The notes under the pieces: model-generated
Database searches by the model: none
Seen by the model: the letters and a program-made list of their open reading frames with translations, nothing else
Told to the model about the DNA's origin: nothing
DNA from: Ferroacidibacillus organovorans
Lineage (GTDB): Bacteria; Bacillota; Bacilli; Alicyclobacillales; SLC66
DNA length: 35,699 bases
Assembly (NCBI RefSeq): GCF_001642725.1
Contig: NZ_LSUQ01000008.1
Location: 62,001-97,699, forward strand
Reading direction: 5' to 3'
Translations under genes and position numbers: made by a program
Shown: positions 1 to 35,699 of the stretch, one piece after another
How the letters are laid out: each line of letters begins with the position of its first letter
Position numbering within the stretch: position 1 is the stretch's first letter

Positions 1-1005
1 TGCCGTCGGGTTTAATCCACATCATCACGGCAGAGCTAGCTTTCATCCCTTGCTGGCATTTGACTCGCAGACTGGCTGTTGCATCTATGACGAACTGCGC
101 TCTGGTGACGCTCACACGGCAGATGGGTTCGCAGACTTTTACGAAGCGATAAAGAAGCAGTTACCCGATGGCGTCCACATCCGTGCAATCCGTAGCGACA
201 AAGGATTCACAGGGGAGAAAGTATTTCAACCGCTAGAACAAGACGGGCAAGACTACGTCATCAAGCTGAAGTGGACAAAGCGATTGGCAGAGCTTGCACA
301 GGTGCCAAATCTCGCTTGGCGCTGCATCACCCAAAGCGATAACGAACACTGCGATGTCGCCTCCACCATGTATCGGGCAACATCTTGGGAGAAACCTCGA
401 CGGGTTGTCATTGTTCGGCGGTTAGACGTTGAACCGGAGGAAGTCCTGTGTGCGGATTGGATGTGGGAGTACGAGGCGATTGCCACAACGCTGGACTGGG
501 GTGGCGAGGATATATGGCATTTCTACAACTATCGTGGTAACGCTGAGAATCACATCAAGGAGGCAAAATACGGTTTTGCCATCGACCAATTTTCCAGCCA
601 GAACTACGGTGCAAACCAAGCACTGCAAGGTCTGAAATTGCTGGCGTACAACCTATTCCTGCTGTACAAACAAGTGGCGTTGCAACCAGCGGTTCGTCCG
701 TGGACAGCGGGACGAATTCGTCGCAGACTTCTGTTCCTACCTGGAATTCTGGTCCGACATGCAAGACAGTGGACCATGCGTCTCCCCGAGTTTGCAGATC
801 GTCTATCAGCACAGATGCTTCAGACTGTACCATAGTGATTTCCAAACCGAATCTGGGAAAGTAGTGGCCTCTGCTGGGGAGGGGGGAAGTGTGTTCAAAT
901 ACAGAAAAAAGCGCGTAATACCGTCGTGATCGCATACATATTTACCGATATATTGAATTTCCAGCCCTGCCGGGCTGGTTAATGAACAAACCGTCGAAAT
1001 CCGGG
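1..1005 (+). mobile_element. IS1380-family insertion sequence (right part); putative right end ...CCGTCGAAATCCGGG at about 991-1005
   Basis: Transposase followed by about 170 bp, then AAATCCGGG (reverse complement CCCGGATTT), which resembles IS1380-type termini. An unrelated gene remnant begins right after. The left IR is not in the window, so the end cannot be confirmed. Confidence 0.65.
2..835 (+). CDS. IS1380-family DDE transposase, 5' end outside window
   Basis: Frame is open from base 2 (AVGFNPHHHGRASFHPLLAF...). Motifs R-S-D-K-G-F and FYNYRGNAENHIKEAK and C-terminal R-R-L-L-F-L-P-G-I-L-V-R-H-A-R are typical of IS1380 (DDE_Tnp_1_4) transposases. Confidence 0.9.
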   Translation, partial: AVGFNPHHHGRASFHPLLAFDSQTGCCIYDELRSGDAHTADGFADFYEAIKKQLPDGVHIRAIRSDKGFTGEKVFQPLEQDGQDYVIKLKWTKRLAELAQVPNLAWRCITQSDNEHCDVASTMYRATSWEKPRRVVIVRRLDVEPEEVLCADWMWEYEAIATTLDWGGEDIWHFYNYRGNAENHIKEAKYGFAIDQFSSQNYGANQALQGLKLLAYNLFLLYKQVALQPAVRPWTAGRIRRRLLFLPGILVRHARQWTMRLPEFADRLSAQMLQTVP

Positions 1006-1488
1006 ATGAACATCCTTCCTAACCAATCCTATGATTTTGGGGTTGCCGGGCAGGGACCAAATAGCCTCGCCTATTTCAACGGTTTACACCCCGTCTGTTC
1101 GTTCAGAGTGGAAATGACTTGGGGAGAAAATGGTGAATGTCACGGACGATATCTTCTCGAAGGGGTATACAAAGGTTATTCTGATTGGCAGCGATATGCC
1201 ACTGATGACCTCAGAACTGCTGAATCAAACCACCTTTGACCGAGAGGTCCATGACTGCGTGCTTGGTTCCGCCGTCCAGTCCGCCAAGTTTTCCATGGAA
1301 TCGATTGGAGCACAAGCACGATCTTTAGCAAAACCCGGAACATTCTAGACGTGACAGGACACTCCTATGCGCTATTGCCAGAACACAGAGATATTGACGA
1401 CTGGTCCGACCTGGCGTTTTATGCAAATGAAGTTGCACATTTAGAACGACTGCCAAATACCTTTCGCTGGATGTTTGTGGCAGGATAA
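1006..1488 (+). pseudogene. Remnant of TIGR04282/DUF2064-family glycosyltransferase-like gene
   Basis: Stitched frames read LFVQSGNDLG / EKMVNVTDDIFSKGYTKVILIGSDMP...HDCVLG / VFHGIDWSTSTIFSKT...LLPEHRDIDDWSDL...*. There is a -1 frameshift in the G run at 1121-1124, the DGGYYLIG motif is lost near 1270, and the stop is TAA 1486-1488. Confidence 0.75.
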
Positions 1489-1778
1489 AAGTGCGAGCTA
1501 TATGGCCCTTCACAGTCCCTTATCTCGAAAGATGGTCAAACTCTGTGCGAGAGCATGTGCAATGTGTGGGCAAGAGTGTCTTCGATTTCTATACAAAGAA
1601 TCCTAAAATTGCTGGGCATATGTGCTCGAATTGCGCTGAAGAATGTCAACGTTTTGCTTCCCAGATCTCCTAGTGATACCTGCTTAGCTATTTGACAAGA
1701 CTACACCCGATGACAAAATGGGGAAGACCACTCCCCCATACACGCTCACAGATTTGGTGCAGACTCTTGCCCTGGCGC

Positions 1779-2481
1779 TTATCCCAACGGTATGGGCATT
1801 TTCACTTGGAAGAAAATAAGGTAGATGCTGGCTAAAATCAGCACCGTACCAGCGAACTTTTCGATTTTGGACGCCCATTTCTGAATGAATGACTTGACCA
1901 ACGTCGAAGATGTCAATGCGACAATGGTCAGGATGACACCCTTGCCAATTGCGTACGTGACAAGTATCGCTGCCCCGGCCCAGATGTTCGCACTTGCCGC
2001 TACGACGCCAATCACAATTATGAAAATGGGAATCGTACACGGGGTAACAACGAATCCAAACGGTAAACCAAGCATCAAAGCTTGTCCCGTCGTTTTTGGC
2101 TTTGTGGATCGCATTCGTCCAAGCATGGGCATGCGTAATTTAAGAATGCCAAGGAGTTGCAATCCCATCAGAATCCCGATTGTCGCTGGGATCCATTGAT
2201 CGAGATGATAGCCAGTGAAGAGCCTAATCAACTCTTTCCCGACAAGTGCTGCTACAACTCCAATTCCCGCTGAAGTGATCGCCATGCCCGGCGTGAATGC
2301 TGCAGAGAACGGGAACGCTTTCTGATTGCGTTCCTCCTTGCCAATCACATACCACTGAACATCAGTAAGACGGGCACATAACAAATGCTCAGCGCACTGA
2401 TAATACCTCCCAAAAAGACCAATAGAAACGTGAGTGGAGAAACGCAGTCAACCCAGCCAGCCCTTGATAAATGCTGTTCAT
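1779..2481 (-). pseudogene. ccdA: Cytochrome c biogenesis CcdA / DsbD-beta family membrane protein, frameshifted at 5' end
   Basis: ORF 1779-2384 has GLPFGFVVTPCTIP and YAIGKG motifs. The missing N-terminus (VSPLTFLLVFLGGIISALSICYVPVLLMFSG) lies in another frame at about 2350-2445, and the ATG at 2481 is in a third segment, so there are two frameshifts. Confidence 0.75.
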
Positions 2482-2554
2482 CACCCGTGCATCACCTTGA
2501 CTGATTTGACATGGTAACCCACGTTAGCGATAGCTGTGTCTAGGTTCTGAATTG

Positions 2555-3262
2555 TCACCTTGTGGTTGATCTTTTAGAAATTACAGGATTCACCTTGTGT
2601 TTACTGCTTTTTACATCATTAAAGTACTCCAGCCAGAATTCACGGTCACGATCAAATCTTCGAGAATGTTGATATATTCGTTCTCTATCGACATAGTCCT
2701 TTAACATTTTCCACTGTTCTCCGTGCATCAACGGTGTGTCCTTCAAAACATCGGAATCCGGATTGACCAGCTTTTCATAGATGGCCCATATTTCATTAAC
2801 CATTGCACTGAGGGACCAACCATCAGCGATCAGATGATGTACCTTGAAGAAAAATCCGTTTCCTACGGTTGGCACTCGCAATAATTTGAAGGTATACAAC
2901 ACATCGTTTTCAAGCGAATATACGGACTCCCCTTCAATACGTACCCAATCTTGAAAAAAAGTCTTTGGGTCAACGCATTGACCAAAATCCACAATTTCCA
3001 TATTCTTTACAGATGGTTCTTCAACGTACTGTACCCACGTATCTCCATACGGTTTAACCCGTATGTTTATTGTTTTCACCGCATGAACAAAATGAACGAT
3101 ACTTTCCTCCAGAATATCCAGGCGAATTTCTTCGTTCCCCATAGAGGTTCCCGTTAAATTGTAGATTGGAGAAGATGGATTCAATAACTGCATCGTTAAT
3201 ACGCCAGCTTGTGAACTGTTCAGTTGCTCGTACTCGACCTCTTCTGTAAGATGTTGTTTCAT
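2555..3262 (-). pseudogene. Truncated NRPS condensation-domain fragment
   Basis: HHLIADGWS catalytic motif, SPIYNL and REFWLEYF motifs. Only 235 aa (about half a C domain), with no A or T domain following. Good RBS (GAGGAGGG). Confidence 0.8.
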
Positions 3263-3285
3263 AAACTCCCTCCTCGTATAGTCAA

Positions 3286-4158
3286 TTACTCCGACGCTCC
3301 CATAATTGGAACACCTGCATTTCGAAGAGTACCCCGCAAGTACAGGAGTGATCCGCCTATTACTATAATGCCCATGACAGAAAAGACAATCGTTAGATTC
3401 AGATTAATCATAAGCCATCCGAATATCAGCATTCCCAACGGTTGAGATAGAGTAGATGCCGCACCTAACGCACCAAACACCCTCCCTTGGACGTCTGCGG
3501 GAGTAACTCGTAGTGCAACGGTATTTGTAGTTGCGTTCAGAATAGCAACAAATAGACCACTGCGCTGCATCGACAACTTTTTACTTTCCGATACACGTAC
3601 GAAGAATAGACTCACCGATGAGACTATGTACGATAGCCCGTTGAATGCAAACATAAAGGGAGCACCAAGTAACGACAATATAGTGCCGCCCCCGAATAAT
3701 CCCGCTATACCTGCGACAGATGAACCCGATTGATTCCATGCCATAGCTTTATCCATCTGAGAGTTAGGTACAATCTTAGGCATCAATGACATTTGAGCTG
3801 GATAAAAAACCGTTCCTATTAGTTCTGCAAGCGGAATTAGAAACAATATAATCATGAAATTCCGGCTGTTTACAACATGGAATATTGTTATTGAAAACAG
3901 TGCCAAGGCGACAATGCCTCGCAGGAAATCCGCAACAATCATAGTGCGGCGTTTATTCCACCTGTCTACAAGTACACCGATGAATAAACCAGCCAAGCCC
4001 GGTAATGTTTGAACTACTCCAGTCAATGTGAGATCATATTTAGATCCTGTCAATTGTAGGACATACCACGGTAAGGCAATTAGGTAGAAGTTGTTCCCAA
4101 CCATTGAAACTATCTGGCCACTGAAGAGTATCAAGAAGTTTCTGTTACGCAATAACAC
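3286..4158 (-). pseudogene. MFS transporter (DHA3/MefA-like exporter) with apparent in-frame internal deletion
   Basis: N-terminal RNRNFLILFSGQIVS and motif A GVLVDRWNKRR. After TM6 it jumps directly to the C-terminal TPADVQGRVFG segment. 290 aa versus about 400 expected. Confidence 0.7.
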
Positions 4159-4874
4159 CCTTCCACCTCATTTCCTTTCATAACCGGGCTCACACGTTAT
4201 TTTATGAAGTGCGGAACTGAGTATTCCTTAAAAGAGGGCGGTTTCCATTTGCTGCCTCCAGATCGATTTTACCACAATATTCACACTGGATCTAAAAAAA
4301 CGTCGAAAATGTTGGAACATTAAACTCAACACTACAGAATAGATCGCAATGGTGGGCATCGCAAAGAAAGGCAAGGGTGCCCCTTCGTATCGAACACGGT
4401 GAAAGAAGTTCCTACCTAAATCACAACTCCATTACACTCTTGATGATTCTTACCCTTTACCCCTACCGCCTATCAGTTGTACGATTTGCCGGGACAGAAT
4501 ACGTACTTGCTAAAGCGTTCTATAACGTTTGTTAGTTGTCATACCTTTGCGCTCTGATTAGCCCCGGTCATATTGAGGAGAATTCAGCTCTTACAGCAAC
4601 GGGTCTCACACCCGAACCGCACATGAGAGCTGTGTGACGACGTCCAGTTTGAATCGGGCGATACCCAAACTTATTCTGCTTCCGTCTCAAGTTCTTACCG
4701 CAGCAAACTCATAACCAACACAAAATCCTATGGTACGCCCCTATCTATTGTTGCCTGGCACCGCGTCCACGAGATTTTAAATAGAGTGTTCGCAGCCAAC
4801 TCGGGTGGCGGAAGGCTGGCAAGCGGCATTGTCAAGGCTGCCCTACGTCGGCCACCCACAATGCCGCTGGCGCT

Positions 4875-5400
4875 TAGTTAAAGTTCATGTGTCTCTGGAC
4901 GTGCGTGTCGCTGACAATTCTGGTGCCCTGGATGTAGGGTCAAGCAGGCTTAGCTGCATAATGTGTTCACCCTGCGCGGCACACCTTGGCTAAATTGTAT
5001 ACCTCTCGAATAGCCTCTTCGGAGGGAATCTCCTGTTCAGAGCCAGCAATCTCCGCGTGGTGCTGAATGTACGCATTCATTTCTCGTTCTGTTAACCCCC
5101 CCCCGATATGCTAACGAATCTATATTCGTTGGTCACCGCTTCCAGGTGACGAACTTTCGGCAGAGTTCGTCAGCTAGGCTGCCCGACGAGAATAAGCACC
5201 ATCGGTGCCATCCAATCTTCGCGGAAAGTCAATAAAAAGCGTATTTCCTGCAACATGGCTCCGTAACCGGTGGCTTCGTCCAAGATAATGAACGGCGTCT
5301 TCTCGTCCTGCTCGTACATGTCTAGCAGTAATTCCTAGCATTGCCGTTTCACCTCGGTTTGGTCCAGTTTTTAGGGTCAGACACCCGACATGCTGTGGCA
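4875..5400 (-). pseudogene. Degraded ExeA-family AAA ATPase (helper of Firmicutes DDE/Mu-like transposons)
   Basis: Manual translation across stops and frameshifts: TPFIILDEA...MLQEIRFLLTF...PMVLILVGQP / LEAVTQRI / EMNAYIQHHAEIAGS...EEAIREVY / QGVPRRVNTLC. Walker B and downstream motifs match the ExeA pattern. Boundaries are approximate. Confidence 0.7.
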
Positions 5401-5796
5401 AAGAAAAATTCCACCAGCACGCGTCAGCGCCTTTGGCACGACGCGCCCACCAAGCTTTGGTTCCTTCAGCTTCAATGTCGGATTACGCACGAGAAGATCC
5501 TCTTCTACCAACCATTTGAACTGGCTTTTGTAGCCCGCACTTTTGTACGAGACTGCTCGGTTACATATGCATGTGCTAATGCAGATGTTCCCACAAACGT
5601 TCTAACGTGATCGTATAAATCTCGACGTCGTCGATGTCTCGAATCAGTAGGTTATATTGCAACCGGTATGCCCGGATGGCATAGGGATAATACCTCCCCT
5701 GTACGCGGAGGTCAGATGCCCGTTTGACGCATTACGCAATCGCATGAAAGGTCCCCCTTCAGAGACGCAATCAATGAGAGGCTGCCCAGTACCCTT

Positions 5797-6303
5797 TCAC
5801 ATGAGAAACAAAGCAGCAAAGAAGAGAATCGTCGCCAACAGAACAAAGACAGCCACGGGCATACCCGATTTGGTATCCATTTGTAGCCATCGAACCTTGA
5901 ACTTTTTTACCACGGTGCTGTAGACCTTGAGCAAGAACAGAGCCAGCCACCAAATCACAAGCGTGGGCAACACGCCAAGTGCTGCCCCATAGACCATTGC
6001 CATTTTCCAATCTCCTTGGCCCCACACTTGATACAGTGTAGGTAAGAGCATGACGAGCCCAGTAAGAAATACGGCGACGAATGCACTGATATATAACCCG
6101 AACCAAACCTGTAATCCGAGAAAAGTCACCGCCCCTGAAAGGTTCCACGCGTTGGGGATTCGACGCTCTCTTCCATCAAATGACGCAGCGACAGTCGTAA
6201 AGGCAAGCAAAGTAAGCCAAATTACCTGAGCGCGTAGCGTCCATGGAGCCTCCATCATCGCGGGATTACCGAACAGAGCCTGCAAGACAATTTTGGAGAC
6301 CAA
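5797..6303 (-). CDS. Prepilin peptidase, A24 family (TadV/CpaA-like)
   Basis: FDGRERRIPN and GQGDWKM aspartate motifs, multiple TM helices, last gene of the Tad cluster. TTG start at 6303 after GGGAGG. Confidence 0.85.
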   Translation of the reverse strand: MVSKIVLQALFGNPAMMEAPWTLRAQVIWLTLLAFTTVAASFDGRERRIPNAWNLSGAVTFLGLQVWFGLYISAFVAVFLTGLVMLLPTLYQVWGQGDWKMAMVYGAALGVLPTLVIWWLALFLLKVYSTVVKKFKVRWLQMDTKSGMPVAVFVLLATILFFAALFLM

Positions 6304-6386
6304 ACCCCCACCTCCCTTGCTGTGGCGCGAATGATGCACCTGTTTGATGGTCGTTCATCCTTCGCGTCGAGGTTTGAGTATCATGT

Positions 6387-8831
6387 CTAGTGCAGATTGC
6401 CCACGAGCTCATTTTCTGGTGAGAGGTCCCAAACACTCGATATCCCGTCAGGACCGACACTCCACAGAGTGTTCTCCTGAGCCGTCGAGTCGAAGATGAG
6501 TGTCCCGCCATTTTGAATCCAGGCATCCAGTTGTGGCATTACCTGCTCCAGATTCTGCTCGAATCCACTGGTTTGCACTGCATCTACGACAATCGTTCCG
6601 TATAGATCAAGATTCGGGATTGCGGGTGTATTCAAGGAACTTACGGTTGCGTCTGGTACGGCCTGTCGAATGGCATTCACCGCTTGCGCATTGTTGCCCC
6701 AATTCGACCCATCATAAAGTAGCAATACGGGTTTTTTGCTTGGCTGAACAAAATCGTGGATGATATTGTTCCATTCCGTCGTCGCCCAACTCGCGTTGTC
6801 GTAGTAGTATTCGACGGTTTGCGTGTCAACGAGCACCTGTCCATTTCCGTACCGAAAGTAGGCGTCTGTTGGCTGTGATCCATTGGTGGCGAGAATCTGT
6901 GCGCCTTGGGGTAAATGGGTCAGGTACATATGCGATGCCCAGTTCCCGCTCCACTGTGACGGCATGCCATTCATAATCGGGCCGCTTACCAGTTGGTTCT
7001 GCGTCACGGTTACCCTTGAGCTCGCGGTTGTCCCTGCCCCAGTCGCCGTAATGTTATATGTGCCGGGTGTATGTGGAGCAGTGAAAGTAGCGCTGAAATC
7101 ACCCTGTGAATCGGTTGTGACCTCGCTCGCGGATACAGACCCGCCCGACGCTGAGAGTGTCAACGCCTGATTCGCCACGGGGGTTCCGTTAGAGGTGAGT
7201 CGACCGCTCACGGGATAACTCTGCCCAACCAGTGCTGTGCTCGTGCGTTCCTGATAAACGGCCTGTCCGCTACCTTCCTGCAGAATGTACTCCGTTGTCG
7301 CCGCTTTCCACGAGGATGGAGTTGACCCGATATAGCCGGTACTCTGCCACTTTGCAGCATCCGCAGTTGAAGCAAGGACTTCCCCGCTCGTGTCCGTTAT
7401 CTTCAAATCCATAAAAGCAGGCTGCATGCCTGCGCTGTTAAATCCGTCGGTGTTGACGCCCTCGATCACGATGTCGTTCTCACCCGCATGCAACTGCACA
7501 GGGAGTTGCTCCGTGTTGCTTGAGAACATCGGTACACCATCGAATTCTGATGCACTTGCGCCATAAGATCCGTTCGACATCGCGACAGGCTTGCCGTTCA
7601 CATAGATAATCTCGAAATCATCGACCCATCCGTTGGACAATGCGTCGGGCAGACTGATTTCGGCGGTTCCGGAAGAAGAAGTCGTCACCGTGGTATGGTC
7701 AAACTGGACACCGTTTGGAAAGTCCGGATTCTGTCCAATCCAAAAATTCATGGCTGAATCCGAGTTCCAGAGCGTATTTGTCCCTCCAATCACGGCCTGT
7801 GCCGGATCAGGAAAACTCATATTGATGGGGAGTTGTGAAAACGCGTAGAACGGAAAGTCGGTGACATTGCCATTCCAGGTGTTCACTGCACCGCTTGGCA
7901 GACTTAAATTTGGTGTCGGTACGTCCACCTGCATGAGCAAGCTGGGACTGAGCACCGTGACAGTTGTCGTCTCAGTGACACCATCCGCCATCACTGTCAC
8001 CGTGATCGCGCCGCTGGTACTTGCCGTGTACGGAATCGAGAAATATCCGTTGCCGTCCGTATACACTACATGTTCACTCGTGTTGTCAGGATAAGCTGTA
8101 CCTCCCAGCACGCCTGCGGAGACCGATATGTTCACCGCCTGGTCGGATAGGGGTTGGCCATTCCATGTTACCTGTCCCGAAAATGCCGTCTTCGAACCCA
8201 AAACCAGTTCGGAGATTGCGTTTAGCGACAGAACCGGTAGGGAAGCGCCGACAGGATACGTCACCTCTTTCGTACCTGTGTCACCCGTCTGTGGATTCGT
8301 CACCTGAAGCGATACATGGTCTCCCGGTACGAACACGAAGCTTCCCTGCCCGTCGGACCAGCTCGTTTTATCCGCTCCCCCGTATCCGGTAAATCCACTC
8401 ACCACGATACGGTCATTGCGCCACTGGGCAATCACGGGCTGCACACCGTATGTGGACGCATTCCCCGCCACCCAGTTCCGACTCTGGTCCCCAATGGTCA
8501 ACGATGTCTTTCCGGAAGCGGGTGGGTTCCCGAATCCGTATCCAGAGATGACCATCTGCGGCCCCCACGTCGACGTATCCCATGTGATGGACGCCACATG
8601 TGGTTTCACAGCACCCGGGATAATGGGCACACTTGTATCGCTGGCCCATCCCGTCACATAGGGTGGAACAGACTGGGACTGTCCCCACAAGACTTGTGCC
8701 ATGTTCGCGTTCGACTTGACCCCAACCGCCGCTTGGTGATTGAGGCTCGTCCACGCTGCCGGGAGAAACGCGACCGTCAATACGCCAATCCCAAACAGTG
8801 TCCAAAGCAGCATGCGTGTTTCTCGTTCCAT
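6387..8831 (-). CDS. Large exported protein with two Ig-like (Big_1-like) repeats; candidate pilus-associated adhesin
   Basis: N-terminal hydrophobic helix. Two similar segments (SGQVTWNGQPLSDQAVNIS...TDGNGYFS and SGRLTSNGTPVANQALTLS...TDSQGDFS). Ser/Thr/Gly-rich. Lies within the Tad operon. Confidence 0.65.
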   Translation of the reverse strand: MERETRMLLWTLFGIGVLTVAFLPAAWTSLNHQAAVGVKSNANMAQVLWGQSQSVPPYVTGWASDTSVPIIPGAVKPHVASITWDTSTWGPQMVISGYGFGNPPASGKTSLTIGDQSRNWVAGNASTYGVQPVIAQWRNDRIVVSGFTGYGGADKTSWSDGQGSFVFVPGDHVSLQVTNPQTGDTGTKEVTYPVGASLPVLSLNAISELVLGSKTAFSGQVTWNGQPLSDQAVNISVSAGVLGGTAYPDNTSEHVVYTDGNGYFSIPYTASTSGAITVTVMADGVTETTTVTVLSPSLLMQVDVPTPNLSLPSGAVNTWNGNVTDFPFYAFSQLPINMSFPDPAQAVIGGTNTLWNSDSAMNFWIGQNPDFPNGVQFDHTTVTTSSSGTAEISLPDALSNGWVDDFEIIYVNGKPVAMSNGSYGASASEFDGVPMFSSNTEQLPVQLHAGENDIVIEGVNTDGFNSAGMQPAFMDLKITDTSGEVLASTADAAKWQSTGYIGSTPSSWKAATTEYILQEGSGQAVYQERTSTALVGQSYPVSGRLTSNGTPVANQALTLSASGGSVSASEVTTDSQGDFSATFTAPHTPGTYNITATGAGTTASSRVTVTQNQLVSGPIMNGMPSQWSGNWASHMYLTHLPQGAQILATNGSQPTDAYFRYGNGQVLVDTQTVEYYYDNASWATTEWNNIIHDFVQPSKKPVLLLYDGSNWGNNAQAVNAIRQAVPDATVSSLNTPAIPNLDLYGTIVVDAVQTSGFEQNLEQVMPQLDAWIQNGGTLIFDSTAQENTLWSVGPDGISSVWDLSPENELVGNLH

Positions 8832-8832
8832 A

Positions 8833-9348
8833 TTAGGATCCCCCCTCTCCGACGACCTTGTATTCCACAGGCACTGTCACTTGCATCGGAACGGCGAATG
8901 CTTTGAGTCCGGGCACTCGCGTTGCAGCCGACTGTAGAAAAATCGGCAAGAACTCGCCCGAAACTATGACCGTCACCCGATTCCCGTTTACACCTGTCTG
9001 ACAGGACAGGTTCTCGAATGCCTGGTTCAGATGCAGATCCGACACCTCGCCTGCAAACGTCTGCTCTGCCGCAGCCGTGTACGATCCGTTCAATGCCCAA
9101 CCGGCTGAAGTGAGGAATCCCGCGCCAGAGGCGGATATGGACGGAGTGACCTGTGACTGCGCGGCAAGCGCGGCTGCAGCCGCAGCTCGACGAAGTTCGG
9201 TGCCTGCAGCGAGGCCGGATGCGAACCATGCCAGAATAAGAAGAAAAATCATGCCCACCGTTACAGAGAGAAACGCAAAATTCAGACTGAACGTATAGCC
9301 TCCCTCCGCGCGAATCCATGTCCAAATCGATCTCCAGCGTGTCATCAC
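8833..9348 (-). CDS. TadE/TadG-like minor pilin
   Basis: Basic leader, RAEGG, hydrophobic helix, then LRRAAAAAALAAQ typical of Tad pseudopilins. Confidence 0.7.
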   Translation of the reverse strand: MMTRWRSIWTWIRAEGGYTFSLNFAFLSVTVGMIFLLILAWFASGLAAGTELRRAAAAAALAAQSQVTPSISASGAGFLTSAGWALNGSYTAAAEQTFAGEVSDLHLNQAFENLSCQTGVNGNRVTVIVSGEFLPIFLQSAATRVPGLKAFAVPMQVTVPVEYKVVGEGGS

Positions 9349-9797
9349 GGCCCAACTCCTGTGTACTGGACCTCATTCCACTGCGTCGCAGACGCGGTCA
9401 TCGGGATCGTTGCCGAGAGCGCAGGTCCTCCAAACAACGTCAATGCCCTATCAAACGGAATCGGCGCGTTGTACTGAATCTCCACGCCTGCATTCGTAGA
9501 TGTGGGCGATGAATCGGTTGCATATCCCGGTTGGCTGCTTCCAACTGTTGTCGGTGTGACGGAGACGAGCGTCTGGCCATCCCACGTGGTCGGAAGATGC
9601 GCTGCCATCAGATCCGCGTTGATTTCGGACTGTGTCGCCCCAATATCCCCTGTGATCGCGTAGACCCGTGCGGCATCCTGTGCAATGGCATCCATTTTGA
9701 TCTTCGTGTCTACAAGCGGCGGTGCCAGAATCAAAATGACAGCGACAGCGAAACTGACGCAGATGGCAAACAATGTCGTGATCAGATTGCTTGGCAA
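9345..9797 (-). CDS. TadE-like minor pilin
   Basis: N-terminal TM followed by AQDAARVYAI (AxxxAR motif) and a C-terminal VEIQY...P beta pattern. Position in the operon fits. Confidence 0.7.
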   Translation of the reverse strand: MPSNLITTLFAICVSFAVAVILILAPPLVDTKIKMDAIAQDAARVYAITGDIGATQSEINADLMAAHLPTTWDGQTLVSVTPTTVGSSQPGYATDSSPTSTNAGVEIQYNAPIPFDRALTLFGGPALSATIPMTASATQWNEVQYTGVGP

Positions 9798-9869
9798 CGG
9801 ATGAACCTCCTCTAAAAAAAGATGAAGGGCAGACCGCTTGGTCCACCCTAAGATATCGAAAACAGATGA

Positions 9870-10166
9870 TTACGGTGCTTTGTAACCGCCGCTCCCGACC
9901 GATGACGTTCCGACTTGGAGCGAGCCACTTTCTGCTTGTTGCGCGAGTTGCGTTAGCCCACTTTGTGAGGACAGGCTGGTTGAGACACTGGCGGCCCCAC
10001 CCTGCGCTTGTGTCAACAAGTGTCCAATCATGAAGTACGCAATGCCGGCAATGAGGGTCACCGCGATGATCCCGACGAGCCACCAGAGACCCCGGTTTGT
10101 GTTTTCTTCGGCTGTATTGCCTGCGTCCACCAGCACCCAGCAGACTGCGCGTTTCCACTTTGTCAT
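9870..10166 (-). CDS. Second pilin-like protein (atypical Flp) with Ser/Gly/Gln-rich tail
   Basis: ATG 10166 after GGGAGGGG. Sequence MTKWKRAVCWVLVDAG|NTAEE has Glu at +5 of a putative cleavage Gly, followed by one TM helix. Confidence 0.6.
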   Translation of the reverse strand: MTKWKRAVCWVLVDAGNTAEENTNRGLWWLVGIIAVTLIAGIAYFMIGHLLTQAQGGAASVSTSLSSQSGLTQLAQQAESGSLQVGTSSVGSGGYKAP

Positions 10167-10189
10167 GTGATTGTTCCCCTCCCAAGGGT

Positions 10190-10390
10190 TCAAAACAGAT
10201 TTGTGAGATCGTTCACCATCGCTTGTAAATCCCCAGACAGTGCAGACCAGATGAGCCCTGCGGCGACGAGCACGACGATGGTCGAAAAGATCCAGAACCC
10301 GACCATGGTCACATACTCGTCCATCATGCCGCCGCCCTCTGCCTGCACAAAGCGCCGGAGCACTTTCAAGATTCTTCGTACGCTTGTCAC
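10190..10390 (-). CDS. flp: Flp-type major pilin
   Basis: 66 aa: LRRFVQAEGG|GMMDEY (E+5, Y+6 Flp motif) plus hydrophobic helix. GTG start after GGAGGGGAG. Confidence 0.75.
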   Translation of the reverse strand: MTSVRRILKVLRRFVQAEGGGMMDEYVTMVGFWIFSTIVVLVAAGLIWSALSGDLQAMVNDLTNLF

Positions 10391-10460
10391 ACATACATCA
10401 TCTCCCCTCCAAGCATCGCTCACAGAATCAACCTGCGGGTGCCAGACAAGTGCCAACGCC

Positions 10461-11273
10461 TCAGCCCAGGCTCCATGTACCAAGCAGGTGGAGCGCGAAG
10501 GTGAGCATCGCGTAGATGCCAAACCCGAACCCCGGCATTGCGATGAGTAGCGTCGCATACATGGCCACCTCCAGTTGGACTTTCCCATACCGTTCTGCGG
10601 CTGTGGCGTCGCGCATCTTCATATCGAGTTGCATGCTCCGGATGAGTGCATCGGCAACCGGTGTCCCATTTCGCTCCGATTCAGAGACGAGGGAAGCGAG
10701 TTCCCGCAGTTGTGGCACACCCGTCGAGTCCGCCAAGGCTTCGAGTGCGCCGGGGAGTGTCGCATACCGTTTTTGTGCATTCACCTCGCGTAGCCGATCT
10801 CGAATGGGCGAACCCAGCCGCTGTTCCAACGTCGCGAGTGTATCCGACAGGGTCGCACCTGCACGGACGAGAAATGCCATCAACATCAAGGTCACGCGTG
10901 TCTGTTTTGTCAGCTTACGAACCTGCGTACGAGCCGATATTCGGGCGTATAGCAAGGGCGCTGCAAACGTCCCTGGGATGAGAAACAGGAGCGTCCACAT
11001 CCGAAGAAGAACTGCAGAGGCTAAGACAACGGCCGAAGTAAGTAAAACGGAACGCAGCCAAAATGCCGCCTGTTCCGGGGTTCCCATGGCAGCAGCTTCC
11101 TGCCCAAGTAACGCCGTGTACGAGGGCAGCCTTCTTCGTTTGGGCCTGACTCGTCCGTCGCTGAGAACACGCTTGCGAAACTCCTGCCATGCTTGCACGC
11201 GCCATTGCCAAAAACACAGCCACGCCAACGTGACGCACGTACCAAATCCTGCGGACAGCCATGTCATGTTCAT
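10461..11273 (-). CDS. tadC: TadC-like (T2SSF) pilus platform protein
   Basis: TM helices, VRAGATLSDTL and SERNGTPVADAL T2SSF-type motifs. Follows tadB. Confidence 0.8.
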   Translation of the reverse strand: MNMTWLSAGFGTCVTLAWLCFWQWRVQAWQEFRKRVLSDGRVRPKRRRLPSYTALLGQEAAAMGTPEQAAFWLRSVLLTSAVVLASAVLLRMWTLLFLIPGTFAAPLLYARISARTQVRKLTKQTRVTLMLMAFLVRAGATLSDTLATLEQRLGSPIRDRLREVNAQKRYATLPGALEALADSTGVPQLRELASLVSESERNGTPVADALIRSMQLDMKMRDATAAERYGKVQLEVAMYATLLIAMPGFGFGIYAMLTFALHLLGTWSLG

Positions 11274-11281
11274 TCCCCTCC

Positions 11282-12199
11282 CTACGCCTCAATGACCTGA
11301 CTCCGGCGGACGATGAGGTACAGACCCACCGTCATGACCGCAAGCGTGGTCCAGAAAAAGAACCGAGTCACCTCGTTCATGTGCGGGGATGTAAACGGAT
11401 AGGCCAACAAAAAACTGCCGGTGATCATGCCGTAGAACCAGTACCCGCCTGTCCGTTGATGTGCGGTTTCCGCCCGGATGCGGCGGATATATTCGAGCTC
11501 TTTGCCTTGGATCTCCGCCATGTCGAGCCAAAGCTCGTCAAGTGGCACGTTGTACTTCTTCGCTTCGCGCGTGGCGAGTGCAAAGTGTGCGATGTCTTCG
11601 ATGCCAAGCCCGCCTGCCCAGTGGACAAACGCATCTTCAGGCGTCGCAAACTGTGGGGAGGCACTCAAATCACAGAGGGCCTTCAGTCGTACTCGGAGCG
11701 GATCGTACCGGATGGCGTCAGCCATGCGCGAAAAGGCGTCGTCAAGCCGCCCCGTTGCAGCGAGTACGTGCACCCCACGCTCCACACCTTGACGCAGGAA
11801 CGCGTTCAGGATATCCTCCCGGCGACGCCTCGCGAGGCGTGACCAGTGGCGCTCGTAGAGCAGAAGCGTCACCCCGAAGCTCAGCGCCATCCCGAAGAGA
11901 ATGAAGTAGTGAAGCACGATTGTGACGGCGAAGCACAACACAAAAAGAACCGCGACGTGGATGACGGCGGTTCGCTTCGTGGTTGACTTATCGAGTATCT
12001 GATGGTGCGCTGCGATCCGGTCGAAATATCGAGACAACAGATTCGCTGTTCTCCGTCTGGCAGGTTGCGCTGACATGACGTCACGAAACCGCGCGCGCCA
12101 CTCCATATTCCGAAGTTCTCGTCCGAACAGCCATAAGACGATGGCCACAGTCACGGACAAACCGAACAGCCGAGATAAAAGCAAAATACTCAACTCCAT
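11282..12199 (-). CDS. tadB: TadB-like pilus platform protein
   Basis: TM architecture and cytoplasmic T2SSF-like domain directly after the ATPase. ATG 12199 after GAGGAGAGG. Confidence 0.75.
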   Translation of the reverse strand: MELSILLLSRLFGLSVTVAIVLWLFGRELRNMEWRARFRDVMSAQPARRRTANLLSRYFDRIAAHHQILDKSTTKRTAVIHVAVLFVLCFAVTIVLHYFILFGMALSFGVTLLLYERHWSRLARRRREDILNAFLRQGVERGVHVLAATGRLDDAFSRMADAIRYDPLRVRLKALCDLSASPQFATPEDAFVHWAGGLGIEDIAHFALATREAKKYNVPLDELWLDMAEIQGKELEYIRRIRAETAHQRTGGYWFYGMITGSFLLAYPFTSPHMNEVTRFFFWTTLAVMTVGLYLIVRRSQVIEA

Positions 12200-12206
12200 C
12201 CTCTCC

Positions 12207-13517
12207 TCACGTGGCAATGCGGTACAACCGCACCACTTCTTGGTTTCGTGGCAAGGTCACGCTTACGCCCTCGACGGTTGCACGCTCCATCATGGCGTCT
12301 GTGATGCCGTGAAATTGAAACACATCTTTCGCCGCGTCGTAGGTCAGAATCGGTTGCCAACGCAGGGCGCGTACTCCGAAATCAAACCCGAGGATTTCAC
12401 CAATCTCCGTAATCCGTTTGCCATAGCGCGTATCACGCAGGGTGAACACGAACCGGATTTTGTCCCCCATCATCCCGGCAATGTTTAGATACGAGGCCTG
12501 GGCTTTAGAGCCATCCGCCGCTTCCAGCAGGAATCTTGTCAAGACCCCTTCGACGCCCGACGTGAGACCCACATGACTATGAAACGTGGTGCCCGTCTGT
12601 CGCCTGACAATCAGGCTCATGCGTAGGAAGAGATACGCGATGTCGGCGGAACGCACTTCCCCGATAAATTCGTTGTCGGCATTCATCCGCAGTGAATTGA
12701 TGAGGTTTCGGGCCATGTCAATTCGTCCCTTGCCCTCGTGATTCTCCGCACGATCCGTCAGCCGGATGGCCCATTCACAAAGCGGTGCCATTTCAGGCAA
12801 CTCCTCAATGATGAGGTTCAGTTGTCCCGTCGGAATGTCGCCTGTCATCGCGTTCATGAGCGTGGTCTTTCCGGACCCGACGCCACCCGACACAATGAAG
12901 CTGTCCCCAAGTTGCATCATGAGTCGGATGAACGCTCGTGTATCCGCATCGAGCAGATTCAGGCTCACGAGGTCGTCGAGGTTGAACGGGTAAATCGGTT
13001 TTCGGATACTGACGATGGTCCGCGGCTCCGTCACGATTCGTCCCTCCGCGTCGTGGATGGTATAGCGCGTACCGGGACCACCAACGACATTCATGCGGTA
13101 GCCACCGCGTAGAATCGCATCCGCCAGCGGATCGGATTGCGAGTAAAGGTAAGGCGTCCCGTCGAGTTGTCGTTCGATGAATTCACCCAGAGCCGACTCT
13201 GAGGCGAACTGCGCGTCCGCATGCTCGAACTTGCGCCCGTTTCGTTGTACGACGGTCGTCGTGCCGATGACGTGCACGTCTGTTACGAGCGGGTCTTCCA
13301 TGACGGACTGCAGGACATCAAATTGAAACCAAGTGTCGAGCAGTGTTGTGATGACCTTCTCCCGATGCTCGGTCGGGACGAACGTCCCCGGTTCGGCGCA
13401 TAGGCGATATAAAAACGCATGCATGTCCGTGCGCGTCATCCCCGGTTCCCGCAGACGTGGGTGGTTGATGACGACCGCCTTCAATTGTTCGATGTATCGG
13501 TCCACGACTACACTCAT
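12207..13517 (-). CDS. tadA: TadA/CpaF pilus assembly ATPase
   Basis: Walker A GGVGSGKTT, Asp box IEELPEM, LRMNADNEFIGEVR Walker B, TTFH His box, EDPLVTDVHV N-domain. Confidence 0.9.
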   Translation of the reverse strand: MSVVVDRYIEQLKAVVINHPRLREPGMTRTDMHAFLYRLCAEPGTFVPTEHREKVITTLLDTWFQFDVLQSVMEDPLVTDVHVIGTTTVVQRNGRKFEHADAQFASESALGEFIERQLDGTPYLYSQSDPLADAILRGGYRMNVVGGPGTRYTIHDAEGRIVTEPRTIVSIRKPIYPFNLDDLVSLNLLDADTRAFIRLMMQLGDSFIVSGGVGSGKTTLMNAMTGDIPTGQLNLIIEELPEMAPLCEWAIRLTDRAENHEGKGRIDMARNLINSLRMNADNEFIGEVRSADIAYLFLRMSLIVRRQTGTTFHSHVGLTSGVEGVLTRFLLEAADGSKAQASYLNIAGMMGDKIRFVFTLRDTRYGKRITEIGEILGFDFGVRALRWQPILTYDAAKDVFQFHGITDAMMERATVEGVSVTLPRNQEVVRLYRIAT

Positions 13518-14281
13518 CCATGACCACCCCCTTTTGACGTTGTATTCGAACCCGTGGAACCCGTCTTAGGTGGCAACGTGGTTACGTGCGTCGTAGACAC
13601 TATGCCGTTCGCTGCGGGTAACGTCGACGGTGAATTGGCAAGCGGAATGGATCCGGGGGCCGCGAACGAGTCGTTTTGCGGGATCAGCGCCACTTGGACG
13701 TTGTTCTTCAGCACCGCAGGTGCAAGGATTTTGTAGTTTTCTTCACTAACGAAGATGAGTAGCGCCGTGGGTGTTCCCCCTTTAGCTGGTTGGAGTACAT
13801 TCAGCACGGGGACCGGTTCGATTGTCGTCAGTGTCTGCGTCGTGCCATTTTGTTGGGGCACCAATAACGCGATCTGCTCACCCGGATTGACCACCGACGC
13901 GAGGGGGCTTTGCACAGGCAGCGACATCAACATCCCAGTTTGCCCGGTGCGCTCTGTGTACTGGGTCAAAAAGGTCGAAAAGCTGCCACCTGAAGGGTTC
14001 AAGTCCCCAGCCGTAACGGGATCCCCTTTTGGCACAGTGTAGGAAAGATAGTGTCCAATAACCGCAGACTCATTTGTCGCTAAGCCTGCAATGCCACTGG
14101 TTTTCGAAACCGTCACCGTGGTGACATCACCCGCTTCGATTCGTGTGTAGGGGTACAACGTGCGAGTCGAGACGACGACGGTTTCCGTGTTTAGCATTCT
14201 CAAGAGCGCGAATGATCCGATGGTACCGGCCAGCACGGCGCAGAGTGCGCCAAGTACAAAGGAGAATGTACTTTTTCTCAC
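13514..14281 (-). CDS. cpaB: CpaB/RcpC-like SAF-domain protein
   Basis: N-terminal TM. VVVSTRTLYPYTRI...VIGHY...VPKGDPVTAGDL SAF pattern and VNPGEQI RcpC pattern. Confidence 0.8.
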   Translation of the reverse strand: MRKSTFSFVLGALCAVLAGTIGSFALLRMLNTETVVVSTRTLYPYTRIEAGDVTTVTVSKTSGIAGLATNESAVIGHYLSYTVPKGDPVTAGDLNPSGGSFSTFLTQYTERTGQTGMLMSLPVQSPLASVVNPGEQIALLVPQQNGTTQTLTTIEPVPVLNVLQPAKGGTPTALLIFVSEENYKILAPAVLKNNVQVALIPQNDSFAAPGSIPLANSPSTLPAANGIVSTTHVTTLPPKTGSTGSNTTSKGGGHG

Positions 14282-15504
14282 TTTGAGATCACCTCCCGTA
14301 ACGTTCCAAATCGCAACTTCCGTCGCCTATGCTCCGAGACAGGCGTTACGCGAAGCGCACCGAGCAAATGGTCTAGTGCATCGGATACATTTCGACTCCC
14401 GGCAAGTGGCGAAGCGGTCATGATGTCGCGGTACAAGCGACGGTCTTCTGGGATATGCACCACGTCCGACGTAACGTGTGCCTCGTCCAACAGACGAAGG
14501 GCACGCCGATGTTCTGAAATACCCTTTCGAATTCGATTGACCGCAACGACCACGCGCTCTGGCATTTTCATGTGACGCACCAGTTCGTACTCTTCGAGAA
14601 ATCGCTTGAACGCCATCCATTCCGGTGTCATGACAAACACCACGCGATCCGCCAACTCAAGCGCCGTGTACGTGGAAGACGTGGATGGACTCGTGTCAAT
14701 GAGCGTGAAGTCAAAGGTTCGTCCAAACTGCCCGACCACCCGGCGTAGTATCCCTTCGTCCAAACCATCCCGCGCCCGACCACTCGGCAGCAAGTACCAG
14801 TCATCCACTTCGACAAGGGATTCCTTGAACGCAGCCTCATCCATTTGTACGGGTAGTCGCGTAAAGTCGTCTGCCGTCATGGCGGCCGATAGGTGATGGA
14901 TGGATTGCAGATTCCCCTTGGGATCAAGGTCAATAACGCCAACCGTCATCCCCTGCCCTGCAAGTGCGCGGGCCAGGAGCGCCGTCAACGTGGATTTGCC
15001 TACGCCCCCACGGGCGCTGTGAATGCAAACGACCCGTCCGCGCATCGGCGGGTTCGGGTCGTCAGATGGAACCGTTTTTTCATTTGCACTGGGTTGAACA
15101 TTCGGCTTGGCCGGTCGGTTCCGTTTCAGAATGGCTTCCATCGGGGACACCGTCGCACTTGAGGTGGGTTCCTCCTGTACCTCTGATTCACGAATCCACC
15201 GTTTCAGGTAGTCTATCGGCAATGGGTAAGTGACCACATCAACACATCCGAGTTGCTTGGCCGTTTGGTACACCGATTCGCCGTCCGAAGTCCCCACATA
15301 AATAAATGGACAGGCAAGTGCCTGTTCTTTGATCCGCTCTACCCCCGGTGAGTTTTGTCCAACCAGAACCAATTCCACAGCAGTCAAGTCGATTTGCGCC
15401 AACTGATCCTCATGGTCCACCGCGTAGAGTTTCAGACCCGACCGTTCTGCCGCTTTGACGGCCGCCGCGTGTTTCACTCGATCAAACTCCAGCAACAGAA
15501 GCAT
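14278..15504 (-). CDS. CpaE/TadZ-like protein (receiver-like domain + MinD/ParA ATPase)
   Basis: SARGGVGKST, VIDLDPKGN, LIDTSP, with a receiver-like N-terminus. Confidence 0.85.
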   Translation of the reverse strand: MLLLLEFDRVKHAAAVKAAERSGLKLYAVDHEDQLAQIDLTAVELVLVGQNSPGVERIKEQALACPFIYVGTSDGESVYQTAKQLGCVDVVTYPLPIDYLKRWIRESEVQEEPTSSATVSPMEAILKRNRPAKPNVQPSANEKTVPSDDPNPPMRGRVVCIHSARGGVGKSTLTALLARALAGQGMTVGVIDLDPKGNLQSIHHLSAAMTADDFTRLPVQMDEAAFKESLVEVDDWYLLPSGRARDGLDEGILRRVVGQFGRTFDFTLIDTSPSTSSTYTALELADRVVFVMTPEWMAFKRFLEEYELVRHMKMPERVVVAVNRIRKGISEHRRALRLLDEAHVTSDVVHIPEDRRLYRDIMTASPLAGSRNVSDALDHLLGALRVTPVSEHRRRKLRFGTLREVISK

Positions 15505-16639
15505 CTACGACTCCTCCTTCCATTCCCTGTCGATTGGGATCAACAAAACAGGCTGAGATTTGATCAACAATGGGCATCCACCACTTGCCAAAATTCGGGT
15601 CAAGCGTGACCAACGGCGTTTTCATCCGAATGGCATGAAACTGCCGTGGCTCGTGTGGGACGCAGACGACCTGTGCCTCCGTTATGCTGGTGAGTAAAAC
15701 CCCTGGTGTATGATGATTGACCAAGCAAATGGTCTTCCTGTCACCCCGTTCCCGCATGGCACGAAGTGTACGCCCCGTCCCGGTCATTTCCGGCCAGGTC
15801 ACCCAAAGCGTGAGATCTGCGTCGGGTATCAGTGAATCCGCCTCCTGCCGAGTGTCGAGGATGACTCGATAGCCTTGCGGCGGTTCGGACGCATAGACGT
15901 GCGATAGAAATGATTCATCGCACCAATGGGACAGCGTACCTGGGTTATCTTCCACCACCGCCGCTGGAAGTTCACTTTGATGACAGAGGGCAGCCACTTG
16001 CAGCGCAACAAAACTCTTCCCACAACCGCGATCCCCAAGGATACGCACGCGCACCGGGGATGGGTCTGGCCAAACGAACTTGCGCACGAGACGGGTGGAT
16101 GACGCCTGTCTAGCTGCGGATTTACCGTGTTCATCCTGGGCTTCTATCAAGGCATCAAACCGAGCCATGTTTGTCTCTGCGACACCACTCCTAAGTGGTG
16201 CCCACGTAAAGGGTTCATCCTTTGCGGAAAACACATCCACCAATTTGGGCGGCTCTGCGAGTCCGGTTTCCCCTCGTGACAAGTACATTGCGACGTCCTC
16301 GACGGAACGTTTGTGTTCAAGTAGTTTGTCAAGATCCTGCAAAACAAGTTCCTCCGCGACGAACAGAAAATCGTAAATCCCGAACACGCAAAGTTCTCGT
16401 TTGAAGTCCTCCGTTTCGTGCGCTGATGAACCGATGAACACAACGCGCGCACCCTTGTTGCGAACTCGATTCAATGCCTGCATCAACACATCTCGCTTGG
16501 CAAACATCCATTCGCAGACGACAAGTGTGTCCTCTGCGTGAAACTCGGTTTCCTCAATTTTCTGGGCATAGGCCAGCCAAACACTGCCTTTGTAGCGTTC
16601 TCGAAGATCGGATGGTAGCGCCAAATACAGCAAGGTCAC
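15482..16639 (-). CDS. Second, degenerate CpaE/TadZ-like protein (receiver-like + P-loop)
   Basis: GTG 16639 after GGAAGGAG. LCVFGIYDFL receiver-like motif, GDRGCGKS P-loop, ILDT. First gene of the tad operon. Confidence 0.6.
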   Translation of the reverse strand: MTLLYLALPSDLRERYKGSVWLAYAQKIEETEFHAEDTLVVCEWMFAKRDVLMQALNRVRNKGARVVFIGSSAHETEDFKRELCVFGIYDFLFVAEELVLQDLDKLLEHKRSVEDVAMYLSRGETGLAEPPKLVDVFSAKDEPFTWAPLRSGVAETNMARFDALIEAQDEHGKSAARQASSTRLVRKFVWPDPSPVRVRILGDRGCGKSFVALQVAALCHQSELPAAVVEDNPGTLSHWCDESFLSHVYASEPPQGYRVILDTRQEADSLIPDADLTLWVTWPEMTGTGRTLRAMRERGDRKTICLVNHHTPGVLLTSITEAQVVCVPHEPRQFHAIRMKTPLVTLDPNFGKWWMPIVDQISACFVDPNRQGMEGGVVDASVAGV

Positions 16640-16795
16640 ATTCTCCTTCCTGACGTACGGTGAATTTTGATTGAATGACGATGGATGACGTGTGTGAAGA
16701 AATCCAGGAGAGTAAATGCAAAAGAAGGTTCTAGCACGATGCCGGATATCCCGGCGAAACATTCAATGTCGCTTGGCCCACCTCCCATCACGTAC

Positions 16796-16849
16796 ACGGT
16801 ATCACGGAAAACAGGCGGTTCGGTGTCGCCAGAGTGCCAAAACTGTCCC
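16796..16849 (-). promoter_or_regulatory. Activator-box promoter copy B, upstream of tad operon
   Basis: Minus strand: GGGACAGTTT-TGGCAC-TCTGG-CGACAC-N21-TACCGT, with TG extended -10. Confidence 0.7.
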
Positions 16850-16864
16850 GGTGATCTTTGATCC

Positions 16865-18874
16865 CTAGGGGCCGGATACCCGAATGGTTGGGACCAATTG
16901 GCCCAGGCTCCCCAACTTCGGCAACGACTCAGTCGTATACATCCTGTTCCACGTCGGTTGGGATTGTTCATATTTCGCTGTCGCGTCCGGTATCTGATGC
17001 AGGTAGTACCATGTCGGGTATCCGAGCGTTTGCGCGAAATCCGCATCATTCCAAGTGACCGTGGAACCTTCTCCCGTGATGAACGAAACTGACGTCCCCA
17101 GGTGCGCACTGGATGCCCTGTCCCCACTTACATTCCACGCTGTCAGTTGGGAGAACGACTTGGGGACGCCTGTTGTGGCATATTTCGGAATGGATGTGTA
17201 CACCCAGCCAACCTCCGTTGCTGGCGGCGGAAATCCATTCCCATTCGGATCCCACACGGGTACGTCGCCTTGGTTAAATATCGTATCCGAAAGCAGGGGG
17301 AACGCCTTTGTCCAAACATTCGTGTCGCCATCGGGGTTGACGAGCTGGAAGGTCACATTGGCACGGCTTGGCATGTCGTGCGGGGAGCCGGTCCATTCCA
17401 GTCGAAATGCCACACCCCCACCTACTCGAACATAGATAGACGGGGAACGTGTGGGATTGCCATACGTGGGCAGCGCCTGGTTTCCGCCATCGGTGGATCC
17501 GTCCGAATACGCGTCCGAATTCTGCTGAGAAGCGGTTGGATTCGTCGGGGACCAGACATCCCCCGGCTGGCCGGGATCGTAGAAAAGGCCGGTCACCTGA
17601 AAATTGCTCAGATTGAGTGGGTAATCGTGATGATACGTGATTGGGCTGTCCACCCACTCAAATAGGGTACAGCCGTCACTGTCCGATGTCGTCTGTAATT
17701 GCCAGTGGGTGTCCGTCCACGTGAGCATTTGTCCGCCTGTTCCATCTGGAGACCAGTTGTACGAAAGCACTTCGTTTGCAGGCATGGGCGGAATCGTCGG
17801 GTTCGGACAAGTTGGACCACTCGGGGGTGATGGCGGAGTAGGTGGTGGCAACGGAGGCTGAGGCGGAGACGGGGCTTGAATCACCGTAAAATCTACGGTT
17901 GCCGAGGTCGCCGCTCGGTTGAACCAATCCTTGACCTCCAACTTGATCACGTAATGTCCGGGACTGAGGTTCTTCGTGTCGATTTCATTCGGTTGCGTAG
18001 ATCCCCCGTCCGTCGTTTCCACAAACGACGGGGGATACGTCGTCGCCCCGCCACCCTGCACCTCAACCATGGGCGCTCCATTCGAGGCATACAACGTTTC
18101 CCCATTGTACGGGGCTTTTCCCTGTAACGAGTTTTCATTGAAGCTTTCAGACGTGACGTCCACCCCACTGGCGTTCTTCACGGTAACCCATTCAAAGTGA
18201 TAGTTGGTGTGATAGGCTTCGATGAATGCGTGGTCCTTAAACTTGAGTGACTTTCCCTGTTGCACGCTGTCTGAACCTACAATGGTAATCTGCGCCTTGG
18301 GTGGATCGGTCGCGTATACGGGTTGGTTAAACCAATCTCCATTTGAATTAGGTACAAACGCCGCCCCGCTCATTTCGACAATTTGCGAGACGTTCGAAAC
18401 GGAAAATGGCTGTCCCGCACTATCTATAAATGTGGTGTTCCAGAGATGTGCAGTGACGTACGAAGGATCACCCTTGAGTGCGGCGATCCATTGCGATACC
18501 GTTGATTGACCCACCATCTTGTAACCGTTGTTTGAAGAGATTGGAACTCCGTCATGGCTAACGTGATCAAATCCCCATATGCCGCCTAGTGTGTCGTTGC
18601 CGTTGTAGATGGGGAGTCCATCCGCTCCGTACTTGTAATAGTCAAAATTTTACTGAATACTCTCCAATTCCGGGTCTGTAGTCGATTGAATGCGAAATTC
18701 TGTTCCAGCTGTGATTTGTCCATTTGGGATGATGGCCCCATCAGTACCCGGCGGATTACCCGTTCGAACAATATAGGCGAAAGCAGGAGGCGCATTCCAG
18801 AATGAAACCAATAAAATAGCGAGCGCCATCGCGCCCGCTAGACAAGATTCCCTGATTCGATTGGCCGATAACAT
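16865..18874 (-). pseudogene. Large secreted protein (about 669 codons) with Pro-rich linker, interrupted by one in-frame TAA
   Basis: ORF 18650-18874 (signal peptide ...PPAFA) and ORF 16865-18517 share a frame. Reading through TAA 18652-18650 gives continuous NFDYYKYGADGLPIYNGNDTLGGIWGFDH...YKMVGQ. Confidence 0.75.
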
Positions 18875-18901
18875 GTAGTCTCACTGCCCTTCATTCAGAA
18901 A

Positions 18902-20314
18902 TTAGTTCCCCCAAGCCGCTTGCCCGCTGCTATATTGAATTTTAGGCACGCCTCCGTCACTCCCAGGTGTCATGCCGATACTCGCAAACACGACATCGTC
19001 TTTTGGGTAGATGTAGGATGCATCCATTTCCGCGTGGCCCTCGGTCTTGACCCAGATTGTTTTGGGTGGTGATACGACTCCCCCATTGCTGGGGTCACGA
19101 GAGTCATATCCGGCAAATCCAGAAGTAACCGCCCATGTTTGACCGCCATTCACACTATACTCGGTATGGTTTCCAGTAGCATTGAACAACGACCCACAAC
19201 TCAATTCGCGAAGGTCCTGATCAGATAGGCTCGGCAATTGAAATTCTAAGTGCCCGGTGCTCTGGACACTGAACTGAATGGCATCTACCAAAGGAAACGC
19301 TAAGGACTGCCCCTTTGAAGCCATGGCTGCTGTCACATAATTGTCATGGGCGAAGGCCTTTTTCGCATCATACGGTTGAAACCATACTCGATACGTTCCA
19401 TTCGCGTTCTTGGAATAGCCGTGATACAAAGCAGACAGATTGGACATCATTTGCGCCTCGCCAGTACTCGTCAGCGTTCCATTTGCCAAGCCTTGATTCA
19501 ATTCCACTGCATTCGCCCAAGCGATAGTGCTACCGCCCGCATTCCAGGATAAATCACTGTCCGGGATACCCACATACAGTTGATACGCATGATCGACGGT
19601 CTCAGCATTCACAGAATCTGCTGAACCAAAATGGCTGCTACTGTCCGCAGTGAAATACCCTTTCTGCAACACCGCGTTCACGTATGGCCAGTCAGAAGCA
19701 CTCACATCATCAAACGGGTTGGAACTCGTAGCATCCGGCTGAATGTTCAAGGCATTCGCAAAGTCTTTTACCACCGTCAGTTTCGTCTCCGTAGGGGATG
19801 ATTCCGATGTAGTCATCGACCATGTCGTGCCATCCCAGGTCGATGTAATCCCTACCCGATTTAGTGCCTGCATCAAGTACCAGATTGGAATATACGAGGT
19901 AACAACGCGACCACTGGGATCCCGGTGGGCATAGCGCGGTGCGAAATCAACAGGTGTGCCGTTGATTTCAATACTCACATCGGATGAATTCGCCGAATCC
20001 TTCGGAGGATTCGTCAAGTCTGCATGCATGCCGCTTGGCAATACCAGATTCCAGTGATGTCCGTCCCAGGTGCTGCGGATATTCAACTCGGACAACACCT
20101 TGAACAGATACCAAATGGGCAACCAACTTGTTGGCTCTGACGTCGAACTCTCCGGGCGCACCAAGTGTGCCGGATTCGATGCGTCCTGTCCATTCAATAT
20201 CAAGCGGGTTGGAGCAGACTCTACAGCCTGAATGGTTTGGGCCCGTGAAATCGGTGCATACGTAACCAAACATGCGAACGCTGACGAAAATAAAACCATG
20301 GTCGATTTCTTCAT
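18902..20314 (-). CDS. Secreted cell-surface protein with duplicated N-terminal domain and SLH-like segment
   Basis: ATG 20314 after AAGGAGG, signal peptide. Two repeats TS(W/Y)xPIWYL...I(R/T)STWDG..W. PFDDVSASDWPYVNAVLQKGYF resembles SLH. Confidence 0.7.
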   Translation of the reverse strand: MKKSTMVLFSSAFACLVTYAPISRAQTIQAVESAPTRLILNGQDASNPAHLVRPESSTSEPTSWLPIWYLFKVLSELNIRSTWDGHHWNLVLPSGMHADLTNPPKDSANSSDVSIEINGTPVDFAPRYAHRDPSGRVVTSYIPIWYLMQALNRVGITSTWDGTTWSMTTSESSPTETKLTVVKDFANALNIQPDATSSNPFDDVSASDWPYVNAVLQKGYFTADSSSHFGSADSVNAETVDHAYQLYVGIPDSDLSWNAGGSTIAWANAVELNQGLANGTLTSTGEAQMMSNLSALYHGYSKNANGTYRVWFQPYDAKKAFAHDNYVTAAMASKGQSLAFPLVDAIQFSVQSTGHLEFQLPSLSDQDLRELSCGSLFNATGNHTEYSVNGGQTWAVTSGFAGYDSRDPSNGGVVSPPKTIWVKTEGHAEMDASYIYPKDDVVFASIGMTPGSDGGVPKIQYSSGQAAWGN

Positions 20315-20345
20315 GTTGTTCAACCTCCTTCTTCGCGTTATGACC

Positions 20346-20390
20346 AGACTATCACGGAAAAACGCAGATGGAGTGTCACACGAGTGCCAA
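20346..20390 (-). promoter_or_regulatory. Activator-box promoter copy A, upstream of surface-protein genes
   Basis: Minus strand: TGGCAC-TCGTG-TGACAC-N21-TAGTCT, with TG extended -10. Confidence 0.7.
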
Positions 20391-20447
20391 TCGCGTATTT
20401 CCCCCAATCTTGTGCTTGACCTCATAACTCTTGACCTGATACGGATT

Positions 20448-20491
20448 TGTCACTGCCTTGGCACCCCGGGCTAGAACAGGCGGACTATGCT
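20448..20491 (+). promoter_or_regulatory. Activator-box promoter copy E, divergent from A
   Basis: TGTCAC-TGCCT-TGGCAC-N21-TATGCT. Confidence 0.55.
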
Positions 20492-20631
20492 CAAAACATT
20501 CCAAACAATTCATATATGGAAAAGATTCACTCTGTCGAACAGCAAAGTCAAGTTTGGTACAGACAGTCACTACGTAGCATCTGAACCTTGTTTCACGGCT
20601 TATCCAATTCCTATCGAGGAGGGTCCCGCAC

Positions 20632-20865
20632 ATGAACTTATTCCCGCCTATATCCAAGGCATCCTGCCAACAAGTACATCAACAACCCGATGGCACAAAA
20701 AGAGTGACGCTGGGAGACAACAACGTCACCATCACCGTGACTTTCAACACGCCTTCACAGGATGCCATTGAGCGTTTCACACACACGCTTCATACCATTC
20801 TGATGCGCATGACTGACGAGGGGGAAACACCACCCGTCATTGACAAATCACCTCTCTCACCTTGA
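20632..20865 (+). CDS. Small hypothetical protein (77 aa)
   Basis: RBS GAGGAGGG upstream. Lies downstream of promoter copy E and converges on the arpU-like gene. Confidence 0.55.
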   Translation: MNLFPPISKASCQQVHQQPDGTKRVTLGDNNVTITVTFNTPSQDAIERFTHTLHTILMRMTDEGETPPVIDKSPLSP

Positions 20866-21321
20866 TGCAGTCCTTGTTTGCGAATCCTTCTCTTCCCAAA
20901 TGATCGCAAACTCACCACCTAGCGCCTCAAACAGCTTATGGATCACAACCACTCTCAGACGAAAAAAAGCCCGGCGTGACAAGTACATTGTTTCCCAAGC
21001 AATGGTGTTGTTTTTCTGTTCAAAATATTTCAACCGTACCAAGGCCATTTCTTCCTCCGTTAAGATAGATAGCGCATTTTCAATGAGTTCAATGTAAAAA
21101 AGCAGTGGCTGAATTTGCTGTTCTTCAATGATGAATCGCTTTTCTGTCGCATCATAGGTCGGATCGCTCACATCACCTTGCGAAAAAGACGGGATCGCCC
21201 TGAACGCAGAGCGCAGCCGTGGGTAGTCGTTCAATTGCGCGCGCAGGCTCTGCACACGACGCTTCCAGGATGGGTACACATACAGCCATCTTTCGATTTG
21301 CTGCATCCGAGGATCCGTCAT
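20857..21321 (-). CDS. ArpU/RinA-family phage-type transcriptional activator
   Basis: IERWLYVYP, SDPTYDAT, IENALSILTEEEMALVRLKYF and C-terminal sigma-region-4-like HTH (YLSRRAFFRLR...LFEALG). 154 aa. Confidence 0.85.
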   Translation of the reverse strand: MTDPRMQQIERWLYVYPSWKRRVQSLRAQLNDYPRLRSAFRAIPSFSQGDVSDPTYDATEKRFIIEEQQIQPLLFYIELIENALSILTEEEMALVRLKYFEQKNNTIAWETMYLSRRAFFRLRVVVIHKLFEALGGEFAIIWEEKDSQTRTASR

Positions 21322-21479
21322 TTCTCATCCGCCCACTTCGTCTGCCGCACGCGCCCTTTCACCTTGTGATACGCGTCGTGCCGCATCATGTTCTCGTACG
21401 CCTTCTGGCTCTGTGGGTATCGATGTGCAGGCTCAGTCGTGTTCCTCGTTTTCGTGGGCCGACCCTTCTCATCTCCCAA
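21318..21479 (-). CDS. Small basic hypothetical protein coupled to the arpU-like gene
   Basis: TTG start after GGAGG. Stop overlaps the arpU ATG (ATGA). YENMMRHDAYHKVKGRVRQ resembles small ORFs found before ArpU genes in Bacillota phages (from memory). Confidence 0.6.
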   Translation of the reverse strand: MGDEKGRPTKTRNTTEPAHRYPQSQKAYENMMRHDAYHKVKGRVRQTKWADEK

Positions 21480-21741
21480 GATCCGTCGCCTCCGTTTGCG
21501 TATATTTACTTTTGTAAACATTAACGAGATAAAAAAGTTCATCAAACGGCTTGTCCAACACGTGACAAAGCTGCATCGCAGCCTGAGGACTGGGATTGCG
21601 AAAGCCGCGCTCCAACTGGCTCACGTAGGCAATGCTGTAGTCGGCTGCTTGGGCAAGCTCACGCTGGGTAAAACCTTTCAAGATTCGTGCACGGGTGAAC
21701 GCTTCCGACTTGACACGGATTGGTCCTGACACCTTCGACAT
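21469..21741 (-). CDS. XRE/Cro-like HTH protein (possible excisionase/Cro)
   Basis: GFTQRELAQAADYSIAYVSQLERGFRNPSP...FDELF. Divergent from the repressor. ATG after GGGAGG. Confidence 0.85.
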   Translation of the reverse strand: MSKVSGPIRVKSEAFTRARILKGFTQRELAQAADYSIAYVSQLERGFRNPSPQAAMQLCHVLDKPFDELFYLVNVYKSKYTQTEATDLGR

Positions 21742-21765
21742 CGTGCCGCCTCCCATCTACACTTG

Positions 21766-21869
21766 TGTAAGGTCATCATAATCCGCATGATCTGGACCTG
21801 ACAACCGTATCTTTGATTACTTTTGATTACTTTTTCTCGTTGCGCATCTTGTTCATTGAATGGTATCAT
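21766..21869. promoter_or_regulatory. Divergent sigmaA promoters and operator region of the switch
   Basis: Minus: TTGTCA(21804-21799)-N18-TATGAT(21780-21775). Plus: TTGCGC(21840-45)-N18-TATCAT(21864-69) with TG. Tandem TTTGATTACT x2 (21812-21831). Imperfect IR TGTAAGGTCA/GGACCTGACA. Confidence 0.6.
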
Positions 21870-21902
21870 CGGCACAGGCTAAGGAGAGTAGGGTCGAAGT
21901 TT

Positions 21903-22493
21903 ATGGACGAGGCATTCGGCACTTGGTTGCGCAGGTTACGCAAGGAAAAAAAGATGAGTGTGCACGAGGTGGCGAAACGGGCAAATCTCACACCTGGGTA
22001 TATCTCAATGCTCGAAAACGGAAAGAGAAGACCCAAGGTCAGTACGCTGGCTCCTCTCTCCCAGGCGCTTGGCTTGGCTTATGGGGTTATGCTCCAAATG
22101 GCTGGTTATTTGGACGATCAGAACATGATTTTCGCCCATCGCCTACGGGCTGCTCGTATGGACAAAGAGATGAGTCCACACGACCTAGCAGAGCAATGTC
22201 ATCTGTCCGAGCGAACGATTGAACGCTGGGAGTCCGGCAACAGTCCACTGCCCGCCCGCGCTACCTTGGAACGCTTGGCCCGAGTGCTTGAGGTTTCAAT
22301 CGACCACCTCACGGGTGCACCAGACTTGCAGTCCATGGATCTTGGCGCATTGCTGAGCCAGGATCACATCTCCTACAACGGGATCCCTTTGAACGAAGAC
22401 CAACGAGCATTTGTACGTGATTTCATTCGCCGCACGCTTCAACTCTCCACGCCCTCCGTTGCCGATTTGCCTGAACCCGATGATTCGAATTGA
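21903..22493 (+). CDS. ImmR/CI-like repressor with two XRE HTH domains
   Basis: FGTWLRRLRKEKKMSVHEVAKR...ENGKRRP and FAHRLRAARMDKEMS...WESG...IDHLTG. C-terminal ISYNGIPLNEDQR typical of ImmA-cleaved repressors. Confidence 0.85.
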   Translation: MDEAFGTWLRRLRKEKKMSVHEVAKRANLTPGYISMLENGKRRPKVSTLAPLSQALGLAYGVMLQMAGYLDDQNMIFAHRLRAARMDKEMSPHDLAEQCHLSERTIERWESGNSPLPARATLERLARVLEVSIDHLTGAPDLQSMDLGALLSQDHISYNGIPLNEDQRAFVRDFIRRTLQLSTPSVADLPEPDDSN

Positions 22494-22840
22494 TCTATGG
22501 CGCCGCCCGTTTCCTTTAGTCGAGGATACAAAACATAACCGAGATGACGCAGGGTCTTCAAACACTTCGGAGCATTTGGATTATCCTCCAACGCCAAGCG
22601 AATTTTTCGGATGTAGACGTACAATTCGTCCCGTTGCACCATGCCCTGTTTTCCCCACGCGCGGTGAATCAACTCTTCCACAGTCAACGTCTCTCCCACA
22701 TGTAACGCGAAATAAACAAACAGGCGAAAAGCGATGGGCGTCAGGTATCGAATCTTCCCATCCTTCATAAGAACTGCGCCATTCAAGTCAAGATAACAAT
22801 CATCACCCAAATCTATCTGGCTATCCTCCAAGTTGCTCAT
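22439..22840 (-). CDS. Stand-alone OmpR/PhoB-type winged-helix DNA-binding protein (no receiver domain)
   Basis: LTPIAFRLF...LTVEELIHRAWG...LYVYIRKIRLALEDNPNAPKCLKTLRHLGYVL matches Trans_reg_C. Confidence 0.85.
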   Translation of the reverse strand: MSNLEDSQIDLGDDCYLDLNGAVLMKDGKIRYLTPIAFRLFVYFALHVGETLTVEELIHRAWGKQGMVQRDELYVYIRKIRLALEDNPNAPKCLKTLRHLGYVLYPRLKETGGAIDQFESSGSGKSATEGVES

Positions 22841-22910
22841 TTGCCATCCCCACTTTTTATGCAACCCTATCGAGGCGGGAAGGCGTGCACAGGGAGCGAG
22901 CCATTTTGAA

Positions 22911-23000
22911 ACGGCAACTGGCTGACAAAAGGCCGAAGTAAAAGACAGCCCGTAGTCCCTGTAGCTTTGCGTCCCCTACTTTCGCAGGGTTTGCCTTTTT
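22911..23000 (-). ncRNA. Cyclic di-GMP-I (GEMM-I) riboswitch
   Basis: Minus strand GGCAAACCCTGC-GAAA-GTAGGGGACGCAAAGCTACAGGGACTAC...TGTCAGCCAGTTGCC matches the GEMM-I consensus (GNRA-capped P2, GACGCAAAGC junction, CAGCCAGTTGCC 3' end). Lies about 70 nt upstream of the wHTH gene. Confidence 0.85.
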
Positions 23001-23030
23001 CGCGATACCTTGTAGTTGGTCATTCGTGTT

Positions 23031-24527
23031 TTACTCTTTACCGGATGGCTCCTCTGGAACACGCGCTCGAATGGACTGGGCAGGCCACGCAATCCTTCGC
23101 TCATTGTCCGAATAACGCGCGCAGACAGATTGACCACGTTCGATCAGTTCCTGAATCAGATCCTCACGTGCTTTCCAAGGCAATGGCGCAAGCTCTTCCC
23201 CAAACCATCCCACGCCACGGATGAAATGCTGTACCACGTTCTTTGCATCAGGGAACACCAGTTCAGATGACGACATGAACACCTCCACCTGTTCCAATCC
23301 GGCTTGTTTAAAATCTCGCGGTGCTTCATCAGGATGAAGTAAATAATCCCTTGGTTTCTCTTCCCGTTTTGCTGCCAAATCGAGGATCGGCGCGAACCAT
23401 TCTCGAAAGAAGGGTGCTGTGAAATCCATCTTCAAGGGATGCAAACTGGCGATGACACCGCCTGGACGCACCACCCGTTTCATTTCCTGTAGCGCCTCAG
23501 ATCGATTGGTAAAATGTAAGTACCCGACCCCAACCGCTATGTCGAACCGTTCCTCATCGACCGGCAACTGTTCCGCCTTTCCTTGACGAAAATCCACCCA
23601 GTCGATCTCCTGCCTTCTTTGCTTGCCTCGGGCGCGCGCAAGCATACCGGTCGACGGGTCCACCGCCACGACTGCGCCCGATGGACCCACGCGCTCCGCG
23701 AGACCAGCAGCGAATGTCAATACACCATCCGCACATCCCAGCTCCAGCACGCGCATACCTGCCTTTATACCCACCCATTCCAAAAAAGCCCGACGTTCGT
23801 CTATGGCGTTCGGCCAGACCATTCGATCCGTCTTGTCATAGTTGTTGAACAGATTGAACTGAGAGACGCAGAGTGTCTCCAGACGATACCGGAAATATCC
23901 AGCACGCTGTAAGGCATCCGTCGTTTTCTCTAGCACGCGACGCCCCTCATCCGTCAAACGGACAAAGCGATGTTCTCCCCGCTTCTCCAATTCGATATTC
24001 CCGAGTGAATAGGCGAACAAAACTTCCTCTCCCAGACTGTAATCCACCCAGGGTCGATGCCACGATCCACGCACATAATCGCGTTCGGGGATCTCCCCAA
24101 AATACCGAAGGGCGTTCAAGTTCTCCCAACAGGTCTCCAACATGTACAGTTGCATCAAAGTTGCAAATCCGTGGTCGTTGATAAAGTTCTCCACACGCTG
24201 CAACGCATCAAAGGCCATGGCTTCCGTGACATCCAGTTCACCCGTTTTCTGATGCGCTAAATTGACGGCCGCAGAAGCAGCCGTTTCGTATACTGCAATC
24301 TGTGCCATGCGCTCCGGCGCCGGTAAATCGCCAATTGCAAGGGCACGCTCTGCTTCCGTCCAATGGATGAACGCACACTCGCGGGAACGATCATGTAGGA
24401 ATTCGTGAATCTCCGGGTCGAATCGCGCGTTACCGTCAATTCCTGCAAGCCAAGGACTAATCACCAAACCTGCTGCCCAAAGTCTGTGCAAGGATTCTGT
24501 CAAGTCAGGGTAGATATACAAAGCCAT
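23031..24527 (-). CDS. Class I SAM-dependent methyltransferase (UbiE/Methyltransf_11-like) with about 230-aa N-terminal extension
   Basis: VLELGCADG motif I, VVAVDPSTGMLARAR, GKAEQLP...FD, EMKRVVRPGG. ATG 24527 after GGAGGGGG. Confidence 0.85.
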   Translation of the reverse strand: MALYIYPDLTESLHRLWAAGLVISPWLAGIDGNARFDPEIHEFLHDRSRECAFIHWTEAERALAIGDLPAPERMAQIAVYETAASAAVNLAHQKTGELDVTEAMAFDALQRVENFINDHGFATLMQLYMLETCWENLNALRYFGEIPERDYVRGSWHRPWVDYSLGEEVLFAYSLGNIELEKRGEHRFVRLTDEGRRVLEKTTDALQRAGYFRYRLETLCVSQFNLFNNYDKTDRMVWPNAIDERRAFLEWVGIKAGMRVLELGCADGVLTFAAGLAERVGPSGAVVAVDPSTGMLARARGKQRRQEIDWVDFRQGKAEQLPVDEERFDIAVGVGYLHFTNRSEALQEMKRVVRPGGVIASLHPLKMDFTAPFFREWFAPILDLAAKREEKPRDYLLHPDEAPRDFKQAGLEQVEVFMSSSELVFPDAKNVVQHFIRGVGWFGEELAPLPWKAREDLIQELIERGQSVCARYSDNERRIAWPAQSIRARVPEEPSGKE

Positions 24528-24913
24528 TCCCCCTCCGAGATTGTATAGTGAAGATTCCACACAATTCGCTAAATTCCTGTAACAAAGTGACATTTCATCA
24601 GACCCGGTTTGAGAAACCTGTGGTCTCAAACAGCTCTTTCGGGAATCCGTCTACTATGAAATGATGGTCCAATGAGTGAAACCTGTTTGTTATGTTTCGT
24701 GGATTTCCGAGGGGCGATGCGTGAAGTTTGGCGAACCTTAACGAATTTTAAGGTTCAAGCCGTTTCTCAAGTGCTATACTTTTTCTACCAGTTACCTTTT
24801 GGGGAATTGGCGAATGGCTCCATTCAAAAGAGAGAAGATTCATACAAACGGGTATTCAGTAGATACATAGGGCAGATCATAGAGATATCGCCTGACAAGA
24901 CAGCGAGTCAATC

Positions 24914-25339
24914 ATGGTTTGGGTGGGTGATGATGTGAGTGTACATATGCCAGAGGAAATCCATGGCGCCGTACAGCAACTCGTCGATACGTTTGAGACC
25001 AACGATCCGTTCCGTCTGAGTCGACTGCTGCACCTGCACCTATTGCCAGGTCGTACTCCAGCGGGAATATGGGGAATTCTGATGCGGTATGACAATGAAT
25101 CATTTTTTGGCTACGACATCAGTATTTCCGCTGACAAACAACGGATTTATATTGCACACGAGATTGGACATCTTGTGCTTCACGGTGACCATGCGCCACT
25201 TTTCCTAGAACTGGACGAACCCCGCCCCTCCGCTTTGGAAGCAGAGGCCCAGGCATTCGCCACTGATTTGCTTCAAGAGCCAGAACGAAGCCTCTTACAG
25301 TTGAACGAAAATTGGGTCTTGGGTCACTTAGGCCCCTGA
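24914..25339 (+). CDS. immA: ImmA/IrrE-family metallopeptidase (antirepressor); start may be 24947
   Basis: FETNDPFRL, QRIYIAHEIGHLVLH (HExxH), EAEAQAFATDLL. Confidence 0.85.
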   Translation: MVWVGDDVSVHMPEEIHGAVQQLVDTFETNDPFRLSRLLHLHLLPGRTPAGIWGILMRYDNESFFGYDISISADKQRIYIAHEIGHLVLHGDHAPLFLELDEPRPSALEAEAQAFATDLLQEPERSLLQLNENWVLGHLGP

Positions 25340-25615
25340 CCCCACTTTGTCTTCAAGAGCGCACTCTGCGTTGATTCCGTCCAACATCAGGTGCGCCACA
25401 AAGTTCGCAAAATCCCGAATTTCAGTTCCGCAGTTTTCGGCACACTGTGCCTCCCACTGAAGTAACAAGACGTGCTTGTCCTTGGATAAGGCGGCTTTCA
25501 ACTTTTCCCCCAACACATCCGGTTCTTCGCCGAGGCTAGCGTTTGATTGCAAATGCTCCTCATAGAAATCATCGATCAATTTCTCTGCCAACAGTTGCCG
25601 AGCCATTCCACACAT
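25328..25615 (-). CDS. Hypothetical acidic helical protein
   Basis: RBS GAGGAGG before ATG 25615. Possible TTGCTA-N18-TAAAGT promoter upstream. Confidence 0.55.
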   Translation of the reverse strand: MCGMARQLLAEKLIDDFYEEHLQSNASLGEEPDVLGEKLKAALSKDKHVLLLQWEAQCAENCGTEIRDFANFVAHLMLDGINAECALEDKVGSGA

Positions 25616-25689
25616 GCCCTTTTCCTCCTCACCCGCTTTGCTTGTCTGAGACTTTACCTCTGCGCTGTGCCACTTAGCAAGATCTTTGT

Positions 25690-25743
25690 GAGACACTTTT
25701 GGCACTCAGAGCGCACTTTTTCTCTGTTTTATCGAGATAAGAT
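25690..25743 (+). promoter_or_regulatory. Activator-box promoter copy C
   Basis: GAGACACTTT-TGGCAC-TCAGA-GCGCAC-N21-TAAGAT. Confidence 0.7.
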
Positions 25744-25764
25744 GCTATCACGGCATAAAAGGCG

Positions 25765-25796
25765 AGGCAGCGAGTTCAATCGCTGCTTTTTTGTTT
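25765..25796 (+). terminator. Terminator-like hairpin in leader of promoter C
   Basis: GCAGCGA-gttcaa-TCGCTGC followed by TTTTTTGTTT. Confidence 0.6.
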
Positions 25797-25821
25797 GCCG
25801 AAAAGGAGGTGAACTTCTTGA

Positions 25822-26103
25822 TTGCGAGACGCACCTGACGTGTATCGCTTCCTGCCGCCTGCATTCATCAAGCCTGCATTCCTGCAGGGCGTCCCGATTG
25901 AAGTCAATCCCGAGACATGGCTCGAAGGTACATTGAAGGCGAGTCAAATCCGTTTCACAATCCGTGACCGAGACACTTTTGGCACCCAGAGCGCACTTTT
26001 ATCCATGTTTTCAGGCGTACGATGCAAGCATGGATCAAAGGGACGAGGCAGCGACAACCAGTCGCCGCCTCGTTTTCGTTCCTATAAGGAGGCGTTCGCA
26101 TGA
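25822..26103 (+). CDS. Possible small hypothetical protein (93 aa)
   Basis: Strong RBS AAAGGAGGTGA at about 25802-25812. Stop overlaps the MTase ATG. However, the 3' half runs through promoter D and its hairpin. Confidence 0.4.
   Translation: MRDAPDVYRFLPPAFIKPAFLQGVPIEVNPETWLEGTLKASQIRFTIRDRDTFGTQSALLSMFSGVRCKHGSKGRGSDNQSPPRFRSYKEAFA
25970..26023 (+). promoter_or_regulatory. Activator-box promoter copy D (direct repeat of C, offset 280 bp)
   Basis: GAGACACTTT-TGGCAC-CCAGA-GCGCAC-N21-TACGAT. Confidence 0.7.
26043..26080 (+). terminator. Terminator-like hairpin in leader of promoter D
   Basis: ACGAGGCAGCGAC-aacca-GTCGCCGCCTCGT followed by TTTCGTT. Confidence 0.55.
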
Positions 26104-26897
26104 TTTCAAGTCCCATCAAGTGGCAAGGGGGAAAAGCCCGGCTGCGCCGAGTCATCCTCCCCCTCCTCCCCGAACACACCTGTTACGTGGAACCGTTCTT
26201 CGGGGCAGGCTGGATTTTCTTTGCCAAACCAAAGTCGAAGGTGGAGGTGATTTCTGACGTCAACGCCGAGCTCATTCAGTTCTATCAAGTCGTCAAGGAT
26301 GATTTGGAAGGGTTCCTTCGACAATTCGACTGGACGCTCTATTCGCGCGAGGAGTTTATCCGTGTCATGAACCGACGAAATGAAGAGCGCGATCCGCGTT
26401 TACGCGCCTACGACTTTTTCTATCGGGTACAGTCCCACTTTGGCGGAAAGTACAACAACTCGATTGATTGGGGATATGGCCGAGGCAAACCTGCCTTCGA
26501 CTTCTCTGCCATCCACGCCCGCATCGAAGCTGCGCACAAGCGGCTCTGTGGGGTCTACATTGAAAATCGTCCGTTTCATGATGTCATCCCTCGGTACGAC
26601 GGACCGGACACGTTCTACTATTGCGATCCGCCCTACTATGGCCTGACCGGATACCACCAACACCCGTTCACCAAGGAAGACCACCTCAAGTTGCGCGACA
26701 CGCTCGTAAATGCAGAAGGCAAATGGCTGCTCAGTATCAATGACCACCCAGACGTCCGCCGCTGGTACACCGACTTCTCCATGGAATCCGTGGATGTCCA
26801 CTATTCCATCAGTCGACAGAAGACCGGACGCAAATCCGGAGAACTGCTGATTCGCAACTACACACTATCTGAGCATCGCGAGGTGACCGTCCAATGA
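26100..26897 (+). CDS. Orphan DNA adenine methyltransferase (Dam/D12 class)
   Basis: KWQGGKA, YVEPFFGAG, EVISDVN, FYYCDPPYY, ELLIRNY. Confidence 0.92.
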   Translation: MISSPIKWQGGKARLRRVILPLLPEHTCYVEPFFGAGWIFFAKPKSKVEVISDVNAELIQFYQVVKDDLEGFLRQFDWTLYSREEFIRVMNRRNEERDPRLRAYDFFYRVQSHFGGKYNNSIDWGYGRGKPAFDFSAIHARIEAAHKRLCGVYIENRPFHDVIPRYDGPDTFYYCDPPYYGLTGYHQHPFTKEDHLKLRDTLVNAEGKWLLSINDHPDVRRWYTDFSMESVDVHYSISRQKTGRKSGELLIRNYTLSEHREVTVQ

Positions 26898-29239
26898 GTA
26901 ATCTGTCCCTGTCTCAGAAGACCAAAAAGCCCAACCCATTTACGTTTTACCGCATTGCCTTCCCATCCGAACACTCGGTATCGGCACAACAGGCGCACGC
27001 CTTCCTTCAATCGCTCTCCGGGATCCTGTGGCAAAAGCAAACACTCGGCATTCAACGTCCGCTTCCTCTTCGCTTCCTTGTTGTGAAAGAACCGGGCGAA
27101 TCGGTCACCCGGTTCTACCTTGGCCTACCCACGCTGCGCGACGAGGCCGTCCAGTCCGCGTTTCGCTCAGCCTACCCGCACGTCCATCTGATTGCAGAAC
27201 CAACGCCCACGTTTCTGACACAAAGCCTCGACCGTCGCTCGCTCGCCATCTCGTTTCGCAAAGGCGGGCAGGGTCTCGAACCCTGGTTGCCCCTGTCCTC
27301 TCATCGCGTCGGTGAATCCGGCGATCCCCTTGATCATTTGATGGATGCCATCGGATCGGATGTAGCCAGTCGCTGGGTTTTCGAAGTGTGGTTCACGCCG
27401 ATGCGCGATGCCAAGTTCCAGCGCACCCTCTTGAAGAAGGCCCAACCACCCGGAAGCAAGGGTACATCCGGGTTCTCCCTGTCCGAAGTGCTCGCAGAGG
27501 TCTTCGGAAAATCGCCGTTGCAAAAACGTCCAACACTGCCTGTCCCAGATCCCTATGCTGAACAAAGACCCATTGTTCGTTCGCGACTCCTGTCAAACCA
27601 GCGTCCGTTTCGCGTCTCCGTCCGCCTTTTGGCAAGCGGCTCCACAAGCGTAAGAGCACACCTGCACGCCGTGCTTGGGGCCATGGGCCACCTTCGAGAG
27701 GCAGGATGGATTGTGCCAAGCCGCATCACGAAACGTCGACTCGCCAAGGCCATGCATCAAGGCATACCCACACGCCCGATGTGGTGGACCTCTGGAGAAC
27801 TGGCCTCCTTAGTCCATCTCCCTGACAGTCGGCAACCCGGCTTTCGCTACGTGGCGACCGCGCAGGGACGGGTCCTCCCCCCACCCAAGTGGAAAAGCGA
27901 AGGTCTCCGGCTTGGCTGGTCCGACTTTCCGGGGAAGGAAGACCAAGCGATTCACATTCCGCTCGGTCAGGCGGCCAAGCACACGTTTCTTGCGGGTGCG
28001 ACCGGTTCCGGCAAAACCACGACCCTCCTGCAAATCATGTTGGGGTTGGTTGCCCAGATGCAGACGAATCCCGACACGGCACCCGGATTCACCTTCTTTG
28101 ATCCGCACGGCGGTGCGATTGAGCGACTGCTCGCCCACATTCCACCCAGCCTTCATCACAAAGTACATGTGATTCCACTCGGCCCGACCGAGTATCCACG
28201 TGGCCTCAACCTGTTTCGCATGGATCACCGAGATGACGCAGAGGCGATCACGGGTGAGTTCGTCACCACGTTGCAGGAACTGTGGCCTGGTTCCCGACCA
28301 CGTTCCGAGCACTATTTGCGCAATAACGTCCTGTCGCTGCTCCAGCAACCGCCCCAGACGGTGCTTGGTATCGCTCACCTGTTCGCAAACGAACGTTTTC
28401 GCCAAGAACTGATTCCGAAACTGCCGTCCCATCTGCAAGACTTTTGGATGCAGGAGTTCGCGGAGATTCGAAACATCGCCGACCACTTGGGTCCTATCTG
28501 GAACAAGCTCGGGGCGCTCACCACGTACCCGTCTCTGCGTCGCATGCTCGGCCAGACCAAGAGCGCCGTCGACACGCGCGCCGTCATGGACGAGGGAGAC
28601 ATCGTGCTCATCGATGGGTCAGGTTGCACCACCGATGCCATCAAGATCATCGCGGGACTGTACCTGATTGACCTCCACTTCACTTGCAAACGTCGACCCG
28701 AACACCGATCCCGCCTACATCTATTCCTCGGCGACGAGGCGCATCTGTACGCCGTCAATGTGCTGCAAAAAATTCTCGCGGAAGACCGCAAATTCGGCCT
28801 GTCCCTATTCCTGGCCACCCAGTACCTTGACCAATTGCCCGACCCGATCCTCGCCGGAATTCTCGGCAATGTCGGCACGCTCATCCTGCTGCAACTCGGC
28901 GGGCCAGATGCGGACAGGCTCACGCGGTGGCTGAAGCCGGAGGTCTCGGCGCGCCAACTGATGACTCTGCCTGAGATGCATGCGCTGGTACGCACCAAGC
29001 TTGAAGGCGGCGTCACGGAACTGTTCACCATGCAGAACCCGCTCGTTCCCGCTGGCCATGAAGAATGGGCAGCAGAGGTCATTGCCCATTCGGACCTTGC
29101 GGATGGACGGCCAGCGAACGAAGTGGATCAGGACATCGAGGCGATGTACGGTCGCTCCAAGGCGGCTGTCCAGGAACATACGATGCCCATTCGTCACTTC
29201 GCTTTTCCGCGTACTGAAGACCCGGAGGAACCATCCTGA
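26894..29239 (+). CDS. virD4: VirD4/TraD-like type IV coupling ATPase
   Basis: HTFLAGATGSGKTT, FFDPHG, LFLGDEAH, EDRKFGLSLFLATQYLDQL, ILGNVGTLI. Confidence 0.85.
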   Translation: MSNLSLSQKTKKPNPFTFYRIAFPSEHSVSAQQAHAFLQSLSGILWQKQTLGIQRPLPLRFLVVKEPGESVTRFYLGLPTLRDEAVQSAFRSAYPHVHLIAEPTPTFLTQSLDRRSLAISFRKGGQGLEPWLPLSSHRVGESGDPLDHLMDAIGSDVASRWVFEVWFTPMRDAKFQRTLLKKAQPPGSKGTSGFSLSEVLAEVFGKSPLQKRPTLPVPDPYAEQRPIVRSRLLSNQRPFRVSVRLLASGSTSVRAHLHAVLGAMGHLREAGWIVPSRITKRRLAKAMHQGIPTRPMWWTSGELASLVHLPDSRQPGFRYVATAQGRVLPPPKWKSEGLRLGWSDFPGKEDQAIHIPLGQAAKHTFLAGATGSGKTTTLLQIMLGLVAQMQTNPDTAPGFTFFDPHGGAIERLLAHIPPSLHHKVHVIPLGPTEYPRGLNLFRMDHRDDAEAITGEFVTTLQELWPGSRPRSEHYLRNNVLSLLQQPPQTVLGIAHLFANERFRQELIPKLPSHLQDFWMQEFAEIRNIADHLGPIWNKLGALTTYPSLRRMLGQTKSAVDTRAVMDEGDIVLIDGSGCTTDAIKIIAGLYLIDLHFTCKRRPEHRSRLHLFLGDEAHLYAVNVLQKILAEDRKFGLSLFLATQYLDQLPDPILAGILGNVGTLILLQLGGPDADRLTRWLKPEVSARQLMTLPEMHALVRTKLEGGVTELFTMQNPLVPAGHEEWAAEVIAHSDLADGRPANEVDQDIEAMYGRSKAAVQEHTMPIRHFAFPRTEDPEEPS

Positions 29240-29253
29240 TCTGTGCAACACGT

Positions 29254-29284
29254 CGGACAGGCTTGCGGACAGGGTTCCGGACAG
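29254..29284 (+). repeat. Three CGGACAG direct repeats at 12-bp period
   Basis: Copies at 29254, 29266 and 29278, in the gap between the coupling protein and the relaxase-like gene. Confidence 0.8.
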
Positions 29285-29421
29285 CCTTTCCTCCCGTCTT
29301 CCGTCCTACAATCGTCCTGACTGAATTCCAAATTTACCGCGCCGGACGTGGCTTCGCGGTCTCAGCGGTTGCGGGACATATTTCCGAATCTGCCGCGCCG
29401 CACAGAGGGAGGCAATACCGA

Positions 29422-30375
29422 ATGAAGATTCCCCATCGCATCGAGCAAGAAATGCTGCTCGCGCTCTACCGATACAGCATGTTGACCACGGATCAACTGT
29501 CCACATTGCTCCATTACAAAATTGACACCATCTACAAGACGAGCCGCTCCCTTCGCCATCAGGAATGGATCGAGTCCCAGTCCCTCGACTTCATCCGTCG
29601 AAACACCAAGGGATGGGTGCTGACCCGGAAAGGCATCGAAGTCGCCTTCGGTCTCACCAAAGAACACCGACCGTATCTGCTTCGGCAGACAAACGCAGCG
29701 TTTGGGCAAGCTCCCCATCTCTTTGGTGTCAATCGATTTTTCACCGACCTCATTCGACACAGCCTCACCCGTCGACCGGAGGAGGGACTCATCGACTGGA
29801 TCGGTATGCGGGACGGCGGTGAACGCTACGCCATCGTCAACCGTAAGAACCAAAGAACCACACCACTGCGACCGGATGGCATCGGAACCTACCGATTCGC
29901 AAACAGCAGCGAGATCATCTTCCACGTCGAGTACGACACCGGAAGCGAACACCTTTGGGTTCTTCACGGAAAGCTCTGGAAATACGTCGATGTTCTGAAA
30001 ACGTTCTGGGCGGATGTAACGCTTGCCAATGTGCTGTTTATCACCCGTGATCCCCGTCGTTCAGCTCGAATCCTGGAACTCTGGCAAGGCATGCGGGACG
30101 ATGCGTTCCGCAAACAACCCACACCTACCGTGTGGACCACAACGGAAGACGAACTGTCGGAACAAGGGACACTCGCTCCCGTTTGGCAAGGGCTTGAAAC
30201 GAATGCCGTATCCTTTCTGGATTTCCCCCGGCTAAGCGGCGGAAATGGGGACCGGAGTGTCCCCATTGGCAAGCAGACTCGTGAGCAGCCGTTCGCCAAG
30301 CCCAGCCGAATTCCGCGTAGCCATGACGAACCCAAGAGGGCGGGAGGCGACCCAGATGGTCCTGCGATTTCTTGA
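29422..30375 (+). CDS. Replication-relaxation (Replic_Relax) family protein
   Basis: LYRYSMLTTDQL wHTH, HLFGVNRFFTDL, LRPDG, FHVEYDTGSE...KLWKY. ATG 29422 after GGGAGG. Confidence 0.85.
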   Translation: MKIPHRIEQEMLLALYRYSMLTTDQLSTLLHYKIDTIYKTSRSLRHQEWIESQSLDFIRRNTKGWVLTRKGIEVAFGLTKEHRPYLLRQTNAAFGQAPHLFGVNRFFTDLIRHSLTRRPEEGLIDWIGMRDGGERYAIVNRKNQRTTPLRPDGIGTYRFANSSEIIFHVEYDTGSEHLWVLHGKLWKYVDVLKTFWADVTLANVLFITRDPRRSARILELWQGMRDDAFRKQPTPTVWTTTEDELSEQGTLAPVWQGLETNAVSFLDFPRLSGGNGDRSVPIGKQTREQPFAKPSRIPRSHDEPKRAGGDPDGPAIS

Positions 30376-31573
30376 TTTGTTCGCTGGCATTGGGGGCATC
30401 CGTCGGGGTCTGGAGCGCGCGGGGATGGCGTGTATCGGCTCGGTCGAGCGGGACAAGTTCTCCCGCAAATCCTATCAGGCGCTATTTCGAACAGAAGGAG
30501 AGTGGACTCACGATGACATCCAAACCGTCCTGCCGGACGACATCCCCAAAGCCGACCTCTGGGCATTCGGCTTCCCCTGCCAAGACCTGTCCGTTGCCGG
30601 AAAGCGACAAGGTTTTGGCGGGGCACGAAGCAGCCTGTTCTTCACCGTCCTCAACCTCCTCGGGGCGCTGCCCGAAGACCATCGACCCGAATGGTTGGTC
30701 GCTGAGAACGTTGTCGGATTTCTCTCGAGCAACCGGGGCTACGACTTCCTCGCCGCCCAAGTTGCGCTGGCCGAAAGCGGGTATGACTGTGAATGGGAAG
30801 TGCTCTGTGCGACCTCCTTCGGTATTCCCCAACACCGCGAACGCGTGTTCCTTATCGGACATGCTCGAAATCGAGGTCGACGAACGGTTCTTCCTCTCCA
30901 CAACGGCAGAACAAATCCTCCTCACGCAGTGGAACAAACAACACAGTCGCAAGAGTCGGAAACCATCGCCCAACCAGGAGACCAAAAACGAACCATCGGA
31001 ACAGCGGCTGATGAAAAACCAACGCCCATATACGCAGCCGTCGCCACCCCAGGATTCTTGAACAAACAGCAACGTCACCGATTCAAAGATCCCGACGAGC
31101 CGATGTTTACACTCGCAGCTTTATCCACGCATGGGGTCCTCGTCACAAGACGGGGACAAGGTCAAGAGGCAAAGTGGAACGTGCGAAACACCGCCACCTG
31201 CCTGGATGCCAACTACTACAAGGGGCTGGATGCCCATCAGATGCGTACCGGCGTGGCCGTGCAAACCGCCCTAAGACTTCCGGACGATACCGGTCAAACC
31301 GGGCGAGTCTTTGATCCGAGCGGCATCTCCCCCACGCTCTTGAATCACCATGGAGGGGCCGTCACCAAAATTGTGCAGGACACCCGCATCCGACGGCTCA
31401 CGCCACGGGAGTGTTGGCGGCTCATGGGACGCACCGACACCGAGTTTAATACCGCAAAGGACGCTGGCGTTTCCGACACACAGCTTTACAAACAGGCAGG
31501 CAACTCCGTCATTCCCCAGATTGTAGCCGCCATCGGAGGGCGCATCATACAAGAAACCATCAGGCCGTCATGA
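30356..31573 (+). CDS. Orphan DNA (cytosine-5)-methyltransferase
   Basis: FLDLFAGIGG, GFPCQD, ENV, PQHRERVFLIG, RRLTPRECWRLMG, YKQAGNSV. ATG 30356 after GGGAGG. Confidence 0.93.
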   Translation: MVLRFLDLFAGIGGIRRGLERAGMACIGSVERDKFSRKSYQALFRTEGEWTHDDIQTVLPDDIPKADLWAFGFPCQDLSVAGKRQGFGGARSSLFFTVLNLLGALPEDHRPEWLVAENVVGFLSSNRGYDFLAAQVALAESGYDCEWEVLCATSFGIPQHRERVFLIGHARNRGRRTVLPLHNGRTNPPHAVEQTTQSQESETIAQPGDQKRTIGTAADEKPTPIYAAVATPGFLNKQQRHRFKDPDEPMFTLAALSTHGVLVTRRGQGQEAKWNVRNTATCLDANYYKGLDAHQMRTGVAVQTALRLPDDTGQTGRVFDPSGISPTLLNHHGGAVTKIVQDTRIRRLTPRECWRLMGRTDTEFNTAKDAGVSDTQLYKQAGNSVIPQIVAAIGGRIIQETIRPS

Positions 31574-31616
31574 CACAGGTTCAACCCGTAACCCGCACAA
31601 CGAGGAGGTGAACGCT

Positions 31617-31847
31617 ATGGACTTTATCAGCACCGGCATTACCTGGGCGGAACACACGCTGCAGGCCGTATTCCTCTGTGTTGCGGTGTACCGAGGTGTG
31701 CGGTTGTACGCACATGGAGAACAGAATCGGCTCTGGGGGCACATCATCCTCTCCTGCATCCTCGCCATCTTCGTGTTCTTCCCGTCCATTGCCCAGTTCC
31801 TGGCGCAGTATTTGTTGAAGCAGCTTGGCATCAACCTCAGTTCCTGA
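31617..31847 (+). CDS. Small two-TM conjugation protein (TcpD/ConC-like)
   Basis: 76 aa, two hydrophobic segments, strong RBS, immediately before tcpE. Confidence 0.55.
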   Translation: MDFISTGITWAEHTLQAVFLCVAVYRGVRLYAHGEQNRLWGHIILSCILAIFVFFPSIAQFLAQYLLKQLGINLSS

Positions 31848-31869
31848 ACCCTGAGGCGAATAGAGGAGT

Positions 31870-32583
31870 GTGATTCACATGGCCGACCCGCGTACGGATC
31901 GGACGGTTTACCATGCCTATCGTTCATTGTTCAAGATGAAAACGGTACTTTACCAGATTGGGGACGTCCGACTTTGGATGCCGATTGATCAGGACCTAAT
32001 CCTGCTCTGGCTACAAGTATTTCTTTTGTTTCTGGCGTTCTATTACGTGATCCCGATTCTCGCGTGGATCTCTCCGGTCGGGCCTGCCCTGACCCTCAGT
32101 GTCGGCCCGGCCGCCTTGGCGTACACCCTGCACAAACTCGATCCCGCCGGGAAATCAACCTCGGCCTATCTGCGAGATATCTTGCGATTCCTGGTACGGA
32201 AGAAGCACATCCGTCGCTTTGAGACCGTGTCGTTACCCCGTCCGCGTCGCTCGCTCAAATGGTCAATGTTCGCAAGGCGTTATCACACCCTTGACTTGGC
32301 GGACGGATGTCGTCTACGGTTCTTTTTCACGGAAGCCCTAGACGGGAAACTGGAGCCCGGTTCCACCCTGCGCGTGTATCCAAAAGCGAGACTCCGCCTT
32401 CACACGCGCACGCATCGCTTCGCGCTCACGCCGCTATCCGAGAAGAGAACACTCCGGTTTGAAGAGGTGCAAACGAAGAAGGGGAAACGGGTTTGGGAAT
32501 GGACGGTCACGGAACCAGCGGATCTGACACTGACCGCATCGGACGCGTCCGTTCGCCCCCACACGAGGAGGGGAAGCGGATGA
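31870..32583 (+). CDS. tcpE: TcpE-family conjugal transfer membrane protein (VirB3-like)
   Basis: YRSLFKMKTVLYQIGDVRLWMPI, two TMs, DPAGKS...LRFL. Stop overlaps the VirB4 start. Confidence 0.8.
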   Translation: MIHMADPRTDRTVYHAYRSLFKMKTVLYQIGDVRLWMPIDQDLILLWLQVFLLFLAFYYVIPILAWISPVGPALTLSVGPAALAYTLHKLDPAGKSTSAYLRDILRFLVRKKHIRRFETVSLPRPRRSLKWSMFARRYHTLDLADGCRLRFFFTEALDGKLEPGSTLRVYPKARLRLHTRTHRFALTPLSEKRTLRFEEVQTKKGKRVWEWTVTEPADLTLTASDASVRPHTRRGSG

Positions 32584-35048
32584 AGTGTCCAGTCCTCTAC
32601 TACGAACAAAACGTGCTCTTTGACACCAAGCGCCAAGCCTGGGCCGCCTACCGGATTCCACAGCAACCTTACGCTTTTGCATCAAAGGAGAAAAAACGCG
32701 TCCTCGTCGACAGCCTGCGTGGGTTTTTACATGCACACCGGGGCGCTTGTCATCTCCTCTCCTTGACGGACGACATCCGCCCCACCGGATTCTTTCAGTC
32801 AGCAAGTCCAGCGGATGCAGAATTTGAGCGCTACCGTAGAGCAGTCATCCAAAAGGTTGCGAGGCAACGTCCATGGCGGCGCTCCCTGTTTTTGCTCGTC
32901 AAGCTCCCAAAGTCTAGGTTTGCTGTTCCGGACTTTGACTTAGCCGCACCTAGACGGGCACTCACCTCCCTTCGCGGCTTCGCAAAGAGCGTGGGTCAGA
33001 CCTTGCAACAACGGCTTATTGTTTCTCCCTCTGGCGAAATGAATCATCAGGTGTTAGAGGATGCGCTTTCCGCAGAAACGCTCGTGGCAGAGTCAGTTCG
33101 AGCGTCCCTAAACGGTGAACGGCTCCAAAGCACAGACGTCGAATGGCTCCTCTGCCATCCGTTCCACCGTGCGATGCTCGGTGAATCGACGCCGCGCCTT
33201 GGCCTTGAACCCAGTTACCAAATCGCCGTCCGAGGAGAACGAGTCCTGCTTCGACCGCGTAAGTCACTGCCAATCCTCGTAGCGGGCGACACCGTGATCG
33301 AGGAACGGTTGCGTACACTGATCGTGCACCACCAAGATGACGGGGCTCGGCAGAGTTGGCAGACGTTTTTATTTCTGGTAGATGTTCCCGAAGACGTGAC
33401 TGACATTGGACAGGAGTGGCTGTACCGCCTCGATGAACTGTCTGACCCGGTGGAGTGCAGCATTCACCTGGAGATTGAAGCGCCACACACAGCGGCGGCA
33501 GGGCTTGAACGAAGCCGCAAGGCGCTCAAGGACCAGCAGCGGGAATTTGTCGAAGGCACCGGCGACCTGCCGCTCACCCTGGAATGGGCCGGGGATCGCG
33601 GACGGCTGCTTGAACACAAACTGCAGCATGGCATGCCACTCGTCCACGCAACCGTCACATTCGCCATCTTCGCACCAACCCGCGAAGAGCTCGAATCCCG
33701 CGCGACTCAATTCACTCAACTGTGCAGCACCCTACGTCTGCGCATCGTGCGTTCTCCTGGTGATCAGACACGTGGCTTTCTCGACACAATGCCTGGCACC
33801 GACATGGAGAAGAAACCATGGTCGATCCCGATGGACCCTGGTTATCTGGCAGCGGGCGTTCCGCACGGCAGTAGGGACGCTGGGGACCCGACCGGTGATT
33901 ACATTGGCCGCACACGCCAAGGCACACCTGTACTGCTTGATCTTGCAAGGCCCATGTCTCGGGAACTGAACCGAAGTGGGGCGGTCGGGATCGTGGGGAC
34001 ACTTGGCGGCGGCAAATCGGTACTCAAAAAACTTCTCTTCTACCTCGCCTACAACCGAGGTGGAAGCATTTTTTCCATTGATCCAAAAGATGAGGACGGA
34101 TGCTTCAAGGAACTGCCCGCTATCGCGAAAGGGCTCACGATCCTTCGACTCTCGGCAGGTTCGCACACACAAATCAACCCGTTTCGCTTGGCGCAAAGTG
34201 ACGAGCGAAGTCACGCCATCGCGCTCGACTATCTGAGTCTTCTACTTGACGGCCAGCGCAACGACGAGCGGGCTGACGTCCTCATGGATGCGGTGGAACG
34301 AACGTTTGCCACCTCCAAGCGGGATTTGTTCCAAGTCATGACTGAACTCCAAAAACTAAGTACAACCGAGGGTCACGAGGCGATGCGTGTCGAGGCTAGG
34401 CGTTGTCTGACCCGGCTTCAGGGTTATCAGAAGAGTCCGTACGGACGGCTCGTCTTCGCGCGGGACAATGGCGTGAGTGCCTTGCCGGACACTCCTTTCG
34501 TGGTAGCGAGTCTGGCGGGACTTCCACTCCCAAAGCGCCTGCCTGGCGAAACGGGCAACTTCACCCCAAACGAGCGCTTTGGTGTCGGGATGATGTTCCT
34601 CATGGCGGCGCTTGGTCGTGAACGCATGTTTCATTCCGCTCCCGGTGGACTGAAGCTATTTGGCATCGATGAAGCCTGGCTTTTGCGCTCGTTCCCGGAA
34701 GGAAGGCAGTTGATTGACGAGACGGTACGCATGGGTCGCTCTTTCGGCGTCGTCCCCATTCTCGTCACGCAAAACCCTGGCGACATTGCCGAGGAGGAAC
34801 TGCGCAACAACCTCGGTTCCATCTTCTGCTTTCGCACCGAGGATCCGCGCGCCAGCCGTGACAACGCGATCCTACTGGGACTCGACCCGAATGAGGCGTC
34901 GCTGTGGCAGGAATTCCGCAGCCTGCGCTCCGGGGACTGCTTCTTCAAGGACATTGAAGGCCGTGTCAGTATGATCCACGTTGATCCGACGCCAGACGAC
35001 TTGCTGAACGTGTTCAACACCTCTGTGGATGGAGGTCAGCCATTATGA
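32580..35048 (+). CDS. virB4: VirB4-like conjugative ATPase (TcpF/ConE/YddE type)
   Basis: GTLGGGKS, SIDPKDE, GIDEAW, RMGRSFG...VTQNPGD, FKDIEGRV. ATG 32580. Confidence 0.9.
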   Translation: MKCPVLYYEQNVLFDTKRQAWAAYRIPQQPYAFASKEKKRVLVDSLRGFLHAHRGACHLLSLTDDIRPTGFFQSASPADAEFERYRRAVIQKVARQRPWRRSLFLLVKLPKSRFAVPDFDLAAPRRALTSLRGFAKSVGQTLQQRLIVSPSGEMNHQVLEDALSAETLVAESVRASLNGERLQSTDVEWLLCHPFHRAMLGESTPRLGLEPSYQIAVRGERVLLRPRKSLPILVAGDTVIEERLRTLIVHHQDDGARQSWQTFLFLVDVPEDVTDIGQEWLYRLDELSDPVECSIHLEIEAPHTAAAGLERSRKALKDQQREFVEGTGDLPLTLEWAGDRGRLLEHKLQHGMPLVHATVTFAIFAPTREELESRATQFTQLCSTLRLRIVRSPGDQTRGFLDTMPGTDMEKKPWSIPMDPGYLAAGVPHGSRDAGDPTGDYIGRTRQGTPVLLDLARPMSRELNRSGAVGIVGTLGGGKSVLKKLLFYLAYNRGGSIFSIDPKDEDGCFKELPAIAKGLTILRLSAGSHTQINPFRLAQSDERSHAIALDYLSLLLDGQRNDERADVLMDAVERTFATSKRDLFQVMTELQKLSTTEGHEAMRVEARRCLTRLQGYQKSPYGRLVFARDNGVSALPDTPFVVASLAGLPLPKRLPGETGNFTPNERFGVGMMFLMAALGRERMFHSAPGGLKLFGIDEAWLLRSFPEGRQLIDETVRMGRSFGVVPILVTQNPGDIAEEELRNNLGSIFCFRTEDPRASRDNAILLGLDPNEASLWQEFRSLRSGDCFFKDIEGRVSMIHVDPTPDDLLNVFNTSVDGGQPL

Positions 35049-35699
35049 AACAACGCAAACGATGGATGAGCTGGGCTGTTATCATCGTGTTCCTCCTCTG
35101 TATCGTAGGAACCGTGATTGCCACCTCGCCCTCTGCTTTCGCTGCGACGCAGGCGCAACCGCCTTCGATGGTCAATCAGATTCTGCCGACCGAACAACAG
35201 ATCGGCGTATCCACCAATGCGACGCCGACATACCGAACCTATCCGCCGGACCGATATGCATTCGACCTCGGGTACAACCTCGTTACCTGGGAATGGGGTG
35301 GACTGAAACCGGATCTGAACGACCCGATCCCGTTTCTCGGCAACGCCATCGCCAGTTGGATTTTCATTGGTTCCGGTTTCATCACGCGCTTTGGCATCTT
35401 CCTGGCGGAACTCGGCTTTCACACCAACCTTGTCAACGACCAGTTGGCCGCCGTCACGCCGCTGCTCATCGGGCTGCGCCAGAGCCTGTTCGGGAGATTT
35501 CTCCCGTTCAGTCTCATCGCGCTTGCGTTCTGGGCCGTGAAGAAGGCGATGGTCGATAACCAGCCCACGCGGGTCTGGTCAGGGGTACTCGCCAGCGTGG
35601 CCGTTCTCGCGGGCGGGCTTTTCTTTATGGCGAACAGCGGTCCCGACATCCGGTTTCTCTCCACCACCATGGATCAACTGTCACAGGTGACGATGGGGG
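35045..35699 (+). CDS. VirB6-like (ConG/TcpH; CD3337/EF1877-like) membrane protein, 3' end outside window
   Basis: Not in the ORF track because it has no stop. ATG overlaps the VirB4 stop. Reads MKQRKRWMSWAVIIVFLLCIVG...YPPDRYAFDLGY...NAIASWIF..., with several TM helices, open to the window end. Confidence 0.75.
   Translation, partial: MKQRKRWMSWAVIIVFLLCIVGTVIATSPSAFAATQAQPPSMVNQILPTEQQIGVSTNATPTYRTYPPDRYAFDLGYNLVTWEWGGLKPDLNDPIPFLGNAIASWIFIGSGFITRFGIFLAELGFHTNLVNDQLAAVTPLLIGLRQSLFGRFLPFSLIALAFWAVKKAMVDNQPTRVWSGVLASVAVLAGGLFFMANSGPDIRFLSTTMDQLSQVTMG

Follow-up and report, generated by a model that had tools for sequence, protein, structure and literature searches.

Predicted reuse of a phage-type late activator at the Tad pilus and conjugation promoters of a Ferroacidibacillus organovorans integrative conjugative element

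Six dispersed boxes in an integrative conjugative element (ICE) of Ferroacidibacillus organovorans are best explained, with a probability of roughly 80%, as predicted sites and promoters of an element-encoded late activator of phage type, reused here to control the Tad pilus, surface and transfer operons as their master activator. The whole stretch of DNA analysed, hereafter the window (35,699 nt; assembly GCF_001642725.1, contig NZ_LSUQ01000008.1, positions 62,001 to 97,699 of the forward strand), encodes a relaxase, a coupling protein and VirB4 according to family searches, and in orthologous elements the transfer operon runs on to a wall hydrolase-like gene and then a large serine recombinase. 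Judged by its gene content, the window is an ICE encoding an Ltr-superfamily protein behind a repressor/Cro-like switch (Table 1). Its own serine recombinase probably lies on contig C69 of the same assembly; a search for att sites of this ICE found none, and family searches found no terminase (terS) or virion genes in the window.

Table 1 Features of the window; positions are those of the 35,699-nt stretch
Feature	Coordinates	Strand	Description
Pilin operon, under box F	5797..10390	-	Flp-like pilins (10190-10390, 9870-10166), two pseudopilin-like ORFs, Ig-fold protein, prepilin peptidase; pilin and pseudopilin labels are our assumption from Flp motif and position, with no library match behind them
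Box F	10412..10455	-	TGGCAC-N5-TGGCAC-N21-GATGCT
Tad assembly operon, under box B	10461..16762	-	426-aa unknown, CpaE-like ATPase, CpaB/SAF, TadA/CpaF ATPase, TadB- and TadC-like; family matches, TadB by position
Box B	16796..16839	-	TGGCAC-N5-CGACAC-N21-TACCGT; extended -10 TG; third half-site 16845-16850
Surface-protein genes, under box A	16865..20314	-	SLH-like exported protein 18902-20314 (weak SLH match, E 0.004); secreted protein, split (18650-18874 and 16865-18517)
Box A	20346..20389	-	TGGCAC-N5-TGACAC-N21-TAGTCT; extended -10 TG; heads surface-protein genes
Box E	20448..20491	+	TGTCAC-N5-TGGCAC-N21-TATGCT; divergent from A
77-codon ORF behind box E	20632..20865	+	homologue also in satellite C59
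Ltr-superfamily (RinA/ArpU-like) protein	20857..21321	-	154 aa; phrog_36, E 8.6e-14; proposed master activator
ORF75	21318..21545	-	75 codons, conserved; between Cro-like gene and activator; no family match
Cro-like HTH_3 protein	21469..21756	-	PF01381; first gene of activator operon
Consensus-like sigma-70 promoter	21775..21804	-	10/12, consensus match only; ahead of Cro-like–activator operon
Double-HTH XRE repressor	21903..22493	+	PF01381 twice; NF041951 below cut-off
OmpR-type winged-helix protein	22439..22864	-	PF00486; stand-alone, without receiver domain; rival activator
c-di-GMP-I riboswitch	22909..23004	-	RF03167, 63 bits (gathering score 59); ahead of winged-helix gene
ImmA/IrrE-type metallopeptidase	24914..25339	+	PF06114, E 2.6e-5; phrog_87; candidate anti-repressor
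o125	25328..25705	-	small conserved ORF, divergent from box C; common to ICEs and satellites
Box C	25700..25743	+	TGGCAC-N5-GCGCAC-N21-TAAGAT; third half-site 25689-25694
Leader hairpin after box C	25764..25789	+	terminator-like, T run
Box D	25980..26023	+	TGGCAC-N5-GCGCAC-N21-TACGAT; third half-site 25969-25974
Leader hairpin after box D	26042..26077	+	terminator-like, weaker T run; missed by terminator scan
Transfer operon, under C/D	26100..35699	+	D12 adenine methylase, coupling protein, Replic_Relax relaxase, C5 methylase, small membrane protein, TcpE, VirB4/TcpF-like ATPase, VirB6-like (label by position; cut by contig end)

Geometry and distribution of the boxes

Five 44-bp sites (A to E) had been predicted to be activator-dependent promoters defining a mating regulon, and all five are present with exactly the positions, strands and spacings described. 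This remains the best reading of them, given the missing -35, a geometry that persists at orthologous operon starts of diverged elements, and the restriction of the sites to mobile elements. The best -35 match at 16–18 bp reaches only 1–2 of 6 positions, as expected from the claim that no canonical -35 exists. The 21-bp spacer holds in all five window sites but fails as an invariant rule, since related Alicyclobacillales elements, whose orthologous operon starts carry the boxes too, sometimes have 22 bp. The G(G/A)GACA(G/C)TTTT noted upstream of B, C and D is indeed there, with G(G/A)GAC serving as a degenerate third half-site that continues the 11-bp phase and whose final AC is kept in all five sites. 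The further claim that every copy marks an operon start suits A, B and D (the last heading a dam–coupling protein–relaxase–VirB4 operon) but is loose for C, the upstream member of a tandem promoter-leader pair, because D intervenes before the next long gene, and for E, because just one ORF, of 77 codons and convergent with the activator gene, lies ahead of it, and it points antisense into that gene. A sixth, weaker copy (F), absent from the original prediction, heads two Flp-pilin-like ORFs, and its -10 is TAnnnT in three of six orthologous sites.

The relaxed pattern CAC-N8-CAC-N21-TAnnnT matches the window exactly five times, at these five sites, compared with a mean of 0.15 and a maximum of 2 in 300 dinucleotide shuffles, in which the strict pattern (TG[GT]CAC-N8-CAC-N21-TAnnnT) never occurred. 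Contrary to an even genomic frequency, the strict pattern has eight matches across the 3.03 Mb genome, every one of them in a mobile element (five in the window, two in a second ICE on contig C73 and one in a satellite on C56), while 19 other spacers from 12 to 31 together gave five matches genome-wide. As the strict pattern was drawn from the window's own sites, a weight matrix trained solely on 15 sites from other genomes' loci served as an independent test; in the whole-genome scan that the original prediction had proposed, the five sites ranked 1–4 and 8 of the 14 matches above score 13 in this genome (G000), and box F was also recovered. By both pattern and matrix, the host chromosome is nearly free of boxes.

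Across the order, 41 of 64 genomes contained no box, and all six genomes with a close homologue of the window activator carried them (6–11 each), the orthologous box-bearing elements encoding Ltr proteins 48–72% identical to it. Nine related element regions contained 59 half-site matches, of which 33 had TAnnnT at 21 bp and five at 22 bp; of the others, one had it solely at 19 bp and 20 lacked it throughout 15–27 bp. Two Ltr relatives from outside the order (G064, G196) lie in conjugative regions where the coupling-protein gene is preceded by a different 11-bp-phased hexamer, a -10 at 21–22 bp and a leader hairpin of the same type.

The candidate activator and phage late promoters

The gene at 20857-21321 likely encodes the activator of the boxes. 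Profile comparisons place its product in the Ltr superfamily, with an alignment to phage Ltr at 98.5% (hhalign; E 3.2e-15, over 128 columns) and a score of 42.8 bits with a profile built from 15 phage proteins. It falls below the curated threshold of the RinA subfamily TIGR01636 (22.6 bits versus a cut-off of 31.9; E 9.6e-5) and does not match the ArpU subfamily TIGR01637. The structure model is all-helical, with a phage activator and a sigma-r4-type protein as best viral fold matches and no significant PDB match to a Q-type antiterminator. Element-borne Ltr proteins form their own branch, and in layout ltr is the last gene of a Cro-like–ORF75–ltr run divergent from the XRE repressor.

In its layout, the motif matches the late promoters of phage Ltr (RinA/ArpU) activators; the original prediction named neither this origin of the motif nor an activator. 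The window protein resembles the phage superfamily (RinA, ArpU, LtrA, LtrB, LtrC; PMC3152322, PMC3753634) and Alt of TP901-1 in small size (about 15–18 kDa), full-length profile match and direct-repeat target, and its gene likewise comes last in an early operon that follows a repressor/Cro switch. Ltr repeats are required for activation (PMC3753634), and Alt is cited in PMC3152322 as binding from -76 to -32. However, the window gene lies on a conjugative element, its targets are pilus and transfer genes, and its six promoters are dispersed on both strands, whereas phages have one late promoter. Nor does a box stand directly behind ltr in the window, as it does in phages, the nearest co-directional one being A, about 470 bp downstream with a convergent ORF between.

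Phage sequences reproduce the spacing closely. For example, 80alpha carries TGGCAG-N5-TGGCAG-N21-TATTAT immediately behind rinA, TP901-1 has an 11-bp-phased array, N21 and TATACT behind alt, and phage Hayley shares the 11-bp phase and 21-bp spacing to the -10. In viral contigs (114 of 120 loci had sufficient flank), 24 of the 67 distinct sites matching TGGCAC-N5-TGGCAC-N21-TAnnnT lay no more than 40 bp behind a gene homologous to the window ltr, compared with 0 of 32 for a 19-bp spacer (Fisher p 2.5e-5) and 1 of 67 for the bare repeat (p 1.5e-7), although related phages are not independent. The other 43 sites had no adjacent Ltr by the profile used. Of 15 adjacent phage genes tested, 12 exceeded the curated RinA or ArpU cut-offs, and of 19 downstream ORFs tested, 8 were terS or HNH.

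Alternative readers of the repeats

The main rival activator is the winged-helix protein, which, gated by the c-di-GMP riboswitch, would read the 11-bp direct repeats. PhoB/OmpR-type domains read such repeats, and the domain, the upstream riboswitch and the presence of the gene in every family-1 ICE with a fully seen switch region all favour this reading, as do close homologues elsewhere in G051 and G049. It is nonetheless improbable, since the same sequence and geometry occur directly behind Ltr genes in phages, and box-bearing ICEs of a second family occur in G040 and G041, both without a close winged-helix homologue (no match at E <= 1e-12). In G011, moreover, a box precedes a methyltransferase–winged-helix pair, so that the gene looks like a target. 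The C73 ICE had been considered as a winged-helix-free case and was dropped, as an orthologous element in G001 has the gene beyond a methyltransferase. A host regulator, or the Cro-like or XRE protein, could instead bind the boxes as host-controlled promoters or operators, which would fit the conservation of the Cro-like and XRE genes beside ltr, one weak chromosomal-looking match on C4 that is common to G001, and boxes without a detected close Ltr in some genomes. In points that also count against the Ltr reading, G040, G051, G049 and G062 have 4–10 pattern matches each and no family-1 homologue; the Ltr candidate of the second ICE family is weak (local HMM E 1e-7, hhalign 2–4%, no Pfam or PHROG match), and the sole activator candidate of G049, which has four boxes, is sigma-r4-type. 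The near-absence of boxes from the host chromosome and their complete absence from 41 of 64 genomes of the order make this very improbable; XRE operators are usually palindromic, and boxes without a -35 would have little basal activity to repress.

That the repeats are recombinase arm-type or replication/transfer binding sites with an incidental TAnnnT is suggested by the bare TTGGCAC repeat, which is common in viral contigs and shows no preferred spacer there, but can be given very little credence, given a -10 at 21–22 bp in 38 of the 59 half-site matches of related ICEs versus two matches at other spacers, the internal position of the sites at operon starts and the use of a serine recombinase by this ICE family. 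Sigma-54 (-24/-12) promoters come to mind because TGGCAC-N5-nnGC resembles GG-N10-GC, which fits C, D and F; A, B and E fail it, TTGC occurs in no site, the conserved TAnnnT would be left without a role and family searches found no enhancer-binding ATPase in the window, making this reading scarcely credible.

Proposed mechanism, known master activators and satellites

Under the Ltr reading, gene families and layout suggest that the XRE repressor, ImmR/cI-like by position and family, would silence the Cro-like–ORF75–ltr operon until it is itself inactivated by the ImmA-like protease. Ltr would then bind two or three direct hexamers on one helix face between roughly -61 and -34, the -35 position included, and let housekeeping RNA polymerase use the -10 located 21 bp downstream in class II activator fashion; the geometry is observed here, and binding and activation are inferred from the phage homologues. 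This would switch on the genes for surface proteins (A), Tad assembly (B) and pilins (F) together with the DNA-processing/T4SS operon (C, D), and transcription from box E towards ltr may limit ltr. In ICEBs1, an XRE repressor and an IrrE/ImmA-type peptidase (ImmR/ImmA) also stand at the ICE head, and derepression directly opens one long operon, whereas the window would have an activator step feeding several separate promoters, including those of a Tad pilus.

SetCD of SXT/R391 ICEs and AcaCD of IncA/C plasmids (PMC4542580) are similar in being element-encoded master activators under a repressor whose site covers the missing -35 at many transfer promoters, a likeness that here concerns geometry only (the last half-site ends 21 bp before the -10). 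They differ as heteromeric FlhDC-like complexes of Gammaproteobacteria, in contrast to a single phage-type helical candidate with tandem hexamers in Bacillota; no FlhD/FlhC-like family was found among the 45 window ORFs scanned in Pfam. SetCD and AcaCD also activate unrelated mobilisable islands, whereas the satellites here are related to the ICE. A definable activator box made the SXT and IncC regulons and their pirating islands mappable from sequence, and the literature searched holds no description of a phage-type late activator controlling such a conjugation regulon. If correct, the Ltr reading would supply a Gram-positive equivalent of these master activators, for which the literature covered gives none, and a phage late-gene module rewired for conjugation, with the Tad pilus tied to mating by co-regulation. 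It would also provide a searchable signature (11-bp-phased hexamers, 21–22 bp, TAnnnT) by which operons and satellites can already be recognised, and a precise model for promoter positioning by the widespread, mechanistically unexplained RinA/ArpU activators.

A conserved terminator-like hairpin follows boxes C and D and the satellite boxes. For lambda Q, a terminator-like element early in the late transcript has to be read through. A broader proposal, which we regard as doubtful, is that Ltr both acts at the promoter 21 bp behind its repeats and carries RNA polymerase through the leader terminator in a Q-like manner, one branch having left phages to become a Gram-positive SetCD/AcaCD counterpart running mating regulons, including the Tad pilus, with satellites pirating it via the box. 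Q-like action would explain why RinA appears to act from >155 bp away in staphylococci: in 80alpha the -10 lies exactly 21 bp behind the rinA repeats, with a terminator about 85 nt beyond, upstream of the published start. Against it, the RNA used to map that start had been treated so that processed ends were removed, and no leader terminator follows boxes A, B, E or F. The conAn antitermination of Gram-positive conjugation operons (PMC8191782) is similar in its early terminator-like element, which in the window would likewise need read-through.

Satellites of G000, G001, G008 and G048 carry a box and leader, and as they keep these without mating genes, we lean slightly towards the box-keeping recombinase–relaxase satellites being switched on in trans by a helper ICE, although many satellites are decayed and their boxes may thus be inherited rather than used. 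Where PMC5704250 treats helper-regulator control, it gives it only for Gammaproteobacterial IMEs; the shared box suggests the same in Bacillota. The C56 satellite encodes a coupling protein, a Replic_Relax relaxase and a serine recombinase and has no mating-pair genes, a gene set resembling that of IMEs with their own VirD4 coupling protein and MobC relaxase (PMC5704250), and satellite and ICE relaxases are about 52% identical.

The box in the window and across the order

The window covers the greater part of an integrative conjugative element (ICE). Its Tad genes encode CpaB, a CpaE-like protein, TadA, T2SSF and a prepilin peptidase, its conjugation genes encode a coupling protein, a Replic_Relax relaxase, TcpE and a VirB4/TcpF-like ATPase, and a central regulatory block contains genes for an XRE repressor and a Cro-like protein, for an ImmA-type peptidase and for a winged-helix protein that stands alone; ltr, in the same block, encodes a 154-aa protein weakly similar to RinA. 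Further pilin, pseudopilin, TadB and VirB6 labels are presumptive, taken from position and known motifs. The nearest named relatives are Alicyclobacillus elements, and a diverged second copy occurs in the assembly (contigs C73, C63, C46 and C28; the C73 element), which in total has two VirB4 genes above the cut-off and two RinA-like genes. A search for att sites and element ends found none.

The original prediction described five promoter-like boxes (A–E), each with two CAC-ending hexamers in 11-bp phase, a 21-bp spacer and a TAnnnT -10, and a pattern scan recovered exactly these as the sole CAC-N8-CAC-N21-TAnnnT matches in the window. In 300 shuffled windows, the relaxed pattern occurred 0.15 times per window and the strict TG[GT]CAC form never. 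Across the source assembly (3.03 Mb, 98 contigs) the strict pattern gave eight matches (five in the window, two on C73 and one on C56, a small recombinase–relaxase satellite), and 19 alternative spacer lengths summed to five. Because the strict pattern had been derived from the window sites themselves, a weight matrix was trained without them, on 15 sites of other genomes; of its 14 matches scoring >13 in the source assembly, the best 11 lay in the window element, the C73 element and the satellites C56 and C72. The matrix also added a sixth window site, box F, which precedes two pilin-like ORFs. No site had more than 2/6 matches to a -35 hexamer. The additional upstream motif described for B, C and D is present and amounts to a third half-site that keeps the 11-bp phase. 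Readings of the sites as sigma-54 promoters or recombinase arm sites were rejected. One low-scoring relaxed match outside recognised elements (on contig C4, and also in genome G001) is probably due to chance.

The motif is real, confined to mobile elements and conserved. In related elements, boxes stand at the same operon starts although spacer sequences diverge. A half-site-only search of nine element regions gave 59 matches, and the supposedly fixed spacer held in 33 of them, with TAnnnT at 21 bp (once additionally at 16 bp), but was 22 bp in five, mostly C/D orthologues; one match had TAnnnT solely at 19 bp, and 20 had none at 15–27 bp, including F sites with GATGCT. Close homologues of the 154-aa protein were found in 6 of 64 genomes of the order, all with 6–11 pattern matches, and 41 of the 64 had zero matches. 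Genomes G040, G051, G049 and G062 had 4–10 matches without a close homologue; in the first three, the clustered matches sit in other Tad-bearing conjugative elements. Named relative loci and extracted genome regions overlap in content, and their counts are kept separate.

Coordinates of features in the window and in related loci (L, extracted locus; G, genome; C, contig; G000, source assembly)
Feature	Position	Strand	Remark
Box F	10412-10455	-	sixth site
ltr	20857-21321	-	154-aa protein
Winged-helix gene	22439-22864	-	
c-di-GMP-I riboswitch RF03167	22909-23004	-	between 532-aa methyltransferase and winged-helix genes
Boxes C and D with leaders	25700-26100		tandem
Secreted protein under box A	16865-18874	-	split: 18650-18874 and 16865-18517
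Adenine methylase	26100-26897		first gene of transfer operon
Cytosine methylase	30245-31573		transfer operon
o77	20632-20865	+	small ORF
o125	25328-25705	-	small ORF
Cargo side	2555-4158	-	
Cargo side	2-835	+	
Match outside elements	G000:C4:17508-17551	-	relaxed pattern
Family-2 ICEs	G040:C1:307000-366000; G051:C97; G041:C1; G049:C26		L327-L342
GGDEF gene, family 2	L329:3711-4583		near Tad genes
80alpha rinA region	L374:4222-4384		

The Ltr-like protein and its candidate sites

By sequence comparison, the element carries a gene of the Ltr superfamily (RinA/ArpU): profiles of the window protein family and phage Ltr proteins aligned at 98.5% (E 3.2e-15). The 154-aa protein is a member of the superfamily but of neither curated subfamily, and lacks the defining phage context. 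Its predicted model is all-helical (pLDDT 78), with a phage activator and a sigma-r4-type protein as best viral fold matches; PDB fold searches returned nothing significant and so neither demonstrate nor exclude a Q-like or sigma-r4 fold. No relative turned up when viral contigs were searched directly with the window protein. A tree of 36 proteins places nine element-borne members on one side of a supported branch (99/97) and phage and chromosomal homologues on the other, but as these members were picked by query similarity, the root is arbitrary, and both the ICE status of the G221 row and four of nine 'prophage' rows are putative, the tree gives no direction of transfer.

The layout of the motif is identical to that of Ltr late promoters. 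Scanning viral contigs for TGGCAC-N5-TGGCAC-N21-TAnnnT gave at least 120 loci, and the 114 with at least 300 bp upstream represent 67 distinct sites; among the viral matches listed, a homologue of the window protein ends within 40 bp of the box at 24 of these 67. The bare viral repeat showed no 21-bp spacer peak (6/116 distinct), as hardly any of these repeats is an Ltr site; a 19-bp spacer was adopted as control instead, the test covering 21 and 19 bp. Adjacent homologues occurred at 0/32 distinct 19-bp sites (63 loci, complete scan) and at 1/67 bare-repeat sites. Nine of 15 box-adjacent phage proteins tested scored above the curated RinA cut-off and three above that for ArpU, and 19 ORFs chosen from 38 lying 3' of the box included four small terminases and four HNH nucleases.

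Characterised phages fit the same geometry. In 80alpha, TGGCAG-N5-TGGCAG-N21-TATTAT stands three bases past the rinA stop, and in TP901-1 an array in 11-bp phase, N21 and TATACT follow alt; the version in phage Hayley is TGACAC-N5-TGTCAC-N21-TATTAT. PMC3753634 shows that the direct repeats immediately distal to ltr genes are required and determine specificity, and from their position within the 59-nt block in its text, the 80alpha hexamers would be the published repeats. Alt binds -76 to -32, as cited in a section of PMC3152322, a span that equals the reach of four half-sites in the box geometry. The pattern was absent directly behind the Ltr-like genes of two Geobacillus phages and a Cohnella plasmid, and most of nine more distant chromosomal homologues had no such box there. 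Outside the order, two Ltr relatives in conjugative regions are accompanied by a different hexamer, read by eye in these two cases, in 11-bp phase with a -10 at 21–22 bp, ahead of the coupling-protein gene. Ltr proteins are handled solely as phage late activators in the available portions of PMC5601072 and PMC7397523, and no conjugative element under Ltr control was found in the literature searched, which covered few subscription papers.

In the proposed system, Ltr would bind the boxes and activate their promoters, a repressor cascade would control ltr, box E would give feedback, satellites would be activated in trans and the leader would be read through, an arrangement that would work like SetCD/AcaCD without being a member of that group. 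A much less probable reader of the box is the stand-alone winged-helix protein, whose gene is present in every fully seen ICE of the window family; an apparent exception, the C73 ICE, was rejected since in an orthologous element the gene was found beyond the position of the contig edge. However, the same box occurs with Ltr in phages, and in the family-2 ICEs of G040 and G041 it precedes the operons for T4SS pilin, Tad and Flp; in these two genomes the window query detected no close homologue of the winged-helix protein. The family-2 argument is moderate, because the Ltr candidate there, which likewise sits behind a repressor/Cro pair, matches weakly, and a firm assignment of the activator to Ltr failed.

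Family 2 has the box and the Tad and surface module in common with the window family, and a different T4SS; a 225-aa protein that belongs to no known family is the candidate for its activator, and a GGDEF gene lies near the Tad genes of these elements. The methyltransferase–winged-helix gene pair is conserved in the window ICE family and stands behind a box in G011 (L343); the riboswitch between the two genes may link mating to c-di-GMP.

Leader hairpins and satellites

Downstream of boxes C and D, as of the satellite boxes, come a 9-bp stem and a T-rich run. Among ten aligned sequences (related and hand-picked), four of the nine pairs changed on both sides. Since C and the C56 box have no co-directional gene immediately upstream, the hairpin could act on no transcript other than that of the box. 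Terminator-like elements no more than 180 nt from the -10 occurred in 13/24 phage leaders versus 8/120 shuffles; 80alpha has one too, and the same scan found none in TP901-1 or at boxes A, B, E and F. In phages, the element may simply end the early transcript. Separate antitermination systems can serve conjugation operons of Gram-positive bacteria (conAn, PMC8191782).

Boxes C and D, each with leader hairpin and ribosome-binding site, resemble the two halves of a tandem duplication; any ORF between them would be very short, and the pair is retained in four related elements. In 80alpha, a -10 lies 21 bp behind the rinA repeats, 5' of the terminator-like hairpin and ~110 nt upstream of the published start. 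The distance of >155 bp from the RinA-binding sequence to the mapped start is called unexplained in a section of PMC3152322, where the start is upheld as primary; a possible alternative lies in the -10 close to the box.

C56 has the order box, leader, coupling protein, relaxase, o125 and serine recombinase, without intervening mating genes and without ltr, and C59 and C72 are decayed versions. G001, G008 and G048 contain comparable elements that bear the box; in most of them the coupling-protein gene is broken, and in G008 and G048 the spacer is 22 bp. Their relaxases are 63–82% similar to that of C56, compared with 50–55% for ICE relaxases, so that the satellites are an old lineage retaining the half-sites. 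Box-bearing satellites parallel the mobilisable islands activated by SetCD and AcaCD (sections of PMC4542580 and PMC5704250), and their boxes may instead have been kept through descent.

The small ORFs o77 and o125 are common to ICEs and satellites, lie near the recombinase in satellites and might encode a recombination directionality factor. Large serine recombinase genes or fragments, closely related to one another and some of them in tandem, number at least six in the source assembly (C56, C59, C68, C69, C72, C46 and C45). The gene after one phage Ltr box (L092) is similar in type to the adenine methylase of the transfer operon. The split secreted protein under box A corresponds to a single ORF of ~667 codons in C73, and the cargo side holds a lone condensation-domain fragment, an apparently internally shortened MFS gene, a DsbD-type gene and a DDE transposase.

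Follow-up and report, generated by a model that had tools for sequence, protein, structure and literature searches.

A phage-type, RinA-like regulator as candidate activator of six dispersed promoters in a Bacillota conjugative element

Introduction

The locus described here raises the question of which protein switches on the pilus and transfer genes of a conjugative element whose control region resembles that of a phage. An earlier note had proposed that a phage late-gene activator of the ArpU/RinA family was repurposed as master activator of the element: ImmA would inactivate ImmR, the activator would be expressed, and five promoters marked by a CAC box would switch on the pilus and the T4SS in place of phage late genes.

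Gene content of the window

The window, i.e. the whole stretch of 35,699 nucleotides that was analysed, originates from Ferroacidibacillus organovorans, an acid-loving Gram-positive bacterium. According to its gene content in a Pfam scan it represents a conjugative element:

Minus strand: Tad-type pilus set with A24 prepilin peptidase, T2SSF, T2SSE ATPase, SAF/CpaB and ParA-like proteins
Plus strand: dam, coupling protein, Replic_Relax relaxase, dcm, TcpE and AAA_10 VirB4-like ATPase

The absence of phage structural genes noted earlier was borne out, since neither Pfam (33 ORFs) nor PHROGs (16 ORFs) returned a phage structural family in the window. The sole PHROGs match toward phage structure is marginal: in its P-loop the VirB4-like ATPase resembles terL (E 7e-4). 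Elsewhere in the genome, contig C73 carries a paralogue of the regulator discussed below (48% identical) and contig C56 a second coupling protein and a second relaxase. The listed sequencing runs include no RNA run; two low-share runs labelled RNA-Seq are probably DNA.

The early operon and its surroundings

The control region contains the following features:

20703..20730, minus strand: terminator-like hairpin with T-run, about 130 nt past the regulator stop codon
20857..21321, minus strand: RinA-like (Ltr superfamily) regulator, 154 aa (phrog_36, TIGR01636, AF2 model, BFVD folds)
21318..21479, minus strand: conserved small protein, 53 aa, TTG start (ATGA overlap with the regulator gene, conservation)
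21469..21756, minus strand: Cro-like HTH_3 protein, 95 aa, first gene of the early operon (PF01381, E 2.9e-13; present in all related loci)
21775..21804, minus strand: early sigma-A-type promoter TTGTCA-18-TATGAT (10/12 consensus matches)
21811..21833, no strand assigned: two tandem operator-like boxes AAAGTnAnCAAA with a 10-bp period (read from the sequence; 10 loci)
21903..22493, plus strand: divergent repressor candidate with two HTH_3 domains (PF01381 in two stretches, E 1.5e-25)
24914..25339, plus strand: ImmA-like Peptidase_M78 candidate with HEIGH (PF06114, 24.4 bits versus a cutoff of 22)

This gene layout agrees with the earlier description of a divergent repressor gene facing a coupled operon. 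The HTH_3 gene is followed by the small ORF and, as last gene, by the regulator; the hairpin downstream is likely the end of the operon. The small ORF probably starts at TTG 21479 behind GGAGG, overlaps the stop codon of the HTH_3 gene, and shares its own stop codon with the start of the regulator gene as ATGA. Both the 53-aa peptide and this overlap are kept in 10/10 related loci, with the conserved core YE(K/N)(L/M)MRHDaYrrVkGRvRQTKW. In more distant elements we found a 22-aa form with ATGA overlap (metagenome locus L056), a tblastn match just upstream of the regulator (L058), and a homologue in the G196 element that is uncoupled. Scans of Pfam, NCBIfam and PHROGs gave no family match for the peptide.

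The early promoter is kept in 10 Alicyclobacillales-type loci. Just upstream of its -35 hexamer lie the AAAGTnAnCAAA boxes, which we infer to be a candidate site of the double-HTH repressor. The ORF of the latter is listed from TTG 21813 (21813-22493, plus strand); ATG 21903 is the likely start, and most tblastn alignments of orthologues begin at residue 17-31.

That an immA gene lies nearby holds insofar as an M78 ORF with HEIGH is present, but the match is weak. The proposed tier in which ImmA inactivates ImmR fared poorly: a distance of 2.4 kb with two genes of the opposite strand separates it from the repressor gene, and HExxH occurs in this copy only. The catalytic Glu is replaced by G or A in 5/5 orthologues, and the G196 homologue is without HExxH.

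A divergent member of the RinA family

The regulator matches phrog_36 of PHROGs with E 8.6e-14. Its alignment with TIGR01636 covers positions 6-133 of 134 (E 9.6e-5), with a score of 22.6 bits that lies below the NCBI cutoff of 31.9; no match was obtained with TIGR01637, nor with Pfam at E<=0.01. A relative with 31% identity from another conjugative element scores 38.4 bits against TIGR01636. The earlier assignment to the RinA/ArpU family is thus backed by phrog_36 and by a full-length TIGR01636 alignment, but not by the TIGR01636 cutoff or by TIGR01637.

The protein consists of two long N-terminal helices and a C-terminal HTH resembling sigma-70 region 4, with LSRRAFFRLR as recognition helix (AF2 model, pLDDT 78.8). 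Fold matches of the model in BFVD are phage transcriptional activators, sigma70_r4 and DUF1492 proteins. An exhaustive profile search retrieved 192 relatives at E<=1e-3; among the 142 that were scanned, 105 match TIGR01636, 54 TIGR01637 and 23 DUF1492. Furthermore, the regulator aligns collinearly with prophage Ltr proteins, from an N-terminal IExWLxxYxxWK motif to the HTH. Judged by these comparisons it is a divergent RinA-family member of the Ltr superfamily, and RinA-like is the better label within the RinA/ArpU (Ltr) superfamily.

Among 401 sampled Bacilli genomes, three relatives reach E<1e-20, and all of them occur in non-phage surroundings: one is associated with a coupling protein and a relaxase, one is located on a plasmid and one in an IS-disrupted locus. 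Of the four relatives in the range from E 1e-9 to 1e-11, three are prophage genes that precede the genes for terS, terL and portal. Because these nearest out-group relatives are prophage genes in that position, the suggestion that a conjugative element has repurposed a phage-type regulator seems a fair reading.

Six promoters with TGGCAC repeats

The window contains 7 copies of the pattern TGGCAC-N8-CAC, whereas 0.42 would be expected; none of 100 shuffled versions had as many. The genome as a whole (3.03 Mb) has 31 copies, 7 of which are in the window and two each on C73 and C56. Five copies are intergenic and directed toward operons: on the minus strand A (20389), B (16839) and C (10455), on the plus strand D (25700) and E (25980). 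A sixth site, F, with one mismatch (20448-20464, plus strand), faces a conserved convergent ORF. The motif behind the five CAC-box promoters is therefore real, but the promoters number six.

20346..20389, minus strand: promoter A, TGGCAC-N5-TGACAC, 21 nt, TGaTAGTCT (syntenic site in 10/10 loci)
16796..16839, minus strand: promoter B, TGGCAC-N5-CGACAC, 21 nt, TGaTACCGT (syntenic sites)
10412..10455, minus strand: promoter C, TGGCAC-N5-TGGCAC, 21 nt, GATGCT (syntenic sites)
25700..25789, plus strand: promoter D, TGGCAC-N5-GCGCAC, 21 nt, TAAGAT, then a leader hairpin
25980..26076, plus strand: promoter E, near-duplicate of D, -10 TACGAT, then a leader hairpin
20448..20491, plus strand: promoter F, TGTCAC-N5-TGGCAC, 21 nt, TATGCT (divergent from A, facing orf77)
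20632..20865, plus strand: orf77, a 77-aa ORF, convergent to the regulator gene, whose 3' end it overlaps

The common layout is TGGCAC-N5-nGnCAC (11-bp period), followed after exactly 21 nt by a -10 hexamer; a sigma-70 scan found no -35 hexamer in any of the six, and the repeats overlap the -35 region. Together the promoters head surface-protein, Tad-pilus, adhesin and T4SS operons as well as one antisense gene. Promoter A precedes a gene for an SLH-like surface protein, whose actual start is at about 20314. B precedes the operon for Tad assembly (426-aa gene, TadZ-like, CpaB, ATPase and others) and C the distal pilus and adhesin genes; E immediately precedes the operon with dam, coupling protein, relaxase and T4SS. 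The leaders of D (25764-25789, fold z -4.26) and E (about 26040-26076, z -4.37) contain a terminator-like hairpin with U-run, a feature that the earlier account did not mention; no terminator follows A-C. The F site is found as TGTCAC-N5-nGGCAC in 8/10 loci (L014 read by eye), and two C73-type loci carry GGACAC-N5-TGACAC at its position (C73 type read by eye). The ORF that it faces is conserved (tblastn, 42-55% identity in 8 loci), with no family match in Pfam or PHROGs.

Among 32 sites from 9 loci TAnnnT is located at exactly +38 to +43 in 24, A2 and T6 are present in 29, and TG at -15/-14 in 17, all of these features being outside the search pattern. The -10 element is that of a normal sigma-A extended -10 promoter. 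From the regulator gene the nearest repeat site is about 470 bp away, others up to 10 kb.

The same design in other lineages

The complete 6-Mb genome G021 has three regulator copies and 13 exact TGGCAC-N6-GGCAC sites, 8 of which are found no more than 10 kb downstream of these copies. Tandem hexamers with 11-bp spacing, an extended -10 and often a leader terminator are also found beside RinA-like genes in three other lineages. One of them is represented by the conjugative element of G196, with CGGAAC-N5-TGGGAC, 18 nt, GTGGTAGTAT and a hairpin, followed by the coupling-protein gene. A Cohnella plasmid and 5/7 metagenome loci of that type show (A/T)TGCAC repeats with 11-bp period, and in L056 ten TGnnAC hexamers with the same period precede TGtTAAGAT, a hairpin and the genes for coupling protein, relaxase and TcpE. 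For G064-type loci an exact-repeat scan gave no repeats within 700 nt after the regulator gene; they sit farther on, before the coupling-protein gene (one locus read).

The survey for co-variation of activator and motif that had been suggested earlier was carried out: the promoter set travels with the regulator across four lineages. In two lineages the recognition helix SRRAFF is accompanied by GCAC-core hexamers; in a third the helix is SRSGFY and the hexamers are GGAAC/GGGAC. This covariation extends over three or four lineages only.

Proposed mechanism and alternatives

At a rough probability of 0.6, a RinA-family regulator was taken over by Bacillota conjugative elements and activates six transfer promoters. 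In the mechanism that we infer, which comprises DNA binding and activation, the identity of the repressor and an inducing signal, the sigma-A-type promoter beside the tandem operator boxes, facing the double-HTH repressor gene, would drive the early operon. The regulator would be made as third, translationally coupled product after the Cro-like HTH protein and the 53-aa peptide. It would most likely bind TGGCAC-N5-TGGCAC as two or more protomers in tandem, with the repeats at about -50 to -34 on one helix face, and would recruit RNA polymerase to the six promoters with their good, often extended -10 and missing -35. The predicted regulon comprises the surface protein (A), Tad assembly (B), distal pilus and adhesin (C), DNA processing and T4SS (D, E) and the antisense ORF (F). 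As the six promoters cover pilus, surface and transfer genes, the transfer apparatus would thus hold the place of the phage late genes.

Several points speak against this reading besides the sub-cutoff TIGR01636 score, the missing Pfam match and the small number of lineages behind the covariation. That Ltr proteins act via short direct repeats agrees with the proposed mode of action, but in phages these repeats immediately follow the ltr gene (PMC3753634), whereas here they are about 470 bp to 10 kb off, and the exact-repeat scan found none in the 700 nt after the gene in G064-type loci.

It is possible, though unlikely, that the regulator is instead a specificity factor bound to RNA polymerase, either as a two-subunit sigma-like factor together with the 53-aa peptide or, in the manner of the Q-type late antiterminators of phages, as a factor that would load at the repeats and carry polymerase past the terminators in the leaders. 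Its C-terminal domain is sigma region-4-like, and the promoters also allow a reading as GGCAC-N16/17-CGTGATA, a geometry like that of ECF promoters; the -10, however, is the normal sigma-A element, and two to ten hexamers with 11-bp period are more in keeping with a DNA binder that oligomerises than with one contact at -35. The coupling of the peptide gene in 10/10 loci and its short form in another lineage would fit a two-subunit factor, as would Tn916, where the coupled Orf7 (sigma-4-like) and Orf8 are reported to bind RNA polymerase (bioRxiv 10.64898/2026.10.01.756105). Searches with both the regulator and the peptide found no sigma region 2, the peptide is without similarity to Orf8, the regulator matches Orf7 over the HTH only, and in G196 the genes for peptide and regulator are 1.5 kb apart. 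For antitermination speak the hairpin and U-run leaders that follow T4SS-side promoters in four cases (z -4.3, -4.4, -3.0 and -2.7); against it, promoters A-C have no terminator.

A further candidate is encoded next to the repressor gene:

22439..22864, minus strand: stand-alone OmpR/PhoB-type winged-helix (wHTH) protein (PF00486, Trans_reg_C, E 1.2e-15)
22909..23004, minus strand: c-di-GMP-I-clan riboswitch aptamer, leader of the wHTH gene (RF03167)
23031..24629, minus strand: 532-aa protein with C-terminal SAM methyltransferase domain and uncharacterised N-terminal half (Methyltransf_31/25/11, E about 1e-19)

The wHTH protein has no receiver domain and probably starts at ATG 22840; MtrA, YycF and PhoB are its best NCBIfam neighbours. 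The aptamer (63 bits against a gathering score of 59, E 9.2e-13), which was absent from the earlier account, is predicted to control the wHTH gene, and 7/7 related loci carry one of the same clan upstream of it. If the wHTH protein activated the TGGCAC promoters directly, the RinA-like protein would have another role, e.g. in the early switch. Hexamer-N5-hexamer direct repeats near -35 are typical sites of OmpR-family winged-helix proteins such as WalR, PhoB and PhoP, and this also counts against the RinA-like protein; c-di-GMP commonly acts on pili and surface proteins. Orthologues adjoin every complete Alicyclobacillales-type element, with one per regulator copy (2 and 2 in G046, 3 and 3 in G021), and phyletics within the clade therefore cannot separate both candidates. 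Outside of it the promoter design persists in three lineages with a RinA-like gene and without a wHTH orthologue: whole-genome searches of G196 and G221 returned response-regulator-like matches only (E at least 1e-11), and 13 metagenome loci gave 0 matches. The methyltransferase protein is kept in Alicyclobacillales-type elements by synteny, and the pair of wHTH and methyltransferase looks like an addition specific to them. We consider direct activation by the wHTH protein rather improbable. Because three other lineages share the design without it, the RinA-like protein is probably, at the level of confidence given above, the best candidate activator of the six promoters.

That the repeats are repressor operators, or that the RinA-like protein is a repressor in whose absence the promoters fire by default, is hardly credible: the repeats do overlap the -35 region, a frequent place of repressor binding, but the lack of a -35 hexamer is typical of activator-dependent promoters, and the characterised family members are activators (PMC3753634).

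Comparison with known systems

The RinA/ArpU/LtrA-C phage late regulators (Ferrer 2011; Quiles-Puchalt 2013, PMC3753634) share with our regulator the size, the N-terminal helices and the sigma-4-like HTH. As here, they are encoded by the last gene of an early operon under a CI/Cro-type switch, and their target promoters are marked by short direct repeats. Unlike in these phages, the predicted regulon contains no virion genes but six dispersed promoters, which serve the Tad pilus, surface proteins and the T4SS. The repeats do not directly follow the regulator gene, which comes after the gene for a conserved, coupled peptide, and the score of the regulator lies below the TIGR01636 cutoff.

In Tn916, Sig7-Sig8 (Orf7/Orf8) is described as a split sigma factor in the preprint by Gomberg and Grossman (bioRxiv 10.64898/2026.10.01.756105). 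There, too, an approximately 140-aa protein with C-terminal sigma-4-like HTH exerts positive control over a Tcp/Tn916-type element, its gene being coupled to a small partner gene and facing a divergent HTH gene. The gene order is reversed, however, the regulator and Orf7 resemble each other in the HTH only (hhalign probability 6.8%), and the peptide and Orf8 are unrelated. Orf7 matches TIGR02937, with no RinA or ArpU model among its 25 matches listed. A motif scan of the window found no copy upstream of the regulator's own operon and therefore no autoactivation loop is evident, unlike for Sig7-8. Sig7-8 is thus an example from 2026 of a Gram-positive ICE under the positive control of a sigma-4-like protein, and this precedent, which the earlier note did not mention, lowers the novelty of the present case.

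In ICEBs1 (ImmR/ImmA), too, the control region contains a divergent gene for an XRE-type repressor and one for an M78 peptidase-like protein, adjacent to each other as in the G196 relative. In our element, by contrast, the repressor has two HTH domains and the ImmA-like gene is distant, its orthologues lacking the catalytic Glu. ICEBs1 is not known to have a second-tier activator. The activators of SetR/SetCD (SXT/R391) and AcaCD (IncC plasmids) are FlhDC-like and their hosts Gram-negative. Although their activator family is unrelated and they are without the pilus-plus-riboswitch arrangement, in these systems, as proposed here, a phage-type repressor holds down the master activator of several dispersed transfer operons.

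Organization of the element

The DNA studied here is part of a conjugative element, in which a control block sits between the Tad/surface side on the minus strand and the dam-T4SS side on the plus strand.

Features of the element and its control block
5797–18517, minus strand: Tad-type pilus region (A24 prepilin peptidase, large Ig-domain protein, T2SSF, T2SSE ATPase, SAF/CpaB, ParA-like)
after the Tad region, minus strand: SLH-like surface protein gene
20857–21321, minus strand: regulator ORF, 154 aa; its ATG overlaps the stop of the small ORF as ATGA
start TTG at 21479 behind GGAGG, minus strand: small ORF, 53 aa; overlaps the stop of the HTH_3 gene
21469–21756, minus strand: HTH_3 gene
likely start 21903, plus strand (divergent): gene of a protein with two HTH_3 domains
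22439–22864, minus strand: stand-alone Trans_reg_C winged-helix gene (wHTH)
23031–24629, minus strand: 532-aa methyltransferase-domain gene
24914–25339, plus strand: M78 peptidase-like gene with HEIGH
from 26100, plus strand: dam, coupling protein, Replic_Relax relaxase, dcm, TcpE, AAA_10 VirB4-like ATPase

Comparison of 33 ORFs with Pfam and of 16 ORFs with PHROGs found no phage structural families in the window, as the earlier note had claimed. The Tad/Flp-type pilus set is complete and lies, together with the SLH-like surface protein (5797–20425, minus strand), within a Tcp/Tn916-type Gram-positive conjugative element and under the same promoters as the T4SS; the two are possibly a mating-pair adhesion device. 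The 532-aa protein carries a C-terminal SAM methyltransferase domain and an N-terminal half of 260 aa that belongs to no family. Its gene and the wHTH gene are conserved together in Alicyclobacillales-type elements only. The left end of the window (1–5796) looks like decayed cargo: it contains a DDE transposase fragment, a DsbD-like gene, an isolated NRPS condensation-domain ORF, a truncated MFS gene and 1.6 kb lacking a long ORF (4159–5796).

At least one further diverged copy of the element, with a 48% identical regulator on contig C73, is present in the source genome on contigs C73, C63, C56, C59, C52 and C72. Further copies of coupling protein and relaxase occur as well, and the assembly breaks inside the element copies. 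That the C73 copy lacks the wHTH gene was rejected: the contig ends within the methyltransferase gene, and the orthologous element of genome G046 has the wHTH gene beyond this point.

The regulator is a divergent member of the Ltr superfamily

The regulator had been described as an activator of the ArpU/RinA family, of which the RinA-like part stands and the ArpU part does not. The NCBIfam model TIGR01636 (RinA family) matches it almost over its full length (profile positions 6–133 of 134, E 9.6e-5), but with 22.6 bits the regulator stays below the curated cutoff of 31.9 and is not a strict member. This cutoff is passed by a relative with 31% identity from a different conjugative element (genome G196, 38.4 bits) and by the protein P0016 (35.7 bits). 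Neither TIGR01637 (ArpU) in NCBIfam nor any Pfam family matched the regulator at E≤0.01, and the MG284/MPN403 C-domain gave a sub-threshold NCBIfam match. In PHROGs it matched phrog_36 (transcriptional regulator, E 8.6e-14) and phrog_248 (transcriptional activator, E 1.9e-6).

A profile built from the alignment of 10 close homologues and searched against 1.84 billion representatives retrieved 192 proteins at E≤1e-3, of which 18 reach E≤1e-10. We scanned 142 sequences, the regulator and 141 profile relatives: 105 match TIGR01636, 54 TIGR01637, 88 a generic sigma-70 model and 23 DUF1492. In the 14 proteins whose coordinates were inspected the sigma-70 match is mostly confined to region 4.

The AlphaFold model (pLDDT 78.8) has two long helices at the N-terminus and a C-terminal domain of three helices. 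Its best neighbors by structure in BFVD, with a probability of 1.00, are predicted phage proteins named transcriptional activator, besides sigma-70 region 4 and DUF1492 proteins, and the regulator aligns collinearly with prophage Ltr proteins. Foldseek against PDB had no match at E≤0.001, and among the relevant entries SigA region 4 came out best with E 4.5; VIA-align wide returned helical hairpins with Z<7 and sigma-32 regions 3–4 at Z 6.2, which is within noise. Full-length sequence and fold place the regulator in the Ltr superfamily of late regulators (RinA/ArpU/DUF1492/sigma70_r4). Its setting differs from the typical one of Ltr genes, which lie in phages directly upstream of terS and the morphogenesis operon: the neighbors here are Tad pilus and T4SS genes. 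On account of the profile, PHROGs and fold results and of the G196 relative we file the regulator under the Ltr superfamily, as a divergent member nearest to RinA which is neither a strict TIGR01636 member nor an ArpU protein.

Six predicted tandem-hexamer promoters share one geometry

The window contains seven copies of the motif TGGCAC-N8-CAC where 0.42 are expected, and five of them, named A, B, C, D and E, lie between genes in the proper orientation. These are the five CAC-box promoters of the earlier note; motif and fixed geometry proved real, but a sixth promoter, F, has to be added. Site F has one mismatch, is divergent from A and points at a conserved 77-aa ORF convergent with the regulator gene. 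All six promoters have 21 nt after the second hexamer and then, at exactly +38 to +43, a -10-like hexamer (A TAGTCT, B TACCGT, C GATGCT, D TAAGAT, E TACGAT, F TATGCT), and A and B also have a TG at -15/-14. A sigma-70 scan found no -35 at any of A–F, whereas the same scan does detect TTGTCA-18-TATGAT before the early operon. Counted from the predicted -10, the hexamers would occupy roughly -50 to -45 and -39 to -34, a spacing of one helical turn.

In a set of 32 sites from 9 loci, which are kin so that locus counts overstate independence, TAnnnT is found at +38 to +43 in 24 sites, A2 and T6 in 29 and the TG in 17; the search pattern contained none of these features. The tandem-hexamer sites are syntenic in all related elements. 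Of the 31 motif matches in the source genome, 11 fall into the window, C73 or C56. G021, a complete genome, has 13 exact TGGCAC-N6-GGCAC sites, 8 of them within 10 kb downstream of its three regulator copies, and the reversed pattern used as control has 7 matches genome-wide. The sites are concentrated in the elements. Reading TGGCAC-N5-nnGC as a sigma-54 promoter, judged by the sigma-54 consensus, was dropped, as the conserved -10 lies 21 nt downstream and the GC is present in only three of five sites.

The 77-aa ORF behind promoter F (20448–20865, plus strand) belongs to no known family and overlaps the 3' end of the regulator gene; the leader contains the conserved words GGAAaAGATTCaCTC and AAGTCAAGT. 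Expression from F may provide antisense feedback on the regulator. An ORF between D and E (25822–26103, plus strand) was dropped as a gene, its conservation being limited to the part overlapping promoter E. Two mine-tailings metagenome runs (X5 and X6, compared with window positions 16000–27000) contain contigs of a relative of the element with about 92% identity, which differ from the window at the D/E duplication (joint at 25824–25913). Both runs, labelled RNA-Seq, are probably DNA metagenomes.

Tandem hexamers accompany RinA-like genes in distant lineages

In G196 the RinA-like gene faces the coupling-protein operon, and between the two lie CGGAAC-N5-TGGGAC, 18 nt, GTGGTAGTAT and a hairpin with U-run. 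A Cohnella plasmid carries six (A/T)TGCAC hexamers, mostly 11–12 bp apart and 170–260 bp after the regulator-like gene, followed by TTTTCCTGATAC and a hairpin; in five of seven Cohnella-type metagenome loci ATGCAC-N5-ATGCAC or TTGCAC tandems occur within 200 nt after the gene. The G064-type locus L056 contains ten TGnnAC hexamers with a strict 11-bp period up to TGtTAAGAT, and then a hairpin, coupling protein, relaxase and TcpE. The hexamer arrays of G196, the Cohnella plasmid and L056 were read by eye. The L056 array is located at 7075–7185 of a metagenome contig, before the coupling-protein operon, and its period suggests cooperative coating of one DNA face.

PMC3753634 describes Ltr proteins as working via short direct repeats. 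The corresponding pattern in sequence, tandem hexamers at a fixed distance from the -10, is found in four lineages. GCAC-core hexamers are paired with the recognition helix SRRAFF in two lineages, and GGAAC/GGGAC with SRSGFY; the sample behind this pairing is small, yet it points in the expected direction. As regulators, the four lineages share the RinA-like protein, XRE-type HTH proteins and the small peptide, the last not found in the Cohnella type. The XRE-type proteins have conserved operator boxes of their own at the early promoter. We regard the RinA-like protein as the probable reader of the repeats (probability roughly 0.8, with variants as activator and as polymerase-bound factor counted together); DNA binding, activation and induction are what we infer from sequence.

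The variants differ in what the regulator would do at the promoter. D and E are near-duplicates, arisen by tandem duplication of one unit, and a stable hairpin with U-run stands behind each (z -4.3 and -4.4). Such hairpins also follow the G196 and Cohnella promoters (z -3.0 and -2.7) and, by eye, that of L056. The T4SS-side promoters, with their short leaders that carry hairpin and U-run before the first gene, are located at 25700–26092 (plus strand) in the window, 12764–12866 in locus L040, 15600–15770 in L001 and 7075–7260 in L056. The leader hairpins of the T4SS-side promoters could be an attenuation or antitermination step, and the regulator might also help the polymerase past them; alternatively, the terminators may damp leaky expression.

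Along these lines, RinA-type late regulators would not be simple activators, but would ride RNA polymerase together with the peptide from tandem-repeat promoters, as a sigma-4 surrogate or Q-like antiterminator, past the T4SS leader terminators and timed by a c-di-GMP-gated wHTH. In 10 of 10 loci the peptide gene is coupled to the regulator gene, L056 has a 22-aa form with the same ATGA overlap, and the G196 peptide gene follows the HTH gene at 1.5 kb from the regulator gene. A precedent for a sigma-like pair is offered by Tn916, whose Orf7/Orf8 are reported in a preprint as a split sigma factor, Sig7-Sig8 (bioRxiv 10.64898/2026.10.01.756105). The likeness of the regulator family to Orf7 is, however, restricted to the HTH (hhalign probability 6.8%, E 0.005), and the peptide does not align with Orf8 (hhalign probability 0.2%). 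Orf7 matches the sigma-70 model, RinA not being among the matches listed, and homology to Sig7-Sig8 in both subunits, including a sigma region-2/RsoA-like partner, was not found. Complex prediction for regulator and peptide, scoring 0.01 against a mark of 0.32, speaks neither for nor against the pair, and the peptide matched unnamed clusters only in a protein atlas search (scores ≤0.85). Promoters A–C lack a leader terminator and run directly into ribosome-binding sites, which speaks against antitermination. A sigma-like or antiterminator role of regulator and peptide appears unlikely, and we hold the full polymerase-riding scheme to be equally unlikely. If it were true, late genes of Gram-positive phages and an entire class of conjugative elements would share one mechanism.

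OmpR-family proteins such as WalR, PhoB and PhoP typically have hexamer-N5-hexamer repeats as sites, which makes the wHTH a serious rival as reader. It matches Trans_reg_C with 57.8 bits (Pfam), is a stand-alone effector domain of 141 aa that has no receiver domain, and its gene is always present together with that of the regulator in Alicyclobacillales-type elements. The distant elements separate the two candidates, since tandem-hexamer promoters persist in G196, the Cohnella type and L056 where a wHTH orthologue is missing: the whole genomes G196 and G221 contain none, the best matches being response-regulator-like proteins on other contigs (E≥1e-11), and 13 metagenome loci gave no match. 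The wHTH is hence an improbable reader. The co-variation of activator and motif across elements, which had been suggested as a check, speaks for the RinA-like protein, with regulator-adjacent tandem hexamers in four lineages and the wHTH missing in three of them.

Early control and a predicted riboswitch

In 10 loci the early promoter is conserved, and so is a tandem pair of AAAGTnAnCAAA boxes immediately upstream of its -35. The double-HTH protein would fit these two direct boxes, a candidate operator. The operator-like word CAAAAGT(A/G)AA is found twice upstream of the early promoter (21811–21833) and once more within the 3' end of the HTH gene (21500–21525, minus strand), just before the ribosome-binding site of the peptide; this triple occurrence holds in all 10 loci printed. 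A hairpin with T-run about 130 nt past the regulator stop is probably the end of the early operon.

The proposal that ImmA inactivates ImmR did not hold up well. The ImmA-like protein belongs to the M78/HExxH group with its HEIGH, although its PF06114 match is marginal (24.4 bits against a cutoff of 22). The catalytic Glu is found only in the window copy: all five orthologues have it replaced (HGIAH, HALGH, HGLGH, HGLAH and HGIGH in L012, L013, L015, L031 and on contig C63 of the source genome), and the G196 homologue reads IEIGY and has lost the motif. Proteolysis as a conserved mechanism is accordingly doubtful. A distance of 2.4 kb, which contains the wHTH and methyltransferase genes on the opposite strand, separates the gene from that of the repressor, unlike the ImmR-ImmA adjacency of the ICEBs1 type. 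The ImmR-like and ImmA-like genes of G196 are direct neighbors, which makes a functional pair plausible. Overall, the case for an ImmA tier is weak.

The leader of the wHTH gene contains an aptamer of the c-di-GMP-I clan (CL00126) at 22909–23004 on the minus strand (RF03167, 63 bits against a gathering score of 59). An aptamer of the same clan is found at the same place in seven of seven related loci, in five as RF01051 (66.7–71.8 bits against 35) and in two as RF03167. This predicted riboswitch, which the earlier note had missed, would be a second input to early control and would link the control region of the element to cyclic-dinucleotide signalling. The wHTH gene converges on the repressor gene with an overlap of 55 nt.

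Origin of the regulator lineage

Homologues of the regulator are distributed patchily, in 7 of 64 genomes and 6 of 26 genera of the order. Of 401 sampled genomes of the class, 10 contain a match at E≤1e-7. Among the four matches at E 1e-9 to 1e-11, three (genomes G017, G133 and G331) belong to prophages and occupy the classical Ltr place, after recombination/replication genes and before terS, terL and portal. All three matches at E<1e-20 are non-phage: in G196 a coupling protein and a relaxase adjoin the relative, G221 matches the Cohnella plasmid, and the G064 locus is disrupted by an IS. In G064-type metagenome loci the genes for coupling protein, relaxase and TcpE follow immediately downstream of the regulator-type gene. 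With the closest relatives non-phage, the G064-type genes before transfer genes and the farther relatives in prophages, this supports the capture of a phage regulator by conjugative elements.

Comparison with known systems

The results point to a phage late-gene regulator family that would have been co-opted as switch of a multi-operon transfer regulon including a Tad pilus. In the literature outside subscription journals we found no paper in which a regulator of the RinA or ArpU family controls a conjugative element; an ArpU match in PMC10221548 was a string artefact and a match in PMC3084688 an unrelated contig annotation. The promoter code, tandem hexamers, 21 nt and then a -10, is readable from sequence and allows regulon prediction for such elements in genomes and metagenomes; it also provides a small, testable set of parts. 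For the action of Ltr proteins on RNA polymerase the element offers a tractable test system.

To our knowledge, control of Gram-positive conjugation is understood from a few models: ImmR/ImmA, peptide pheromones and lately Sig7-8 of Tn916. The element differs from Tn916 in the family of its regulator, in having a repressor-type switch and in lacking a target motif before the regulator's own operon. It also differs from ICEBs1, which is not known to have a second-tier activator. In its logic it resembles SetR/SetCD of SXT, and likewise the CI/Cro and Ltr cascade of phages, with pilus and T4SS in place of the late genes.
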